Under the pieces are notes generated by a model, which was given only the letters and a program-made list of their open reading frames with translations, ran no database searches and was not told the DNA's origin. Shown piece by piece: positions 1 through 64,000 of a stretch of 64,000 bases of DNA; the first letter of the stretch is position 1, and every line of letters begins with the position of its first letter. The stretch is from a virus, in IMG/VR virus record IMGVR_UViG_3300034061_006808, positions 4,336-68,335 of that record; one strand, 5' to 3'. The position numbers were made by a program, and so were the translations under genes.

Positions 1-1
1 T

Positions 2-103
2 GTCAGCACAAATTTTCTTTCCGCTATAGAAAATGGAGGAGGTGGAATTTATAGCCCGGGTGCAAAATTAACCCAAAAAATACGCGCTCTTTTACACATA
101 TGA
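2..103 (+). CDS. Partial (5'-truncated) XRE-family HTH protein
   Basis: Frame 2 reads VSTNFLSAIENGGGGIYSPGAKLTQKIRALLHI*, which aligns with the C-terminal half of the HTH at 100..348 (ISAPFYNDLELGNRNPNEELTEKLRSLFYT). Its stop overlaps the next ATG. Confidence 0.55.
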   Translation, partial: VSTNFLSAIENGGGGIYSPGAKLTQKIRALLHI

Positions 104-348
104 TGAACGCCCTCGACCGCCACATCCAAGCCCGCGAAGACCTCGAAACCGCCAAGCGCGCCCTGCGAGCCGCCGCGCGCGACCTCGGGGAGGAACTCAA
201 ACTCCTGCGCAAGCGCCAAGGACTGACGCTTCGCGGAGCCGCCGCGCAACTCGGCATCAGCGCGCCATTCTACAACGACCTCGAACTTGGCAACCGCAAC
301 CCCAACGAGGAACTCACCGAAAAACTCCGCTCTCTTTTCTACACATGA
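100..348 (+). CDS. XRE/Cro-C1 family HTH regulator with N-terminal coiled coil
   Basis: LKLLRKRQGLTLRGAAAQLGISAPFYNDLELGNRNP is a canonical XRE HTH. Confidence 0.85.
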   Translation: MMNALDRHIQAREDLETAKRALRAAARDLGEELKLLRKRQGLTLRGAAAQLGISAPFYNDLELGNRNPNEELTEKLRSLFYT

Positions 349-533
349 CCGACGACCTCAAAAGCCACGCCCGCATGCTCGGGCAAATCGGCTCCATGGT
401 GAGCGACTTTTGCGAGAAGGAAGACGACACCACGCTCCTGGCCGTGGCCCGACTCCTCGCCCACTACCGCGACGCGCAGGCCAAGCTCGCTTGGGACCTT
501 GTGGAACAACTGGAACAGGAAAAAGCAGAATGA
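345..533 (+). CDS. Hypothetical protein
   Basis: ATGA-coupled on both sides; phage-like codon usage. Confidence 0.7.
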   Translation: MTDDLKSHARMLGQIGSMVSDFCEKEDDTTLLAVARLLAHYRDAQAKLAWDLVEQLEQEKAE

Positions 534-895
534 AAACCAACACGCAAACCCTCGCCCGCGCGATGGACATTCTGGCCCGTGACATCCAGAGCCAAGACGG
601 CATCGCCAACGCCGCGATCCGCGAAGCCGCCGAGCGCCTGCGCGAACTGGATGCGGAAATCGGAAAGAAGATCGCCAGCGAAAAGCTCGCCCGCACGCTG
701 TTTGTTTACGCCAAAGCAGGGAAACTCAAATGCCTCTCGCCCTTGGAAGCCAGCGCCGCAGACCTCCCCCGGCACGGATGGGCGCACACCGCCACGCTGG
801 ATTCGGCAATCTGGATCGAATTCCTCGCCAACTCCTCCGCAGACCCCTCCGACGCGCTCGACGGGCTGCAATTCCAAACCGACAAAAAACCATGA
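530..895 (+). CDS. Hypothetical phage protein
   Basis: Start re-called at the ATGA overlap (MKTNTQTLARAMDILARDIQSQDGIANAAIREAAERL). Confidence 0.7.
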   Translation: MKTNTQTLARAMDILARDIQSQDGIANAAIREAAERLRELDAEIGKKIASEKLARTLFVYAKAGKLKCLSPLEASAADLPRHGWAHTATLDSAIWIEFLANSSADPSDALDGLQFQTDKKP

Positions 896-1137
896 GCGAA
901 CTGAATTTGAAAATCCCGCTTGAGGAAACCGCCAACCTCGCCGTCAAACTTAAAGAGGAGCGCGACGAGGCGCGGAAGGCATTTGTCATTGCAACGGATC
1001 AAATGGTTATCGCTCAGGGCAAGGTGCGTGAGGCAAACAAAGAGCGCGACGAGGCCCGTTCCGAATGCGCCCGCCTGCGCGAAATCATCGCCGACATCCT
1101 CCACGAACCGTCCCTCAAAATCCCGCTGAAACCATGA
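892..1137 (+). CDS. Hypothetical coiled-coil protein (ERDEAR repeats)
   Basis: ATGA overlap; ERDEAR occurs twice. Confidence 0.7.
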   Translation: MSELNLKIPLEETANLAVKLKEERDEARKAFVIATDQMVIAQGKVREANKERDEARSECARLREIIADILHEPSLKIPLKP

Positions 1138-1430
1138 ACCTAAAAACCATCCTAAACTCACTCCTTAAAACCCCCGTCTCCACCTCGGAAGCCTTTCTGG
1201 AATACGAGGCCGCCCTCAATACCATTGACGCCGCGAAAAAGACCATTGCCCGCTTGCGCAAGCCCATGGGACAGGCATTGCGAGCGATCCGCGAAACCGA
1301 AAACCTCTCGATGAGAGCCGCCTCCGAGCGCATCGGAATTTCCGGCCCCTACTGGAGCGAAATGGAAAGTGGAATTCGACCCGTGACCCAACGCGTGTTG
1401 AAAAAAATGCGCAAAGTTTTCAACCCGTGA
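1134..1430 (+). CDS. XRE-family HTH regulator, paralogue of 100..348
   Basis: LRAIRETENLSMRAASERIGISGPYWSEMESGIRP; ATGA start. Confidence 0.8.
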   Translation: MNLKTILNSLLKTPVSTSEAFLEYEAALNTIDAAKKTIARLRKPMGQALRAIRETENLSMRAASERIGISGPYWSEMESGIRPVTQRVLKKMRKVFNP

Positions 1431-1648
1431 AACCCTACCCAAGCTGGACCTGCCAGCCGTGCGGCCTCGAACACGGCGCGCGCCAGAAGGAAGTCTCCTG
1501 CTGGCACTTTGGACGCTGCGATGTGTGCGGGAAGAATGCCGAAGTGACCCAACCTCGGGACTTCGGCCATTTTCCCGAGTGGTTCGACGACACCCCGCGC
1601 TCCCAGAAAATCCCCAAGAAGAAAAAACCAACCCGCCGAGACGATTGA
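1427..1648 (+). CDS. Small Zn-finger protein
   Basis: CQPC...CDVC; GTGA overlap with the upstream stop. Confidence 0.7.
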   Translation: MKPYPSWTCQPCGLEHGARQKEVSCWHFGRCDVCGKNAEVTQPRDFGHFPEWFDDTPRSQKIPKKKKPTRRDD

Positions 1649-1652
1649 CACA

Positions 1653-1895
1653 ATGGACGCCCAGCATTTCCTCGAACACCATGTCCCCAAGAAAACCCTC
1701 CTCGCCGCCGCCGAGGCGCTTGGCATCCTGGAAATCGCCCGCCAAGAGGAGATGCACAAAAAGCTCCTCGACCTCGGGCGGGCCGAGCGCATCGAGCAAG
1801 CGAAGCTGGAATGCGCCAAGCGCCGCGCCAAAAGAGCCGCCCTCGGACTTGATAACTCCCGCGAAGCGGGGACGAGTGAATGCCGAGACAATTGA
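1653..1895 (+). CDS. Hypothetical protein
   Basis: ORF fills the gap between neighbours; helical and basic. Confidence 0.6.
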   Translation: MDAQHFLEHHVPKKTLLAAAEALGILEIARQEEMHKKLLDLGRAERIEQAKLECAKRRAKRAALGLDNSREAGTSECRDN

Positions 1896-1898
1896 CAA
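1880..1898 (+). promoter_or_regulatory. 19-bp operator-like motif copy (ATGCCGAGACAATTGACAA)
   Basis: Matches the genome-wide motif; ends 5 nt before ATG 1904. Confidence 0.75.
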
Positions 1899-1903
1899 AC
1901 ACT

Positions 1904-2299
1904 ATGGCCTACACCAAACCCACCCTCCGCGAAACAATCAAAAACCGCATCCTTGCCCAAGGAAAAGGCGGAGCGCCCGGGCAATGGAGCGCGCGCAAAG
2001 CCCAGATGCTCGCCCTGGAATACAAGAAATCCGGAGGCGGATATCGCGGCGAGAAGACCCAAAGCCAGAAAAGCCTCACCAAGTGGACCCGCGAAGAGTG
2101 GGGAACCAAGAGCGGCAAGCCCAGCACCCAAGGCCCGGAGGCCACCGGCGAGCGGTATTTGCCCAAGAAGGCGATTACAGCCCTCACCCCGCGCGAATAC
2201 TCCTCCAGCACGCAAGCCAAGCGCGAAGCCGTGCGCTCCGGGGAGCAGTTCGCCAAGCAACCCGCCAAGATCGCCAAGAAGACCGCCCGCCACCGATGA
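1904..2299 (+). CDS. Basic conserved phage protein (DUF5872-like)
   Basis: YTKPTLRE...GQWSARKAQMLALEYKKSGGGY...SLTKWTREEWGT...GERYLPKKA pattern. Confidence 0.75.
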   Translation: MAYTKPTLRETIKNRILAQGKGGAPGQWSARKAQMLALEYKKSGGGYRGEKTQSQKSLTKWTREEWGTKSGKPSTQGPEATGERYLPKKAITALTPREYSSSTQAKREAVRSGEQFAKQPAKIAKKTARHR

Positions 2300-2553
2300 C
2301 CTGCCCGACCTGCCAAACCCCCACCCGAGTGGTGGATACCCGCCGAATCCCCGAAGGCGTGGCCCGACGCCGCCGATGCCCGAAATGCCGCCAGGCGTTC
2401 TACACCGCCGAGACCAGCGTCGAGCAATGGCTCCACAAAGACACCCGCCGTGGCCGTTACAAGTCTAGGCCGAAATACAAATTCCGCCTCCCGCCCCCTC
2501 CTGCAGAGCATTGGATCGACCGCATCCGCAAAATTTTCCAACCCAACCCATGA
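2296..2553 (+). CDS. NrdR N-terminal-like Zn-ribbon protein
   Basis: MTCPTCQTPTRVVDTR...RRRRCPKCRQAFYTAE; no ATP-cone follows. Confidence 0.75.
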   Translation: MTCPTCQTPTRVVDTRRIPEGVARRRRCPKCRQAFYTAETSVEQWLHKDTRRGRYKSRPKYKFRLPPPPAEHWIDRIRKIFQPNP

Positions 2554-3143
2554 ACCACCTCGCAGGCCCCATCCCCCACCAATATGTGCGCGTGGATGCC
2601 ACGCACACCCATCACCCCGATAGCCAACCCGCCGACTGGATCGATGGCGAGTGGTTCGCCCTGCAAGGCTACCCCGGCGAAGCGTGGAGTTGCCATGTCC
2701 TGCTCGACCTCCCCGAAGGCGGAGCCGTGCGCCGTGCCATCCCCCTCCACGCCCTCGCCCAAGAAAAGGCCGAAAACCCCAAGCCCAACTGGCAACCTTG
2801 GCAAGCCGCCACATGGGACTGCTACAGCCCCGCGTTCGTCGTGCCCCGTTATTCCCTGCTGGAAGGCTTGCGCTGCAAAGCCCGCATCCGCGCCGCCGAA
2901 GGCGTGGACAAGTGGAAAGACTACTTCGGCCACATGCTCTTCGCGATCAAACCCGCAGGCGACGCCTTCAGCCGCCACCCAGGCCAAGATAAAGAGTTTT
3001 ATCTGATCGCCCTCGACAATGGCCGATACACCTTGCAACCCACCAACCATGTCCTCCTCGAAGACTTGAGCTTCACCGCCCGCCTGGGCCGCGACTGGCC
3101 GCGAGGACTGCGCCGCAGCGAGGAAACCTTCAGCGCCGAGTGA
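2550..3143 (+). CDS. Conserved hypothetical phage protein
   Basis: Globular ORF with GA...IPLHA, WDCYS and K...IALDNG...QPTN motifs, which I recall from aquatic phage proteins. Confidence 0.7.
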   Translation: MNHLAGPIPHQYVRVDATHTHHPDSQPADWIDGEWFALQGYPGEAWSCHVLLDLPEGGAVRRAIPLHALAQEKAENPKPNWQPWQAATWDCYSPAFVVPRYSLLEGLRCKARIRAAEGVDKWKDYFGHMLFAIKPAGDAFSRHPGQDKEFYLIALDNGRYTLQPTNHVLLEDLSFTARLGRDWPRGLRRSEETFSAE

Positions 3144-3328
3144 CCAACAGCCTCCAAGACTACCTCGCCGCCACCGGCCTCGATGAGGTGAAAGCGATGA
3201 ACGAACTCCAAGACCACGGCATCATCAGCGACAACTGCATTTCCGCCGCCGAGGTCGGTGATTCCGGCAAAGCCGTGGCATGGCTCGCCCTGCAATCCGG
3301 AGAAAAAATGTCGCGCCGAAAGCGTTGA
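3140..3328 (+). CDS. Hypothetical protein
   Basis: GTGA overlap with the upstream stop. Confidence 0.65.
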   Translation: MTNSLQDYLAATGLDEVKAMNELQDHGIISDNCISAAEVGDSGKAVAWLALQSGEKMSRRKR

Positions 3329-3349
3329 CATTGCCGAGACATTAGACAA
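3325..3349 (+). promoter_or_regulatory. TTGACA hexamer abutting an operator-like motif (TTGCCGAGACATTAGACAA, 3331-3349)
   Basis: Seen in sequence; intergenic, 9 nt before ATG 3359. Confidence 0.75.
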
Positions 3350-3358
3350 GTTGCGGGG

Positions 3359-4864
3359 ATGGCCACGAAGAAATCCAAGAAAAAGTCCGCTTCAAATTTT
3401 GTTCCGTATTCCACAAAGGACAATTTCAATCCGCTTGAGGACTACAATGTTGGCCAGCAGCAGATATGGCGGAATAACGATCCCGACGATTCCAGTGATG
3501 GGAGAGTTTTCTCACGCCACCACAGTGACGAGAATGAACCTACTTACAACTTTAACAACAACCCATATAACCTTCCATCAAGCTATAGTCCAATTTCAAG
3601 CAGTGAAGACCTAACAAAATGGCTTCCAAAATATAATACATACGACAGCGCCAGAATCGCGGCAAAGCACGCAGCCTCAATAACGGACGACACAGCGGGA
3701 AAAATGGGCGGCGGATTTGTGCCGAAAGCCGCCTTCCACGCGCCTGCCAATCCCAATCGACCGGCATATCGATGGGACCAGAAAACGCTGGAAGCAAATG
3801 CCGCTAGACGAGTTCAAGATTTAATGGACAAGGGCGTATATTCAATCCCTCAAGAATTGATGGACAGATCAATTCCTACCACCCGATACACAAAGGACGG
3901 AAATCCGATTTATACGACAGAAAGAGCGGCATTGGATGCTGCCCCCGGCGCGAACATCAGCAACGCTACCAAGGAAGGCTTGGGATTTGTCCCGCGAGCC
4001 GAAGCCGCCAACACTCCGGCAAGCAAATACACCCCACGCGAGCAGCAACTCATCAAAGACAGTGCCGCAAATGTCGCCGCCCGCGAATCCGGCAACACGC
4101 CCGCGCACAACGCCGCTTACCGCGCCCAGACTTACCAGAAGGAAGCCGACCGCAAGCGCGCCGCAGGCGACAAACAATCCGCCGACCGCTGGGCCAAATC
4201 CGCCGCCGAGGAACGCGCCAAAGCCAGCCAACTTGGCTACAAGGGAGACTTCAAAAACCTTTCAGCCACGCAAAAGCCTTCCACTCCCAAACCCTCCACC
4301 CCCACGGCTTCCTCCGCAACCCCCAAGCCGAGCGCGCCGTCAGCATCAAGCGCCAAGCCGGATTCCGTTAAAAAATGGGACGACAAGTATGTTTCCGACA
4401 AGATCAAGGCTGACATGAAAAGAATGGAAAGTTCCGAAGCCGCCCGCGATGCGAATATCAACGAAGGCAAACGCAATTCGGAGATCAAAGACCTGGACGA
4501 CCAAGTCCAAGATTTCAAGGAGACAGAACAACGCTGGCGCGACAAAGCCGCCAAAGCCACAAGCCCCGAGCAGAAGGAACACGCCCTCCAGATGGCTGCC
4601 GAATATTCCGACAAGGCCAAAGACCGAGAAAAGAAAATCAGCGACAAGAAAAACGAGTCCATGAGCGACATCAAGCCCCTTTCTAAATCCGACAAAGACA
4701 AAAAGAAAGGCGATTCACTCACCGATCCCATGGAGGATTTGATCGCTGGAATCCCCGAACTCAACAACTCCTCGGCGTATAGCCCGACCGGCGGCCCCGG
4801 CGGAAGCGGAGGAATCGCGGGCTTCTTCACCCGCGACGGCAAAGTGATCCCGATCACAGCATAG
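3359..4864 (+). CDS. Large hydrophilic, disordered protein; putative internal virion/ejected protein
   Basis: 501-aa ORF rich in K/A/S/P/D, next to terminase; C-terminal FFTRDGKVIPITA motif. Confidence 0.75.
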   Translation: MATKKSKKKSASNFVPYSTKDNFNPLEDYNVGQQQIWRNNDPDDSSDGRVFSRHHSDENEPTYNFNNNPYNLPSSYSPISSSEDLTKWLPKYNTYDSARIAAKHAASITDDTAGKMGGGFVPKAAFHAPANPNRPAYRWDQKTLEANAARRVQDLMDKGVYSIPQELMDRSIPTTRYTKDGNPIYTTERAALDAAPGANISNATKEGLGFVPRAEAANTPASKYTPREQQLIKDSAANVAARESGNTPAHNAAYRAQTYQKEADRKRAAGDKQSADRWAKSAAEERAKASQLGYKGDFKNLSATQKPSTPKPSTPTASSATPKPSAPSASSAKPDSVKKWDDKYVSDKIKADMKRMESSEAARDANINEGKRNSEIKDLDDQVQDFKETEQRWRDKAAKATSPEQKEHALQMAAEYSDKAKDREKKISDKKNESMSDIKPLSKSDKDKKKGDSLTDPMEDLIAGIPELNNSSAYSPTGGPGGSGGIAGFFTRDGKVIPITA

Positions 4865-4882
4865 ACTTCCACCACACTCCTC

Positions 4883-6637
4883 ATGACCCCAGAGGAACAA
4901 ACCGCCTACGAAATCCGCAACGACCCGCAACTCTGGTTCGAGGTCTTCGGCACGATCCTCAACCGCGCGGGCGAACTCATCCGCCCCACGGCCAACAGCT
5001 TTCAAGCCCGCGTCTTCGGCGTTTACCGCTGGTGCCGCGACCACCAAAAGCCCTGTCGGATCATCATCCTCAAACCCCGGCGCAAAGGCTCCTCCACCGT
5101 CTCGCTCGCGCTGGCCTACACCCACCTTCGCAACCACATGGGCTACGGCGCTGTGCTCGGCGACGACCTTGGCACCACCGCCAAGCTCATGGAGACTTGG
5201 AACCGCTATGTGGAGCACGACAAATTCAAGCATTGGGGCAACGAACCCTCGTTGAGCAAGCGGGCATTCAGCCACGGCAGCAAGGTTTACGAGGAAACCG
5301 CCAACGATCCCCGCGCCGGTATGGGCGGCGACATCCATTTCCTGCTCGCCTCCGAGGCCGCGCACTACCGCTCGAAAGGCAAAACCTCGGGCGAGTATGT
5401 GATGCAGTCGGTGATGAACTCGGTGCCGAACCTCCCCTCCTCCTGCGTGATCATCGAATCCACGCCCAACGGCACGCAGGGCGTGTTTTACAACACTTGG
5501 CAAAACGCCGTGGACTTGTCCGAATTCCAAGCGGGCCGCGAGGGCAACGGCTACATTCGCATCTTCGCCCCGTGGTTTGAATTTGACGACAGCCGCGCCA
5601 AGCTCGCCCAAGGCGAGGAGCAGGCGATCCTTCACGACCTCGATGCCGAAAGCCGCTACAACGGCGAGATCGCGCTTGTCGAACGCCACCGCGTCAGCGC
5701 CGACAAGATCAAGTGGCGCAGGCAGATCATCGACTCCCCGGCCTGCGGCGGCGACCCGCGAAAGTTCCAACAAGAATACCCCACCGACGATATAAGTTGT
5801 TTCCTGCAAAGCGGTTCTGGTCGCTTCGACCAAGAAGGACTGGAAATCCTCGGCGACCGCATCGCCCTCGGCGTTGATCCCAAATACGGCATCCTCGAAA
5901 TGCCCGAAGGCGCGGAAGCCCCCACCTTCATCCAGACCGCCCGCCACGAAGCGTGGGTGCGCATTTGGGAAATGCCCAAGGAGGGCCGCCGCTACATTGG
6001 AGCCAACGACTTCATGACCGGCGAGCAGGCGAGCGGCTCGCGCCGGGAAAGCGATTGCCACGCCACCCTGGTGGGCCGCGCCGCCTACATCGACGACGAC
6101 AAGGAACCCCACAAAGCCGCCATCGTCGCCTCCTTCCTACCCGACGACCGCCAGAAAGACTTGGACATCGTGGCCGAGCGCATCGGCCTCATGAGCAAAT
6201 TCTACGGCGGCTGCCTCATGGCCCCCGAGGTGAACAATCTGCATGGAATCATCGAGCTTCTCCGACGCCATGGAACCAACCTCTGGATGCGCAAGAAGCA
6301 AGGCACCGGCAAGACCGTCCTCGTCCCCGGCTTTCAAACCAACACCTCGACCAAGCGCCAGATCATCGGCGAACTCGCCACCCTGATCCGCGAGCAGGAA
6401 CTCGAAGTCCCCTGCCCGCACATCCTCGCCGAACTGCGCAACTTCATCGTCCACTCCGATGGCACCGAAGCCGCCGCCGAAGGAGGCCACGACGATTGGG
6501 TAATGTCCCTCGCCATCCTCACCCATGTCCTCCCTGCCGCCAGCCTCTTCGAGCCGCTGGAAGCCAAGCTCGCCCGCGAAGCCCGCCGCAGCGCATTCTA
6601 CCGCCCCACCCGCCAGCTTGTGGCCGAATGTCGTTGA
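4883..6637 (+). CDS. terL: Terminase large subunit
   Basis: Walker A LKPRRKGSST, Walker B-like LLASEAAHY, coupling motif ESTPNG, FQQEYP, nuclease C-terminus HDDWVMSLAI. Confidence 0.93.
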   Translation: MTPEEQTAYEIRNDPQLWFEVFGTILNRAGELIRPTANSFQARVFGVYRWCRDHQKPCRIIILKPRRKGSSTVSLALAYTHLRNHMGYGAVLGDDLGTTAKLMETWNRYVEHDKFKHWGNEPSLSKRAFSHGSKVYEETANDPRAGMGGDIHFLLASEAAHYRSKGKTSGEYVMQSVMNSVPNLPSSCVIIESTPNGTQGVFYNTWQNAVDLSEFQAGREGNGYIRIFAPWFEFDDSRAKLAQGEEQAILHDLDAESRYNGEIALVERHRVSADKIKWRRQIIDSPACGGDPRKFQQEYPTDDISCFLQSGSGRFDQEGLEILGDRIALGVDPKYGILEMPEGAEAPTFIQTARHEAWVRIWEMPKEGRRYIGANDFMTGEQASGSRRESDCHATLVGRAAYIDDDKEPHKAAIVASFLPDDRQKDLDIVAERIGLMSKFYGGCLMAPEVNNLHGIIELLRRHGTNLWMRKKQGTGKTVLVPGFQTNTSTKRQIIGELATLIREQELEVPCPHILAELRNFIVHSDGTEAAAEGGHDDWVMSLAILTHVLPAASLFEPLEAKLAREARRSAFYRPTRQLVAECR

Positions 6638-6662
6638 GAGGAAAAAGGTGCAAGGATAGCAT

Positions 6663-6687
6663 TTGACTCTGCCGAGACATTCGGCAA
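6663..6687 (+). promoter_or_regulatory. TTGACT hexamer plus palindromic operator copy (CTGCCGAGACATTCGGCAA, 6669-6687)
   Basis: TGCCGA-N5-TCGGCA inverted repeat; intergenic, before ATG 6698. Confidence 0.8.
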
Positions 6688-6697
6688 ATCATGAAGT

Positions 6698-8464
6698 ATG
6701 ACTGAATTCTACAAAGATGACAAACGCCCTAGCCCGCGCCCCCCACAACCCCGACTTCCTAAATTCGGCAGTGATGCTATTTATTTAGACGGGAAGACTC
6801 CCGAACAACTTTTGGCTACATTAAATCGTCTGCCAAGTTTTGCGGCGGAAACGAGGGGCCCTGGGACCCCTGCAATGAGAGAATATAATATAGCACTGAA
6901 AAAAAAGCAGGTCGAGATAAGAAATAAATTATCGCAGGCAGGATATGAAGTAAGTAACAGCGGCGTATCCAGTAGCCCATGGGAAATGGCTCCAATGTCG
7001 GATGCCCAACGCAAAAGGTGGGAGTCAACCGAGGAAGCTAAACAATTCCCTGAAGAGTATAAAAAACAAATCATAGAAGCTGACAAGCTTGCAGAACCGA
7101 AAACCTCAACCAAGCCGCCGATCCCCTCTATCTGGGGAGACCCTCCATCAAGACAAACCGCAGACCGCGTTCAACTCCCTGATGGAACAATGGGAAGCAG
7201 CACAATGCGAAAGTGGATGGAGGAAAACATTGAGAAACATGGAACACCCAAAGAGTGGAGCGGAACGACAATAACCAACACTTCCAATCAAGTATCTGCA
7301 CCACCCCCTCCATCCTCGCCGCAAACACAGACAAGTCCAAACCAAGTCTTTTTAAGTAATTTCGCAACCGGATCAAATTTTGAAAACTCATCGGCACCGC
7401 AGGAAACCAAGGAAGAATTATTAAAGCAAATCGAAACCGACTTGCAAGCCAAGCAAAAGGAACGGCGTGAGTTTTTGAAGCTGCCCGAACCTCCAAAATC
7501 AAGACCGCCTGTAATGCCATCCCCGGACGGCTCACACCTTGGACCTGACGGATGGAAAACACCAAGACCCGTCATTGGTAAAGGCCGCCCTCCATTAGAT
7601 AAATGGGTATCCGCCAATGGAAGGCCGCCAGCATTTTTCGACACACGAGGACTTGCAATTGATGATTACCGAAAATTCGGCAAGCCAATGCCTGGCCAAA
7701 ACAACAGCGGCACTAATGATCAATGGAAAGCTCCCAGCGCAAACTACCAACCCCCGCGCGGCGATGGCAACCCTTCGGATTACATTTTCGACCCCGCAAG
7801 AAAAGTCCACGAAGGCGCTTCAGGCGAGGGCTGGAATCCCGATGGCACTCCAACTAACAAGCAACAACAAAGAGAGGCTGATGCCCGCAACAAACCCGAT
7901 AATTTCGACAGCCAAGGACGCCCGCTCCCATACGATCGATATGGTCGTCCGCAACCTGCGTATTGGGGAAATCGCCCGTATTGGGAACAACAGGCAGAAG
8001 ATGCGAAAAAACTCAAAGAGCTTGCGGCGAAAAACGAAGCAAAAAAGCTCAAAGCACAGCAAGCCTCAGCCGGGTCACTCATTTCCGGCAAGCCCGGAGC
8101 TATTGCTGATGGCAAGGGCGGCTTTAGTTATCCCAAAGGCACAGCCCCCCTCGACCCCCTCGATCAAATCACCCAAGCCCGAGACATCTACGGCAACGAA
8201 ATTAAGACCGCCGATATGGTGACGGGTGGCGGCGTAAAGCTCCAGAAAAATCAGCGTGCCGACAAGGGCAAGAAAGACTTCGGTGGTCTGCAATTCCGCA
8301 ATGTTGGCGGGAAAATCCAAGTGGTTGGCGGACGCAAGGAAAGTGTCCCGAGCGGAGAAAAGACAAAAGTCATCAATGGATTACTCTATTCTGACTTTGG
8401 AGGTCAGCTAGGCGGGGAAATGGGTCTGGTTGCCGCGCCTAAAAAAGATTCTGGAATGCGCTAA
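6698..8464 (+). CDS. Pro-rich disordered protein; putative internal virion protein
   Basis: 588-aa ORF, AT-richer than its neighbours, P/G/S/K-rich. Confidence 0.75.
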   Translation: MTEFYKDDKRPSPRPPQPRLPKFGSDAIYLDGKTPEQLLATLNRLPSFAAETRGPGTPAMREYNIALKKKQVEIRNKLSQAGYEVSNSGVSSSPWEMAPMSDAQRKRWESTEEAKQFPEEYKKQIIEADKLAEPKTSTKPPIPSIWGDPPSRQTADRVQLPDGTMGSSTMRKWMEENIEKHGTPKEWSGTTITNTSNQVSAPPPPSSPQTQTSPNQVFLSNFATGSNFENSSAPQETKEELLKQIETDLQAKQKERREFLKLPEPPKSRPPVMPSPDGSHLGPDGWKTPRPVIGKGRPPLDKWVSANGRPPAFFDTRGLAIDDYRKFGKPMPGQNNSGTNDQWKAPSANYQPPRGDGNPSDYIFDPARKVHEGASGEGWNPDGTPTNKQQQREADARNKPDNFDSQGRPLPYDRYGRPQPAYWGNRPYWEQQAEDAKKLKELAAKNEAKKLKAQQASAGSLISGKPGAIADGKGGFSYPKGTAPLDPLDQITQARDIYGNEIKTADMVTGGGVKLQKNQRADKGKKDFGGLQFRNVGGKIQVVGGRKESVPSGEKTKVINGLLYSDFGGQLGGEMGLVAAPKKDSGMR

Positions 8465-8992
8465 ATGCCAAATCCTCCCAGCCAAATCTTCTTCCCCGAT
8501 CCCGCCCAAAGCGTGGCCGCGCTCACCGCCAGCGCGGCAGGCTCCACGCCCGACTCCATTCAAGCCCGCATGATGCTGATCAAGATCGCTCACGATGGAA
8601 ATATGGAGGCCCGCAACGCCCTCGTCGCGCTGACAAAGGTGATTCCCATGAATCCCGATGCCAAGCGCAAGCTCACCTTCCGCAAACCTCGCAAACTCAC
8701 CAAGCGCTCCAACCGGCAAGACCGACTCACTTTGCGAGGCGAGGAAAAAGCCGTGCGATCCGTCGATGGCCGCATGCTGGACATCAAGGATGTGCTCAAC
8801 AAAGGCGGTGTCGCCGGGATGAAGAAAACCCCGCAATACATCGTCGATGCCATCCAATACCGCATGGACAAAGCCGTCAAGCGCGTGAACCCAACCACCC
8901 CCGGCGTAAAATCCATCGGCCCAAAGCAACCCACCGAAAAACAACTTCAACGCGAAGCCGCCCGCGTCCAAGCCACCGAAGATGCGGGATAG
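8465..8992 (+). CDS. Basic hypothetical protein
   Basis: Starts immediately after the upstream TAA; phage-like codon usage. Confidence 0.75.
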   Translation: MPNPPSQIFFPDPAQSVAALTASAAGSTPDSIQARMMLIKIAHDGNMEARNALVALTKVIPMNPDAKRKLTFRKPRKLTKRSNRQDRLTLRGEEKAVRSVDGRMLDIKDVLNKGGVAGMKKTPQYIVDAIQYRMDKAVKRVNPTTPGVKSIGPKQPTEKQLQREAARVQATEDAG

Positions 8993-9022
8993 AGAAAAAG
9001 CGGAACACATTTCCCATTGTAA

Positions 9023-9041
9023 TTGCCGAGACATTTGACAG
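9023..9041 (+). promoter_or_regulatory. Operator-like motif copy (TTGCCGAGACATTTGACAG); its TTGACA and a TAAAAT 15 nt downstream may form a promoter
   Basis: Intergenic, before ATG 9065. Confidence 0.7.
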
Positions 9042-9064
9042 AGTAAACCATTCCTTAAAATCCT

Positions 9065-11413
9065 ATGGCAAAGAAAACCAAATCCAGCGGAACCAATTTC
9101 ACGGGCTCGCCCAAGCCTCCACTTGAAAACCCTACCAACCCGCCGCCATCTACTGCTCCCCAGCCACCAACCGGTAATCGGCCAGCCACCAGCGGCCCAC
9201 TTACGGGCACTCCAGAGCCGCTCTGGGGTGGATCTACGCGCGGTCCCGAAAGCCTTCGCTGGCTAGAGTGGGCAAGGCAGAATGGAGCCACTCGACCTAG
9301 CCAAGTCGGAAGCCGCCCACCCGTGCGTCCAAGCAATACCGCCGGAGGAGGGAACAGACCTAGGACCACCGGTCCTGAATCACTTGGAACAACTTATTGG
9401 CAAAAAGCCGGATTTCCAACTGCTATGGATTATTGGAGAGCCAATCCTAAATCCGCTCCAGCCGCAGTTCAACGACAACTTGGTTATTTGCCAGACTACC
9501 AAATGGTAGAAAATCAAACGTCTTATAGTAATAAAGGAGATTATACTATTATTCGGCAAGGCGACACTTTAATGAGGTATAAGAACAACCCGTTAACAGG
9601 GAAGCCTGACGGAAAAGAACCCGGCGAAGCTGTATTGCAATACGGCAAGCCAAGCTTTTCGGCAAACAACAGCAGCCCGATGCCCACCGGCCCTGCCTCT
9701 GGATTTACTCCTGGGTCTAACATTTTCCAAGGCGGCGCGAACAATCGTGTAGAAGTTTTGCCCGCTGGCGGCCCTATAAAGCCAGGAGGACGCCCCCCTA
9801 TTAACGGTGACCGGAACGATCCGTACATGGAACAACAAAGGAAGAAACCCGCCGACAATTTTACAGGCAAATCGCCTTACGCTCGAACCACGCCAGAGGA
9901 AGCATGGGCGCTAGAAAAGGCGGCAGCCAGCGGAGACAAGAAAGCGAAAGCCGAAATCAGTATTCGGCTTCAAACAAAAGACGAAACTGGAAACCACACA
10001 TTGAGCATGTCACGCCCCGCGCTGGATCGGCTCCATGGAAAGACCGATTCCCCTGGTATTAGGGAAGCGGCAGAGTTGGCAAAAGCATCGGGCGTTTCCC
10101 AAGGAGGGGCGGGTATTTTTCAAGGAGGGGCTAACAATAATGTAGAACAGCGTCCATCAGGAGCGGCTGGGAAAGCGGGTTACTCCCCGGAGGACGCCAA
10201 GCGTTACGCCCAGCGTGAAGCGGATATCAGAAAAATACAGAATTCAAAATCCTACACAAACGAGCAACCTAACAATCTCACATTTCAATCTTCGCCAAAA
10301 CAAATCAACGATCTGGCTGCTGATGCCATGAAAAAAGGAGCGGCAGGGGAAAAAGCTAGAGCCGCGCTAACCCAACGCGCCGCTGCCGGCGATCCTCAAG
10401 CCGCTAACACGCTTCAAACCCTGAACTCTCGTCCAGACGCTCAACCGACCCAGTCCAACGCTGGCGACCTCTACACTCGCGCCTTGCAAGCCCCCACCTT
10501 GGCCGAGCGCAACGACGCCACAAAACAACTTGCCGATATTGCAATGTCCGGCAACCCAGAAGCCCGCGCCATGGTGGATAAAATTCGCAGCGCAGGCACA
10601 AAGCAAGCCTCTTCCCGCCCCTCCAGCGGAGCAAACACTCCATCCTCCGACGCCAGCCAGCCCCGACAGCCATCTAGGATCATTCAACCAACAAGCAGCC
10701 AGAACCAAAACATTTCTGCAAGCGGATCTGGCCCCCGCAAAGAACCCACTGCTGGAGAAATGGCAGCTGAAATCGACAAGCAAAACCGCGCAAAAGAAAT
10801 GGCGGCAGCCGCAGCGAAGGCCAGAAGCCCGGAAGCAATTCGTGAACGGCAAAATCAGCACGCGCAAAATCAAATTAAACTCGCACAAGATGCCCTTCGT
10901 GCAAATCCAAATAACCCTAAGACCCAAGCTGACGCACAAAAACAAATTAGCGCCGCAATGCAAACGCTTCAAAACAATCAGCAAGCTGGCGGCAAAAAAG
11001 GTGGCGGTGGCGGTGGCGGTGGTGGTCGTCGCGGCGGCGGGTCGAAGCAGCCGCCCCTCACTGCCAAGCAGCGCAACCAGATGGCCGATGATTTGGCATC
11101 GAAGCGCGCAGAACAAGCAGACAGAAGAGCGGAGATGGAGCAAAAAATGAAAGAAGGCCGAGGGCTGGAGACGGAAAACTCCAAAAAGTTCTGGGAAGAT
11201 TACAATAAAAAGAAAGCGGAAAGAGAGAAAGAAAAAGAAAACACACCGACTCCGAAACCAGACTTAGGCCCAGATATAGGGATGCCGGATACCTCCGTTC
11301 CTGGCACATCCTGGGGGCCGACATCTTCGTCTGCCTCCCAAGGAGGCTCTGGCGGCGAAAAGTCGGGCGCGCTGCTAGGTTATTTGCGTAGAAAAAAACT
11401 GGGACTGGCTTAA
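9065..11413 (+). CDS. Large low-complexity protein with internal repeats; putative internal virion protein
   Basis: 782-aa ORF; IFQGGANN twice, GPESL twice, several AxxG[DN]xxA motifs, a poly-Gly tract. Confidence 0.75.
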   Translation: MAKKTKSSGTNFTGSPKPPLENPTNPPPSTAPQPPTGNRPATSGPLTGTPEPLWGGSTRGPESLRWLEWARQNGATRPSQVGSRPPVRPSNTAGGGNRPRTTGPESLGTTYWQKAGFPTAMDYWRANPKSAPAAVQRQLGYLPDYQMVENQTSYSNKGDYTIIRQGDTLMRYKNNPLTGKPDGKEPGEAVLQYGKPSFSANNSSPMPTGPASGFTPGSNIFQGGANNRVEVLPAGGPIKPGGRPPINGDRNDPYMEQQRKKPADNFTGKSPYARTTPEEAWALEKAAASGDKKAKAEISIRLQTKDETGNHTLSMSRPALDRLHGKTDSPGIREAAELAKASGVSQGGAGIFQGGANNNVEQRPSGAAGKAGYSPEDAKRYAQREADIRKIQNSKSYTNEQPNNLTFQSSPKQINDLAADAMKKGAAGEKARAALTQRAAAGDPQAANTLQTLNSRPDAQPTQSNAGDLYTRALQAPTLAERNDATKQLADIAMSGNPEARAMVDKIRSAGTKQASSRPSSGANTPSSDASQPRQPSRIIQPTSSQNQNISASGSGPRKEPTAGEMAAEIDKQNRAKEMAAAAAKARSPEAIRERQNQHAQNQIKLAQDALRANPNNPKTQADAQKQISAAMQTLQNNQQAGGKKGGGGGGGGGRRGGGSKQPPLTAKQRNQMADDLASKRAEQADRRAEMEQKMKEGRGLETENSKKFWEDYNKKKAEREKEKENTPTPKPDLGPDIGMPDTSVPGTSWGPTSSSASQGGSGGEKSGALLGYLRRKKLGLA

Positions 11414-11425
11414 TTCCCGCAATCG

Positions 11426-14400
11426 ATGAATTACCTCAATCAAAAACTCCAGCGTGCCATGCAGGGTCGGGACGCCGGGGGGATGCAGGAAGTTGCCAGC
11501 CAAGCCGCCAAATTCGGTTCGCGCGACATCATGCGCCAAGCCGAGCGCGGGCTGCGCGAGATGCAGAAGGAGCAGGAGCGCGCCCAGCGAGACATGGTGC
11601 GCGCCCAGCGGGATGCCGAGCGGGCCGCCCGCCAGCAGGCGCGCGACACCGAGCGTGCCGCTCGCGAGCAAGCGGGGCAATTCAAAGGCGATGCTGTTGC
11701 ATTTTTCACTCAAGGCAGCGGATCGTCCCGAAAAGTCATCCCCATCACCGCTCCTTCGGGCGGCGTGATGCGCAAGTGGGGCAAGAGCGGCGTGCTGTGG
11801 GACAGCATCACCGGCAAAGCCTACGCGATGGACCCCTCCACGCGCGGCATGACCGAGATCGATCCCGACAAGGATGGCAAGATCGTGGTGAAGGACGGCC
11901 ATGTTTACAAGGTGGTCGAAGGTCTCCCGTGGAAATGGGTGGGGCTGGATTCTGATAAACTCGGCACCGATCCCGCGCTGGCCAAGGAACTCGCCGCCAA
12001 GACCGCCGATGCCAAGCGCGAGGCCGATCAAGCCAGCGACAAGGCATCGGCCACCAGAAAACTTCTTTCCGACAACGAAAAGCGCATCAAGGCTCTGGAA
12101 AAAGAAGAACTCCGAGCCACCGGCGACGAGCGCCTGCGCATCACCAACGAAATCGCCGACCTCAAGGGCAAAAACAAGGTCTATGCCGAGCGCTTGGAAC
12201 TCGAACAGATCGATGCTCACAAGAAAAACGCCTACCGCCAGCAGGTCGAAAGCGCAAACGACTCGCAGCTAGCCGCCAACCTCGCCGAGCGCCAGAAGAT
12301 GGCCTACACCGGCGACATGAAGGGCGGCCTCGGCCTCCAAAGCGCGCTCGACCGCATTTCCCAAGCCCAGCAGAACGCTATCAAATACAGCGGTAATCCC
12401 GCCGACGATATATTCAATTCAATTACTGCTGGTGCAGAGAGCATGTTAAAAAACATGCAAGCGCAGGATATAGCTTTTTCAAACGCTTGGAACAAAAACA
12501 TGGTCGACCGCGCGATGGACGAGGCCATCGCCATGGGCAACCAGAAAGCCCGGAACGCCTTCTGGGACGACCTCCGCGCGCTCGACGCGAAGGCCAGCAT
12601 CAAGCTCACCGGCACGAACGAAAAGGGCAAACCTACCGGCATGCTCGCCGATCCGCGCCTTTCCTCCGAGGTCAAAACCAAAATCCAAGACTTCATCAAC
12701 AAAACCGGTCTCACCGAGATCCCTCGCTCTTGGATGACGCCCGAGGCGCAGGAAGCCCGCGCCAACGCCAAGCAATTCGGCTACTTCGATGTGAGCCTGC
12801 CCAAGGACTTCTCGCTCAAGAACGGCGCGATCACCACCACCCGCGACGAGCAGTCCAACCTCTGGGGCATCCCCATGCCATGGACCAAGAAGGGCGATCC
12901 CGTGGATGTCGGCACCTACAAGTTCGACAACAACGGCGTGCCCTTCATCGAACTCAACCGCGAGAACCGCCTCTCGCCCTCGCAGTTGAGCGGCAATCCC
13001 TTCGACGGCGTGAAGGAATACCTGCCCATGCCCACCGAGTGGACCGAGCAGTTCAAGCCCACCAAGCCCAGCGACTTTTCCCTCTCCATGCTCCCAGCCG
13101 ACAAGCGCAAGGAGGTGATGGATAATTACAAAAACGAACTCTCCAGCTACCAGCAGACCGCCAAGGACGCCTGGGCGGGCCAGAAGATGGATGCCGAGCG
13201 TTTCAACGATGTGCTCACCCGCTGGAGCGTGGCCTCGCCCGAGCAACGGCAAGAGATGATCGCGGAGCTTGATCCCCGCCAAGCAAAGTTGCCCGCCAGC
13301 GAGCGCCGCCTCGATACCCGCTCCATGTTCGAGGCTGGAGCCATCAGCACACAAGAAGCACGCCTGCTGGAAAAATCCTTCTACGGCACCGATCCCGCCA
13401 TGCCATCGATGAACGAGGCGTTTGAGGATTGGAAGAAAACCACACCCGCTGGCAAGGAATTCACTCAAAAATACAATGCGATCGGTAGCGACAAGAGCGC
13501 TGGGCTTTTCTCATTTCTGCCACTTCCCGGAGGACTTTCAAAACTTATCGGAGCAGTCGGAGATGCCGACGCCCTTGCTCGAAAGACCACTTTTGAGGCC
13601 GATGCCAAGCAGGAGTTTTTGACCGACTTCTACAAAGAAAACTCTCGCCGCGTGGATTTCAGCGATGCCGCGTTCACGGCAAGCCGCAACGAGATATTAA
13701 AAGATGTGCCCCTCTTTGAGTGGGCCAACAAAGGGCTTTTTGATATTTACAACAGCACGGCTGGATCGGCCATTGGAATCCTCGGCGGAGCCGGGGCGCT
13801 TACGGGCGATTGGCTCTACAACAAAGTGACAGGCGACAACCTGCTCTCCGACCAAGCCAAGCAACTCATCGGCAGCCAGACGATGAATTCCCTGCGCAAT
13901 ATGTCCGCAGCGGTATCCGATCGCATCGAGCCTTTCATTAAAACGGGCGCTCTGCTTTCCCCCGGCACAGCCATCAACTCCTTGGCGATGGGTGCCCTTG
14001 ATCCCAATGCCCCCAAAGACCTCTGGACTGGCAAGACCGCAGGCCAACTCAACCGCGCTTGGGACAGCTACATTTCCGATATCGATAACGGCACTTTGAC
14101 GCAAGCCAGAGCGAGGGAGCATGAAGCAAAGATCAGCAAGCTCACCGAGCAATTTTCCTCCATGCGCGCCGCCGCCTCCGGCTGGATGGGATCAACCGGA
14201 CTCGAAGACGGCGCGGGCTACCGGATGACCTACGAGAACAGCTTCAATGATCCGCGCTCGGCCATGGCGCAATTCTCTGCCGCCTACCAACAAACCCGCG
14301 ATCCACGGCTTGCCGCACAAGCTCGGAGCGCCTCCTTCAGCAGCCAATCCGAACTGGAAATCCAGCGCGCCGCCTCCGACTACGCCACGGCCAATGGCAC

Positions 14401-17400
14401 CATCACCGAGTCCACGCCCTTCGGCGGGTTTACAAGCTCTATTCGCGGCGGCTTTGTCGCCCCGCTCACCGAATATGCCATCGAAATCGGAACCAACCTG
14501 GCGGGATTTGCCTCGGGCGGCGTCCTCTTCGGAGCCAAGGCGCTTGGCACAGCCACACGCGTGGGATCGACACTCAACAAAGCCGCTGGAGCCATCTCGA
14601 CTTTTGAGAAGCTTGGAGATGCCACGGCGGATGCGTTTCGCAACCTCGGCAAAATCGACCGCGCTCCCGGCACTACGCTCACCGCAGGCCAGCGCGCTTG
14701 GAACACCAGCGTGGACATGGCCAAGCAAGTGGGAGTTTCCGGCGGCGGCGAGTTTTTTGAAGAGGGCGTAGCGGCCTTCGGCGAAGCCGGGGCATCTTTT
14801 GGAGATGCGATCAACCAAGGCATCAGCGGCTTTTTTGGAGGCGTTGGAATGTCTGCCGTTCACGCAGCAGGCGGCGCGGCATTAAGCGCTGTGCAGCAAA
14901 TCCGAAGCGAGCAAGCTCAAAACAAGGCGCTCACAAAGTTTGTTTCCGATTACAACAAGCAAAACAACACAGGCACGCCACTCTCAATGGATGTCGCCAA
15001 GCAGGCTCAAGGCTACCAATCCCCGCAAATGGTCGCCATGCTCAACAGCCAGCGTAAAGACCTCATCATCCAGCTTTCCGATGTCAACAATGCAATCCGC
15101 GCCACGCCAAACCCCCGCATCGTTCCAGGAGCGCTTGCATACACGCCCAACCCCAAGCGCGTCGGATTACTGAAAGAAAAAGCCCGCATTGAAAATGCGC
15201 TGGCATCCAACCTTCTGGATACCGCTGCCATTGGAGAACAAAGCGTGCGCGCCGCGCAGGAAATCAACAGGCTCCCACAAGTCCAGCGTGATGTGATCGA
15301 TGCCGCCCTACGCGTCGCCAATGGCGTTCCCCTCTCTGTCGATCAAGAGACAATTCTCACCAACCACACCACGCCTTCCGGCAAGCCCGCCGTCACCAAA
15401 TTCGGCGACGACTTCGTGCTCACCGACGATTTCCGCGAGGAGATCAAACAAGCCGCCCCGCAGACCGCCAAGGCCCCCGCCCTTCGCAAGACCCAAGCCG
15501 AGCGCGATGCCGAACTCCGCGCCAAGTATGGCGGCATCTATCGCATGATCAATGGCCGCCCCGTGTTCATTGCCGATAAAAAACCCGCCACTCCCCAGCA
15601 ACCCGCCCAACCCGCAGGCCAAGCACCCGCTCCGATCCAGATCGATACCTCCAACATGGTGCCGCCAAGCAACATGGCGAACCAGCAACCTACTAACAGG
15701 GAAAATCCGCAAAATTCGGAGATAGTAGGTTCCACCCCGACTCAAACCGCTCCAGCGCCGAATGTTCCTGCGCCGAATACGCCTTCCGCGCCCACCCCGC
15801 CCGTCAGCCAATCCTTCTCCACGCCAGACGGCGAGCAAGTCACCGGCACCTTTGAGAAGCAACCCGATGGCAACTGGCAGCAAACCAGCCCCGAGGCTCC
15901 CACCTTCACGGTCACGCCTTCCGACACGCAGTTCTTCCAAACCCTCGAAGACAAAGCCGCCTACGCGCTCAACCCGCAAATGCCTTCGCCAGTCCAGCCC
16001 GGTGAGTTTGGACAAGAAGGCTACACGGCCCTCACGCCGGATCAACAACCCCAAGGAGGTGACTCCACCAATGAAAACCAGTTGCAGCAGCAAACAGGCC
16101 AAAACGCCGCCGCGCCCGATGCCCAAGCAGGCACCGCGCCCGATGCCGATGCCCAGAGCGTCGGGACGGGGCCGGTAGTTGATACACCCACCCAGCCCGC
16201 CGGATCACAGCCCGATGGAGCCTCAGACGCTCTCCCCCCTCCACTCCCCGAGCCTGATCCGGCGGATGTCTTTTCCCAACCCGTCAACCGTGGCACGGCG
16301 CTCCTCATGCTTCAGACCGCCTCGCCTTGGGTCACGAACACGCCGCTTGTCGTGCGCAGCCAGAGGTTTTTCCTTAACGAAAAAGGCACTCGCGCCATCA
16401 CCCAGGAGGAATTCACCGCGCTTCCTGCCGATCAGCGCCAAGAGTGGAGCCCTAACGACACGCCGATGTTTGTTTCCAACGGGCGCATCCACATCGATGA
16501 AGCGGCCTTCACCGAATACATTAACTCGGTTGTCCCCGAGGCCCGACAGGAAAAAATCCAAGCCGCCCTGCGCGAGGAAGTCATCCATGTCGCCACTTTG
16601 AACGCCCGCAAATGGGACAAACTTTCCGAAGACTGGCGCAACCTCCCCGACGAAGCCAAGAAGCGCGTCATCGAGACCTACTACACCGATGCGCTGGCCG
16701 AGGCGGGCGGCGACTGGACCCAAGTCGAAGTCAACGCAGGACAAGCCGCCAGCGAATTCTGGCGTATGTATCTCAATAGCATTTTGGATGGCCGAACCAC
16801 CGAGCAGATCGACATCGACGGCGAGGTATCCCGTTACGCCGCGCAAAACCCCGGCTTTGCCGCTCGCATCAAGCAAGCCCTCGAAGACATCGCCCGCTGG
16901 CTGCGCGACGAATTTCTTGGCCAACTTGATCCCGACACCCGCGCGAAATACGAATCTGTTGCCGAGACAATTGAAAAAAAGATCGCGGAACTGGAAGCCC
17001 TCTACGGCATCACCACGCCCGCTTCAGCCGAGAACCAAGCCGCCAGCGCGATGGATGCCGCAGAGCCTGTGGCCAACGCCCCGCCCGCGCCTGTGGATAC
17101 CCCCGCCGCCGAGACAGCCCCGCTTGCCCCACTTCCCGAGAAAGCCGCGCCGCAGAATCAAGCCTACATTCCGAAACCCGCGAAAGGTTATCGCAAGTGG
17201 CGCGGAGAGGCCGTGTTTTCTTCGCTAAACAGCGCCGCAGCAGCCTTTGGCTACAAGATCGTGGATACAGGCATCGCCTCGCCATACACGGCCTTTGGCG
17301 AAACGATCAACTACGGCACCCAGCTTTACGACAAGCTCGAACCTGGATCCGAACTCGGCCAATGGATCGATGCCATGAACGCAGGGAAAAACCCCGCAGG

Positions 17401-20400
17401 CAACGCCATCATCCAAGCCGCCAGCGAGCCCGGCCTGCACCGCGTGTGGTATGGCCACGACGCCATCACCAATCTTGACAATGTGGTGGCCGAATTTGGC
17501 TGGGGCGCGGTGCCGGAATTCATCGGCCAGCTTCTCAAGGATTTCACCACGAAAAGCGGGCTTCCCTTCCCCGGAGTGGAACTTCTCGTCCAAGGCGGCG
17601 CTGTTTCAGACCGCTTCGCCACGGACTGGTTGAGCACGAACATTGGCGAGGTCTTTGGAGCAGGCTTCTCTTTCCTCGGCACCTACCGCCTCGCCCGTGC
17701 CGCCAAGAGTGGTCGCTTGAGCAAACCTCAAGTGATCTTCGCCACGGTGGGCATTGGCCTCAAACTCGTCTCCGGTGCGCTCACCGCCCAGCCGTTCCTG
17801 ATCCTCTCCGGGCTGGCCGACACGGCAATCCTCCTTACGAACCTCGACCAGGTGAAAGCCGCCTTCAAGAAAGGCATCGAGGAATACAACAAAAAGCCCA
17901 AGGCCGTGCGCGACCTCTACGATCAAGTCGCCCCGCCGCAGTTCGCCTTTTCTCCCAACACCACCAACGCCCCACCCATACCGCAGGATGGACAAGAGGT
18001 TAAGTCGCTAGGCTCATATCCTGGAGACGCGGGTTCAATTCCCGCTCCTGCTACCCCCGTGGAGACCGCCGAGGCTCTTCCACCGCCGCTTCCGCCCATC
18101 GAGGAAACGCCGGGCATCACCGAACCTATCCCCGAACCTATCCCCGAACTTTCCCCCGAAGGAAATGTGGAAAGCGAGACCGAAGCCACGCCGCCGCCGT
18201 TACCCGACGAGCCGGTTGCCGCCGTGGAAACAAATGTTCCAACTCCGCAGGCTGCCGCCACGGTGAAGCTCAAAGACGCCGCCGAAGCCCTCGGCCTGCC
18301 CGTGAAGGAAGTGCTGCGCCTCACCAAGGCCCATGTCCCCGGCAATCCCCGCACGCTCGAAGGCGAGAAGCGCGGGAACAACTGGTTCTTCGCCCCCGAG
18401 GAGATCGCCCGCTTCCAAGCCGACCGCGACTCTCTCGCCTCGCCGAAGCTGGAGAAACTCCAAGCCGTGGCGAGCAACACGGCCACCGACGAGGACTTTG
18501 CCGAACTCGCCAAAGATGGTTTGGTGGAGACCCACCGAGGCGAGCGCGTGATTACCAATAAAGGCTACGACCTCATGGCCAAGGCTGGCACACCGCCCCG
18601 CCTTACCCGCAAGGAGCGCATCGAGGAGATTGATGCCCAACTCGGCCCCGTGGAGAAACCCCTCGACCTCAACCCCCGCGTGAAGAAGGTCGGCAAGCTC
18701 TATGTCGTGCGCCAACCCTCCGGCGACTCCATTCCCGCCAATGTGAGCATGGCCGACGACCGCGCCGCCCGCGAGGAGGCCAACCGCATCGCTGCGGAGT
18801 TTGATCGCATCGACGCCGAGCGCGAAGCCGCCCTCGAAGCCCAGCGTGCCGAGGAAAAATCTCGCCGCGAAGCCGAAGAAGCCCTCGAAGCCGATCAGGA
18901 ACTCGCCCCCAAGTTCCAAGCCCTGCTTTCCAACACCCTTTACGACTACCGCAAGGCCCGCGAGCGTGGCGCTTCCAACCCCGAGGCCGAGGAGGCATTC
19001 ACCCGCCAACTCGTTGCCATCGGCAAAAAACTCGGCATGCGCAACCTGCACCCCGGCTTGCTCGCCATGCACTTGGTGCGCCCGCCAGTCGGCCCGCTCT
19101 TGGTCAAACAAGCGCAGGCGATCAGCGGCGTGCAAGAGATGTTGCAGGATGCCACCCGCGAGATCGCTCCCGGCACGCTTTCCTTGCGCGAGGGGCTTTC
19201 CAGCCCAGCCGGTTTCCTTGGCCTCGACCAGTCGCCGCTTTCATGGGGCCAGATGATCCAATTGGGCGCGCTCACCTACGAAGCGCTCCCCAATGGCAAC
19301 CTGCGCATCCGCTCGGGCAAAACCCCCGAAGACATCAAGGCCGATCAATCCGATACCGCCGCGCAGGAATACTACGACCAACTCAAGACCGAAACCGAAG
19401 AAGCCGCCATCGAGATGGAGCGCCAATCCAGCCCCACCGGCTACGAGCTTCTCGACGCCGTGGTGGAAGCCGGTGGCCTCCCCTCGCCCAAGAGCCAAGC
19501 CGCAGAGTCCCATCGCGGCGAATTGAAGCTCCTTTACGAGGGCGCGGCAGCCACAGGGCGCGGAGCCTACAAAGGCAAAGCGATCACCAATTTCCAGCGC
19601 AACAAACTCTTTAGCCGGGATGCCCAAGACCTCGACAGCCTCGCCGCCCGCCTGCGCGAGCATGGGTTTGCCGTGGAGACACCCAGCGATGTGCTCGACC
19701 TCATCGATCAACGCCTCACCTCCGGTCGCCCGATGTATGGCACGGCGGTGAGTATCGACGACGGCATGGGCGAGCGCTTCGCCGCCACCAAGCCCCGCGT
19801 GCGCCTCGCGAATGCCGAAGTCACCACCGAGCCTGGCATCCTCTTCGTCAAACGCGCCCACCACGGCACGCCGCACAAAGTGGATCGGTTCAGCCTGGAG
19901 AAGATCGGCTCCGGCGAGGGCGCGCAGGCTTATGGCTGGGGGCTGTATTTTGCGGAAAATCAAAGCGTTGCCGACGATTATAGGAATAACCTTTCAGACG
20001 GAAGACCGTTGTTGAAAGTGGACGGCCAATGGAAAGCTCCATCGGCAAGCGACCCATTAAGCATGGCCGCATTCGATGCGGCGCAAAAAAACTTTGACTA
20101 CGAACAGCTTCAAAAAGAAGCCGAGGAAAATGTTGCTTACTGGACAAACAAAACTCCAAACAAGAATTTTTCAAAAGAAGACTTGGCGGAATCCGCGAAA
20201 CAAGCCCGCGAACGACTTGAAGCAATAAAAGAACTTCGCAGTAAAACCCAAGACGCTCCGTTGGATATTTCTGTGGGAGGCAACCTCTACACCGTAGACC
20301 TCGATGTCGAACCGGAAGACATGCTCGATTGGGACAAGCCGTTGAGTGAGCAGAGTGAGAAGGTGCAGGCTGCACTTGCGGAGATGAATCCAGATTATCG

Positions 20401-23400
20401 TCCAGATAGCGATGAATACGACGCCAACGAGCAGGGGCAAATTACCTACACACGCATCACAAGCGATCAAGCGCGATTCGGAGGGATAAATCCAGAGATG
20501 ATGGCATCGGTTACTTTGAGGGATTACGGCATCAAAGGCATCCGCTACCTCGACGGCGGCAGCCGCTCTGATGGGCAAGGAACCTACAACTATGTCGTCT
20601 TCGACGAGAACCTCATCCGCATCGTCGCGGAGAACGGCCAGGAGATCGGCAACGCCACGGTGCTTTCCGCGAAGCCCACAGCCGCCCAGCGCGCCTCTGC
20701 GAAAGCCTACACCGAAGCCAACGGCAGCCAGCCAGCAGATGTCGCCGAAGATGCCGTGGCCATGCAGCTTGCCCAAGTCGCATCGCCATTCCGGCAGACT
20801 ACCTACCAACTTGATCTTTTCAACCGCCCGGCGCCCGCCAATGAACCCGTTGAAGTCACCGAGGACGAATACGACCAACTGGTCGAGCGTGGGCTGGCTG
20901 GCGACTGGAAAGCCTTGGCAAACGCCGTGGCCATGCGTGGACGCGCCTCCGCGATCCTTCCGCAACTGGTCGATTCGACCATCCCGGCATGGAATCCGGT
21001 CGGAACAAAAATCACCGAGACAAAAGACTTCGCGGCCCTGATGATGCCGATCCGCTCGCCCTACCATGAAATGATCAAGGTGGCCGTGCTGGACGACGAT
21101 TTGAACATTGTCAGCGCGCAGATCGTCAGCGTCGGCTCGCTCAACGAAGCCATGGCTCATCCCCGCAATGTTCTTGGGTTTTTGGCAAGGGTCTCGGAGC
21201 GGTATGGCAAAAAATACGAAAACATTATCATCTCGCACAACCATCCGAGCGGCGACCCCACGCCCTCGCAGGCGGATTACAGAGTTCAAAAAAACTTCGA
21301 GGAACTCGCAAGCGCGCTGGATTTCAATCTGATCGATCATGTCATCACCAACGGAACAAAGTATTATTCGCTCAAGGGTTTCGGATCAGGCTCGTTTGAA
21401 ACCCCTACACAGGCGGAGTGGGAAAAGGTATCATTCGATACACTTGCTACGGCGGAGTTGCCTTTCCAGTTTGCAGCCATCGCCAAGGAATTAAGCCAGT
21501 CCAATCCCGACGCCGGACACATTGTCTATCTCAACACCAAGTTGCGCGTTCTGGCCGTCGAGCAGTTCAATAAGAAAAACCCGACCGCACAGGAACTCGG
21601 CCAGCAAATTTTCCAGACCGTTTCAAGGGAAGGCGCATACGCTTTCACCGTATTGCTTCCCACGCTGAAAGGCGCGGGAGTCGATCCTGGATTCGCGCAA
21701 GGCAGATTGGTTCAGCAATTGCGCGAAGTCACAGGAAGAATGCAAGTGACCTTTATCGATGCCGTGAAAGAAGACGGCAGCAACTATTTCTCCTTCAAAG
21801 AAGCCGGACTTCTTGAAGAACCGGCCACCTACTTGGCAGCCAAGCCCCGCCAAGCCCAACAACTCGACCTTTTCGCCGACTCCTACAACCAGACCGCGAA
21901 GCCGTGGACTCCAAGCTGGCAGGCCAAGGCCGACACGAAGGTGGAGAACGCGCCGGAACTCAAACTTGAAAAGCAAACCGAGAACACCGCCCGCATCGAA
22001 GACTTCGGCGAGAAGATCGAAGGCGCTCGCAAAGATCTCTGGCAAAAATACACCGACGCCATCATGGCCGATTTGCCCGAGGATTCCGCCGACATCACCT
22101 TGGCGAAATTCCTCCCCGAGCCGGATTACGAAGCCATGCTGGCCAGCGGCATGGAACCCCGCCGAGTCGCCGCCGTGCGTGCGTTGCGCGATTTGATCCC
22201 AAGGAAACCCTCCACCGGCTGGAAGCTGCGCCGTTGGACCGAAGGCTTGATCAGCACGCGCACGATTATCCAGCGCCTTGTCGAACCGACCAACCCGATT
22301 TCCATCGAACGCTTCAACGCGATCCTTGCCGACTCGCCCGAGATGCGCGACCAGGTGGACCTCTACGACGCCCTCGGCTACCCGCTCATGCTGGAGGCCA
22401 AAGGCTGGAAACTCCGCCAGAAGCAAGGCTACACCACCTTCAACGGCCAGCCCACCAAAGCCAGCGACATCGTTTCCTACATGGAGAAGGACTACCGCAT
22501 GGACTGGAACCTCACCTCTGTGGTCCCCGATGGCGACTGGAGGCGCGGCTACAGCCAGACGCTTGAAAAATTCCGCGACCAGCTACAGGCCAAGGCCGCG
22601 AAGCCCGCCGAAGCCAAGAAGATCGACTTCCAATTCTACAGCGACCGCACGACTGGAGACATCTTCATTGGCAAAAAAGGCGCGAGCGGCGTGATTCGCC
22701 TCAAGCCCGGATTCAAGAGCGTGAAAGAGGCGAGCAACTGGCTCACTGACAACTACGACAACCTGCGCTTCCAATGGGAGGAAATGCGCAAGGAGCCGAT
22801 CCTTCGCAAAGCCCTCAACGATCCGCGCACCGGCCCAGCCCGCCGCGAGGGCGATGTCTCGCCCGAGATGTTCACCGAGGCGTTCGGATTCCGTGGAGTC
22901 CAATTTGGCAACTATGTGGAAGGGGAGCGCCGCCAGCGTGACTTGAACAACGCCTTCGACGCCCTCATGGACTTGGCCGAGACTCTGAATGTCCCCACCA
23001 AAGCGCTCTCGCTCGATGGCGCGCTTGGCATGGCCTTCGGTGCGCGAGGCACAGGAGGCAAGCGCCCCGCCGCCGCGCATTACGAACCCGGCCAAGTTGT
23101 CATCAACCTCACAAAAAACGCAGGCCCTGGCAGCTTGGCCCACGAATGGTTCCACGCGCTCGACAACTACTTCGCCCGCGTGGAGCGCACCGGCAGCACC
23201 GCGCCAAGGGAAGTGGATGAATACGCCACCGACTCGATCCGCAATCCCAAGAATGTGCGCCCCGCCGTGATGGACGCCTTCCGCGCCATCCGCAACGCCG
23301 TGGGCACGGGAACCTTCGCCGAGCGCAGCAAGAGGCTCGATGCCACCCGCTCCACGCCATACTACGGCACCACCATCGAGAAAGCCGCCCGCGCGTTCGA

Positions 23401-26400
23401 GGTCTATGTGGTGGACCGCCTCGCCAAGAGCAGCGTCACGAACGACTACCTCGCCAACATCGACTTCAGCGGCGACGCCTACCCGTTCCCGCAGGAGATG
23501 GAAGGCGGCATCCGCCAAGCCTACGATGTCTTGTTCAACACGCTCGACACCCGCGAAACCGATCAAGGCGTGGCGTTGTTTGCGAAGGCCCGCCGCTTGA
23601 ATCTGAATCAGGAAATCACGCCCGTGCCCATCACACGGCAGCTTGCCGGTCTTCCCAAGCGGGAAGCCTCAAACCGCATTCTTCCCGTTTTGCGCGAGTA
23701 TCAAAAACTGCGCGGCGACGAACTTCCCTACAATGCCGACCTGCAACGCCGTGTTGGATTTTCAGGAAGCACAACCGGAAAATTGGCTTCATACGCCACC
23801 CATTCTTTGGACGACATGGAGCTTGCATTTGCGCTCCCGCAAATCGTCGAAAGCGCGGCACTGGTAGAAACAAATCCCGATAAGAAAAACAACCCGGATG
23901 TTTCAGCAGTCCACCGATTGGTTACGGCGGTGAATATCGATGGAGAGATATATCCCGTAAAAATCACAGTCATTGAGCGCCGAAATGGAACCCTGCTTTA
24001 TGATGCGGTCACCAAAAAAAGTGAGGTTCGTGCCAGTGCCGTTCAGGCTCCCGAAGGAACTTCCACGGCGACCACGAACCTCAACCCAAAGTTGGCAGAC
24101 CTCATTGAAGCTTTCAACTTAAATTTTGATGGATCGCAACCGCTCTTCGCTAAATCCCGCCGCTCGCTGGACACCACAAGCGAACTCTTCGGCGACGAGA
24201 CGCCATTCAACCTAGTCGGCGAAACGCTCCCGCCCGCGCCGGTGAAGGCCGACACGGTGGTGGACGCCCAAGCCCGCGAAGAAGCCTTCCGCAAAAGCGG
24301 GCGCGAGGATGTGGAGGATTTGTTTGGAGATGCATCATCCCCGGCTCCTTCGCCGACAGCCACAGAGTTTGGTTTTACAAGGGAAATCGATGCGCCGATA
24401 GAAAAAATCAAAAAAGACATGGTTCGCTTTGCCTCGGGCATGAGCGGAATAAGCGACCTCGCTACATCCACATTTGTTCGCGGCGGGATGCAGAACTATG
24501 GAGTCGGATTTGATGTCGGCCTTCTGTCTAAAAATGCAATAGAGGCGCTGGCCAACGCGGTGGTGAATCTCGACGCGCAAGTCTTTATCGATTCCGGTGC
24601 ATTCAGTCATTTTATCAAGTCTCAAAAGGCGGAAGAAAAAGGAATTACCTTGAAGCCATTGAGTTTCGATAAAATTTTTGAAAAATACGATTCTATTTTA
24701 GATGCGATTCAAAAAGAAAACGCCGTAGAAAAAGACTATCCTTCGCCCCTTATGGTCATGCCGGACATTATCGGCAACCAAAAGGCATCCTTGTTGTTGA
24801 CAGACAAATATAAAGACAGGATCGCAGTCGAAACAGAAGCGCAGGCACTTACTCCGATTATTCCTATTCCGCTTGGCGAACTATCTCTTGCGCAGGCTTA
24901 CAATAAAATTCTTGAGATACTGAACTCCAACTCCAAAGGAATAACAATTGATCCATCCAAATTTATTGTTGGCATTCCTTCAAACGCGCAGGCTGTCAGC
25001 AGGGAAAAACTTGCGGAGTTTTTATCCGAAGCAAAACCGCCGCGCATTCATTTCCTCGGAGCGGCGGCTGATGTCAACATCAACCCATTGCTCGCGGTTG
25101 TTGCAAAAAGCGCCCCGGACACCATGGTCACGGCAGACGCCAGCAAAGTAAGAAGCGAGATTCTCAATGGCGTGGCTGCTGGAAAGACGCGAGAACAAGC
25201 GATTACCGATGCGCTCTTCCAAGAGGACGATCCAAGCGCGGTTCTGGAAAACTTCAGCAGAGAGATTGCGAGCGTTGAAGACAGCAGCAAACCGTCCACC
25301 CCGTCGCTTTTCACCCAGCCCGCCACCGATCAAGGCACGCTTTTCGACATCGGCCCAGTTGGTCCGCGCACGCTCACCCAGGCTGAAGCTGCCAAGACAA
25401 TCAGCAAACAAAAAGCCGCCGAGGTGCTGGCGGGTTCCAACCTTTCCGACCGCCCGATTTCCACCTACGAGCAAGCCGTGGCCGCGAACAACGCCCACAT
25501 GGGAACCAAGGCCAGCGAGTGGACGGCGGTGCCGATCGAGGAAGTGGTCATCACAGACCAAGGCCCGATGCCTCAATACGATGCGAAACTGACGGCGGCC
25601 TACTCGGGAGCGCCCACTTTATTCCCCGGCGACATGACATCCCCAGCTTGCCAATGGTGCGGAAAGCAGCCGGTGAGAAGGCTCTACAAGATCAAGCATG
25701 ACGCGAAAAAATATACCCTCATGGCGGGGAGCGAATGCTTTACGCATTTCCAAGAGGACAGCGGAGACAAAATGCTGCAAAGCACCAAGAGCGCGCAAAA
25801 CCTTGAGAAACTCAAAGTCGCGCTGGATGCCATTTCAGAACTCAATAAGGAGTTTCGCAGGAGCCGGACAGATTCCTACGGAAGGCCATCGACAAGTTGG
25901 TATAGCGAAGATGCCAGAATTCTGCGCGACAAATTGAAGGAGGCTATCGGCAAGATCGACGCCGAAAGCGGACCCGCCGCCATTACGCGCTGGGTCAATA
26001 CCAAGGGCAAGGATGCCGCAGAATTGATGGAGCAGTTCGCCGTCTTCATGGCCGAACCCAAAACCAAAAACCTTCAAATCAAGGCTCGCGATCTTGATCT
26101 GCAAAGCGTCAACAACGACCTCAAATATCGCGCCCAGCAGCTTCCCGATTACAAAATCGAATCCCTCAATAGGCAAAAAGAAAAACTCGAATCCGAAATC
26201 GCCGAGCTTTCCGGCGCGACCATTCTCGGGGCCAAGCCCGTGCGCGATATCACCAAGCGCAACGAAGCCGTTCAGAAAGCCGCCAACGACTACGCCGAGC
26301 GCAAGATCACCTTGGACGACTACCTCGCCGTTGTGCGGGCCGAGATGCCGTATGCCAAGATGGAAAGCGTGCCGGAGCCAGCCACGCGCGCGGACATGGA

Positions 26401-29400
26401 TGCGCTCACCGAGGACAAACGCGGGCGAATTTTTGTTCCATCAAAACTACTCAAAGGAGGCGAGCGCGTCGGCCTCCGCCTGGATATTCCCGCCTACCGC
26501 GACCACGGCACTTGGATCGTCGCCATCCACGAACCCCGCAGCACCGCAAGCGCTGGCAAATCCCTCGGCTACGAGTCCGTGGCTATGGTGCGCAACGCCT
26601 CGTTCGAGAGCAATGCCGACGCCGCACTCAACATTGCTCGCGGCCTTAAACCGAAATCCACCATTGCAACCATTGAAGGCGAGTGGGCTACAATTACTCC
26701 AGATGAAGCCAAGACCCGCGCCGAGGAAGCTATGAACGACTCCGAGTGGGTGCAAGTGGGCATGAACCCCTTCCGCCATTCATGGTTCTACAACCGCGCC
26801 ACCGGAGCGCCCGTTGTCTCCGCCAGCGAGGTTTTGCAAGTCGGCGGCTTGGTCCTCGCCAAAAACCCAGTTTACACAACCGCCGACGACCGTCGCTTTA
26901 TGGGCAATAAGTCTGGCGTCCTCTTCGCCAAATCGCGCCCCGCGCGTATCCTTGCCGAGACAAAAGGCAAAGTGGTCGCAGGCACGGCGGTGGGCACACG
27001 CAATCCGACCGGCAAGAACCCAGACGGCTCCGGCACGGATGCCTCGATGCTGGTGGGCCTCGATGCCATGCGCCAAGACCCCGCGCTGTTCCGCAAGAAC
27101 GCCATGCTGTTGGCCGACTACCCGCTGGTGGCTGGCCGTGTTCCCGAGGCCGCCGCGCTTGCCCGCAAGGTGCGCGCTCCGCTTGTGAGGGCGCAGGCCC
27201 GATTGGAGATTAAGACCGACGAGCACAAGAAAGCCCGCGAGGCGCTCCAAGTCGAACTCGCCCGCCAGCAGGGCGTGCGCAAGGCGAAGGTGAAGATGGC
27301 CGCCGTGGATGCCGCCATCGAAGCCAAGCCGGACGAGAACTCCCGCAAAGTGCGCGGCTTGGTCTCACGCATCACCGCCGCCCGCACCGCCGCCGAGAAA
27401 GCCAAGACGGAGGTCGATGTCGCCAAGAAAGCCTTCGACAACGAGGTGAAGGCCATCCTCGCCAACGAGCGCCGTTTCCCGACCTCGATGGCCGAGAGCG
27501 TTTACCAAGCCCTCACCGAGATGGCCGTGGACAACCTGGAGCGCCTCATCGAACTTTTCCCCGCCGACCTCCGCGACATCGCCCGCCTCTGGTATGATGG
27601 CGCAAACATCATCGCGCAGGATTTCGCCACCCGCTTCGGCACCACGCTCAACCGCTCCGCCGCCGTGCTGGCCGTGTTCAGCCCGCAGAAGGATTGGTTC
27701 ATGAATGTGGCCCTCGCCGAGCGCATGATGAATGTCTGGCGCAACCACCAAGACACGATCTTCGACGATGCCATGGCGGCCCAATACATCCGCCGCAGCG
27801 GCGAGCCCCAGCCGCAATGGGACAAGAAGCTAGACGACTACAAGCGCGACGCCCAAGGAAACATCCTCTACGAAAAAGGCGCGAAGCCGGTTACCAACGA
27901 CGCGGGCGATATCGTGGATTGGGAGAATTGGGACAACACCAAGGCGCGGGAGAAACTGGAGGAAGCCAAGGCGGATATTGAAAAACTCAAAGGCAAAAAA
28001 CTCAAAGACCTTCCGTTAAAGTGGCAAGCCCGCTTCATCCGTATGTGGAGCGAGGTTTACGACTCACCCTCCTTCCCCGTCGTCTCGCCCGATGGGCGCT
28101 TCGGCGATCCCATGCTCACCGAGAAAGGCGAGCCGCGCAGCATCGCGTGGGGCAGCTACAACACGATTGAAAAAGCGATCAACATCCTCTCGGCTCCGGC
28201 AGAGGCCGAGATGCAGACGATCAGCGCCGAACTCGGCGTCCAGCACAAGGTGCGCTCGTTCTACAACAACATCGTGGACCCAGCGAACCCCGATGGCCAT
28301 GTCACGATGGATACCCACGCCATCGCCGCGATCCTGTGGCAAGCCCTCTCCGGCAACAGCCCCGAGGTCAGCCAGAATTTCGGCCAAGGCGGAGCCGCTG
28401 GAAACGCCAACCTTGGCATCAGCGGTCTCTACCCCGCCTTTGCTGAAGCCTATCGCATCGTTGCGAAGGATTTCAACTTGCTTCCGCGCGAAGTCCAGAG
28501 TATCACTTGGGAGGCCGTCCGCTTGCTTTTTCCGGCGAAGTTCAAGAGCCAGAAAGCCAATGTCAACAAGGTCCGAGCGATCTGGAAAAAGCACGAACAA
28601 GGCATCATCACCACCAAAGAAGCCCATGATCTCATATTCCGACTCACCGACGAATGGAGCAATCGCGACACCCTCCAAGGCCGACGCGGAAAAACTGCGT
28701 CTGAAGCAATTGCGGATGGTTCAGGAGTGGGCCGACCGGACTGGGCAGCGGTTGCCGGGAACCGTGTCAATAATACTGGAAGACAGGCGCAAGCCAATGA
28801 CGCAGGAGAGCTACCTGCGGACGGAGGGACTCGGAGTGGAACTGGACGACCTGCTGGAGGACGAGGAGGCGCTGGCCGAGCTTCCCGAGTGGTTCCAGCA
28901 ACTCCCGAGGGGGGACAGCCCAGGGCTGTATTAGGGGCCAAGGCGCGCCCGACCAAAGGTTATGGCGCGGAGCCATGGCGTTTGACAAAGAGGGAATTTT
29001 TCCACCCTCAAATCAGCCGAAAATTTATTGAAGCGGCAGATTCTCCAGATGGAACCTTGATTGGAACCATCGGCGATGTAGTTCATGGTGCAAAAACAAG
29101 GAGGCTTTTGGATGCCGTTCTTGATGTCCCAATAATGATACTCCGATACCCCGTTCAAGGCGGGAAACGAGTGCCAACCGGCAAAGACTTCACATTTGAT
29201 GGAGCTTCTGGAAACTTCAACGGCAAGCCAGCGATCTTCATTAACCCTAATGAAAAAATGGTTGGAACGCTGTGGGAAGAATCCGCTCACCAAATGCGCG
29301 CCGCAAAGGGGAGACCCATCAGGAAGACCGATATTTCAAAACTCATAAACGACGACAATTTTTTTGATAACGAATACCAAAACGACCCAGAAGAAGTATC

Positions 29401-32400
29401 CGCAAAAAAAATGCGTGAATACCTCGGGTCACTTGCATCGAAGGAAAAGAGCCATGAAGAAATCGTTGCCGATGCGGTGGCCGCAGGGTTGCCTGTTCCA
29501 GAAAATGTTTTAGCGGAATATCCCACCATTCTTTCCGCCAAACCCTCCAGCAAACGCCGCCCCGCGCTTCCTCCGATGGAGCAGCGCATCGAGGCGAGCC
29601 TCGACCAGATCGAGCAGTGGGGCAATGTGCTGCGTGCGGCGGAGGAGAAGCCTGCTGGCAGCGTGCAGAAGCTCGCCAATGCGATCCGCGAGGAGATGCC
29701 GAACGATCTCTGGAAGGGCTATCAATATCTTTTCCGTGGCCGCTTGGACCGCGCGGATGCGCTGGCTCCTGGAGTGAAAGGCATCCTGCAAGCTGCCCAG
29801 CAGGAAGAGGCACTTGCCCAGCTTGGCGTGAACGCCGTGGTGGATGGCTTGCGCCGCGAGCTGCAAAAGGCATTTGGCGATCCCTCGTTCTGGAATAAAA
29901 ACCGCGCACGCTTGAAAGAGGCCACGCGCATGCTTCTGCCTGTGGCCAGCTACCTCCAGCCGGAAAGTGCGGGATTGGACGGCGGCTTTGTGTGGCGCGA
30001 CTTCGAGCGTCGCAGCGGCACGATCAGCCAAAAGCAAGCCACGGAACTGCGTCTCAAAATGGGTGAGTGGTTTCAGATGGATGGGCGCACCTACCGCCTC
30101 GGCGAATACCTCCAAGACGAAAAACAATTTACGCTTCTGGAGCCGATCAGCGCGGAGCAGCAGCAGGCGATCTATGAGGAATTCTGGAAAGAATTTCCCG
30201 AGGCGCTCCCGATTCTCGACCGCTGGATCACGCCAGACCTCAAGGATGCCTACACCGTGGGCGAAGGCGCGACGATGGGTGTGGAATTCAACCGCGAGGC
30301 GCTTCTAAATTTCTACAACGCTTGGCCGGAAAATCTCCGCAACCTTTGGGGCGACATGCCGCTTGCCGAGGTGCCGCGAGTGGATGGCTACACGCCCGAC
30401 ATTGCGGCCCAGCGCGGCATCATCGCCATGATTGCCCGCCTGCTTGGCAAATACAAATCCCCCGGTCGCAAGTTCAAGAGCGGCGCGCTGCGCGAGGCGG
30501 GTAATGTGAAAAACCTGGTCGATGGATTTAGCACCCGCGCCATGGAGGCCCACCGCGAGAAAATCCGCATGCGGATGCGCGAGGGCATCATCGAGAAAGC
30601 CGTCGTTCTGCGCGAGGATGTGCCTGCGGAATTCCTCGCCGACTACATCGCGCTGGAGGATGTTTACAGCAGCATCGTGAAGGCCGTGGAAGCCGCGCGC
30701 CTGCTTGATAAAAAATCCTACCCTCACCTTTCAAAGGCGCTCAACCCGAAAGATCAAGTGCAACTCATGAAGTTGGTGGGCGATGCCGCGAGGCTCAATA
30801 GCATCGAGCAAATGATCCACCGGGATGTTTACCGCGAACTCATGTTGAGCATGGCGCGGGCGCAGACCGAAAACATGCTTTTGAAGCTCGCCAATTTCTT
30901 CCTTCGCGCGAAGAAACTCGGTGTGCTCACCGCCGGATCGGTGGGTATCAACTGGCTCGGCAATGAAATCCTCAAGCTCACCCAGGCGCTGAACCGCTTG
31001 AACTACGGCCTCGCCCTCATGCTGGTGGCCGACTCGAAAGGTGCGAAGGTCAACATCCTCGAAGCCCTCTACCTCCTGCGCGGACTCATTACCGACCGCG
31101 CTCCAAACACGCTCAACCAGCAACGCATCGCCGATATTCTGCCCCGCGAGCTTTTCGACAACACCACCGCGCTGGCCAGCCTCGACGCAGGCGTGAACTA
31201 CGGCAACTTGATCGACGACATCAAGCGCAACGGTGTGCTGCGCGGCCCCGCGCAAGGCATGGTCAACGCCTTCAAACAAGGCGGCGTGAGCGCGAGCATC
31301 CTCTACGCAGTCCACTACTCGGGCGGTGATGCCGCCGCCAAGCAGCAGACCGCCTACGCCGCCTACCGCGCCCGTGCCGAAGTGGCCGCCGACGAGGCAG
31401 GCATCAAGAAAGGCCGCACCGAGTGGATGCGCAATTGGATGATGAAGCAAGTGCGCGAGAACAGCGACATCCACCAAGAGGTGATGGATGCGACCCGCTT
31501 GTTCTTCATGGACTACTCGAATGTGCCGATGTGGTTAGACCCCTCTGCCAATCTGCCCGAAGAAAAAACCATCCGCTTTATGAAAGAGCACGCGCTCTGG
31601 TTCATGAAGTATCCCTACAATTTTATGCGCATGATGAAGCGCATGGGGATTGATGGCGCAATCGAACTCGCCTCGCCCTCCTCGACCAAGCAGGAGCGCG
31701 CCCGTGGCCTTGCCAATATGCTCACGCTTGCCGCTGTGGCCTATGTTGGCGCATCCCTGCTTTCCGGAGACGACGAAGAGGATAGCGTCACAGGCTCGCG
31801 CTACGACGCCGAGGGCAACTTCCTCGACCGCGACAAAGATACCAGCAGCCGTCTCAATGTTTCCGCCGTGGCCCGCAACCTGCGGCTCGGGCGCACGATT
31901 GCCACCGCGCTTCGCATGGCGGGCATCAGCGTGAACGACGACCTCACCAACCATCGCGGCGATGACTTTTGGATGTATTACCGCAACATCACCTGGGCAC
32001 CGGAATCACTCCTAATGGGCCGTTTGGCTCGCGGGGACTTCAAGGGCTTCCTCAAAGATGTCGGTCCCTACATCACCGACATGGCGGGCTTGGGAGCGCT
32101 CTTCCAACTTGGCGGCTTTGCCATTATCGGCAGCACGGACTCGAAAAAGCCCTACTTGAGCCGAGTCACCGAGGCTTGGTATGAGACCTTGAGCGCGCCG
32201 GTGAATCCAAGCGCCATCACCCGCTATGTCACCTACATGACCGATCCGGTGGCCCGCAAACAAAAAGGGCTCTCGCCTGTGGAAGCCATCAAGAGCCAAA
32301 TCCCCGGCTTGTCCAAAACCATTCCCGCCGCTGGCGATCCCGTCGAAGTGCCTCTCACCTACAATATCAACACGGATCGTGGCTACGAAACCGCCGCCCG

Positions 32401-32866
32401 CCGGATTCAAAACAACCCGAAACTCTCGAACGCGGAAAAAGACAAGGCGATTGAGAAACTAAACCGCGACTTCCAGACAGACAACCAAGCCTCCTCGGGC
32501 ATCGACCTGCGCCAAGTGCTTTTTGGAATGGGCATTGATCCAAATAAAATGTCCACGCAGAGCCTGACGACCCGCAACTTTGTTGCCGACCTCTCGCGCC
32601 TGCAACAAGCTGGAGTCGGCCCGGAAAGCATCAAGATCAGCGAGAAAATCACTCCAAGCGGGCGCACACAGACCTACATCGCTTATCCTGATCCAGACAC
32701 CATCGCCGTGCGCGATCCGATGTTCTCGCTCTTAAAAATCGCCACCGGCATTAACATCAAACCCCTCCCCCGCCGCACCGCCCGCGAGGCCGCTCCCGAA
32801 ACCCTCACTCCCGACTTCATGTTCGGCGACGACCAGCAGGCAAACTTGAATTTGCCGAGACAATAG
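11426..32866 (+). CDS. Giant polyvalent protein (7146 aa; DarB/LPD-type, putatively injected). Modules: zincin-like peptidases, membrane-like domain, HTH, ADP-ribosyltransferase, JAB/RadC, LPD5/LPD1, LPD3, TGT/DpdA-like, Zn ribbon, HhH-glycosylase-like, LPD38-like C-terminus
   Basis: Uninterrupted 21.4-kb ORF. Motifs: HHGT..FSLEKIGSGEGAQAYGWGLYFAE/NYVVFD (ART); SHNHPSGDPTPSQAD (JAB); IEDFGEKIEGARKD/FGFRGVQFGNYV/LAHEWFHALD (LPD5/LPD1); FIDSGAFS/PDIIG/IHFLG (TGT-like); KVRSFYNNI/VTMDTHA/VQSITW. Confidence 0.9.
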   Translation: MNYLNQKLQRAMQGRDAGGMQEVASQAAKFGSRDIMRQAERGLREMQKEQERAQRDMVRAQRDAERAARQQARDTERAAREQAGQFKGDAVAFFTQGSGSSRKVIPITAPSGGVMRKWGKSGVLWDSITGKAYAMDPSTRGMTEIDPDKDGKIVVKDGHVYKVVEGLPWKWVGLDSDKLGTDPALAKELAAKTADAKREADQASDKASATRKLLSDNEKRIKALEKEELRATGDERLRITNEIADLKGKNKVYAERLELEQIDAHKKNAYRQQVESANDSQLAANLAERQKMAYTGDMKGGLGLQSALDRISQAQQNAIKYSGNPADDIFNSITAGAESMLKNMQAQDIAFSNAWNKNMVDRAMDEAIAMGNQKARNAFWDDLRALDAKASIKLTGTNEKGKPTGMLADPRLSSEVKTKIQDFINKTGLTEIPRSWMTPEAQEARANAKQFGYFDVSLPKDFSLKNGAITTTRDEQSNLWGIPMPWTKKGDPVDVGTYKFDNNGVPFIELNRENRLSPSQLSGNPFDGVKEYLPMPTEWTEQFKPTKPSDFSLSMLPADKRKEVMDNYKNELSSYQQTAKDAWAGQKMDAERFNDVLTRWSVASPEQRQEMIAELDPRQAKLPASERRLDTRSMFEAGAISTQEARLLEKSFYGTDPAMPSMNEAFEDWKKTTPAGKEFTQKYNAIGSDKSAGLFSFLPLPGGLSKLIGAVGDADALARKTTFEADAKQEFLTDFYKENSRRVDFSDAAFTASRNEILKDVPLFEWANKGLFDIYNSTAGSAIGILGGAGALTGDWLYNKVTGDNLLSDQAKQLIGSQTMNSLRNMSAAVSDRIEPFIKTGALLSPGTAINSLAMGALDPNAPKDLWTGKTAGQLNRAWDSYISDIDNGTLTQARAREHEAKISKLTEQFSSMRAAASGWMGSTGLEDGAGYRMTYENSFNDPRSAMAQFSAAYQQTRDPRLAAQARSASFSSQSELEIQRAASDYATANGTITESTPFGGFTSSIRGGFVAPLTEYAIEIGTNLAGFASGGVLFGAKALGTATRVGSTLNKAAGAISTFEKLGDATADAFRNLGKIDRAPGTTLTAGQRAWNTSVDMAKQVGVSGGGEFFEEGVAAFGEAGASFGDAINQGISGFFGGVGMSAVHAAGGAALSAVQQIRSEQAQNKALTKFVSDYNKQNNTGTPLSMDVAKQAQGYQSPQMVAMLNSQRKDLIIQLSDVNNAIRATPNPRIVPGALAYTPNPKRVGLLKEKARIENALASNLLDTAAIGEQSVRAAQEINRLPQVQRDVIDAALRVANGVPLSVDQETILTNHTTPSGKPAVTKFGDDFVLTDDFREEIKQAAPQTAKAPALRKTQAERDAELRAKYGGIYRMINGRPVFIADKKPATPQQPAQPAGQAPAPIQIDTSNMVPPSNMANQQPTNRENPQNSEIVGSTPTQTAPAPNVPAPNTPSAPTPPVSQSFSTPDGEQVTGTFEKQPDGNWQQTSPEAPTFTVTPSDTQFFQTLEDKAAYALNPQMPSPVQPGEFGQEGYTALTPDQQPQGGDSTNENQLQQQTGQNAAAPDAQAGTAPDADAQSVGTGPVVDTPTQPAGSQPDGASDALPPPLPEPDPADVFSQPVNRGTALLMLQTASPWVTNTPLVVRSQRFFLNEKGTRAITQEEFTALPADQRQEWSPNDTPMFVSNGRIHIDEAAFTEYINSVVPEARQEKIQAALREEVIHVATLNARKWDKLSEDWRNLPDEAKKRVIETYYTDALAEAGGDWTQVEVNAGQAASEFWRMYLNSILDGRTTEQIDIDGEVSRYAAQNPGFAARIKQALEDIARWLRDEFLGQLDPDTRAKYESVAETIEKKIAELEALYGITTPASAENQAASAMDAAEPVANAPPAPVDTPAAETAPLAPLPEKAAPQNQAYIPKPAKGYRKWRGEAVFSSLNSAAAAFGYKIVDTGIASPYTAFGETINYGTQLYDKLEPGSELGQWIDAMNAGKNPAGNAIIQAASEPGLHRVWYGHDAITNLDNVVAEFGWGAVPEFIGQLLKDFTTKSGLPFPGVELLVQGGAVSDRFATDWLSTNIGEVFGAGFSFLGTYRLARAAKSGRLSKPQVIFATVGIGLKLVSGALTAQPFLILSGLADTAILLTNLDQVKAAFKKGIEEYNKKPKAVRDLYDQVAPPQFAFSPNTTNAPPIPQDGQEVKSLGSYPGDAGSIPAPATPVETAEALPPPLPPIEETPGITEPIPEPIPELSPEGNVESETEATPPPLPDEPVAAVETNVPTPQAAATVKLKDAAEALGLPVKEVLRLTKAHVPGNPRTLEGEKRGNNWFFAPEEIARFQADRDSLASPKLEKLQAVASNTATDEDFAELAKDGLVETHRGERVITNKGYDLMAKAGTPPRLTRKERIEEIDAQLGPVEKPLDLNPRVKKVGKLYVVRQPSGDSIPANVSMADDRAAREEANRIAAEFDRIDAEREAALEAQRAEEKSRREAEEALEADQELAPKFQALLSNTLYDYRKARERGASNPEAEEAFTRQLVAIGKKLGMRNLHPGLLAMHLVRPPVGPLLVKQAQAISGVQEMLQDATREIAPGTLSLREGLSSPAGFLGLDQSPLSWGQMIQLGALTYEALPNGNLRIRSGKTPEDIKADQSDTAAQEYYDQLKTETEEAAIEMERQSSPTGYELLDAVVEAGGLPSPKSQAAESHRGELKLLYEGAAATGRGAYKGKAITNFQRNKLFSRDAQDLDSLAARLREHGFAVETPSDVLDLIDQRLTSGRPMYGTAVSIDDGMGERFAATKPRVRLANAEVTTEPGILFVKRAHHGTPHKVDRFSLEKIGSGEGAQAYGWGLYFAENQSVADDYRNNLSDGRPLLKVDGQWKAPSASDPLSMAAFDAAQKNFDYEQLQKEAEENVAYWTNKTPNKNFSKEDLAESAKQARERLEAIKELRSKTQDAPLDISVGGNLYTVDLDVEPEDMLDWDKPLSEQSEKVQAALAEMNPDYRPDSDEYDANEQGQITYTRITSDQARFGGINPEMMASVTLRDYGIKGIRYLDGGSRSDGQGTYNYVVFDENLIRIVAENGQEIGNATVLSAKPTAAQRASAKAYTEANGSQPADVAEDAVAMQLAQVASPFRQTTYQLDLFNRPAPANEPVEVTEDEYDQLVERGLAGDWKALANAVAMRGRASAILPQLVDSTIPAWNPVGTKITETKDFAALMMPIRSPYHEMIKVAVLDDDLNIVSAQIVSVGSLNEAMAHPRNVLGFLARVSERYGKKYENIIISHNHPSGDPTPSQADYRVQKNFEELASALDFNLIDHVITNGTKYYSLKGFGSGSFETPTQAEWEKVSFDTLATAELPFQFAAIAKELSQSNPDAGHIVYLNTKLRVLAVEQFNKKNPTAQELGQQIFQTVSREGAYAFTVLLPTLKGAGVDPGFAQGRLVQQLREVTGRMQVTFIDAVKEDGSNYFSFKEAGLLEEPATYLAAKPRQAQQLDLFADSYNQTAKPWTPSWQAKADTKVENAPELKLEKQTENTARIEDFGEKIEGARKDLWQKYTDAIMADLPEDSADITLAKFLPEPDYEAMLASGMEPRRVAAVRALRDLIPRKPSTGWKLRRWTEGLISTRTIIQRLVEPTNPISIERFNAILADSPEMRDQVDLYDALGYPLMLEAKGWKLRQKQGYTTFNGQPTKASDIVSYMEKDYRMDWNLTSVVPDGDWRRGYSQTLEKFRDQLQAKAAKPAEAKKIDFQFYSDRTTGDIFIGKKGASGVIRLKPGFKSVKEASNWLTDNYDNLRFQWEEMRKEPILRKALNDPRTGPARREGDVSPEMFTEAFGFRGVQFGNYVEGERRQRDLNNAFDALMDLAETLNVPTKALSLDGALGMAFGARGTGGKRPAAAHYEPGQVVINLTKNAGPGSLAHEWFHALDNYFARVERTGSTAPREVDEYATDSIRNPKNVRPAVMDAFRAIRNAVGTGTFAERSKRLDATRSTPYYGTTIEKAARAFEVYVVDRLAKSSVTNDYLANIDFSGDAYPFPQEMEGGIRQAYDVLFNTLDTRETDQGVALFAKARRLNLNQEITPVPITRQLAGLPKREASNRILPVLREYQKLRGDELPYNADLQRRVGFSGSTTGKLASYATHSLDDMELAFALPQIVESAALVETNPDKKNNPDVSAVHRLVTAVNIDGEIYPVKITVIERRNGTLLYDAVTKKSEVRASAVQAPEGTSTATTNLNPKLADLIEAFNLNFDGSQPLFAKSRRSLDTTSELFGDETPFNLVGETLPPAPVKADTVVDAQAREEAFRKSGREDVEDLFGDASSPAPSPTATEFGFTREIDAPIEKIKKDMVRFASGMSGISDLATSTFVRGGMQNYGVGFDVGLLSKNAIEALANAVVNLDAQVFIDSGAFSHFIKSQKAEEKGITLKPLSFDKIFEKYDSILDAIQKENAVEKDYPSPLMVMPDIIGNQKASLLLTDKYKDRIAVETEAQALTPIIPIPLGELSLAQAYNKILEILNSNSKGITIDPSKFIVGIPSNAQAVSREKLAEFLSEAKPPRIHFLGAAADVNINPLLAVVAKSAPDTMVTADASKVRSEILNGVAAGKTREQAITDALFQEDDPSAVLENFSREIASVEDSSKPSTPSLFTQPATDQGTLFDIGPVGPRTLTQAEAAKTISKQKAAEVLAGSNLSDRPISTYEQAVAANNAHMGTKASEWTAVPIEEVVITDQGPMPQYDAKLTAAYSGAPTLFPGDMTSPACQWCGKQPVRRLYKIKHDAKKYTLMAGSECFTHFQEDSGDKMLQSTKSAQNLEKLKVALDAISELNKEFRRSRTDSYGRPSTSWYSEDARILRDKLKEAIGKIDAESGPAAITRWVNTKGKDAAELMEQFAVFMAEPKTKNLQIKARDLDLQSVNNDLKYRAQQLPDYKIESLNRQKEKLESEIAELSGATILGAKPVRDITKRNEAVQKAANDYAERKITLDDYLAVVRAEMPYAKMESVPEPATRADMDALTEDKRGRIFVPSKLLKGGERVGLRLDIPAYRDHGTWIVAIHEPRSTASAGKSLGYESVAMVRNASFESNADAALNIARGLKPKSTIATIEGEWATITPDEAKTRAEEAMNDSEWVQVGMNPFRHSWFYNRATGAPVVSASEVLQVGGLVLAKNPVYTTADDRRFMGNKSGVLFAKSRPARILAETKGKVVAGTAVGTRNPTGKNPDGSGTDASMLVGLDAMRQDPALFRKNAMLLADYPLVAGRVPEAAALARKVRAPLVRAQARLEIKTDEHKKAREALQVELARQQGVRKAKVKMAAVDAAIEAKPDENSRKVRGLVSRITAARTAAEKAKTEVDVAKKAFDNEVKAILANERRFPTSMAESVYQALTEMAVDNLERLIELFPADLRDIARLWYDGANIIAQDFATRFGTTLNRSAAVLAVFSPQKDWFMNVALAERMMNVWRNHQDTIFDDAMAAQYIRRSGEPQPQWDKKLDDYKRDAQGNILYEKGAKPVTNDAGDIVDWENWDNTKAREKLEEAKADIEKLKGKKLKDLPLKWQARFIRMWSEVYDSPSFPVVSPDGRFGDPMLTEKGEPRSIAWGSYNTIEKAINILSAPAEAEMQTISAELGVQHKVRSFYNNIVDPANPDGHVTMDTHAIAAILWQALSGNSPEVSQNFGQGGAAGNANLGISGLYPAFAEAYRIVAKDFNLLPREVQSITWEAVRLLFPAKFKSQKANVNKVRAIWKKHEQGIITTKEAHDLIFRLTDEWSNRDTLQGRRGKTASEAIADGSGVGRPDWAAVAGNRVNNTGRQAQANDAGELPADGGTRSGTGRPAGGRGGAGRASRVVPATPEGGQPRAVLGAKARPTKGYGAEPWRLTKREFFHPQISRKFIEAADSPDGTLIGTIGDVVHGAKTRRLLDAVLDVPIMILRYPVQGGKRVPTGKDFTFDGASGNFNGKPAIFINPNEKMVGTLWEESAHQMRAAKGRPIRKTDISKLINDDNFFDNEYQNDPEEVSAKKMREYLGSLASKEKSHEEIVADAVAAGLPVPENVLAEYPTILSAKPSSKRRPALPPMEQRIEASLDQIEQWGNVLRAAEEKPAGSVQKLANAIREEMPNDLWKGYQYLFRGRLDRADALAPGVKGILQAAQQEEALAQLGVNAVVDGLRRELQKAFGDPSFWNKNRARLKEATRMLLPVASYLQPESAGLDGGFVWRDFERRSGTISQKQATELRLKMGEWFQMDGRTYRLGEYLQDEKQFTLLEPISAEQQQAIYEEFWKEFPEALPILDRWITPDLKDAYTVGEGATMGVEFNREALLNFYNAWPENLRNLWGDMPLAEVPRVDGYTPDIAAQRGIIAMIARLLGKYKSPGRKFKSGALREAGNVKNLVDGFSTRAMEAHREKIRMRMREGIIEKAVVLREDVPAEFLADYIALEDVYSSIVKAVEAARLLDKKSYPHLSKALNPKDQVQLMKLVGDAARLNSIEQMIHRDVYRELMLSMARAQTENMLLKLANFFLRAKKLGVLTAGSVGINWLGNEILKLTQALNRLNYGLALMLVADSKGAKVNILEALYLLRGLITDRAPNTLNQQRIADILPRELFDNTTALASLDAGVNYGNLIDDIKRNGVLRGPAQGMVNAFKQGGVSASILYAVHYSGGDAAAKQQTAYAAYRARAEVAADEAGIKKGRTEWMRNWMMKQVRENSDIHQEVMDATRLFFMDYSNVPMWLDPSANLPEEKTIRFMKEHALWFMKYPYNFMRMMKRMGIDGAIELASPSSTKQERARGLANMLTLAAVAYVGASLLSGDDEEDSVTGSRYDAEGNFLDRDKDTSSRLNVSAVARNLRLGRTIATALRMAGISVNDDLTNHRGDDFWMYYRNITWAPESLLMGRLARGDFKGFLKDVGPYITDMAGLGALFQLGGFAIIGSTDSKKPYLSRVTEAWYETLSAPVNPSAITRYVTYMTDPVARKQKGLSPVEAIKSQIPGLSKTIPAAGDPVEVPLTYNINTDRGYETAARRIQNNPKLSNAEKDKAIEKLNRDFQTDNQASSGIDLRQVLFGMGIDPNKMSTQSLTTRNFVADLSRLQQAGVGPESIKISEKITPSGRTQTYIAYPDPDTIAVRDPMFSLLKIATGINIKPLPRRTAREAAPETLTPDFMFGDDQQANLNLPRQ
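16959..16977 (+). promoter_or_regulatory. Intragenic operator-like motif copy (TTGCCGAGACAATTGAAAA)
   Basis: One mismatch to the 35327 copy; inside the giant CDS. Confidence 0.6.
17982..18053 (+). tRNA. tRNA-Met(CAT), initiator-like, embedded in frame within the giant CDS
   Basis: Acceptor C-GCAGGA/TCCTGC-T with a 1:72 mismatch and A73. D stem GAC/GTC with GG in the loop. Anticodon stem CTAGG/CCTGG, loop CT-CAT-AT (CAT at 18015-18017). T arm GCGGG-TTCAATT-CCCGC. CCA is not encoded. Confidence 0.85.
26952..26970 (+). promoter_or_regulatory. Intragenic operator-like motif copy (TTGCCGAGACAAAAGGCAA)
   Basis: Exact left half and core, outer GGCAA retained; lies just after a module linker. Confidence 0.55.
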
Positions 32867-32870
32867 ACAA
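32852..32870 (+). promoter_or_regulatory. Operator-like motif copy (TTGCCGAGACAATAGACAA) over the giant-gene stop, before portal
   Basis: Seen in sequence; preceded by TTGAAT and followed by CTATAAC. Confidence 0.75.
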
Positions 32871-32885
32871 CTATAACCCACCGCC

Positions 32886-35042
32886 ATGACCGCACTTCCC
32901 GAACTCGCCGAAAGCCTCGATCCGCCCACAGCCCCCTTGCGCGGGGCGCTCAAACTCACCGGGGCGCAGGAGCGCGAGTTGATGCGCTTGATCAAACTGC
33001 GCATGGGCAGCGCCGTGCAGAGCTACTCCAAGAGCGGGTGGCTGGAGAAGCGCAACCGCGCGATGAAGGAATACATGGGCAACATGGACGAGCGCAAAGA
33101 CCCCGGCAGCATCTTCGAGCTTTCCAACATCACGCTCAATCTGCCCAAGCGCTTTGTGCGAATCACCGCCGCGCGCATTTACGACTCCATGCTCACCAGC
33201 AACCCCATCCTCGGAGTCACCGTGGAAGGCAAGGGCGACGACTACGAAGTGGCGCGCGTGATCGAACGCTACGCAGGCCACCAGATCGAACGCTGCGGCA
33301 TCCGCACGATTCTGCGCGAGGCCGAGACGCTCGCTTGCATTCGCGGCGAGACGGTGGTGAAGACCACTTGGGAGCGCCGGGTGCAACGCAGCAAAAAGCG
33401 TGGGGAGATTTTGATTGAAAACGGCCAGCCCGTGCGCGCCCGCGATGGCAATGTGGTGCGGCGCGATGACATCTGGGTGGATGATGGCGACGACCTGGTG
33501 CTCTCCCGCGACAAGCGCATCCGGCTCACCAAGGATATAATTCCAAACTGGGTGGATCAGGAATACGACCACTACCGCATCACCTTCGATGGCCTCGAAG
33601 CCTCCTGCATCGACCACCGCGATTTCATCTGCTCCACGACCGAAAAAGACATACACACTTCGGACTTCTGCGCCGTGCGCATGGACATGGAGTTGGACAA
33701 AGTGGTCGCCATGCTCGCCCCCGTGAAGGACAGCCTCCAGACGCGCGAGGCGATCCGCAAGATGCGTGCGAGCGCCGATCCCGAGGCCCGCCAAGAGGCG
33801 ATGAAGCCCGAGCTTTTCCGTGGCGAGGAAAGCCGCAGCCGCGATGCCCTGCCATTGTGCGAGCTTGCCGAAATCTATATGCGCGTCGTGTTGCAGGATG
33901 ACGGCATTGCCGATGAGATCGCCCTCCTTGTCGATACGCGCAACGACCAGATTCTCGCCTACGATTATTTGGATAATGTCTCCCCCACCGGCCAGCGCCC
34001 GCTGCGCATCATTCGCATGGAGCCTGTGCCGCACCGCTGGTATGGCACCGGCTTCTACGAACTCTTCGCCGACCGCCACAAATTTTGCGACCTCTTCATC
34101 AACCGCGTGAACCTCGCGGCGTCTCTCTCCGGCAACATCAAAATCGAAAACCCCATGGCCACCGAGGAAGGCATGGCAGGCGAGCCGATTGAATTCGGCA
34201 CGAACAAGACCTACCGCCTGCGCGAGGGATTCGCCGCCGAGGATGTCTTCAAAGTCATCACCATCCCGAATGATGCCGCCGCGAGCGAAAACTTGCTCAA
34301 CATGCTCATGCAGGTCACGCAACTCGAAGCGGGCATCGTCTCCGCAGGCGATCATGGCTTGGCCGGTCTCCCCGCCGCGAGCCTTGCCACCGGCATCCGT
34401 TCGCTTGATCGCGTGGCCAATGTGCTTCTCAAGAACATGCTTTTTGATGTGGTCGAAGGCTTCGAGGCGGTCTTGAAAGACTGCGTGGCCCTCACACTGC
34501 ACAACTACAACCCGCTCGATGCCGAGCGCCTCATGGGCGAAGAAGCCGCCGCTGTGCTCGCCAAGCACCGCGACTTTTCGCAACTCCAATACCAAGTCAA
34601 AATGCTGCTCTCCAACAGCAAGGATTCCGATGTGGTCGAGGCCCACAAACAAGCCTTCGACATCCTGGTGGGCTACGAGCAACTCCCGCCCGAGCCAAAA
34701 ATCCGCATCCGCCCGATTGTTTACCGCATCCTCCAAACCATGGGCATCGAGGATGTGGACAAAGCCCTCGGGGCCGAAGCCATGGCCGCCGAGGCTGCGA
34801 TGGCCATCATGCCCACGCCCGAAGCTCTGGCCCAAATGCAGGCCGCGCAGCAACAGGCCGCGCCACCCGAAGAGTCCACCCCACCCATGGAAGAAGAAGC
34901 CGCTCCGCCACCGCCTCCAGAGCAAAGCCCGGAGGATGCCATGCCGCGCCTCGATGCGAACTACACCCCACCACCCAAAGACCTCCAATACGCGCCCATC
35001 GAAGATGGCCAGATGCCACCCCGCCCCGAACGCCTTGAATAA
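32886..35042 (+). CDS. Portal protein (podovirus P22/N4-like)
   Basis: 718 aa, helical; P.PHRWYG.G motif, ATGIRSL, Q/P-rich acidic tail; followed by a small conserved ORF. Confidence 0.8.
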   Translation: MTALPELAESLDPPTAPLRGALKLTGAQERELMRLIKLRMGSAVQSYSKSGWLEKRNRAMKEYMGNMDERKDPGSIFELSNITLNLPKRFVRITAARIYDSMLTSNPILGVTVEGKGDDYEVARVIERYAGHQIERCGIRTILREAETLACIRGETVVKTTWERRVQRSKKRGEILIENGQPVRARDGNVVRRDDIWVDDGDDLVLSRDKRIRLTKDIIPNWVDQEYDHYRITFDGLEASCIDHRDFICSTTEKDIHTSDFCAVRMDMELDKVVAMLAPVKDSLQTREAIRKMRASADPEARQEAMKPELFRGEESRSRDALPLCELAEIYMRVVLQDDGIADEIALLVDTRNDQILAYDYLDNVSPTGQRPLRIIRMEPVPHRWYGTGFYELFADRHKFCDLFINRVNLAASLSGNIKIENPMATEEGMAGEPIEFGTNKTYRLREGFAAEDVFKVITIPNDAAASENLLNMLMQVTQLEAGIVSAGDHGLAGLPAASLATGIRSLDRVANVLLKNMLFDVVEGFEAVLKDCVALTLHNYNPLDAERLMGEEAAAVLAKHRDFSQLQYQVKMLLSNSKDSDVVEAHKQAFDILVGYEQLPPEPKIRIRPIVYRILQTMGIEDVDKALGAEAMAAEAAMAIMPTPEALAQMQAAQQQAAPPEESTPPMEEEAAPPPPPEQSPEDAMPRLDANYTPPPKDLQYAPIEDGQMPPRPERLE

Positions 35043-35045
35043 CCC

Positions 35046-35306
35046 ATGAACATCGCCGAGCAGATCGCCACCCTCGAAAGCATCAACCGCCTGCTGGACA
35101 ACGAAGATTTCCAGAGGCAACTCCTGCCCTACTTCCAACAACTCCACGACCACGCCCACGCCGCCCTGCTCAACCCGAAAAACACAGGTCCAGACCTCGA
35201 ATACGCCCGCGCCCGCTACATGGCCGCCCGCGAGATTCGATTCTACCTCGCCGACCGCAAATCCTCCCTGGAGCACACCATCAAAGCAAAACAGAGCGAA
35301 AAGTGA
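35046..35306 (+). CDS. Small portal-associated protein
   Basis: Helical 86-aa ORF directly after portal (LLDNEDFQ), as is common in podoviruses. Confidence 0.7.
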   Translation: MNIAEQIATLESINRLLDNEDFQRQLLPYFQQLHDHAHAALLNPKNTGPDLEYARARYMAAREIRFYLADRKSSLEHTIKAKQSEK

Positions 35307-35326
35307 CGAACCTTTCCCTTGTGTTA

Positions 35327-35345
35327 TTGCCGAGACAATTGACAA
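35327..35345 (+). promoter_or_regulatory. Operator-like motif copy (TTGCCGAGACAATTGACAA)
   Basis: Intergenic, upstream of the fibre gene block. Confidence 0.8.
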
Positions 35346-35363
35346 GTTGAACGACGCTTTTTT

Positions 35364-35603
35364 ATGACGATCGAACACTACGCACAACGCTATCTCAATG
35401 ACCGCTTCGGGATGCCCACCCCGCTGCACACGAAGGTTCGTTACCAGTATTTCCCCGGCACGCAGTTGATCAAAGTCATTCGCTTCTTCCTCAACGAGAG
35501 CGAGGTCGCTCACATTCTCCACACCTACAGCGGCGGAATCCCCACCTCAAACAGCGCCCCTCTTTTGGAACAAGAACTCAAGTCCGGTCCCTTCTCCGAA
35601 TAG
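35364..35603 (+). CDS. Small putative virion protein
   Basis: ORF between the operator copy and the fibre genes. Confidence 0.6.
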   Translation: MTIEHYAQRYLNDRFGMPTPLHTKVRYQYFPGTQLIKVIRFFLNESEVAHILHTYSGGIPTSNSAPLLEQELKSGPFSE

Positions 35604-35606
35604 CGC

Positions 35607-36482
35607 ATGTTTCAATTCAACCCATTCACCGGCACGCTGGACCTCAACTCCGGCCCCGGGAGTTACACCGATGATGTCGTCGAGTATGCCAGCCTGGCGG
35701 CATTCCCCGTCCCCGGTGAGACCGGCAAGCTTTATGTGGACCGCTCCAACGACCGCGCTTACCGCTGGCCAGAGAATGGCACCACGCTGGAATCCTACCG
35801 GGAAATCAGCCCTACGGAACTTTCCGATCTCGCCACCAGTTTCTTTAACCGCGAAGGCGATGCCGCCACCCGACCACCCGAGCAAGGCCAAACTCGCTTT
35901 CAAGTCGTTTTAGCCAACGACTCCCGCCTCATCGACCCCCGCCGCACCGCTTGGGCCCAGCCCCCCACCAGCCCATTCATCCCCGCGCCCACTGCAGCCG
36001 CCAACCTCATTACAGGCACGCAATACATCATCGCCGTCGTCGGCGATACCGATTGGGCCGCCATCGGCTTCCCCTCCATCACGAAGACCGGCAACGCCTC
36101 CAGCGGATCCACCACCCTCGTCGTCGATTGGCCAGCGTTTGGAATTGCAAACGGCATGCTCGTCAGCGGCACCGGCATCCAACCCGGCACCACCGTCACC
36201 GGAGGTCTTAGCAACACCCTCACGATCTCGCTCCCCACCACGCAAGCCATCACCGGCAGCACGGTCACCTTTTCCAACCCCATCGTCTCTGGCTCAGGCC
36301 CATTCACAAAAAACTCCACCCCCGGCGCAGGCACCGGCTCCGCCATTCCCGCATTTGGCAACCCCGAGCCCCCCGCGATTGGCACCATGGCCTACGACGG
36401 CAGCTTTCTCTACATCGTCGTCCAGACACCCGGAGGTCAATCCGTCCGCTGGGCCAGAACCCCACTCTCAATGACCTGGTAA
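35607..36482 (+). CDS. Fibre/appendage protein
   Basis: FNPFTGTLD N-terminus, DDVVEYASLAAFPVPGETGKLYVD, GMLVSGTGIQPGTTV module, WARTPLSMTW end. Confidence 0.75.
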   Translation: MFQFNPFTGTLDLNSGPGSYTDDVVEYASLAAFPVPGETGKLYVDRSNDRAYRWPENGTTLESYREISPTELSDLATSFFNREGDAATRPPEQGQTRFQVVLANDSRLIDPRRTAWAQPPTSPFIPAPTAAANLITGTQYIIAVVGDTDWAAIGFPSITKTGNASSGSTTLVVDWPAFGIANGMLVSGTGIQPGTTVTGGLSNTLTISLPTTQAITGSTVTFSNPIVSGSGPFTKNSTPGAGTGSAIPAFGNPEPPAIGTMAYDGSFLYIVVQTPGGQSVRWARTPLSMTW

Positions 36483-36483
36483 A

Positions 36484-37632
36484 ATGGCAAACACCGGCGA
36501 CATATTAGCACCCAAGCTCCTAGCAGACGGCACCTTCGAGGAAACCGTATTAACACCATCCGCCATCGGCGCGGCCAGCGAGGCCGCGTTGGATGCGAAA
36601 GCCCCCCTCGCCTCCCCCATTTTCACCGGCAAGGTCGAAGTCGAAAAACTCACGGTCTTCCGCGACGGAGAGCAGCTAAGGTTTACCCAAATTGGCGAAA
36701 TTGAATCCGATTGGGGCACCACTATTTCTTTTGAGCAGGCCCAAGTAACCCAAAACATAGAAGGCACCACTTCCCTTGCATTCCACTGGCGGGAGGGAGT
36801 CTTTGGCGTTGGGGGCCGCCCCATCAAAAATGTCGGCGCACCCACCGAGGAAACTGACGCCGTTCGCGCCACAGACCTACAATCCGAAGCCCAAGCCCGC
36901 CTCGACGCCACCGAAGCCCTCCAAGCCCAAGTCACCGCGAAGTCCCCGCTCACCCTCTTCTTCTCGCTCTTCGGTGCTACACAAGAAGGGTTTAATACTA
37001 CCTACCGCTTCACAGGGAACTTCATCGGTGGACGCCCCGAATACCTCTCAGCCGGTGACGAGCGCTTATTTTTTAGCGAAGACAACGAACGCTGGGAGTT
37101 GGCTTTCGCCTCCGGAGAGTTGGGCTACTTCCACCTCGGCACCGCCCATGACCCCTCGCTCCTCACCAGTGGTTGGAGGCGGATGGCCGGGGCCATTCAA
37201 AACACCCCTCATTCGCTTACCCTTAACGCCGTTCAAGCCGTCCCGAGCCTGCAAGGACCGGGGAACGAAAACGATCCGGTTGCCCGCGCCGCTATTGAGC
37301 TACGCACCGAGGAAGCCCTTAACCAAGTCGCCCTCAAATACGCCGTCGAAAATGACAGTTGGCAAGTCCATGACCCCTCTAACTTCCGGCAAGCCATCGG
37401 CGCGGCCTCATCGGCGGCCCTCGCCACCCTCGAATCCTCCCTCGGCACCCTCTCCCAGCAAAACGCCGACGCCGCCTCCATCACCGGCGGCACCGCCTAT
37501 TTTGACACCCTTTCCGCTGGCACCGACCACGCCGCCACAGAAGGCACCCTCACCATTTCCGCCGCCGGGGACATCCTCGGCAGCGGCGCAAACAAACTCC
37601 TCGGCTTCGTCGCCGGGGGAGCAACCTACTAA
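36484..37632 (+). CDS. Fibre protein
   Basis: KAPLASPIFTG, IKNVGAPTEETDAV (YadA-neck-like), LGTLSQQNADAASITGG, C-terminal GGATY. Confidence 0.75.
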   Translation: MANTGDILAPKLLADGTFEETVLTPSAIGAASEAALDAKAPLASPIFTGKVEVEKLTVFRDGEQLRFTQIGEIESDWGTTISFEQAQVTQNIEGTTSLAFHWREGVFGVGGRPIKNVGAPTEETDAVRATDLQSEAQARLDATEALQAQVTAKSPLTLFFSLFGATQEGFNTTYRFTGNFIGGRPEYLSAGDERLFFSEDNERWELAFASGELGYFHLGTAHDPSLLTSGWRRMAGAIQNTPHSLTLNAVQAVPSLQGPGNENDPVARAAIELRTEEALNQVALKYAVENDSWQVHDPSNFRQAIGAASSAALATLESSLGTLSQQNADAASITGGTAYFDTLSAGTDHAATEGTLTISAAGDILGSGANKLLGFVAGGATY

Positions 37633-37657
37633 ACACCACCACACCACCAATAAACAC

Positions 37658-38050
37658 ATGATCCGCAAAACACTCGGCATCCTTGCCCTCACCCTCGCCG
37701 CCCACGGCACCCTTAGCGCCCAGCAGGCACCCCTGCTCATCACCACCTCCCCCACGCTCCCCAGCATCCGCATGGGCCAGCCCGCCAGCCTTACACTCAC
37801 CGTGCGCGGCGGCACCCCGCCCTACACATGGAGCCTCGAAAGCGGCAAGCTCGGCGGTCTCACCCTCACGCCCGCAGGCCAGATCATCGGCTACCCCAGC
37901 GCCCGCGACACCTTGACGATCAAAGCCGTCGCCGCCGACACCTCCGCCCCCACCCGCATCTCCACCGCCCGCATCTTCAAGCTCAACATCCTCCCCGCCT
38001 TGACCTCGAACTCTACCGGCAACTTCACCTCCAGTAACTCCACCAACTAA
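37658..38050 (+). CDS. Signal-peptide protein with a putative Ig (He_PIG-like) domain
   Basis: MIRKTLGILALTLAAHGTLSA signal, then LITTSPTLP..GQPASLTL..GGTPPYTWSL..G..LT..GQIIGYP. Confidence 0.75.
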   Translation: MIRKTLGILALTLAAHGTLSAQQAPLLITTSPTLPSIRMGQPASLTLTVRGGTPPYTWSLESGKLGGLTLTPAGQIIGYPSARDTLTIKAVAADTSAPTRISTARIFKLNILPALTSNSTGNFTSSNSTN

Positions 38051-38102
38051 TTTCCCACCAAGGAAAAACCAAACCACCACAACCATCAGCTAACACACCA
38101 TT

Positions 38103-39887
38103 ATGTCACTTCCAACCGACCCAATTCGCCTCAAACAACGCCACCGCCTCAACGACGGCATCAACCAACCCGGTGCCCCTCTTGAGAGCTTCACCGCTGA
38201 AATCACCGTCGATATGCCCGGCGACATCGTTTACCTCGGCTACGGCAACGACGGCGAAGGCAACGCCACCACACAAGTCCCCGTCGCAGGCGCAGGCCAC
38301 TTCGCCACCCGCGCCTACGCCGAATCCCTCGCCGGAGGCGTCCAAGACAACCTTGATACCGAAATCGCAGCCCGCGAATCGGCCATCGAAACCCTCACTG
38401 ATCGAGTCGCCAATGTCGAATCCAACATCGACCCCGCCGCGCTCGATTCGCTGACGGAAATCGTGTCAAGTTTTCAAGCCGCAGACTCAAATTTGAACGG
38501 CGCGATCACCAGCCTCGCCGCCTCTGCCTCCAGTGCGTTGGCCGCAGAGACCACAGCGCGCGAAAATGCCGACTCCGACCTTCAAGACGCCATAGATTCC
38601 GAGGCCGCCACGCGCGCCGCTGCCGACACCACGCTCACCCAGAACCTCGCCACCGAGGTCTCCGCTCGCCAGACAGCCGTCTCCGACGAATCCGCCGCCC
38701 GCGCCGCCGCCGACCTCATTTTGGAGACAGCCATCTCCGCCGAGTCCACCGCACGCGCCGAAGAGATCGCCGAGGAGGCATCCACACGCGAAGCCGCCAT
38801 CACCAGCCTCAGCGCCGATCTCGCCGATGAGGTCACCCGCGCCACCGCCGCCGAGGAAACCTTGGACGCCAAGATCGACCAAGAGATCATCGCCCGCGCC
38901 GCAGCCGTCAGCGCCGAAGCCGCAGCCCGCGAAGCCGCCGATACCGCCGAAGCAACCACCCGTGCTTCCGCCATCAGCGCCGAGGCCGCCACACGCGCCT
39001 CTGCCGATACAGCCCTGCAAAATTCCATCACCAGCGAGGCCAGCACACGCGCCGCAGCCGATGTTTCTCTTCAGACGGCCCTCACAGCCGAGGTCAACCG
39101 CGCCACCGCAGCCGAAGGCGTCATTAACACCCGCATCGACAATGTGTTGAGCAATGTGGACGGCACCGCGCTCGATTCGCTGACGGAAGTTGTAAGTGCC
39201 TTCCAAGCAGCGGATTCCAACCTCAACGGAGCCATCACCACGCTCGCTTCCAGCGCCAGCAGCGCCCTCGCCAGCGAGACAGCCGACCGCACCGCAGTAG
39301 ACACGGCCCTTCAGACCGCCATCGACTCCGAAGCCAGCACCCGCTCTTCAGCCGATGCCAGCCTCGCCGCCGACATCTCCGCCGAGACCGCCGCGCGCTC
39401 CACAGCCGTAGCCGCCGTCGTCGCGGATCTCGCCACCGAGACAGCCACCCGCGCCAGCGCCATCAGCGCCGTCGAGGCCAGCATCTCTAGCGAAGCCAGC
39501 ACCCGCGCCAGCGCCATTTCCGCCTTGGAATCCAGCCTCTCCAGCGAGACCTCGGCACGCGAAAATGCCGATAGCGATCTCTCCGATCGCCTCGACACCG
39601 CCGAGAGCACCCTCACCGACCATGGCACACGGCTCACCAGCGCCGAGCAGACCATCGCCGGACTCGGCACCCTCAGCACGCAGGATGCCGATGATGTCGC
39701 GATCACTGGCGGCACAGCCGTCCTCGAATCCCTCGAAGTCGGCCAAGCCAACGCCGCTGCGAACTCCACCGCCACCATCGCAGCCGATGGCAGCGCCTCG
39801 TTCACGAACCTCACCCTCTCCGGCAACCTCACCGGCTCCGGCACCTCCGTGCTCACCGGCTTCGTCATCGGAGGACAAACCTACTGA
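38103..39887 (+). CDS. Long coiled-coil fibre protein
   Basis: Ala/Thr/Ser-rich E..AR..AD repeats; ALDSLTE.VS.FQAADSNLNGAIT duplicated (38439 and 39168); C-terminal GGQTY. Confidence 0.8.
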   Translation: MSLPTDPIRLKQRHRLNDGINQPGAPLESFTAEITVDMPGDIVYLGYGNDGEGNATTQVPVAGAGHFATRAYAESLAGGVQDNLDTEIAARESAIETLTDRVANVESNIDPAALDSLTEIVSSFQAADSNLNGAITSLAASASSALAAETTARENADSDLQDAIDSEAATRAAADTTLTQNLATEVSARQTAVSDESAARAAADLILETAISAESTARAEEIAEEASTREAAITSLSADLADEVTRATAAEETLDAKIDQEIIARAAAVSAEAAAREAADTAEATTRASAISAEAATRASADTALQNSITSEASTRAAADVSLQTALTAEVNRATAAEGVINTRIDNVLSNVDGTALDSLTEVVSAFQAADSNLNGAITTLASSASSALASETADRTAVDTALQTAIDSEASTRSSADASLAADISAETAARSTAVAAVVADLATETATRASAISAVEASISSEASTRASAISALESSLSSETSARENADSDLSDRLDTAESTLTDHGTRLTSAEQTIAGLGTLSTQDADDVAITGGTAVLESLEVGQANAAANSTATIAADGSASFTNLTLSGNLTGSGTSVLTGFVIGGQTY

Positions 39888-39904
39888 GAAATCCAAACCG
39901 CCAC

Positions 39905-39930
39905 GGGGGATCGGAAAAACCCGGTCCCCC
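39905..39930 (+). terminator. GC-rich hairpin after the fibre gene (no U-tract)
   Basis: GGGGGATCGG-AAAAAC-CCGGTCCCCC, a 10-bp stem with one G:U pair. Confidence 0.5.
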
Positions 39931-39946
39931 AGGCACCACAAAAAAC

Positions 39947-39978
39947 CTTAAAACTTAATACTTAAAACTTAATACTTA
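39947..39978 (+). repeat. Heptamer tandem repeat (CTTAAAA CTTAATA)x2 plus CTTA
   Basis: Directly seen; ends 2 nt before ATG 39981. Confidence 0.85.
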
Positions 39979-39980
39979 CT

Positions 39981-40688
39981 ATGCCAAACTACATCAAACT
40001 CGGAAACCTCCGCATCGAAATCCCTGAACCCGCCAACAATGGAGGTGGCGGCGGCGGTGGCGGTGCGGGCCTTCTTAACGGCCTCCTCGCATTCTACAAC
40101 CTCAGCGACCTTACCGACGCTTCTGGAAATGGGAACACTCTGACCAATACCAACGGAGTGACTTTCTCTTCTGGAAAGATTGGGAATGCTGCGACTTTTG
40201 GCGGAAGTAACGGGTTGACAAAATCGGTTGCCTCCATGCTCATGCCAAAAACAATATCCGCTTGGGCGAAGCTTTATTCAGATGGCGGATTTAGGGGAAT
40301 TGTTTTGCCTGGAAATACTACTTCTTGGCAATTTGGTTTTCAACTTACGCCAGGCAATAATCTTCGTGCAGGCGCGGAAGGTTATTCCGGATCTCAATAT
40401 GCAATCGCCTCATCTCCTATGTCCAATGACATTTGGTATCATTTGGTGATGACTAACGACAGTGATTTAACTAAATTATACATTAACGGTGCTTTAAATT
40501 CTCAACAAGAGTCTAGTTTTCCGCAAGGAACTCAAGAAATCGCTCTATCTATTGGTTCGCACTGGTATGGAGCCGACGGAATAAACGGTCAGGTGGATGC
40601 TGTAGGTTTCTGGTCCCGCGCCATTACTGACGCCGAAATCTCCGAACTCTACAACGCCGGAGCAGGCAAAGAGCATCCGTTCGCGTAA
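39981..40688 (+). CDS. LamG/concanavalin-A-like domain protein (putative receptor-binding/decoration)
   Basis: GLLAFYNL..DASGNGNTL..GKIGNA; TISAWAK; WYHLVMT..KLYING; NGQVDAVGFWSRAITDAEISELYN. Confidence 0.85.
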   Translation: MPNYIKLGNLRIEIPEPANNGGGGGGGGAGLLNGLLAFYNLSDLTDASGNGNTLTNTNGVTFSSGKIGNAATFGGSNGLTKSVASMLMPKTISAWAKLYSDGGFRGIVLPGNTTSWQFGFQLTPGNNLRAGAEGYSGSQYAIASSPMSNDIWYHLVMTNDSDLTKLYINGALNSQQESSFPQGTQEIALSIGSHWYGADGINGQVDAVGFWSRAITDAEISELYNAGAGKEHPFA

Positions 40689-40915
40689 TGGACCTCGGGC
40701 ACATACTGCCCCTCACCAGTGCCGTCGCCGGGAGAACCCCGGCGGCGGACGCCTGGCATGAGAAAGAAATGGCGGTAAACACCGCCGACGGCCTCATTTT
40801 CCAAAAAATCGACGGCCAACCCCTCGTCATCTCCCGCCTTATCCCCGCCCCGCCACTCATCGGCACCCACACCCTCAAAGCCATAGAAGGAGTCATGCAA
40901 TGGGTCGCCGACTAA
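40688..40915 (+). CDS. Small fibre-anchor-like protein
   Basis: GRTP....EKEMAVNTADGLIF resembles the fibre N-terminal anchor motif (GELAxNTxDGxLF). Confidence 0.6.
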   Translation: MDLGHILPLTSAVAGRTPAADAWHEKEMAVNTADGLIFQKIDGQPLVISRLIPAPPLIGTHTLKAIEGVMQWVAD

Positions 40916-41286
40916 TTCTCCCACTCCTCGCCGCAGCCGCCCTCCTCGCCGCCTGCGCCCCCCGCAACCCTGAGGCATGGATGGCCTTTGAAAAGAACGC
41001 CTGCCTCCCCACCGCCATCGCCATGCAGCGGGGACTGGAGCGCCAAAACATCCAGGCCAAGGTCGTCACCTACAACTACCCGAACCCCGAGACCGGACGC
41101 CTCACCGGCCATGCCATCACCGCCTATTTGTTCCCCCAAGGACAAAACCAACTCTGGACCTACGACTTCATGGGCAGCTACCGCACCCGCGCCTTCTGGC
41201 ACGACGCCCACGGCATCGCCCAGCAAGCCGAAAACCTCCGAGGCCGACCACACCACCGCATCTTCCAAGCCCAATTCGAACAATGA
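40900..41286 (+). CDS. Putative lipoprotein with a Cys-His-Asp (papain/transglutaminase-like) motif set
   Basis: Lipobox LAAC; NAC, GHA and WTYD motifs. Confidence 0.65.
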   Translation: MGRRLILPLLAAAALLAACAPRNPEAWMAFEKNACLPTAIAMQRGLERQNIQAKVVTYNYPNPETGRLTGHAITAYLFPQGQNQLWTYDFMGSYRTRAFWHDAHGIAQQAENLRGRPHHRIFQAQFEQ

Positions 41287-41588
41287 CACCCGACTCCGCC
41301 CTCAACCTCGTCAACCACGCCGCCCAGCAAAGCGCCACCTGGCACCTCGTAGCTTTGGTGGTCATTGGAATCTTCTTCGTCATCGCCATTTTCAAGTGGT
41401 TCACCCGCCGCATGGAACTCCTCGAAGGCAAAATGGACACGCAAAGCAGCGAATTCATCAGCCACCTCAAAACCGCAAACAGGGAGATGCTCGAAGTCAT
41501 CCACGCCAACCAGCAGACAACGAACCGCGCCATCGCCGTCATGGATCGCCTCGAACACAAGTTGGACACCTACAAACACACACCATGA
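41283..41588 (+). CDS. Single-TM membrane protein (holin-like)
   Basis: TM segment LVALVVIGIFFVIAIF, then coiled coil; lies in the lysis block. Confidence 0.7.
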   Translation: MTPDSALNLVNHAAQQSATWHLVALVVIGIFFVIAIFKWFTRRMELLEGKMDTQSSEFISHLKTANREMLEVIHANQQTTNRAIAVMDRLEHKLDTYKHTP

Positions 41589-41878
41589 AAAATACCCTTC
41601 TAAAAATCCTCATCCGTCTCACCGGAGCGAGCAAGCAACTCCTCGAACTCATCCTCCCCATCCTCCGCGACAGCGGCGCGCAACTTCTCGCCAGCCTCGC
41701 GCCCCTCGCCGTGGAAGTCGTGAAAAGCCTCGCCGACTCCCCACATTCAGGCGCACAAAAACGCGAAGCCGCCCTGGCTGAAATCCAAGCGAGAGCCGTC
41801 AGCGCAGGCATCAAGGCCAGCGCCAGCGCCGTCAACCTCGCCATCGAGTTGGCCGTCGCCAACCTCAAAAACAAATGA
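41585..41878 (+). CDS. Holin-associated protein (LL-H-like C-terminus)
   Basis: SGAQKREAA....AVNLAIELAV motif; ATGA start. Confidence 0.65.
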   Translation: MKNTLLKILIRLTGASKQLLELILPILRDSGAQLLASLAPLAVEVVKSLADSPHSGAQKREAALAEIQARAVSAGIKASASAVNLAIELAVANLKNK

Positions 41879-42102
41879 TTCTGCAAATCGTCGGCGGAAT
41901 CGTGCGGACCGTGTTGGCGGCCTACGGCGGAAAACTCGTAGAGAGCGGGCTAATCACCAGCGATCAACTCTCTCAAGGCATCGGCGCGGTAGTCGTGCTC
42001 CTCACTCTCCTATGGAGCGTCTGGCAAAAACGCCGCGCAGCCACCACCCCAGGCGGAGCATTCAACCCCCACGCCGAAGTGCGGAAAGCCAAACGCCCAT
42101 GA
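41875..42102 (+). CDS. Putative 2-TM holin
   Basis: GIVRTVLAAYGGKLV..G......GAVVVLLTLLWSVWQKR. Confidence 0.75.
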   Translation: MILQIVGGIVRTVLAAYGGKLVESGLITSDQLSQGIGAVVVLLTLLWSVWQKRRAATTPGGAFNPHAEVRKAKRP

Positions 42103-42344
42103 CGCCCGCAAAACTCACCGCCGCGCTTTTGCTCGCCATCTACCTCGGCGCGGGCGCGTGTTTTGCCGTCGATCGTTTTGCCGACCTCAACAAAACGATC
42201 CCGCCTCCAGGCCAGCCTACCCCGCTCGCCAAATGGGCCAAACCCGTCGAACGCGACGACCCGAGGCCGTTCCTCATCCGCCTCCTCTTGAGCCTGCGAT
42301 ACGATTTTTATCACAAAGACATCCGAGGCGGCGCTGAATTCTAA
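42099..42344 (+). CDS. Small signal/TM protein in the lysis cassette
   Basis: ATGA start; hydrophobic N-terminus; ends IRGGAEF. Confidence 0.6.
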   Translation: MTPAKLTAALLLAIYLGAGACFAVDRFADLNKTIPPPGQPTPLAKWAKPVERDDPRPFLIRLLLSLRYDFYHKDIRGGAEF

Positions 42345-42346
42345 CC

Positions 42347-42430
42347 ATGCCCAACCCCACCCACGCTCTCGCCCTCCTCGTCGCCTTGAGCGGCATTTTC
42401 CTATGGTTGGCCTTTTGGTTTAGCCCATGA
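42347..42430 (+). CDS. 27-aa transmembrane peptide
   Basis: MPNPTHALALLVALSGIFLWLAFWFSP*; exactly fills the gap and is ATGA-coupled to the endolysin. Confidence 0.55.
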   Translation: MPNPTHALALLVALSGIFLWLAFWFSP

Positions 42431-43005
42431 GCACCCGCACCAGCACCCCCGAAGACCGCCGCGCCATGATGGATTTCATCATCTCCGCCGAAGCCCGCCG
42501 CGACAAAATGGGCCGCCTGCGCGTCTATCGCCTCCCCGCCGCCGATGGAGGCGGCACCTACGAAGTCGCCGGAATCAACGACCGCTACCACCCCGTCGCC
42601 GCCGCCAAACTCCGCGACCTCCTCGCCGCCAACCGCCAAGGCCACGCCGAAAATTTCATCCGCGACTATTTATTGGACTACACCGCCATCGTTACCCGCT
42701 GGACCACGCACCCCGCCATCGAGGCGTTCTTGAGAGACAGCGCCTTCAACCGAGGCCCGAAGGGCGCATTGAGAATTTTGCAACTCGCCTTGAAAGTCCC
42801 CGACGACGGCAAATGGGGACCAAAAACCAAAGCCTCCCTCACCGCCGCCCTCAAGCACCCCGGCACCCTCCTCCAAAATCTCCGCACCGCCCGCGAAAGC
42901 TACGAAATCCGCATCGCCCCGCCCGTCGGCGCAAGAGCCAAATTCTGGCCCGGCCTCGTCAACCGCTGGGACAAAGCCCTCTCATTTTCCGAAACACTCC
43001 TATGA
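42427..43005 (+). CDS. Endolysin (GH108-like lysozyme with a peptidoglycan-binding element)
   Basis: EA..D.GG..EVAGI; DSAFNRG..GALRILQLAL.V.DDGKWGPKT; KFWPGLVNRW. Confidence 0.85.
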   Translation: MSTRTSTPEDRRAMMDFIISAEARRDKMGRLRVYRLPAADGGGTYEVAGINDRYHPVAAAKLRDLLAANRQGHAENFIRDYLLDYTAIVTRWTTHPAIEAFLRDSAFNRGPKGALRILQLALKVPDDGKWGPKTKASLTAALKHPGTLLQNLRTARESYEIRIAPPVGARAKFWPGLVNRWDKALSFSETLL

Positions 43006-44009
43006 AAACCACCTGGTCTCAAATCGCTCGCGATCAAAACGAGAAGGCCCACAAGGCCGAAACCGACGCGCTCAAAGCGCAATTGGCCAAATACGCCACC
43101 GAAGTGGCCGACTTGGAAAAACAACTTGGCATCTCGCTTTCCTTGGGCCGCACAAAGATCAAGACCCGCGCCTTGGAGATCAGCCCCGCCGAGAAGAGCG
43201 AAGCCGTGGCCATCGCCTTGGCAAGCGATTGGCATGTGGAGGAAACCGTCACCGCCGAAAGCACGAATGGCCTCAACGAATTCAACCTCGCCATTGCCAA
43301 AAACCGGATCGAGAAATTCTTCCAAGCTATCGTGCGCTTGACGGAAATCGAACGCCACGGCGCGCGAATTGATGATTTAATTCTATGGCTTGGAGGAGAT
43401 TTGATGACCGGCATGATCCATGAAGAGCTTGCCGAGACAAACAGCAAAACGCCCACCGAGACGCTCCTCTGGCTTCAAGAGCGCCTGCTCGCGGGCCTCG
43501 CCCTGCTCAAGCCACACTTCAAGCGCATCTTGATTCCAACAAGTTACGGCAACCATGGCCGCACAACAAAGCTCCCGCGCCACGCCACCGGCGCGAAGCA
43601 CAGCTACGAATGGCTGCTCTACAAAATCCTCGAAGGACGCCTCGCCGGAGACCAGCAATACGAATTCCAGATCGCCGACCAGTATTTCAATTTCATGCAA
43701 GTCTATGGCCGCACGATTCGGATGCACCACGGCGACGGATTGAAATACCAAGGAGGCATTGGCGGCCTCACCGTGCCGGTGGAAAAAGCATTGGCCAGTT
43801 GGAACAAGTCGCCCAACCGCGCAGACCTCGATCTTTTCGGCCATTGGCATCAATACCAGCAGTCAAGAACATGGCTATGCAATTCATCTTTAATAGGTTA
43901 CAACGCATATGCCTTGAGCATCAAGGCGAGTTTCGAGCCGCCAGCCCAGACATTCTTTCTCCTCGATAAAAAGCGCGGACGCACCATGACATCACCCATA
44001 CTGCTATGA
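43002..44009 (+). CDS. Calcineurin-like metallophosphoesterase
   Basis: SDWH, GGDL, GNHG, HHGD and GHWH metal-binding motifs. Confidence 0.9.
   Translation: MKTTWSQIARDQNEKAHKAETDALKAQLAKYATEVADLEKQLGISLSLGRTKIKTRALEISPAEKSEAVAIALASDWHVEETVTAESTNGLNEFNLAIAKNRIEKFFQAIVRLTEIERHGARIDDLILWLGGDLMTGMIHEELAETNSKTPTETLLWLQERLLAGLALLKPHFKRILIPTSYGNHGRTTKLPRHATGAKHSYEWLLYKILEGRLAGDQQYEFQIADQYFNFMQVYGRTIRMHHGDGLKYQGGIGGLTVPVEKALASWNKSPNRADLDLFGHWHQYQQSRTWLCNSSLIGYNAYALSIKASFEPPAQTFFLLDKKRGRTMTSPILL
43429..43447 (+). promoter_or_regulatory. Intragenic operator-like motif copy (TTGCCGAGACAAACAGCAA)
   Basis: Exact left half and core; terminal GCAA. Confidence 0.5.
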
Positions 44010-44416
44010 ACTGGAAAAAAACCGTAGATCACCTCAACGCCAAACACTACGCCTTCCCCTCCGGCTGGGACGACCGCGAGACCATCGCCGCCCAACTGGA
44101 ATGCTCGCCCGATCGCGTGGATACGCTCCTCGCCCCGGGCCTCAAAAGCGGGGAGATCGAAAAAGCCCAGCATCCCGTGTGGGATCAGCGCCTTCAACGC
44201 AAGGTGCTGGTGTGGGGCTACCGCTCGCGTCCGCAAAACGCCCCCGCCGCCAAGCCCGCTCCCGGCAAAGCGCCCGATAGCGAGAGCGAAAGCGCCGTGC
44301 GCGCCATGGCCCGCCGCCATCCCCACCTCACGCCCAGCCGGTTGCGCGAATACCTGCCCAAGCGCCTGCGCTCCTCGCTCACCAAGGAATCCATCGCCGC
44401 CATCCTCGGCAAGTAG
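44006..44416 (+). CDS. Hypothetical protein, possibly HTH-containing
   Basis: ATGA-coupled; RETIAAQLECSPDRVDTLL. Confidence 0.65.
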   Translation: MNWKKTVDHLNAKHYAFPSGWDDRETIAAQLECSPDRVDTLLAPGLKSGEIEKAQHPVWDQRLQRKVLVWGYRSRPQNAPAAKPAPGKAPDSESESAVRAMARRHPHLTPSRLREYLPKRLRSSLTKESIAAILGK

Positions 44417-44420
44417 CGCC

Positions 44421-44684
44421 ATGCCGCGCCGCGCAAAAACCGGCGTCACGATCCGCTACCGCAAGCTCGGCAAAGAGCGTGCAAAGGGCCAATACATTGA
44501 GGACGAAGCGTTGATCGAAATCGACTCCCGCCTCACCGGGCGCGAGCATTTGGAAATCCTCATCCACGAAGCCCTCCACGCCCTCCAGCCCCACCATGAG
44601 GAAGAGACCGTGGCGCGCGATGCCGCGAACCTCGCCCGCATCCTCTGGGCCGATGGCTACCGCAAGGTCGATTTTGTAAAATAG
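44421..44684 (+). CDS. Small zincin-like (HExxH) protein
   Basis: IEIDSRL....LEILIHEALHA.....EE.V. Confidence 0.8.
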   Translation: MPRRAKTGVTIRYRKLGKERAKGQYIEDEALIEIDSRLTGREHLEILIHEALHALQPHHEEETVARDAANLARILWADGYRKVDFVK

Positions 44685-44704
44685 CAAATTGGAGGAAAAA
44701 TGTA

Positions 44705-44723
44705 TTGCCGAAACATTAGACAA
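44705..44723 (+). promoter_or_regulatory. Operator-like motif copy (TTGCCGAAACATTAGACAA)
   Basis: Intergenic, before the scaffold gene; one core mismatch. Confidence 0.75.
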
Positions 44724-44754
44724 TACTTGCGAATAGGAAAAGGTTTGCCCCGAC

Positions 44755-45933
44755 ATGCAAACCACCACCGACTCGTTCAGCAATGTGGATACCGCCACGC
44801 TGGAAGCCGCTCTCGAAGCAGCCTCCTCCGGCGTCGCGATTGATCCCGCTCCTGCCGCCCCGCAGGCTGAGGCCGAACCCCAGCCCGCGAGTCCGGAAAT
44901 TGAAACCACCGCCACCGAAGCGCCCGAAGCCTCCGAAGAGGTCGAATCCGCCGAAGAGGAATCATCCGCCGACTCCGAAGACTCGGAGACGGAAAACCCC
45001 GAAGACTCCTACGAGGAGAGCGAAGAGGAAGTCGAGGAGCCACAGCCCTACGATCCCCGCGCCGATTGGCAGGACTACGAGCGCCTAGCCGCCGAGATCC
45101 GCGAGCGCAATCCCGACATCCTTCTCGATACCGCGCTGGCCATGGCCAAGGTGCGCCTGGGCTACGAAGACCCCAGCGCCTCTTACCAAGAGCCGGAGGC
45201 AGAAATGGAGGAGGGCGATCCCGAGCCCACCACCGCCGAGAAGATCGCCGCTCTGGAAGCCGCCCTTGAAGAGGAGGGAGCCAACGAAGGCCTCTTCACT
45301 CCCAAGGTGGCCGAGCTTACCAAAGAGCACGCCCGCATGCTGGCCCAGCACGCCGTCGAGCAGGCCGAGCAAAGAATTTACCAGCAGCGCGAAAACGACA
45401 TCGCCGCCAACCAAGCCGCCAACCACCGCGAGCAACTCCTCACCGGCATGGCCGAAAGCCGCGCCCGCGTGTTGGAAATCTGCCCCGATGCGGGCGATGC
45501 CACCACGCCGATCGGGCGCGCGATGACTCAGGTGATCGAGAATTACCAGTCGCGCAACCATCCCGACCTTTCGGAGCCGAATGCTCCCGAGATCATTTTC
45601 GCAAGAGCGAACATGCTTTTGCCCCCCGAGGCCCGCGTGCCCGTGACTCCATTCAAGGAGTCGCCCAAGCCGCAACCCAAACCGGCCCCCAAGGCAAAAA
45701 CCCACCCAGTCCCAATGAAGAGCGAAGCGCCTCCGCTTCCGACTGCACCGCCCGTTCCCACGATGCGAGTGCTGCCGGTGGCGGCGGGCGCAGGGACCGC
45801 ACAACCCGACATGTCCAACCTCAACCCGGCTCAAATGAGCCAATTGGTCCGAGAGGCTTCCCCGGAAGACCTCGATGCCATTGAGGCAGCCCTTTACGGC
45901 ATGTCAGGACGCGATGTCCTGCTCCGTATCTGA
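44755..45933 (+). CDS. Capsid scaffolding protein
   Basis: Very acidic N-terminus, helical middle and Pro-rich C-terminus; directly upstream of the capsid gene. Confidence 0.75.
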   Translation: MQTTTDSFSNVDTATLEAALEAASSGVAIDPAPAAPQAEAEPQPASPEIETTATEAPEASEEVESAEEESSADSEDSETENPEDSYEESEEEVEEPQPYDPRADWQDYERLAAEIRERNPDILLDTALAMAKVRLGYEDPSASYQEPEAEMEEGDPEPTTAEKIAALEAALEEEGANEGLFTPKVAELTKEHARMLAQHAVEQAEQRIYQQRENDIAANQAANHREQLLTGMAESRARVLEICPDAGDATTPIGRAMTQVIENYQSRNHPDLSEPNAPEIIFARANMLLPPEARVPVTPFKESPKPQPKPAPKAKTHPVPMKSEAPPLPTAPPVPTMRVLPVAAGAGTAQPDMSNLNPAQMSQLVREASPEDLDAIEAALYGMSGRDVLLRI

Positions 45934-45996
45934 GTTTTCCCTTTGGCGTCGAATTCCGCCCAGCCAACCGGCCAAACACAAAACACCAACCCGGTC

Positions 45997-46015
45997 TTGC
46001 CGAGACAATCGGCAA
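45997..46015 (+). promoter_or_regulatory. Perfectly palindromic operator copy (TTGCCGA-GACAA-TCGGCAA) upstream of the capsid gene
   Basis: 7-bp perfect inverted repeat; intergenic. Confidence 0.85.
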
Positions 46016-46044
46016 TTTTTTGACCACAACACCACACAAACAAA

Positions 46045-47529
46045 ATGGCTAGTTACGACAAAATCAATGCACAGACAGTGGCGGAAGTTCTCGCCCGTTC
46101 CCCGGAGGCGCAGCGCGTCGCCTGGGGCGAGCTTGCAATCCGCAAATCCAACGACTACAGCGAGCTTTATCGCTACTTGGTCGGGCCTCTCGGCTCCGGC
46201 AAAGCCTTCATCGAGCACTCCGACCTCCGCGTGACTGCGGGCAACCGCGTCGTCCTCCCCCTCGTCGGTGGAGCGCGTGGCGGCGGCGTCCAAGGTAGCG
46301 GCGACCGCATCGGTAAAGAGAAGAAACTCGTCCCCAAAGACTTCGATTTCAAAATCGGACGCTGGTGGGATGGTTTCGCGATCAACTCGGTCGCCCTCAA
46401 CGAGACCGTTATCGGATCGAAGTGGGACCGCGCTGCCTCGCAGTTCCTTCAACGCAACCTCGGTATCAAAAAGACCGACGACATGCTGTTGGAGCTTCTG
46501 CTCCGCGCCAACGCCCGCAACACCGTTCGCCCGAACAATAAAGGAACCCGCGATGCCCTCCGCACCGCCGATGTGTTCTCGACCAGCACTGTCCTCCGTG
46601 GCCAAGCCACGCTGACCTCGCTCGGCGCGAAACCCGTCAAGCTCGCCAAGAGCAACGCCGGAGCGGACATTCGCATGTTCACCTTCCTCGGCACGCAGTT
46701 TGCCTTGGAGGCGCTCAAAAATAGCTCCACCTACTTGGAGGCCGCTTACCACGCCGAGCAAAAAGGCATGAGCAACAGCCTCTTCACAGGCGACATCACT
46801 CCTTGGAATGGCAATGCCATTTACTCCTGGAGCGTCGAAGACCCTGAAGACCTCGCTCCCGCCGGTTGCCCGCTCGTCGCCCGCGCCTACCTTGGCAATG
46901 CGATTGCCAGCGGCACCAGCACCGTGGACATCAAAGGCGGCGGCTCCTCGGCCAACGCAGCGGATACCGATGTGCAGTTCTTCGGCTACTTCTCCAACGC
47001 ACCCATCGTGGGCTGCGAAGGAAACAAGCGTGCCGCAGATGCCTCGACCGAGCGTTTCGTCGCGATCCTCAACCACACCGGTGCCAATGCCGGAAAGGTG
47101 ATGTTCGCCTCGTTCAAGGTCAACAACGGCAACAAGCTCACCATGTTCAAGCGCCTCGGCGCGGCAAACAGCGGCGACCAAGCCACCTCGGTCGGCAACA
47201 TCACCTGGGGCACTGGCTCCTACGGTGGAGTCGCCTTGGCCGACAGCGCCCACGAAGGCGCACTCGTCGTGGAGGTCAACTCCTTCGGCGTGCCCTTCGG
47301 CTATGTCCTCGCCCTCGGCGAGATGGCAGGCGTGATGGGCCACGGCTCGATCGACGGCAAATCCGCCATCGCCAAGCGCACGGAAGAGCACCGCAACCAC
47401 GACATGGACCACGCGATCGGCCTGGAGACCACCTTCGGCTCCCGCGCTTTCGAGCGCATCGATGGCCAGGTCGGCGGTTACGCCGTTGTGGAGGTCGCCC
47501 TCCCGCTCCCCGGCTTCCCGGTTGTTTGA
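46045..47529 (+). CDS. Major capsid protein (N4-gp56/DUF4043-like)
   Basis: DLRVTAGNRVVLPLV...GVQGSGDRIGKEKKL; LFTGDI..WNG; strongly biased codon usage; follows scaffold. Confidence 0.85.
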   Translation: MASYDKINAQTVAEVLARSPEAQRVAWGELAIRKSNDYSELYRYLVGPLGSGKAFIEHSDLRVTAGNRVVLPLVGGARGGGVQGSGDRIGKEKKLVPKDFDFKIGRWWDGFAINSVALNETVIGSKWDRAASQFLQRNLGIKKTDDMLLELLLRANARNTVRPNNKGTRDALRTADVFSTSTVLRGQATLTSLGAKPVKLAKSNAGADIRMFTFLGTQFALEALKNSSTYLEAAYHAEQKGMSNSLFTGDITPWNGNAIYSWSVEDPEDLAPAGCPLVARAYLGNAIASGTSTVDIKGGGSSANAADTDVQFFGYFSNAPIVGCEGNKRAADASTERFVAILNHTGANAGKVMFASFKVNNGNKLTMFKRLGAANSGDQATSVGNITWGTGSYGGVALADSAHEGALVVEVNSFGVPFGYVLALGEMAGVMGHGSIDGKSAIAKRTEEHRNHDMDHAIGLETTFGSRAFERIDGQVGGYAVVEVALPLPGFPVV

Positions 47530-47557
47530 GTCGGCTAGGGGTAACTGACTCGACAGA

Positions 47558-47583
47558 GAGCAGGCGGGGAAACCCGCCTGCTC
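47558..47583 (+). terminator. Strong hairpin downstream of the capsid gene
   Basis: GAGCAGGCGGG-GAAA-CCCGCCTGCTC, an 11-bp perfect stem with no adjacent U-tract. Confidence 0.6.
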
Positions 47584-47620
47584 AAGTCGGGCCAGTCGCC
47601 CCGCTCCCATTTTTACCCCT

Positions 47621-47977
47621 ATGGAAAACACCACCACCACCAAGCGCATTAAGGATGTGACCATCATCCTTGAACTCACCGAGCAACCCACCAGCCCCGT
47701 CTTTCCGGTCCCCGGAGCAGACGGCAGCGAGATCGGTCTCATGACCTTCGACCCCGTGCGCGGGAGGCATTGTCTGCGAATGCCGCTCGAAGTCTTCCGC
47801 CGCCACAAAGAAAACCTCTTCACCGCCCGCCGCCGGTTTTTCCAGATCATTCCGGATTTTGAATACATCTACGATGAAGAGGAAGCCTCGCGGGTCTCCG
47901 CGCTGGAGGAACGAATCGTGGAACTCGAAACCCAACTCGCCAAAGCCAAAGTCCCGCGCAAAACCAAAGCCAAATGA
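47621..47977 (+). CDS. Hypothetical protein following the capsid gene
   Basis: ORF position; ATGA coupling to the next gene. Confidence 0.7.
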   Translation: MENTTTTKRIKDVTIILELTEQPTSPVFPVPGADGSEIGLMTFDPVRGRHCLRMPLEVFRRHKENLFTARRRFFQIIPDFEYIYDEEEASRVSALEERIVELETQLAKAKVPRKTKAK

Positions 47978-49269
47978 CCACCGCCGAAGCCCGCGACGAC
48001 CTCCTTGCCATGATCGGGATCGAAGACCCCGCGCATGCCAGCGAGAGCGTCCTCAAACGAATCACCAGCGACATCAACCTCGTCCTGCAAAAAATCTGGA
48101 CGATGGCCTCGCCGTGGTGGAGCGCGGGCAAAAGCGGCGGCGTGCTCAAAGGGCCGCAGCCATTGAGCGGGCTCACGCTCACGAATGGCAGTCCAAACAT
48201 TTTAGGAGATTACGAAACGGGCAGACTCATCATCACGAATGCGACTTTCGGAACAAAGGTCAATGGCACATACTCACGCATTGCCAACATCAATGCCGAA
48301 CCTGCATGGCAAAACGCCGAAGGCACCACGCTTTCTTTTAATGCATATCGCGCACCGGCACTCCCCAGCGATCCTGGTTCGCCTGCTTATTGGGCTATTG
48401 TAGAACCCGCGACAGGTTTTTCATCGCCAACGACCAGGTATTACACGGTTAATAATAGTGCCCAAAAACCTCCTTTGAGCGGATGGCTAACTTGGGGCGG
48501 AACGAGCGGGTTGTCATTCAATGCGGGTCCAACTGGGCACACCGCCCCAACCATTGTCAAAGAAATCGCTTCAGTTTTTTCATCGCAGTTCCTTGGACAA
48601 ACATTGCGCCTCGGAAACGACCCATTCGACAACGAACTCGCCAGTTTTAACGAAACCACCCGTGTTGCCACACTGGTGCGCCCGTATGCGGGGGATACAA
48701 CCACCGCAGGGACTGGAACACTATTCACCGACACAGTGATTCTTCCTGATGCAGTGATGAGCGTGATACCGCCCGTGCTTATTCACGGAGAGCACGAACT
48801 CAAGCCTCTGCGCAGCCAGCGCGATGTGATGCTTTTCTCCGACGCCTACAATTTTCACTCTTACGCCGATACCACCGTGGGGCCTGGTAGCACCGTCATC
48901 GCCGAAAACCGCGATGTCGATGTCCCAGTGGGTTTTTACATCGAAAATTACCGCCGCGCTAGTGGCAAGACCACGCTACGCATGCGCGTCTCGCCGCTTC
49001 CCGACAAGGAATATGCGCTACGCTACGATGTGCGCCTCGGCGCGCCCGAGATCACCGCACTGAATACCAGCACCGAGATTCCCGTTCCTCAAAACTACGC
49101 ACACAGCGTTTTTCTGCCCATCCTCCGCTACCAGTTCAGCACTTGGAGGCATGTGAACCTCGGCAACCAAGGCAACGAGTATAAGACTCACTACGACGAA
49201 GCCTGGCAAATCCTCGCCAAGCTCAAGCCCCAGCCTGTGAGCATTGGGCGGGTTCGTATCGTTTACTGA
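47974..49269 (+). CDS. Head-tail adaptor (tail tubular A-like) with an inserted module
   Basis: N-terminal helices..INLVLQKIW...PWW; C-terminal P..FY...RVSPLPDKEYAL...IPVPQNYAHSV. Confidence 0.7.
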   Translation: MTTAEARDDLLAMIGIEDPAHASESVLKRITSDINLVLQKIWTMASPWWSAGKSGGVLKGPQPLSGLTLTNGSPNILGDYETGRLIITNATFGTKVNGTYSRIANINAEPAWQNAEGTTLSFNAYRAPALPSDPGSPAYWAIVEPATGFSSPTTRYYTVNNSAQKPPLSGWLTWGGTSGLSFNAGPTGHTAPTIVKEIASVFSSQFLGQTLRLGNDPFDNELASFNETTRVATLVRPYAGDTTTAGTGTLFTDTVILPDAVMSVIPPVLIHGEHELKPLRSQRDVMLFSDAYNFHSYADTTVGPGSTVIAENRDVDVPVGFYIENYRRASGKTTLRMRVSPLPDKEYALRYDVRLGAPEITALNTSTEIPVPQNYAHSVFLPILRYQFSTWRHVNLGNQGNEYKTHYDEAWQILAKLKPQPVSIGRVRIVY

Positions 49270-49279
49270 TACCTGCGCC

Positions 49280-52024
49280 ATGGAATACAAGCGCCTCAAC
49301 CGGTTCAAAGGCATCGATACCTCCGAGGAGTCCACCGACTCCAGCGAGCAGACTCTCCGCTACGCGGAAAATGTCGTCCTGCGCCCGCGCGGAGCCGTGA
49401 GCCGGATGCCGCCTTACAGAAAACTTTGGAACTTACAGAATGTTGGAACGCATGCCTCCGTTTTAGGAATCAACCCGCAAGTGGATAAGACTTGCATCTT
49501 GAGCGTGACCCAACCAAGCCCCGCTTACCCAGCCCCGCCAACCAGCACGGTTTTTGTTCCGGCTGTTTTTTTAATTGCCTACGATTTCAAGAACAATAAA
49601 GGGTTGGGAATCTTCAGCGCCGTAGATGTTTCCGCCGAAGATTCAAGGCCATTCACGGAGATGGTTCCAGACTATGTTGGCTACTATCCACCGCAATTTT
49701 TTACCGTCCTCAAAAAAGGCCTGGCCGAAAACAAGCGCTGGTTCTTCTACCGCTTTTACGACTCGATCGTGATGGGCAACGGCGTGGATGAAAATCTGAT
49801 CTACCAGCACGCGAGGACGAGCCTGCGGTTGCGCACGATGGGAAGCAACGCGCAGCCAGGAATTCCGATTGTCACAAGCGGGCAGGCCACCACAACGCCC
49901 ACGAAACAAGCCAGCGCGTCCATCGATTTCGCGGGAACCAAATACAACGCTCCGCCTCGTCCCCTCGCCGAAGCTGGCGTCACGGGCACGCCCGCCACAG
50001 CCTATATCAAGGTAAAATGGACGCCCGCCGACACGGCAACGGAATACGAGGCGGACCTTGCCACAACGCCGTCTTTTACAACCCCAACCACCATCACCAC
50101 CACCGACTCATCAATTCAATTCGAGTCGTTGAATTTTTCTTCGCTCTATTACTTCCGCGTGCGCGCCAAATTTGGAACCAACATTTCGGGCAATTCTTCC
50201 ACAAGCTCGATCCGCACAAACGCGGCCACGCAGACATCTGTTTACAACCAAGGATCGCCCAGCGCGACCCCGTATGATGGAGAGTCCGAAACAAAAACCA
50301 CGCTCATCGTTACTGCCGGGACTTCTTTCATCGGGGAAGCTGGAAACAACCTTCAGATCGAATTTGTCGCATCAGGAAATACGCTAATCAGTTCAAGGAC
50401 CGGAGAGGGCACGCCAACCAGCACACTTGTTTACACGGTTCGCGGCGTGGGCACTGCATCTCTGCAAGAGGTGCTGACCTACATTGCCGCCGATGAAATC
50501 GTGCAGGACATTTTGACAGTGAGAGCAAACCCGCAGGGCGCTGTCCTTACAGACCTGGCCGCCAGATCCCTCATCGGCGGAGTCGGGGACGGGCAGCGCA
50601 CAGGCTATCCGCTCTCGGTCAACGGCCAAATCGCAACGAGCTTTTACGATCCCGGCGCGGGCGACCAAGGTTTCAGCAGCGGCTTGAGCGTCCCCGTGCT
50701 GGTGAAGACAAATTCCTTCACAAAAATTGTCACCCCCGGCAGCAATACAACCGGCGAACTGGCGCGCTTCACCAAATTTCGCATCTGGTATCGGCAGCCA
50801 ACGCCAAACACCCAAATCCAACTCCCAGCCAACACATGGCTCCTCCTCGGAGAATGCGACAACTCCCCAAGCGCGACATTTGAGGCGAAATTGCCCGCGA
50901 AGCTCGACGATAAATCTGTTTATTTCGACGGCACCGACATTCAGCGCCTCCCTCCCTGCACGATGTTTGAACTCTGCGAGGACAAACTTTTTGCAAGCGG
51001 CAACCCGGCCAACCCGACGCGCCTTTGGTATTCTGTGCGCGCCAACAAAACCGAACTCGTTCCTGAAGGTTTCAACCTCGAAAAAAACTACATCGAGATG
51101 GGCGCGCGCAAGGAGGAAGGCTCGGGCACACAGATCACCCACTTGAAAGCCATGGACCAGCGCCTCCAGGTCCACACCTCCCGAGGCATCACTCTAGTTC
51201 ACGGCTCCACCTTTGTCCGCACATTCGCTCGCTCCGATTTCGGCGCGCTGAACCCATCCGCCGCCACCGCATGGTCCCACCACATATCCCCCTACCTCGG
51301 AGCGGACGGCGTGCTCTACGAAATGAGCAACCAGCAGGCGCTCAAAAGCGGCATCGCCAGCGCGGCCTCATGGGACTACATCCGCTCCTTTGCCGACACC
51401 GCCGAGATGCAGAGGAACCCGTGGCGTGCCAATGTGGCGGGCGACCTCACCAACCAACTCGTCTGGGTGTGGCTCCCCTGCAAGATCGACGGCATCACGC
51501 GCCTCGCTGGCTTTTTATTCGACTACGAAACGAAAGGCTTCGCAGGGCCGATCACTTGGCCGGGACTCATATCCACGACAAAATTGAGCGCCGTGGACCC
51601 GCGCATCGTCGGCCAGACCGAAGCGGGCGATCTGATCTTTATCGACTCCAGCGAGATCAACAAGGATGAGTATCAACCCAACGAACTTCTCACCGGAAAC
51701 TTCCTCGCTGTCTCGCCGAATGAATTGATCTTTCAAACGCAACTCATGGACTTCGGCGTGCCGCATGAGCAGAAAGCCTACCTCGAACTCATGTTCAATG
51801 TCGTTCGCGGCAGTTTTGCGGAAAACATCAAGATCACGCTCGAAACCGACGAGGGCCGATCAAAGGTTTTCAACTACGGCTTGCTACGCGGCGAACGCAA
51901 CAAGTGCGCTTTTATGCTTTCGGGTTACTCCGTGAGGCTCACCTTCGAGGTCACGCTGAACGCAAACCGGCCTTTTGTTTTGCGCGACTTGGTGCTGGGC
52001 TACGACCGGCAGAAGATTCGCTGA
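49280..52024 (+). CDS. Tail nozzle / tubular B-like protein with an FN3 insertion
   Basis: FKGIDTS..LRYAENV..RPRGAVSR; KLF.SG..PTRLWYS; T.LMDFG.P..QK; FN3-like VKW...YE...LNFSSLYYFRVRA. Confidence 0.75.
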   Translation: MEYKRLNRFKGIDTSEESTDSSEQTLRYAENVVLRPRGAVSRMPPYRKLWNLQNVGTHASVLGINPQVDKTCILSVTQPSPAYPAPPTSTVFVPAVFLIAYDFKNNKGLGIFSAVDVSAEDSRPFTEMVPDYVGYYPPQFFTVLKKGLAENKRWFFYRFYDSIVMGNGVDENLIYQHARTSLRLRTMGSNAQPGIPIVTSGQATTTPTKQASASIDFAGTKYNAPPRPLAEAGVTGTPATAYIKVKWTPADTATEYEADLATTPSFTTPTTITTTDSSIQFESLNFSSLYYFRVRAKFGTNISGNSSTSSIRTNAATQTSVYNQGSPSATPYDGESETKTTLIVTAGTSFIGEAGNNLQIEFVASGNTLISSRTGEGTPTSTLVYTVRGVGTASLQEVLTYIAADEIVQDILTVRANPQGAVLTDLAARSLIGGVGDGQRTGYPLSVNGQIATSFYDPGAGDQGFSSGLSVPVLVKTNSFTKIVTPGSNTTGELARFTKFRIWYRQPTPNTQIQLPANTWLLLGECDNSPSATFEAKLPAKLDDKSVYFDGTDIQRLPPCTMFELCEDKLFASGNPANPTRLWYSVRANKTELVPEGFNLEKNYIEMGARKEEGSGTQITHLKAMDQRLQVHTSRGITLVHGSTFVRTFARSDFGALNPSAATAWSHHISPYLGADGVLYEMSNQQALKSGIASAASWDYIRSFADTAEMQRNPWRANVAGDLTNQLVWVWLPCKIDGITRLAGFLFDYETKGFAGPITWPGLISTTKLSAVDPRIVGQTEAGDLIFIDSSEINKDEYQPNELLTGNFLAVSPNELIFQTQLMDFGVPHEQKAYLELMFNVVRGSFAENIKITLETDEGRSKVFNYGLLRGERNKCAFMLSGYSVRLTFEVTLNANRPFVLRDLVLGYDRQKIR

Positions 52025-52328
52025 CAATCCGCTTGGCCGCATCGCGAGCGGCCTCACGCATTTTGATCGCCACCATCAAAATTTCCTCTTCGGAAAATCC
52101 GAGCTTGGAATTGAAATAAACTCTTCCCTCCGCGATCACATAGGATTTCGTCGCATCGGGCCGGTATTTCGGCCCGTCCTGCTGGCGCACCTCGCGCAAG
52201 CGCGCCTTGGATTTTTCATTCAGGCGCTGGCGGTTTTCCAAATACCATTGGCGCTTGCGCGCCCGATCGTATTCGTCGTTTTTCGCTCTCCATTCCCGAT
52301 TGTATTCGCTTTGGGGTTTTGCGCTCAT
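51951..52328 (-). CDS. Basic hypothetical protein (resembles the helical N-terminus of phage HNH proteins; no nuclease motif)
   Basis: MSAKPQSEYNREWRAKNDEYDRARKRQWYLENRQ; the only plausible minus-strand gene; its 3' end overlaps the nozzle gene end. Confidence 0.55.
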   Translation of the reverse strand: MSAKPQSEYNREWRAKNDEYDRARKRQWYLENRQRLNEKSKARLREVRQQDGPKYRPDATKSYVIAEGRVYFNSKLGFSEEEILMVAIKMREAARDAAKRIVSESSAGRSPAPSRAKQKAGLRSA

Positions 52329-52358
52329 GGAGGCACTAAAAGCGCAAAGCAAAAATTT

Positions 52359-52377
52359 GGCAATAATGTTTCGGCAA
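52359..52377 (-). promoter_or_regulatory. Minus-strand partial operator copy (TTGCCGAAACATTATTGCC)
   Basis: First 14 nt are identical to the 44705 copy; lies upstream of the sole minus-strand gene. Confidence 0.55.
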
Positions 52378-52446
52378 AATAGGGTGAACACCCCGGCTAA
52401 CCACCGCTATGCGCTGACATGGCTTTTTTGTCGCCTCTAGCCGCCC

Positions 52447-52628
52447 GTTGCCACTCATGTTGCCATATAAAAATTAAATATATGATAATTAACAAATTGC
52501 ATTTATTTAATTGTAACCGAGGGTTCGAATCCCTCCCTCACCGCCACCCCTTTCCCCTCTAGGACTGGACACATAAAAACAATAAAAGCACATAAAAAAC
52601 TAGGTGTGTGTTGCCAGTTCTGTTGCTA
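52447..52628 (+). mobile_element. attP: core identical in form to a tRNA-Ser 3' end (52516-52546), with paired arm-type repeats
   Basis: Core ACCGAGGGTTCGAATCCCTCCCTCACCGCCA (T arm, acceptor 3' strand, G73, CCA). GTTGCYA at 52447, 52459, 52610 and 52622, in pairs 12 bp apart. AT-rich spacer. Adjacent to the integrase. Confidence 0.88.
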
Positions 52629-52640
52629 TATTTCTCCACC

Positions 52641-53798
52641 ATGGCAAGCCTAAGAAAAAAGCACGGGTCGAAGTTTTGGTTTGGTTGTTTTGTGATGCCC
52701 GATGGGCGGCGCGTGCAGCGATCCACGAAGTCGAAGGACAAAATGGAGGCGCTCCAGATCGCGCTGGCTTGGGAGAAGGCGACCCGTCAGCGGGCGACGG
52801 TGGAGCAGTCGAAAAAAGTCATCGCCAGCATTGTGAAGATTGTCCACGGCGAGGCGGTCTCCGATGAGACGGTGGTGAGCTTTTTTGATCGCTGGGCGAC
52901 CCGCAAAAGAGCAGAGGTCGGCGAGGGCACGGCGGAGAGATACAAGGGCTGCCTGAAAGTCTTTGAGGAGTTTTTGGGCGCGCGGTCCACCATGCCGCTG
53001 GCCGAGGTGACAACGAATCTGGTGGCGCTCTGGCGCGATGAGATGGCCAAGCGATTGGCTCCGGGGACGGTGAATTTCCATCTCAAAATTGTTCGCTCGG
53101 CCTTTGCTGATGCAAAATTCGAGGGTCTGATCCAAGAGACGCCTGCTGCCGGAGTAAAGATGCTGCGGCGCTCGGTGACCGAAAAACGCGAGCGCAGCAA
53201 GCGGGCGTTCACCGCTGCGGAGATTAAAAAAATCTTCGCCGTGATTCCCAAGGATACCGAGTGGCACGGCATGACCTTGGCAGGCCTTTACACCGGCCAG
53301 CGGCTTAAAGACATCGCCCTTATGCGCTGGAGCGACATCAAGGCTGGATGGTGGAAAACCGAATCCAAAAAAACCGCGCGGCCCGTTGCCGTGCCGCTTG
53401 CCAAGCCGCTCGCAGACTGGCTCAACGAGCAGCGACCTCAAAGCAAAGCCAAAGAGGTTTTCCCGGTGGCGGCGGGTTTTATTGCGCGCACCGAGGGCAA
53501 ATCCAGCACGCTCTCGAATCAATTTTATACGGTGCTAACGAAGGCGGGGCTGGTTGAAAAAAGAAGCCACACCTCGGTCGGCAAGGGCCGCTCGGCCTCG
53601 CGGGACGGCGGCAACCTTTCCTTCCATTGCCTGCGCCACACGACCAATTCGCTGCTGAAAAATGCGGGCGTGCAGGAGAGCGTGGCCATGGATTTTGTGG
53701 GACATGAATCGGAGGCCATGTCGCGTCTCTACACCCATGTGCCGGAGGCGTCGCTCCTGGCGGCGAAGCGGAAGCTGGAAAAGGCTTTTGGAAATTAA
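52641..53798 (+). CDS. int: Tyrosine integrase
   Basis: YTGQRLKD (R), KKT (K), FHCLRH (HxxR), VGH, LYTH (Y); arm-binding N-terminus MASLRKK..SKFWF. Confidence 0.95.
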   Translation: MASLRKKHGSKFWFGCFVMPDGRRVQRSTKSKDKMEALQIALAWEKATRQRATVEQSKKVIASIVKIVHGEAVSDETVVSFFDRWATRKRAEVGEGTAERYKGCLKVFEEFLGARSTMPLAEVTTNLVALWRDEMAKRLAPGTVNFHLKIVRSAFADAKFEGLIQETPAAGVKMLRRSVTEKRERSKRAFTAAEIKKIFAVIPKDTEWHGMTLAGLYTGQRLKDIALMRWSDIKAGWWKTESKKTARPVAVPLAKPLADWLNEQRPQSKAKEVFPVAAGFIARTEGKSSTLSNQFYTVLTKAGLVEKRSHTSVGKGRSASRDGGNLSFHCLRHTTNSLLKNAGVQESVAMDFVGHESEAMSRLYTHVPEASLLAAKRKLEKAFGN

Positions 53799-53875
53799 AG
53801 CCGCCTCGTTCTAAAAGTTTCAGGCGCATCAATGAAGGTGTAGCCAAAGGCGCAAGCACGCCCTAAAACGCGGCC

Positions 53876-54499
53876 ATGGCAATTCCTTCGATGAATACTC
53901 GCTATTGGATCGCTGGCTCGCTCATCGCCGCGTGGCAATTGCTCGCCTCTCCACGCTTCCCGTGGACTCAAAATGCCGTGTGGTTTGGACTGGCGTGCTT
54001 TGTCGGGACGATCCTCTGCATCGGCTGGGCAAGCTCTCGCCTGCGCTTCGGATATGATGAAAAAAACAACAGCCGCACGGACAGGCTTGTGATGTTGGCG
54101 CTCATTGTTTACGCGCCCGTTTACTTCCTTGCACAGCATCCCATGCAAGTGATGGAGCCGCGCTATGTGGTGCTGGAGCTTGGAGAGTGGAAGCAGAGCC
54201 GAATTTACCGCATGGGCAGCGAGCCCGGCGATATCATCGAGACCCAGCGCAAGGACGACGGCTACCGGAAGCTTTACCATTTCACCTTCTGGCAGACGGC
54301 CAAGGCGGAGGGTTTCCAGCCTAGCGCGCGCGACATTCCTCATGGGAAAAACTTCCCGATTTGGCTGTGCGTGGTGATCGCTTTGTTTGAGCGCGCGGTT
54401 GGGAATTTCACACATTGGATTCTCATCACGGCGGGCCTTGGTTTTTTTTTTCTGTGCAAGAATTACTACACAAAGAAAGAAAAACAGTTTTCTTTTTGA
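53876..54499 (+). CDS. Multi-pass membrane protein
   Basis: Three N-terminal and one or two C-terminal hydrophobic segments; directly follows int. Confidence 0.7.
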   Translation: MAIPSMNTRYWIAGSLIAAWQLLASPRFPWTQNAVWFGLACFVGTILCIGWASSRLRFGYDEKNNSRTDRLVMLALIVYAPVYFLAQHPMQVMEPRYVVLELGEWKQSRIYRMGSEPGDIIETQRKDDGYRKLYHFTFWQTAKAEGFQPSARDIPHGKNFPIWLCVVIALFERAVGNFTHWILITAGLGFFFLCKNYYTKKEKQFSF

Positions 54500-54711
54500 A
54501 AATGAAAAAGACCGCAGAGCCAGTATTTATGAGGCTTGGCAGGAGAGATTGAAATCGTGACACGCGGGACACGATAAAACCGCATTCTTGCAGAGCGTCT
54601 ATTTAAGCGGGTGAAAATATTTTTTGCCCCGCAGCACAAGCATTCATGGGCTTGTCAACATTTTTCTTTATGGGGTTTTCACCCCAATTGCTTTTTTTTT
54701 AGAAAATGCAG

Positions 54712-54739
54712 TTGACCGGTGCATTGCACCTTGTATCTT
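54712..54739 (+). promoter_or_regulatory. Putative sigma70 promoter with a palindrome in its spacer; probably leaderless
   Basis: TTGACC-16-TATCTT; the spacer contains GGTGCA-T-TGCACC; ATG lies 6 nt after the -10. Confidence 0.55.
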
Positions 54740-54745
54740 ACCTCC

Positions 54746-55000
54746 ATGCCTAACAGCCCCGACATTAATAAAACCCAACTGGTCGTCCGGTTGGAGCGGG
54801 CCTTGAAACATCAGATTGAAAAAGAGGCCACGAAACAAAAAATCACCCCAACCAACTTGGTGAATCGGATTCTCATGGAAGAACTCTCCCATGTAGAACT
54901 CACGGCGGAGGACTACAGGTCCATTGCCGATGAAATCGAAAAAACCGCAGCAAACAAAAAACAAAAAACACATGGAAAAAAACCCAACCGTCGTGGCTAG
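54746..55000 (+). CDS. Ribbon-helix-helix (Arc/CopG-like) regulator
   Basis: KTQLVVRLERALKHQIEKEATKQKITPTNLVNRIL: alternating beta strand followed by two helices. Confidence 0.75.
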   Translation: MPNSPDINKTQLVVRLERALKHQIEKEATKQKITPTNLVNRILMEELSHVELTAEDYRSIADEIEKTAANKKQKTHGKKPNRRG

Positions 55001-55136
55001 TTTCGCTGTAGATCGACGCTTGAAAAAGCAACTTGAAAAACTCGCAACCGCCGCTGGCAGCAACCCCAGCGCTTTGTTGCGATTTTTTTTGTCAAAGAGG
55101 TGCAATGCACCCGCTGATTTCCCAACGAAGAAATGA
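54972..55136 (+). CDS. Second ribbon-helix-helix regulator
   Basis: VVASFAVDRRLKKQLEKLATAAGSNPSALLRFFL. Confidence 0.7.
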   Translation: MEKNPTVVASFAVDRRLKKQLEKLATAAGSNPSALLRFFLSKRCNAPADFPTKK

Positions 55137-55417
55137 ACACAAATCCCTCTACTTTGCCAATCCTTCAGCTTGGTCCTTATTTGCGCTTTCCTTCCCGTGG
55201 AGCCTGCCCATGGACAGGTCTTAAAAGAAGCGTGTTGGAGCGGCTTTCTGTGAAAAGCGCGCGTAACGATTACAACCCGCCAGTTCGAAGCATAAGCCTC
55301 AAGGGAAAAGGAATGAAAAGGGCGTGCCGGGTAATCGTCACAGAGTCCCTCCTTGCTTATTTCGCGGAGTGCGAGCGCCTTCAAAACGAAGTTACCCCGG
55401 GCGGCACGGCCCAATAA
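55133..55417 (+). CDS. Excisionase/AlpA-like DNA-binding protein
   Basis: YLRFP..G.CPWTGLKRS.L..L......PPVRSISL...G..R..RVI..ESLLAY, a winged-helix family I recall from verrucomicrobial mobile elements. Confidence 0.65.
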   Translation: MNTNPSTLPILQLGPYLRFPSRGACPWTGLKRSVLERLSVKSARNDYNPPVRSISLKGKGMKRACRVIVTESLLAYFAECERLQNEVTPGGTAQ

Positions 55418-55425
55418 AAACAAGC

Positions 55426-55449
55426 GCCCGCCGCCGTGCTGCGGCGGGC
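55426..55449 (-). terminator. Hairpin with upstream A-tract (minus-strand terminator geometry)
   Basis: AATAAAAACAAGC, then GCCCGCCGC-CGTGCT-GCGGCGGGC. Confidence 0.55.
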
Positions 55450-55476
55450 ATCCACCCCAACACCATTACCCCGTCC

Positions 55477-55584
55477 ATGACCCACGAAGACATCCTGCGG
55501 TTGCTCGGCTACACGCTCGACACCGCTACCACATTTGGCCCCGCTTTTGCGCTCGGCTTGATCGCTTGGAGGATCGCCCGATGA
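55477..55584 (+). CDS. Small hydrophobic protein
   Basis: MTHEDILRLLG...FALGLIAWRIAR; ATGA-coupled to the next gene. Confidence 0.5.
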   Translation: MTHEDILRLLGYTLDTATTFGPAFALGLIAWRIAR

Positions 55585-55712
55585 GCGACGAATTCGACAC
55601 CGATCTCTCCGGCGAGATGCAGGAAGCGCGCGAACTCGACTTTCAACACGACTGCGAGATGCGCGACATCGAGCAGGGCATTGAACCCTATTCGGAGGAG
55701 GTCGAAGAATGA
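55581..55712 (+). CDS. Small acidic protein
   Basis: MSDEFDTDLSGEMQEARELDFQHDCEMRDIEQGIEPYSEEVEE; ATGA on both ends. Confidence 0.6.
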   Translation: MSDEFDTDLSGEMQEARELDFQHDCEMRDIEQGIEPYSEEVEE

Positions 55713-55888
55713 GCGCCGAATTTGCCCTTGCATTGTTCTTCCTCGCCTTCGGCTCCATGTGGGCCTGCTGGAAGCTTGGTTTTGAAAAAGGCCAAGACGA
55801 CATCCTCGAACAATTCTCCGACTACTGCGACCGGCGCAACGCCGAGCGGGAGTCAACTCAAGCCTGCCGAGACAATCGGCATAACTAA
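55709..55888 (+). CDS. Small single-TM protein
   Basis: MSAEFALALFFLAFGSMWACWKLGFEKG...; 59 aa, below the ORF-track cutoff. Confidence 0.6.
   Translation: MSAEFALALFFLAFGSMWACWKLGFEKGQDDILEQFSDYCDRRNAERESTQACRDNRHN
55864..55882 (+). promoter_or_regulatory. Palindromic operator copy (CTGCCGAGACAATCGGCAT) upstream of recT
   Basis: TGCCGA-N5-TCGGCA. Confidence 0.8.
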
Positions 55889-55902
55889 AACCCAAAACAA
55901 AA

Positions 55903-55926
55903 GCCCCGCCGTTGACGCGGCGGGGC
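55903..55926 (-). terminator. Hairpin with upstream A-tract (minus-strand terminator geometry)
   Basis: AAAACAAAA-GCCCCGCCG-TTGACG-CGGCGGGGC. Confidence 0.55.
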
Positions 55927-55943
55927 CTCAGTAGAAACAAACG

Positions 55944-57032
55944 ATGAACACAGAAATACAAACACAGAACGGGGCGGTTGTCAACAGCCAGCCCAAGAAA
56001 GGCCTCCGGGCACTCCTCGAAGGCGACGCCTTCAAACAGGCCATCACCTCCGCCCTGCCGAAACATTTGCCCGCCGAGCGGTTCATCCGCGTGGCGATCA
56101 CGGCGATGACCCGCACGCCGAAGCTGGCCGACTGCGACCAAGCGACATTTTTCAATGCGCTCCTCACGCTGTCGCAATGCGGCATCGAGCCCGATGGCCG
56201 CCGCGCCTACCTCATCCCGTTTGAGAACCGCAAGCGCGGCGTGACTGAGTGCCAACTCATCATCTCCTACATGGGCTTGCTGGAACTGGCCATGCGCACG
56301 GGCGAAATTTCCAATGTCCACGCGGACAAGGTTTGCGAAAACGACTTGTTTGAATACGACCGAGGACAGATCGGGCGGCACGCCATTGATTTCAAGCGCC
56401 CCCGTGGCAAGGCGTATGCCTACTACGCGCTCTGCCGTTTCAAGGACGGCACCGAGAAGGCCGAGGTGATGACCGTGGACGAGGTGGACGCGATCCGCAG
56501 CCGTTCCCGCGCTGGGAACTCCGGCCCTTGGGTGACGGATTTTGACGAGATGGCAAAGAAGACGGTCTTCCGCCGCCTCTCCAAGTGGCTTCCCATTTCC
56601 AGCGAATACCGCGACGCGCTCGAAAAAGACGCCGACCAACTGCCCTCGCTGGCTGGAGCCACGCAGGAAAAGCCTGCGCAGGCCAAGCCGGTTTTTTCAC
56701 GCCCCGCAGCCCCCGCGCTGGAACTGGAGATGGACGACATCCCGATGGACACGCCCGCAGCCAGCGCCGTCGCAGCGCCCGCCCGTGCCACCAAACCCGC
56801 AGCCGCAGCCGAAGAGGAGTTGCCGACCTTTGAACCCGATACGCCTCAGAAGACCCTCGCCCTCGCGCTCTCCGATGCTTCGGTGAACGAAGGCGAATTC
56901 ATGCGTTCGCTCAAAAAACTCGTCCCCAGCGCGAAGAAAGCCGCAACGATCAGCGAACTCACCGACCAAGTGGCCAGCGAGGCGCTCAAGGACATCGACT
57001 TCATCATCTCCAACATCGAGGAGGCACAATAA
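55944..57032 (+). CDS. recT: RecT-family single-strand annealing protein
   Basis: ALPKHL..ERFIR, PKL..C, AYLIPF, CQLIISYMG, SGPWVTDFDEMAKKTVFRRLSKWLP. Confidence 0.93.
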   Translation: MNTEIQTQNGAVVNSQPKKGLRALLEGDAFKQAITSALPKHLPAERFIRVAITAMTRTPKLADCDQATFFNALLTLSQCGIEPDGRRAYLIPFENRKRGVTECQLIISYMGLLELAMRTGEISNVHADKVCENDLFEYDRGQIGRHAIDFKRPRGKAYAYYALCRFKDGTEKAEVMTVDEVDAIRSRSRAGNSGPWVTDFDEMAKKTVFRRLSKWLPISSEYRDALEKDADQLPSLAGATQEKPAQAKPVFSRPAAPALELEMDDIPMDTPAASAVAAPARATKPAAAAEEELPTFEPDTPQKTLALALSDASVNEGEFMRSLKKLVPSAKKAATISELTDQVASEALKDIDFIISNIEEAQ

Positions 57033-57880
57033 TGAACGACGAACTGCCACAGCCCACCGAATTCGTGCCAAACATGGAAGGCACCCTCTACAGCCTGCCG
57101 GAGGACATCTACCGGCAGGCTCCCGGAGTGAACATTTCCAGCCTCAAGGCCATGCGCCGCAGCCCCGCGCACTACTTGGCCAAAGTCATGGCCCCCCGCT
57201 CGGAGCCAACTCCCGCCTTGGTCTTCGGAACCCTCCTGCACCGCGCGTGCCTGGAGCCGCAGAATCTTGCGGGGAGTTTTGCGGTGAAACCCGAGGACAT
57301 CGACTTCCGCACCAAAGCCGGAAAGGAATGGCGCGACGCGCAAACCGTCCCGATCATTGATGCCCAGCAGGCCGTGGCATTGGAACAAGCCAGCGCCAAG
57401 GTGCTGGCCCACCCCCACGCCAGCGCGATCCTCGCCCGCGCCGACAAGGAAGTGAGCGTCTTCAAAAAACGCAGCCTCACCAGCGACCTCCTCTTGAAAG
57501 GCCGCATGGACGCCGTGGCCGTGGACGAGCAGGGACTCACCACCATTGCGGACATCAAAACCTGCGAGGACGCATCCTCAGATGCCTTCGCCCGGTCCAT
57601 TGCCACCTACGGCTACGCGGAACAAGCGGCGTTCTACATGGACCTGCTTAAGGACGACCGGAATGACAAAAAGGCCAGTTACTTTGTTTTTATCGCCGTG
57701 GAGAAATACGCGCCCTACGAGGTTGCGATCTACTGCCTCGACGAGGACAGCATCGAGCTCGGGCGCGAGCGCAACAACCGGCACCTCGACACGCTGGAGT
57801 TGTGCTTGAGGCTTAACGAATTCGTGGGCTACTCGCCCGAAATCGAAACCATCAGCCTCCCCCGCTGGGCGAAGGCTTGA
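57032..57880 (+). CDS. RecE/exonuclease VIII-like PD-(D/E)xK nuclease
   Basis: SSLK..RSPAHY, FGTLLH..LEP, KGRMD, IADIKT, YGY..QAAFY, FVFIAVEK. Confidence 0.9.
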   Translation: MNDELPQPTEFVPNMEGTLYSLPEDIYRQAPGVNISSLKAMRRSPAHYLAKVMAPRSEPTPALVFGTLLHRACLEPQNLAGSFAVKPEDIDFRTKAGKEWRDAQTVPIIDAQQAVALEQASAKVLAHPHASAILARADKEVSVFKKRSLTSDLLLKGRMDAVAVDEQGLTTIADIKTCEDASSDAFARSIATYGYAEQAAFYMDLLKDDRNDKKASYFVFIAVEKYAPYEVAIYCLDEDSIELGRERNNRHLDTLELCLRLNEFVGYSPEIETISLPRWAKA

Positions 57881-57897
57881 GAAAGGACGCCATCACC

Positions 57898-58137
57898 ATG
57901 GAAGACCCAACGCCCTACCGCTACACCCCGCGCCCGTCGAAAGCCGTGAAAAAACCACGCCAAAAAACAACCCCCGACGCTGAGGAGATGACTATGCGCG
58001 ACATTTTCGCCGCATTTGCCTTGGCCGGTATTAACGCCAATCAAAAAGCTTGGGATAATCTTAGCAACGAAGACTTAGTAGATATCTCCTACACTCAGGC
58101 AGATCACATGTTGAGATTCAGAAAGGATGCCCAATGA
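57898..58137 (+). CDS. Conserved small phage protein
   Basis: MTMRDIFAAFALAG...SY..ADHML motif. Confidence 0.7.
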   Translation: MEDPTPYRYTPRPSKAVKKPRQKTTPDAEEMTMRDIFAAFALAGINANQKAWDNLSNEDLVDISYTQADHMLRFRKDAQ

Positions 58138-58451
58138 TCGCCCAACTCGACCTCTTCCAAGGCACCGCCGCCCGCAACCGGGCGGTGGCGAAGGTGGCCA
58201 AAACCACCCCTCCCGAGTGGAGCACCGCCCTGCGCCATGTGGTGGAAACTCTCGCCCGTCGCGGCGGCGAGTTTTCCACAGACGATGTGTGGACGCGCCT
58301 GGACGGCCAGCCGCCCGAGCCCCGCGCCCTCGGAGCCACAATGATGAGCATGGCCCGCCTCGGCCTCATCCGCCGCACGGGAAAATATGTGCCCAGCGCC
58401 CGCCCCGAGTGCCACGCACGGCCCGTCGCCGTTTGGGAAGGAGTCCAATGA
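58134..58451 (+). CDS. Hypothetical phage protein (winged-helix-like)
   Basis: EFSTDDVW...EPRALGA....GLIRRTG.Y..S.RPECHARPV.VW. Confidence 0.7.
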   Translation: MIAQLDLFQGTAARNRAVAKVAKTTPPEWSTALRHVVETLARRGGEFSTDDVWTRLDGQPPEPRALGATMMSMARLGLIRRTGKYVPSARPECHARPVAVWEGVQ

Positions 58452-58753
58452 CCAGCCCCCTCATCGACAAGCCCAACGAACTGGTGCGCGGCCACGGCGA
58501 GACGATCTACATCGGCAGCATCACGGCCCCAGCAGGCACGCACTTGGCGATCACCCGCTGGCGCGACGCCCGCCACGAACTCCCCGAGGAAAGCAAAAGC
58601 GTCCTCATGGCGCTCCTCTGTGGCGAGGAGTGGACAGGCTACCTCTCCGACGACGGACTCTGGAAATTCATCTCCGGCGACAATGTGGGCGAACCCGTCA
58701 CCCACTGGATGGAATACCCCGCCCCACCCGCAACCAAGGAGACCCAGCCATGA
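58448..58753 (+). CDS. DUF551-like protein
   Basis: W.D...ELPE....VL ... VTHWMEYPAPP. Confidence 0.7.
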   Translation: MTSPLIDKPNELVRGHGETIYIGSITAPAGTHLAITRWRDARHELPEESKSVLMALLCGEEWTGYLSDDGLWKFISGDNVGEPVTHWMEYPAPPATKETQP

Positions 58754-58902
58754 CCCTCGAATTCGCCATCGGCCTCGGCCTCCTCACCCTCACCAGCGTG
58801 TTCGTCTCCTACAGCCTCGGGCGGTGGGAAGAGCGCACACGCTGGCAAAACATGAAGCGCCGCGACCGCGAACGCCTGATGCGAAAGGACGAATGGGAAT
58901 GA
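58750..58902 (+). CDS. Small single-TM protein
   Basis: MTLEFAIGLGLLTLTSVFVSYSLGR; architecture similar to 55709..55888. Confidence 0.6.
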   Translation: MTLEFAIGLGLLTLTSVFVSYSLGRWEERTRWQNMKRRDRERLMRKDEWE

Positions 58903-59033
58903 AATCCCCCGCCCTCATCGCCGGAATCATCCTGACGCTCCTCTACCTCGGAGCCTGCGGCCTCTACTGGCACGAAGCCGCCCAACCCAACCTCAACCTC
59001 TGCCCGCTTTGCGGGGGAGAAACCCGCCCATGA
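58899..59033 (+). CDS. Small TM protein with C-terminal CPLC
   Basis: MKSPALIAGIILTLLYLGACGL; ATGA-coupled. Confidence 0.55.
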   Translation: MKSPALIAGIILTLLYLGACGLYWHEAAQPNLNLCPLCGGETRP

Positions 59034-59275
59034 AAAATTCCAAACCCAAATCCAAATCCGAAGCACTCCAGGACCAACTCATCGAGACGCTGGAGGCATA
59101 CAGAATTGCCTTGGAGGGCACCTTGAATAAAGACGAGCAAATCCGCGCCCTTGAAGCCGAACTCGACGCCGCCCGCCAAATCTTCGCCGCGTTATCAGCA
59201 TCGCGTAACATCAATATGCACGCATACGAGGAAATGGCCGTGTGGCTTCAAAAGCGCAAGGAGGAACAACCGTGA
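59030..59275 (+). CDS. Hypothetical coiled-coil protein
   Basis: ATGA-coupled. Confidence 0.6.
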   Translation: MKNSKPKSKSEALQDQLIETLEAYRIALEGTLNKDEQIRALEAELDAARQIFAALSASRNINMHAYEEMAVWLQKRKEEQP

Positions 59276-59697
59276 AATGCGATGTCCTGCCAGAAAACAT
59301 CCTCCGGTGCATGAGCGCCGAGGACCGCGCGACCCACGCCAAGGCGGTCGGCCACCCGAACGCCGGGAAGACCAGCGCCGAACTCCGCGAGGCGGCGATC
59401 AAGAAAGACGAGCGAACGGCCCAGAAGGAAATCGCCAACTACCTCCGCCTGCGCGGCCTGCAATTCATCAACCCGCCGATGAACAAAAAAAGCACGCTTC
59501 CCGAGGGCTGGCCGGACTTCACCCTGGCCTTTCGCGGGCATCCCGTGGCTTTTGAAGTGAAGGTCTGGGGCCAGAAACCCCGCCCAGAGCAAGTCGAACG
59601 CCACAAAAAGATGCGCGATGACGGCTGGGTGGTGCATGTGGTCAATGGCGTCGCCGATGTGGTCGCGATCCTGCAAAACTTGGAGGCCGGACGATGA
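59272..59697 (+). CDS. VRR-NUC domain nuclease (Holliday junction resolvase-like)
   Basis: ER..Q..I..YL, GWPD, FEVK....P.PEQ, GW.V.VV. Confidence 0.85.
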   Translation: MKCDVLPENILRCMSAEDRATHAKAVGHPNAGKTSAELREAAIKKDERTAQKEIANYLRLRGLQFINPPMNKKSTLPEGWPDFTLAFRGHPVAFEVKVWGQKPRPEQVERHKKMRDDGWVVHVVNGVADVVAILQNLEAGR

Positions 59698-60188
59698 TTA
59701 CTCCAAGCTGTTTGCTTCAGCGCGCAGTTCGGCTTTCTGTGCCAGAAGTTCAGTATGCTATGGCAATTGCTACGCAGCGAGATGCTTGCAAGGGTGAAAT
59801 GCGGGATAGCAGACTAAAAAAAAGCATTTCAGGATTTGGCGTTCATTTTGTGGGCGTCGTGGGCGAACTTTGTTTTCGCAAAGTTTACGGTGGGAAAATA
59901 AACACGGCCATCCTTCCGAATGGGGATGGTCATTCCCGCGATGTCATTCTTGCAGATGGGCGCGAAGTGGAAGTGAAAACGAGCCTTTACCAGGGTAGTG
60001 GCGTCGAATTGAAGTTTGAGCAGAACGAAATAGGAAAAGTCCAATACTGCTCCCTTGTCCAAGTGTCATTGCCCGATACTGGAACCGTGTTCCCCATATG
60101 GTCTTGGCAGGAAATTGAACCCAACCTTGTCACCAAAGACTATGGCTACGGTCCACGCTATGTATTTCAACCGCAATTAAACCAATGA
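59694..60188 (+). CDS. Putative PD-(D/E)xK-fold protein
   Basis: GVVGE....D......EVEVKT; lower GC than its neighbours. Confidence 0.6.
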   Translation: MITPSCLLQRAVRLSVPEVQYAMAIATQRDACKGEMRDSRLKKSISGFGVHFVGVVGELCFRKVYGGKINTAILPNGDGHSRDVILADGREVEVKTSLYQGSGVELKFEQNEIGKVQYCSLVQVSLPDTGTVFPIWSWQEIEPNLVTKDYGYGPRYVFQPQLNQ

Positions 60189-60547
60189 TCCCCACGCACA
60201 ACATTTGGAGCGCCCTGCGCACGCTTGGCGAGAATATCACGATCCCCCACCCCGACGACACGATGGGCGAGATGGTGATGCAGACCAAAGCCCTCTGCCT
60301 CGACGCCGCCCACCGGCTGCAATGCCTCTCCAAAGCCGTTGCCAATCTTTCCGAGGGACGGCGCTTCTGGAAGCTCAAGGCGAAAATGACCGCCGCCGAG
60401 CGCGACATTGCCAAGATGCTCGCCCTCGCCGCCATCGACAAGGCTGCCCTGCTCCAAGCCGACCTCGCCACAGCGACCGCCGAATGCGTGCGGCTGAAAG
60501 GCCAGCTTGCCAAACAAAAAAACCAACAACTCCTTTTGAAACAATAA
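60185..60547 (+). CDS. Hypothetical coiled-coil protein
   Basis: ATGA start; helical. Confidence 0.65.
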   Translation: MIPTHNIWSALRTLGENITIPHPDDTMGEMVMQTKALCLDAAHRLQCLSKAVANLSEGRRFWKLKAKMTAAERDIAKMLALAAIDKAALLQADLATATAECVRLKGQLAKQKNQQLLLKQ

Positions 60548-60549
60548 CC

Positions 60550-61257
60550 ATGCGCTGGCTCAACATCGAAATTGCAACTCTCCGCAGTCCCGCCTTTGTC
60601 GGCGCGGACCCCGTGGAGCGCGCCACTTGGCTCTGCCTCCTCGCCTACTGCGCCGATCAGGAGAATGGTGGCGTCATAAAAGGATGCCGCGATTGGAAGG
60701 ACCGGCAATGGCAACAAACCTGCGGTGTAACACAGCTTGAAGCACAGCTTGAAGCAGACCTCTGGAAATGGAGTGGTGATGATTTGCGTGTTTCCTTCTA
60801 TCCGACCTGCAAAGAGGCCGAAATTCGGGCCAAGCGCAAGGCCGGGGCCACAGGCGGCAGAGCCTCTGGGGAAGCCCGTCGCGAAGCTGTGCTTGAAGCA
60901 GAGCTTCCACCAGAGCTTCCAGCACAGGTTGAAGGAGACCTCGAACGGAAAGGAAAGGAAAGGAATAATAAAGAAGAAAAGGAGATCGAATTTCCAACCA
61001 ATCTCCAGACGATTCCGTTTCGCAAAGCTTGGGCCGACTACATCGCCTATCGAAAAGAAATGCGTATAAAAGCTCTACTCCCCGCCAGCATCCAAAGCCA
61101 ACTCAAAAGACTCTCCGCATGGGGCCATGACGCCGCCATCGCCTCCATCGAGCTAACCATCGCCAACGGCTGGCAGGGAATTCAAGATCCGAAGCCCTCT
61201 TTTGCCGGAACATTCAACAAACCCTTCGTCAAACCTAAAGCCATCTCTTGTCTATGA
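60550..61257 (+). CDS. Phage replication initiator / replisome organiser
   Basis: N-terminal W..LL.YCADQENGG, KRKAG..GG..SG..RR linker, C-terminal AW.DYI.YRK...SI....ANGWQG; directly upstream of DnaB. Confidence 0.75.
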   Translation: MRWLNIEIATLRSPAFVGADPVERATWLCLLAYCADQENGGVIKGCRDWKDRQWQQTCGVTQLEAQLEADLWKWSGDDLRVSFYPTCKEAEIRAKRKAGATGGRASGEARREAVLEAELPPELPAQVEGDLERKGKERNNKEEKEIEFPTNLQTIPFRKAWADYIAYRKEMRIKALLPASIQSQLKRLSAWGHDAAIASIELTIANGWQGIQDPKPSFAGTFNKPFVKPKAISCL

Positions 61258-62519
61258 AACCCCAAAAACTCAAAACCGTCCCCATCGCCCACACCGCCGA
61301 AGCCGCAGCCCTCGCCCTGCTCGCCGCCGATCCGGAACTCCTCGCATCCCTCCCGTGGGATGCCTCGCTTTTCGCGCTGGACGGCCACAGAGCGATCTTT
61401 TCCGCCATGGAAAGGGTCCACCAGCGGAGCGGCACTTGCAACGCGATAGCGGCCATTTCTGAGCTTGAGACCACCGGCAAGCTCGATTTCGTCGGCGGAA
61501 GGGATGGCGTGCTGGACATTTTCAGCACCATTTCCCTCGGCCCCGGCCCTGCGGGCATGGAGATCGCCGCCGACTACCGCGCCCAACTCGCCAAGGCGAA
61601 AGGCTACCGCGACGCCATCAAGGCGTGGGAGGACGCGGAGGACGATGTGCGTCGCATGAACACGGACCTGTCCGGTCTTGCCGAGACATTCAGCAAAGCT
61701 GGAACCGATCCCCTCACGCCGGTCAAGACCGTGAAGCAGCACCTCCAAGAACTCATCGACGACCTGGAGGCCAAAACCCCGCTCGAAACCTTCTCCACGG
61801 GACTCCCTGCCCTCGATCGGAATTTCCACGGCGGCGTGATGCGTGGCGAAATGCTTGTCGTGGGAGCCGATACCGGCGGAGGCAAGAGCATCCTGCTCTA
61901 CCAAGCCAGCTTGAAAGCCCTCGAAGACGGCAAAAAAGTGGCGATCTTTTCCCTTGAAATGCCAGCCAAGGCGATCCTCCGACGCATGGCCTGCAACATG
62001 ATCGGCAAGCGGGTGGAAAATGCCCGAGACATGCTGAACGCTCCCGACCAACGGTATGTCGCCAGCGCCCGGGAACTTACCAACGCCATCTCCCGCCTCA
62101 TGACCATGCCGCTCACGATCCACGACACACTTTCCGAGGTGGGAGAGATCGACGCCGAGGCCCGACGCCTTGCCACCATGGGCAAAGCCGACCTCATTGT
62201 GGTCGATTACCTACAAATCGTCACGATGCCGAAAGCCGACAACCGCGAGCAGGCCATCAGCGAACTCGCCCGCCGCTTGAAGCTCACCGCGCTCAAAACC
62301 AACTGCGCCATCCTCACGGCCAGCCAACTCAACGAGGAGGGCCGCCTGCGCGAGTCCCGCGCCATCGGCCACCACGCCGACGCCGTGATGAACATCAAGC
62401 ACACCGAAGGCTCCAGCCTTATCTCCATTGACAAAAACCGCCGAGGCCAGCGCGGAGTCACCGTCCCCGTCACCATGCGCGGCGACATTTCCCGCTTCGA
62501 GGAGGTTCGCGAACCATGA
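61254..62519 (+). CDS. dnaB: DnaB-like replicative helicase
   Basis: GADTGGGKS, FSLEM, VVDYLQ, ASQLN, LRES, KNRRG. Confidence 0.93.
   Translation: MKPQKLKTVPIAHTAEAAALALLAADPELLASLPWDASLFALDGHRAIFSAMERVHQRSGTCNAIAAISELETTGKLDFVGGRDGVLDIFSTISLGPGPAGMEIAADYRAQLAKAKGYRDAIKAWEDAEDDVRRMNTDLSGLAETFSKAGTDPLTPVKTVKQHLQELIDDLEAKTPLETFSTGLPALDRNFHGGVMRGEMLVVGADTGGGKSILLYQASLKALEDGKKVAIFSLEMPAKAILRRMACNMIGKRVENARDMLNAPDQRYVASARELTNAISRLMTMPLTIHDTLSEVGEIDAEARRLATMGKADLIVVDYLQIVTMPKADNREQAISELARRLKLTALKTNCAILTASQLNEEGRLRESRAIGHHADAVMNIKHTEGSSLISIDKNRRGQRGVTVPVTMRGDISRFEEVREP
61678..61696 (+). promoter_or_regulatory. Intragenic operator-like motif copy (TTGCCGAGACATTCAGCAA)
   Basis: One mismatch from the palindrome; also shares the upstream CCGGTC with the 45997 copy. 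Confidence 0.65.
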
Positions 62520-62698
62520 CCGCCCAGGACTGCTACGACCTCGCCCTCAAAAAACTCGAAGCCGCCGAGCGGTTTTGGGCGTCCAAAAACCCCAAAGACC
62601 GCGAAAAAGGCGAGCAATGCTACCAAGAAGCCCTTTCCCTCCGCGAACAATTCCTGCAACTCACCAACCCAGACATAAACCAACCAACAAACCAATAA
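62516..62698 (+). CDS. Hypothetical protein
   Basis: ATGA-coupled to dnaB. Confidence 0.6.
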   Translation: MTAQDCYDLALKKLEAAERFWASKNPKDREKGEQCYQEALSLREQFLQLTNPDINQPTNQ

Positions 62699-62703
62699 AA
62701 CCA

Positions 62704-63018
62704 ATGAGCAAACTCATCTCCATCAGCATTGATGTCACAAAAATCGACAAAGCCCGCCTCTACAAAGGCGAAAAGGGAACCTATCTGAACGCCGATCTCT
62801 GGCTCAACGACGAGCCGGACAAATTCGGCAACGACGGCAGCATTTCCATGGCCCAAACCAAGGAAGAGCGCGAAGCCAAGATTGCAAAAATCTACATCGG
62901 CAAGGGCAAAAAAGTCCTTGGTTGGGAGGGCGAAGCGCCCAAGCCCAAAGCCAAACCCGCCGCCCCGCGCTACGCTGGACGCCAGCAGGATGACTCGGGC
63001 GAAGATATTCCCTTTTGA
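62704..63018 (+). CDS. Putative single-stranded DNA-binding protein
   Basis: SIDVTKIDKARLYKGEKGTYL..DKFGNDG; acidic C-terminus DDSGEDIPF. Confidence 0.75.
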   Translation: MSKLISISIDVTKIDKARLYKGEKGTYLNADLWLNDEPDKFGNDGSISMAQTKEEREAKIAKIYIGKGKKVLGWEGEAPKPKAKPAAPRYAGRQQDDSGEDIPF

Positions 63019-63021
63019 CTT

Positions 63022-63040
63022 CTGCCGAGACATTTGACAC
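63022..63040 (+). promoter_or_regulatory. Operator-like motif copy (CTGCCGAGACATTTGACAC)
   Basis: Fills the 25-nt intergenic gap; preceded by TTGACT. Confidence 0.75.
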
Positions 63041-63043
63041 ACC

Positions 63044-63331
63044 ATGACACCAGAAAAACAACGCCTCCTCGCCGACGCCCTCACCGAATTCCTCGACCCG
63101 TTCCCCGCAGACGACCCCGCCGTCACGCCCGACTACCTGGTCGGCAAATGCGAAGCCCTCGGCCTCGGTTGGTCCCTCGACCACACCGGCGGAATGATCG
63201 AGGCCCGTATTTGGGACTGGCCGTGGGTCAAAGGCCGCCACCGCCCGCAAAACCTCGAACCCCTCGCCCAAATGCTCTGGAGCGCGCTTGCCAACGCCAA
63301 AACCCACCTCGACGCCGGAACCAACGCATGA
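63044..63331 (+). CDS. Hypothetical protein
   Basis: ORF after the operator copy; ATGA-coupled downstream. Confidence 0.65.
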   Translation: MTPEKQRLLADALTEFLDPFPADDPAVTPDYLVGKCEALGLGWSLDHTGGMIEARIWDWPWVKGRHRPQNLEPLAQMLWSALANAKTHLDAGTNA

Positions 63332-63609
63332 CCACCGACTCTAACCCCGCAGCCGTCGCTCAAATCTCCGAGCAACTCGCCGCCCTCCGCGCCGAAAACC
63401 GCGCGCTGCGAGCCGCCCTAGAGCACCACCAAGCCGACGCGCGCATTCTGCGACTCTGGCACCGCGACGACGCCCGTCAACTCACCCAACTCGAAGACCT
63501 CGCCGACCAACTCGCGGCCCTCCTGCACACCCACGGTCACACCACTGAAAACACTCCGATCCTCGCCCTCCTCCGAACCACCAAAAAAACAACTCACCAA
63601 CCATGCTAA
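63328..63609 (+). CDS. Hypothetical coiled-coil protein
   Basis: MTTDSNPAAVAQISEQLAALRAEN. Confidence 0.55.
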   Translation: MTTDSNPAAVAQISEQLAALRAENRALRAALEHHQADARILRLWHRDDARQLTQLEDLADQLAALLHTHGHTTENTPILALLRTTKKTTHQPC

Positions 63610-64000
63610 CCAACCCACTCAAAACGCTCCGATACACGCCGAAATCCGAACTCACCAAAGCCCACGAACCCTTCGCCGGACCCTACCGACCGAGCGAAGC
63701 CGCTTGGCTTTTCTCACTGATCGAGGACGCGCGAAAACAACGCCACGGAGTCTATTTCACACGCTCCGGGCAAGACTCGCGAATGACCACCACCGTCTAT
63801 CTCAAACGCTCCGAATTCGCGCTCGGCGACGAGCAAAAACTCCGCCACATTTTCGAGACAATTGACAAACAAACCGCCGCAAATCTCGGCCTCGAAATCC
63901 TGCTCGCAGCCCCGGCGGAATCCTTCTCGCAATGCGTGCGCTGGATCGCCGACATCGCCCACCTCGGGCACATGCCCCACTTTATCCGAAACGCTGGAGA
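63603..64000 (+). CDS. Hypothetical protein, 3'-truncated by the window
   Basis: Open from ATG 63603 (MLTNPLKTLRYTPKSEL...) to the window end. Confidence 0.55.
   Translation, partial: MLTNPLKTLRYTPKSELTKAHEPFAGPYRPSEAAWLFSLIEDARKQRHGVYFTRSGQDSRMTTTVYLKRSEFALGDEQKLRHIFETIDKQTAANLGLEILLAAPAESFSQCVRWIADIAHLGHMPHFIRNAG
63850..63868 (+). promoter_or_regulatory. Degenerate operator-like motif copy (TTTTCGAGACAATTGACAA)
   Basis: The last 15 nt are identical to the 1880 and 35327 copies. Confidence 0.6.

What the first reader, a model, noticed from the sequence alone, without database searches (positions are those of the whole stretch)
17982..18053. Complete initiator-like tRNA-Met encoded in frame inside the giant protein gene
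Seen: a full cloverleaf on the coding strand with all four stems paired, a CAT anticodon, a 1:72 mismatch, an A11:U24 pair, A73 and a TTCAATT T loop. It is simultaneously read as (P)QDGQEVKSLGSYPGDAGSIPAPA(T) in a Pro-rich interdomain linker with no frame disruption. Established: the 1:72 mismatch and purine11:pyrimidine24 are initiator tRNA determinants. Only two of the three anticodon-stem G:C pairs are present, and CCA is not encoded. Inference: (a) dual coding, where RNase P and 3' processing release a tRNA and cut the 21-kb mRNA, capping output of full-length protein; (b) a replacement or decoy against host tRNA-fMet nucleases such as VapC; or (c) a recently captured relic or recombination target. 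Intact stems argue for selection or recent capture.
Basis: partly seen in the sequence, partly recalled or inferred. Interest (0 to 1): 0.88.

Follow-up and report, generated by a model that had tools for sequence, protein, structure and literature searches.

The report
Initiator tRNA nested in giant phage gene
A complete, conserved initiator-type methionine tRNA gene is written in frame into a flexible linker of a temperate lake phage's 7,146-codon virion-protein gene, so the same 72 bases appear to serve as both tRNA gene and protein code.

Summary
Window 17982-18053 (+) is a tRNA-Met(CAU): ARAGORN, and Rfam tRNA at 57.8 bits. It is the only tRNA of a complete 68-kb temperate phage. It lies in frame in a Pro-rich linker of a 7,146-codon polyvalent-protein ORF.

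It is not a chance match or a fresh relic. Two relatives, about 68% protein identity nearby, keep it at the same site and phase. It is an island of nucleotide identity between indel-rich flanks: 92% of third codon positions are identical, against a 26% gene mean. Homologous tRNAs elsewhere show compensatory pair changes.

Of ten family members seen as DNA, six are nested in ORFs, all in one phase: four in giant genes and two in the gene after the capsid gene.

The tRNA looks adapted to being translated. U38 replaces the A38 that would give an in-frame TAA. One relative instead shifts the frame with a D-loop deletion and a V-loop insertion.

Initiator marks are present: 1:72 mismatch, A11:U24, G2:C71, C3:G70, A73. 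The real attP is elsewhere, beside the integrase.

Processing, charging and any effect on protein output are untested. The closest case in print is selC nested in selB (Mukai 2021). This scan has noted in-frame tRNAs in other phage genes before.

The parts
17982..18053 (+). Initiator-type tRNA-Met(CAU) gene, 72 nt, discriminator A73 at 18053. The next bases, CC (18054-18055), are the first two of CCA.
   Evidence: ARAGORN. Rfam RF00005 at 57.8 bits, E 7.3e-10. Own model R1 at 100.4 bits. Conserved in G001 and G002.
18015..18017 (+). Anticodon CAT.
   Evidence: anticodon at position 34. Invariant in the 9 aligned family members.
18017..18019 (+). In-frame codon TAT (Tyr). Its last base is tRNA position 38, here U. 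The A38 found in 12 of 12 host initiators would make this codon TAA.
   Evidence: G001 and G002 have the same TAT.
11426..32866 (+). 7,146-codon polyvalent-protein gene that contains the tRNA. It lies between the terminase-like and portal genes.
   Evidence: ORF list and translation. Pfam RadC JAB, LPD5, LPD3, LPD1 and DUF7178 above cut-off; ART-PolyVal below cut-off. PHROGs terminase 4883..6637 and portal 32886..35042.
17936..17981 (+). Variable, Pro-rich linker codons upstream of the tRNA. They follow the conserved domain that ends ...RDLYDQV.
   Evidence: DNA alignment A1 shows indels and low identity here. Protein alignment A2.
18056..18256 (+). Variable Pro/Glu-rich linker codons downstream of the tRNA, about 67 codons.
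   Evidence: Alignment A1. Indels at 18125-18141 in contigs from independent metagenome runs.
18269..18427 (+). Next module of the giant protein, a weak helix-turn-helix match.
   Evidence: Pfam HTH_17, E 0.0084, 16.8 bits, below its cut-off of 27. This is a lead only.
47621..47977 (+). 118-codon gene just after the major capsid gene. It holds no tRNA here. Its counterpart in relative G005 carries the homologous tRNA in frame.
   Evidence: tblastn of P0015 against the window: 35% over 60 aa, E 0.003. ORF list. Synteny with the capsid gene.

Best explanation
This is a working tRNA gene nested in frame in a protein gene. The 72 bases encode an initiator-type tRNA-Met and also 24 codons of a disordered linker of the phage's giant polyvalent virion protein.

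Inferred mechanism:
1. The gene has no promoter or terminator of its own, so the tRNA is transcribed as part of the long late structural transcript.
2. On RNA copies, or stretches, not covered by ribosomes, the cloverleaf folds.
3. Host RNase P cuts at its 5' end. Host 3' enzymes and the CCA-adding enzyme finish the 3' end (the window encodes ACCC; two relatives encode ACCA).
4. Host MetRS charges it (CAU, A73).
5. The host formyltransferase accepts it (1:72 mismatch, G2:C71, C3:G70, A11:U24).
6. It supplies initiator tRNA late in infection.

Copies that are translated through give the full-length protein. A processed copy can no longer give it, so the two products compete for each transcript.

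Shown here: the tRNA is real, conserved at nucleotide level, structurally constrained, in frame, and recurrent. Inferred: transcription context, processing, charging, use in initiation, and the trade-off with protein output.
For: 1. tRNA calls: ARAGORN and Rfam at 57.8 bits. It is the only tRNA in each of three complete genomes, G000, G001 and G002.

2. Same site and phase inside the open giant ORF in G001 and G002, where the flanking protein is 69 and 67% identical.

3. Nucleotide-level selection. In the 24-codon tRNA window, 92% of third positions are identical in all three genomes. The mean over 3,143 windows of the same gene is 26% (sd 12%), and the tRNA window ranks top. In columns with identical amino acids, 18 of 19 third positions are identical in the tRNA against 650 of 2,069 elsewhere (Fisher p 1.4e-8). 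The flanks are indel-rich.

4. Structure. Among the window, G001, G002 and G005, 3 of 21 pairs show compensatory changes (2:71, 12:23, 50:64); 1:72 is unpaired in 4 of 4 and A11:U24 is kept in 4 of 4. With nine family members, 93% of cells pair and 12 of 21 pairs have double changes; 0 of 500 shuffles reach this. That alignment was fitted to the model.

5. Frame adaptation. 12 of 12 Hyphomicrobiales initiators have the loop CTCATAA and hold stops in the frame the phage uses. The window clade (3 of 3) has U38, giving TCA TAT. G005 keeps A38 but has a D loop one base shorter and a V loop one base longer, which puts TAA out of frame.

6. Recurrence. Of 10 family members seen as DNA, 6 are nested, all with tRNA base 1 as codon position 2:
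- three giant genes of this clade;
- a different giant ORF of at least 4,582 codons in G055;
- the gene after the capsid gene in G005 and in L040.
In the L040 family, conserved domains flank the tRNA peptide (64% identity to P0030).

7. A profile of the peptide finds it deep inside six further giant proteins of 3,411-6,268 aa. They share only scattered modules with this one.

8. Initiator class. Model R1 scores host initiators at 65.7-72.7 bits in 41 of 41 Hyphomicrobiales genomes; the next listed hit is 57.5 or below. Those initiators have the same A29:U41, G30:C40, G31:C39 stem. The determinants are as described in PMC2528185 and PMC4611024 (passages).

9. Contigs from three independent lake metagenome runs bridge the tRNA. 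Listed variants flank it and none is listed inside it, though 30 rows were not shown.
Against: - No expression data. No RNA run holds the locus, so processing, CCA addition, charging and formylation are untested.
- U38 departs from the A38 of all 12 host initiators read. A38 takes part in the special anticodon-loop geometry of E. coli tRNA-fMet (PMC2528185, passages), so initiator activity could be weakened.
- 13:22 is A.A.
- G001 has A18 and G55 in place of the usual G18 and U55.
- The 29-31:39-41 G:C pairs are eroded in relatives: G005 has U31.U39, L040 has C31.A39, and L039 has a U31:A39 pair in place of G:C.
- The copy in the G055 giant gene has U11:A24, U37 and G38, and falls below Rfam's tRNA threshold. 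Some nested copies may be decaying or doing something else.
- A 192-nt context does not fold better than shuffles (z +1.18), and its minimum-energy fold lacks the full cloverleaf.
- No promoter- or terminator-like excess near it.
- Only three genomes carry it at this exact site. More distant homologues of the upstream domain lack it there: 0 of 13 proteins and 0 of 6 loci.
Confidence: 0.7

Rival explanations
1. It is a cis-acting tRNA-like element rather than a decoding tRNA. The cloverleaf is kept as an RNase P or ribosome-pausing signal that cuts or punctuates the 21-kb mRNA. That would set the dose of full-length protein or separate its halves. The released RNA has no role in translation.
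For: - It sits at module junctions of several giant genes.
- It has no transcription signals of its own.
- Some copies lose canonical tRNA features yet stay in frame: G055 has U11:A24, U37 and G38 and is below the Rfam threshold.
- Mukai 2021 proposed an expression-switch role for nested selC (PMC8124441, passages).
Against: - RNase P recognition needs only the acceptor and T arms (general knowledge, recalled). Yet the CAU anticodon is invariant in 9 of 9 aligned members.
- The MetRS and formylase determinants are kept: A73, 1:72 mismatch, G2:C71, C3:G70, A11:U24.
- D-arm and anticodon-arm pairs covary.
- Four family members are free-standing tRNA genes.
- It is the only tRNA of the genome.
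Confidence: 0.12
2. It is a conserved nucleotide 'joint' for recombination. The tRNA-derived stretch persists because it offers sequence identity at which phages swap modules of giant genes. Its RNA is irrelevant.
For: - It lies exactly where homologues of the upstream domain switch to unrelated downstream modules.
- Near-identical peptides occur at different positions in otherwise mostly unrelated giant proteins and in a capsid-adjacent gene.
Against: - A recombination joint needs identity, not base pairing. Compensatory double changes that keep all four stems and the kept 1:72 mismatch are not explained.
- This role could exist in addition to a tRNA role.
Confidence: 0.08
3. It is a neutral relic of a captured tRNA gene, or an attP core for integration into the host tRNA-fMet gene.
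For: - The phage is temperate: a tyrosine integrase at 52608..53798 (PHROG 1, E 7e-55).
- Integrases often target tRNA genes (general knowledge, recalled).
- tRNA genes can be captured by phages.
Against: - A separate tRNA 3' fragment (T arm, acceptor strand, CCA) lies at about 52517-52548, directly upstream of the integrase, which is the usual attP layout. The tRNA-Met is 34.5 kb away and is full length.
- A neutral relic would not keep 92% of third positions against a 26% background.
- A neutral relic would not show compensatory changes.
Confidence: 0.04

Closest known systems
selC (tRNA-Sec) nested inside the selB ORF of Alphaproteobacteria (Mukai 2021, Int J Mol Sci 22:4605, PMC8124441; abstract and passages read)
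   Same: - A complete sense-strand tRNA lies inside a protein ORF and is read through as amino acids.
- Both frame and tRNA are kept across relatives.
- The proposed consequence is that tRNA processing and full-length protein are alternative fates of one transcript.
- The evidence is bioinformatic only.
   Different: - There the tRNA forms a C-terminal extension of a cellular gene whose product binds that same tRNA. Here it is an initiator-type tRNA-Met, 6.5 kb into a 21.4-kb phage virion-protein gene with 14.8 kb of coding sequence after it.
- No functional link to the host protein is evident here.
- The same tRNA family recurs in several unrelated genes.
- The G005 copy, in a C-terminal tail, is the nearest to the selB layout.
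Bacterial initiator tRNA-fMet, as in the Hyphomicrobiales genomes read here
   Same: - CAU anticodon, A73, unpaired 1:72, G2:C71, C3:G70, A11:U24.
- A29:U41, G30:C40, G31:C39, as in 12 of 12 host-order initiators.
- Best class match of model R1.
   Different: - 72 nt, not 74, with a remodelled D loop (GAGGUUA, not CCCGGUAG).
- U72, not A72.
- U38, not A38.
- 13:22 is A.A.
- CCA is incomplete.
- It is encoded inside an ORF.
Free-standing phage tRNA genes, including members of this same tRNA family: L039, L042, L051, L029
   Same: Homologous sequences (R1 at 71-77.5 bits). They are presumably made to supplement or replace host tRNA during infection.
   Different: Those lie in gaps between genes or in tRNA clusters, and the ORFs over them look spurious. 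The window's copy is part of a conserved 7,146-codon frame.
Polyvalent proteins of phages and conjugative elements
   Same: The host gene is a giant multi-module protein with LPD1, LPD3, LPD5, RadC JAB and ART-PolyVal-like domains.
   Different: My six full-text searches found no report of a tRNA gene inside such genes. I did not read that paper or its supplements.
In-frame tRNAs nested in other phage genes, noted earlier by this scan (e1-5872641, e1-5965788; AI notes, not checked by me)
   Same: A complete tRNA in frame in loop or linker codons of a phage gene, with cloverleaf and frame both kept in relatives.
   Different: - Those are other tRNA identities (Arg, Gln, Asn, Cys, Gly) in other, small genes.
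- Here it is an initiator-type tRNA in giant polyvalent genes and a capsid-adjacent gene.
- Here there are visible sequence adaptations to the frame.

Membership tests
tRNA (Rfam RF00005) | Covariance-model score above the curated gathering score, over the full model | tested here: met
   57.8 bits against a gathering score of 29, model positions 1-71 of 71. ARAGORN agrees.
Bacterial initiator tRNA-fMet | CAU anticodon and A73 discriminator | tested here: met
   Invariant in 9 of 9 aligned family members.
Bacterial initiator tRNA-fMet | No Watson-Crick pair at 1:72 (PMC2528185 passage; PMC4611024 passage) | tested here: met
   C1 x U72 in the window. Unpaired in 4 of 4 and in 7 of 9 family members.
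Bacterial initiator tRNA-fMet | A11:U24 in the D stem, a secondary formylase determinant (PMC4611024 passage) | tested here: met
   4 of 4 and 9 of 9. The divergent G055 copy has U11:A24.
Bacterial initiator tRNA-fMet | Three consecutive G:C pairs at 29-31:39-41 (PMC2528185 abstract) | tested here: inconclusive
   The window has A29:U41, G30:C40 and G31:C39, so the strict rule is not met. However, 12 of 12 chromosomal initiators of Hyphomicrobiales read here have the same A:U, G:C, G:C stem. Relatives G005, L039 and L040 keep only G30:C40.
Bacterial initiator tRNA-fMet | Anticodon loop CUCAUAA with A37 and A38. This is a conserved feature, not a formal identity element. | tested here: not met
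   The window clade has U38 (3 of 3). L039 and L040 have C38. G005, L042 and L029 have A38. In this frame A38 would give TAA.
Bacterial initiator tRNA-fMet | Charged by MetRS, formylated, and used in the P site for initiation | not testable with these tools
   No RNA data. Needs bench work.
tRNA gene nested inside a protein ORF (Mukai 2021 type) | Entire sense-strand tRNA inside an ORF with no stop, kept in relatives together with the cloverleaf | tested here: met
   The same phase holds in 6 of 6 nested members.
tRNA gene nested inside a protein ORF (Mukai 2021 type) | The tRNA forms a C-terminal extension whose stop overlaps the next ORF's start | tested here: not met
   In the window the tRNA occupies codons 2186-2210 of 7,146. 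G005 comes close: the tRNA is in a C-terminal tail, the stop is 83 nt after it, and the next ATG is 17 nt later.
Polyvalent protein (the host gene) | Giant multi-module ORF with LPD-type domains in a phage or conjugative element | tested here: met
   LPD5 4e-26, LPD3 8e-16, LPD1 6e-13, RadC 3e-25, DUF7178 9e-21. It lies in a virus record with terminal repeats.
attP core of a tRNA-targeting integrase | Partial tRNA 3' segment next to the integrase gene | tested here: not met
   The tRNA-Met is full length and 34.5 kb from the integrase. A different tRNA 3' fragment with CCA lies at about 52517-52548, just upstream of the integrase gene 52608..53798.

The most novel reading that the evidence does not exclude
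A family of 'translatable' initiator tRNA cassettes has spread among temperate freshwater phages by settling in frame into disordered linkers, both of giant injected or virion proteins and of a capsid-adjacent protein. The tRNA itself has been re-shaped so ribosomes can read through it: U38 in place of A38, or a paired D-loop deletion and V-loop insertion. One late transcript then yields either the giant protein or a phage-specific initiator tRNA. That tRNA differs from the host's at the anticodon-loop site cut by VapC-type nucleases, which would give the phage both a dosage switch for the giant protein and a nuclease-resistant supply of initiator tRNA.
Probability: 0.35. Interest if true: 0.88.

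Novelty: new variant of a known kind. Interest (0 to 1): 0.78.

Why it matters
Gene finders and curators treat tRNA genes and protein genes as mutually exclusive. The only report of an entire tRNA nested in a bacterial ORF that my searches found is a 2021 bioinformatic note on selC in selB.

This case adds four things:
- It is phage-borne and recurs in several giant-gene lineages.
- It involves the initiator tRNA, the tRNA that limits translation starts and is a known target of toxin nucleases.
- It lies mid-gene in a 21-kb ORF.
- It shows sequence changes best read as a compromise between tRNA function and translatability.

If the RNA is processed, each processing event destroys one giant mRNA. 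That would be a built-in switch between a low-copy virion protein and a translation factor. It would also be a clean natural system for studying how ribosomes and RNase P compete for one RNA.

There is a practical point for annotation pipelines. They will either drop the tRNA or split the gene, and many short 'proteins' in public databases are translations of tRNA genes.

Tried and rejected
Searches and checks that led nowhere:
- blastn of window 16500-19500 against the phage and plasmid collections: no match.
- Exact 39-mer of the tRNA in viral contigs: 0 hits. A degenerate 41-mer found only the two known relatives.
- Protein-pattern scan of metagenome contigs with alignment A2: 358 pattern matches, none a relative.
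DNA for P0002-P0014 and for the giant proteins P0033, P0038, P0044, P0050, P0145 and P0147 could therefore not be fetched. Their in-frame tRNAs are inferred from peptides only.
- P0012 has a peptide ...THKGQGEAGSTPAPAT at about residue 1480 that could be a tRNA read in another frame. A scan for its DNA found nothing. By hand the acceptor stem fits only with mismatches, so it is left as an unverified lead.
- attP reading: rejected, because the attP-like fragment lies beside the integrase.
- Own promoter or terminator: promoter-like and terminator-like sites in 9000-26000 are at shuffle level, 5 against 4.7 and 28 against 30.7.
- Thermodynamic fold of a 192-nt context: not better than shuffles, z +1.18. 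I treat this as uninformative for a tRNA.
- No RNA holder was listed for the locus, so nothing can be said on expression.
- Similarity between the window's module after the tRNA and the C-terminal domain of the L040 protein: not significant, E 0.92.
- Alignment of the four capsid-adjacent small proteins is weak. Only window-to-G005 homology (E 0.003) and synteny are used.
- The peptide-profile search returned 219 hits, 150 of them listed. Most are short ORFs laid over ordinary tRNA genes or arrays (100 of 150 in the host-type frame; 64 of 150 under 100 aa). I do not count these as nested tRNAs.
- The residue-pair count, 149 of 153 compatible with T-stem pairing, is biased by the profile. It is only supportive.
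- Six full-text searches for a phage precedent, one for papers citing Mukai, and the JC1 and Patience papers (passages) gave no report of a tRNA inside a phage ORF. Subscription journals and supplements were not searched.
Full report
**The observation**

The window is bases 4336-68335 of a 68,335-bp virus record with direct terminal repeats, rated 100% complete. ARAGORN reports one tRNA in it: tRNA-Met(CAT) at 17982-18055 (+). Rfam's tRNA model matches 17982-18053 end to end at 57.8 bits (gathering 29, E 7.3e-10). This is the only gathering-level Rfam hit in the window and the only tRNA in the whole record.

- C1 x U72, G2:C71, C3:G70, A11:U24.
- A29:U41, G30:C40, G31:C39.
- Anticodon loop CUCAUAU, T loop UUCAAUU, A73, then CC but not CCA.

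Two small corrections apply: 13:22 is A.A and 28:42 is U.G.

The tRNA lies in ORF 11426..32866 (+), 7,146 codons with no stop. tRNA base 1 is the second base of a codon. The other two frames of the tRNA hold stops.

The ORF is a polyvalent protein. Pfam finds RadC JAB, LPD5, LPD3, LPD1 and DUF7178 above cut-off, and ART-PolyVal below it. The gene lies between a terminase-like gene and the portal gene.

**Is it more than chance or a fresh insertion?**

IMG/VR holds two relatives, both rated 100% complete: G001 (68.7 kb) and G002 (71.3 kb). Their protein upstream of the site is 69 and 67% identical to the window's. Each has exactly one tRNA. It is a tRNA-Met(CAU) at the same place (52.4 and 57.6 bits), in the same phase, inside the still-open giant ORF.

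In the DNA alignment the tRNA is a block of near identity between flanks full of substitutions and indels.

A codon alignment of about 5,500 codons of the three genes gives these figures:

| Measure | tRNA window (24 codons) | Rest of the gene |
|---|---|---|
| Third positions identical in all three genomes | 92% | mean 26%, sd 12%, over 3,143 windows |
| Third positions identical where the amino acid is identical | 18 of 19 | 650 of 2,069 |

The tRNA window ranks top. Fisher's test on the second row gives p 1.4e-8. Selection therefore acts on the nucleotides, not on the peptide.

Contigs from three independent lake-water DNA runs bridge the tRNA. The listed variants and indels lie at 17512-17947 and 18125-18442, and none is listed inside the tRNA. 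Thirty rows were not shown.

**Structure is what is conserved**

A more distant phage, G005, shares about 48% identity in the upstream domain. It carries a homologous tRNA-Met (58.3 bits) elsewhere in its genome.

Across the window, G001, G002 and G005:
- three pairs change on both sides and stay paired (2:71 G:C to A:U, 12:23 C:G to G:C, 50:64 C:G to A:U);
- 1:72 is unpaired in 4 of 4;
- A11:U24 is kept in 4 of 4.

A pattern scan and record searches added L040, L039, L042, L051 and L029.

On nine sequences aligned to my model, 93% of cells pair and 12 of 21 pairs show double changes. 0 of 500 shuffles reach this, and slid controls pair at 37-46%. The alignment was fitted to the model, which favours the structure.

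**Which tRNA class?**

The model built from the four phage tRNAs finds its best hit in 41 of 41 Hyphomicrobiales genomes at 65.7-72.7 bits. The next listed hit is 57.5 or below. The 12 top hits I read are canonical initiators: C1 x A72, A11:U24, loop CUCAUAA. All 12 have A29:U41, G30:C40 and G31:C39, the same 'two of three' stem as the phage tRNA. The missing first G:C pair is therefore normal for that host group and is not a defect.

The meaning of these marks comes from passages I read:
- the 1:72 mismatch and the G:C pairs, in PMC2528185;
- A11:U24, in PMC4611024.

I chose Hyphomicrobiales only because one distant homologue of the giant protein lies in a MAG of that order. The true host is unknown.

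**The tRNA seems shaped by the reading frame**

In the frame the phage uses, all 12 host initiators contain stops. A 72-nt tRNA with the canonical loop would read TCA TAA.

The window, G001 and G002 (3 of 3) have U38, which reads TCA TAT. G005 keeps A38. Its D loop is one base shorter and its variable loop one base longer, so the anticodon arm is read in another register (CAT AAT CTG) and the frame is restored afterwards.

These are two different routes to an open frame. That argues that read-through matters, not only the tRNA.

**Recurrence**

Ten family members were seen as DNA. Six are nested in ORFs, and in all six tRNA base 1 is codon position 2.

| Member | Setting |
|---|---|
| Window (G000), G001, G002 | Giant polyvalent gene |
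| G055 | A different giant ORF of at least 4,582 codons, at about codon 1,098 |
| G005 | C-terminal tail of the small gene after the capsid gene |
| L040 | Middle of a 208-codon gene after the capsid gene |
| L039, L042, L051, L029 | Free-standing |

The L040 protein is 64% identical to the database protein P0030. Both flanking domains are conserved, and a variable linker follows the tRNA peptide.

A profile of the 36-residue peptide was searched against 1.84 billion representatives. It gave 219 hits, 150 of them listed. Most are short ORFs over ordinary tRNA genes, and I discount them.

Six hits are single, full-length matches deep inside giant proteins:

| Protein | Length (aa) | Position of the match |
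|---|---|---|
| P0033 | 3,878 | 580-608 |
| P0038 | 4,573 | 577-605 |
| P0044 | 3,411 | 602-632 |
| P0050 | 4,353 | 1045-1071 |
| P0147 | 5,444 | 556-584 |
| P0145 | 6,268 | 1438-1464 |

The first five are of the ...GSYP... type, which implies U38. P0145 is of the ...HNLE... type. These proteins share only scattered modules with the window's protein.

Closer homologues of the window's upstream domain lack the tRNA at the equivalent linker: 0 of 13 proteins and 0 of 6 loci. The element therefore came into this site in the window's own clade.

**What it is not**

The phage is temperate, with a tyrosine integrase at 52608..53798. A tRNA 3' fragment (T arm, acceptor strand, CCA) lies just upstream of that gene at about 52517-52548, which is the usual attP layout. 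From memory it looks like a tRNA-Ser end; I did not test this. The tRNA-Met, 34.5 kb away and full length, is not attP.

There is no excess of promoter- or terminator-like sites near the tRNA. It has to be made from the long late transcript.

**How it most likely works**

Shown: this is a structurally constrained, initiator-type tRNA gene that is also 24 codons of a linker.

Inferred:
- The late structural transcript carries it.
- Where ribosomes do not cover the RNA, the cloverleaf folds.
- RNase P and the 3' enzymes release it. ACCA is encoded in G001, G002 and L040; ACCC in the window and G005.
- MetRS and the formyltransferase accept it.
- It adds to, or replaces, host initiator tRNA late in infection.

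A processed transcript can no longer give the full-length protein, as Mukai proposed for selC in selB (PMC8124441). This would suit a protein needed in few copies.

VapC cuts tRNA-fMet between A38 and C39 (PMC4105405, introduction passage), and position 38 or 39 differs from the host's in several members. Stop avoidance explains U38 more simply.

**Evidence against, and limits**

- There are no RNA data.
- U38, A13.A22, A18/G55 in G001, and erosion of the G:C pairs in relatives may weaken initiator function.
- The G055 copy falls below Rfam's threshold and has U11:A24, U37 and G38. Some nested copies may be decaying or may serve only in cis.
- The exact site is shared by only three genomes.
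- The 192-nt context does not fold better than shuffles.

**Comparison with what is known, and novelty**

The nearest case in print is selC nested in selB (Mukai 2021). Its author calls it the first report of a tRNA nested in a bacterial ORF. Six full-text searches found no phage case. Subscription journals and supplements were not covered.

Earlier notes of this scan describe in-frame tRNAs in other phage genes on other DNA. One of them led me to the Mukai paper.

I rate this a new variant of a known kind, for four reasons:
- it is phage-borne;
- it involves an initiator tRNA;
- it lies mid-gene in giant polyvalent genes, and it recurs;
- its sequence shows visible adaptation to being translated.

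Noticed in passing
window 52517-52548 (+), upstream of the integrase gene 52608..53798: A tRNA 3' fragment (T arm GAGGGTTCGAATCCCTC, acceptor strand, G, CCA) sits in an AT-rich gap next to the tyrosine integrase gene. It is probably the attP core. From memory it looks like a tRNA-Ser end, which I did not test.
   Followed up: partly
window: 13 exact + strand copies of TGCCGAGACA (for example 3332, 6670, 9024, 16960, 26953, 32853, 45998): The 10-mer, with a following ATTGACAA-like half, is far over chance: 20 matches at up to 1 mismatch against 3.9 expected. Many copies lie 10-50 nt before gene starts, after a TTGAC-like hexamer. Copies inside the giant gene lack that hexamer. One site about 0.87-0.88 kb upstream of the tRNA is kept in G001 and G002; the window has a 1-mismatch copy at 17107 and an exact copy at 16960. 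It may be an operator- or stoperator-like site. A link to tRNA expression is unknown.
   Followed up: partly
L019 1501-1560 (+) (record G006, IMGVR_UViG_3300042320_001544): A partial tRNA-Lys(CUU)-like 3' part with encoded CCA (27 bits, model positions 8-63) lies at the end of a 138-codon ORF. It may be an att remnant. The next ORF, 1639..2778, has no PHROG match.
   Followed up: partly
L002 7559-7630 (G001) and L054 1501-1572 (-) (G055): Two independent nested copies both have A in place of G18 in the D loop and G in place of U55 in the T loop (UGCAAAU). This may be covariation of the 18:55 tertiary contact.
   Followed up: no
P0012 (5,617 aa), residues about 1465-1490: The peptide ...STAERLTHKGQGEAGSTPAPAT in a linker of another polyvalent protein could be a tRNA-Met read in the other open frame (ACT CAT AAR would spell CTCATAA). 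Its DNA was not obtainable, and by hand the acceptor stem fits only with mismatches.
   Followed up: partly
L029 1501-1572 (-) (Hyphomicrobiales genome G027, contig 9): A 72-nt initiator-like tRNA-Met (72.7 bits with R1, U1:A72 paired, CCA encoded) is squeezed between a stop codon 8 nt upstream and an ATG 6 nt downstream. It may be a prophage copy of the same family in a bacterial genome.
   Followed up: partly
One search, loose ends at window 17983-18027 in runs X2 and X4: Other contigs in the lake metagenomes carry related initiator-like tRNAs. Their 5' halves differ from the window's at 4-7 of about 40 bases, and they have other T stems and AT-rich upstream flanks. One sits at higher depth (34.6). 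The tRNA family is common in these lakes outside this phage.
   Followed up: no
Proteins P0019, P0022, P0024 and similar: Database 'proteins' made of repeats of ...WSSSVARRAHNPKVVGSNPAPAT... are translations of tandem tRNA genes. Many short entries in protein collections are tRNA genes read as ORFs.
   Followed up: no
L020 15761-18949 (G005): In G005 the counterpart of the last roughly 1,100 residues of the window's giant protein is encoded about 5 kb after the capsid gene. The gene order therefore differs between these related phages.
   Followed up: no
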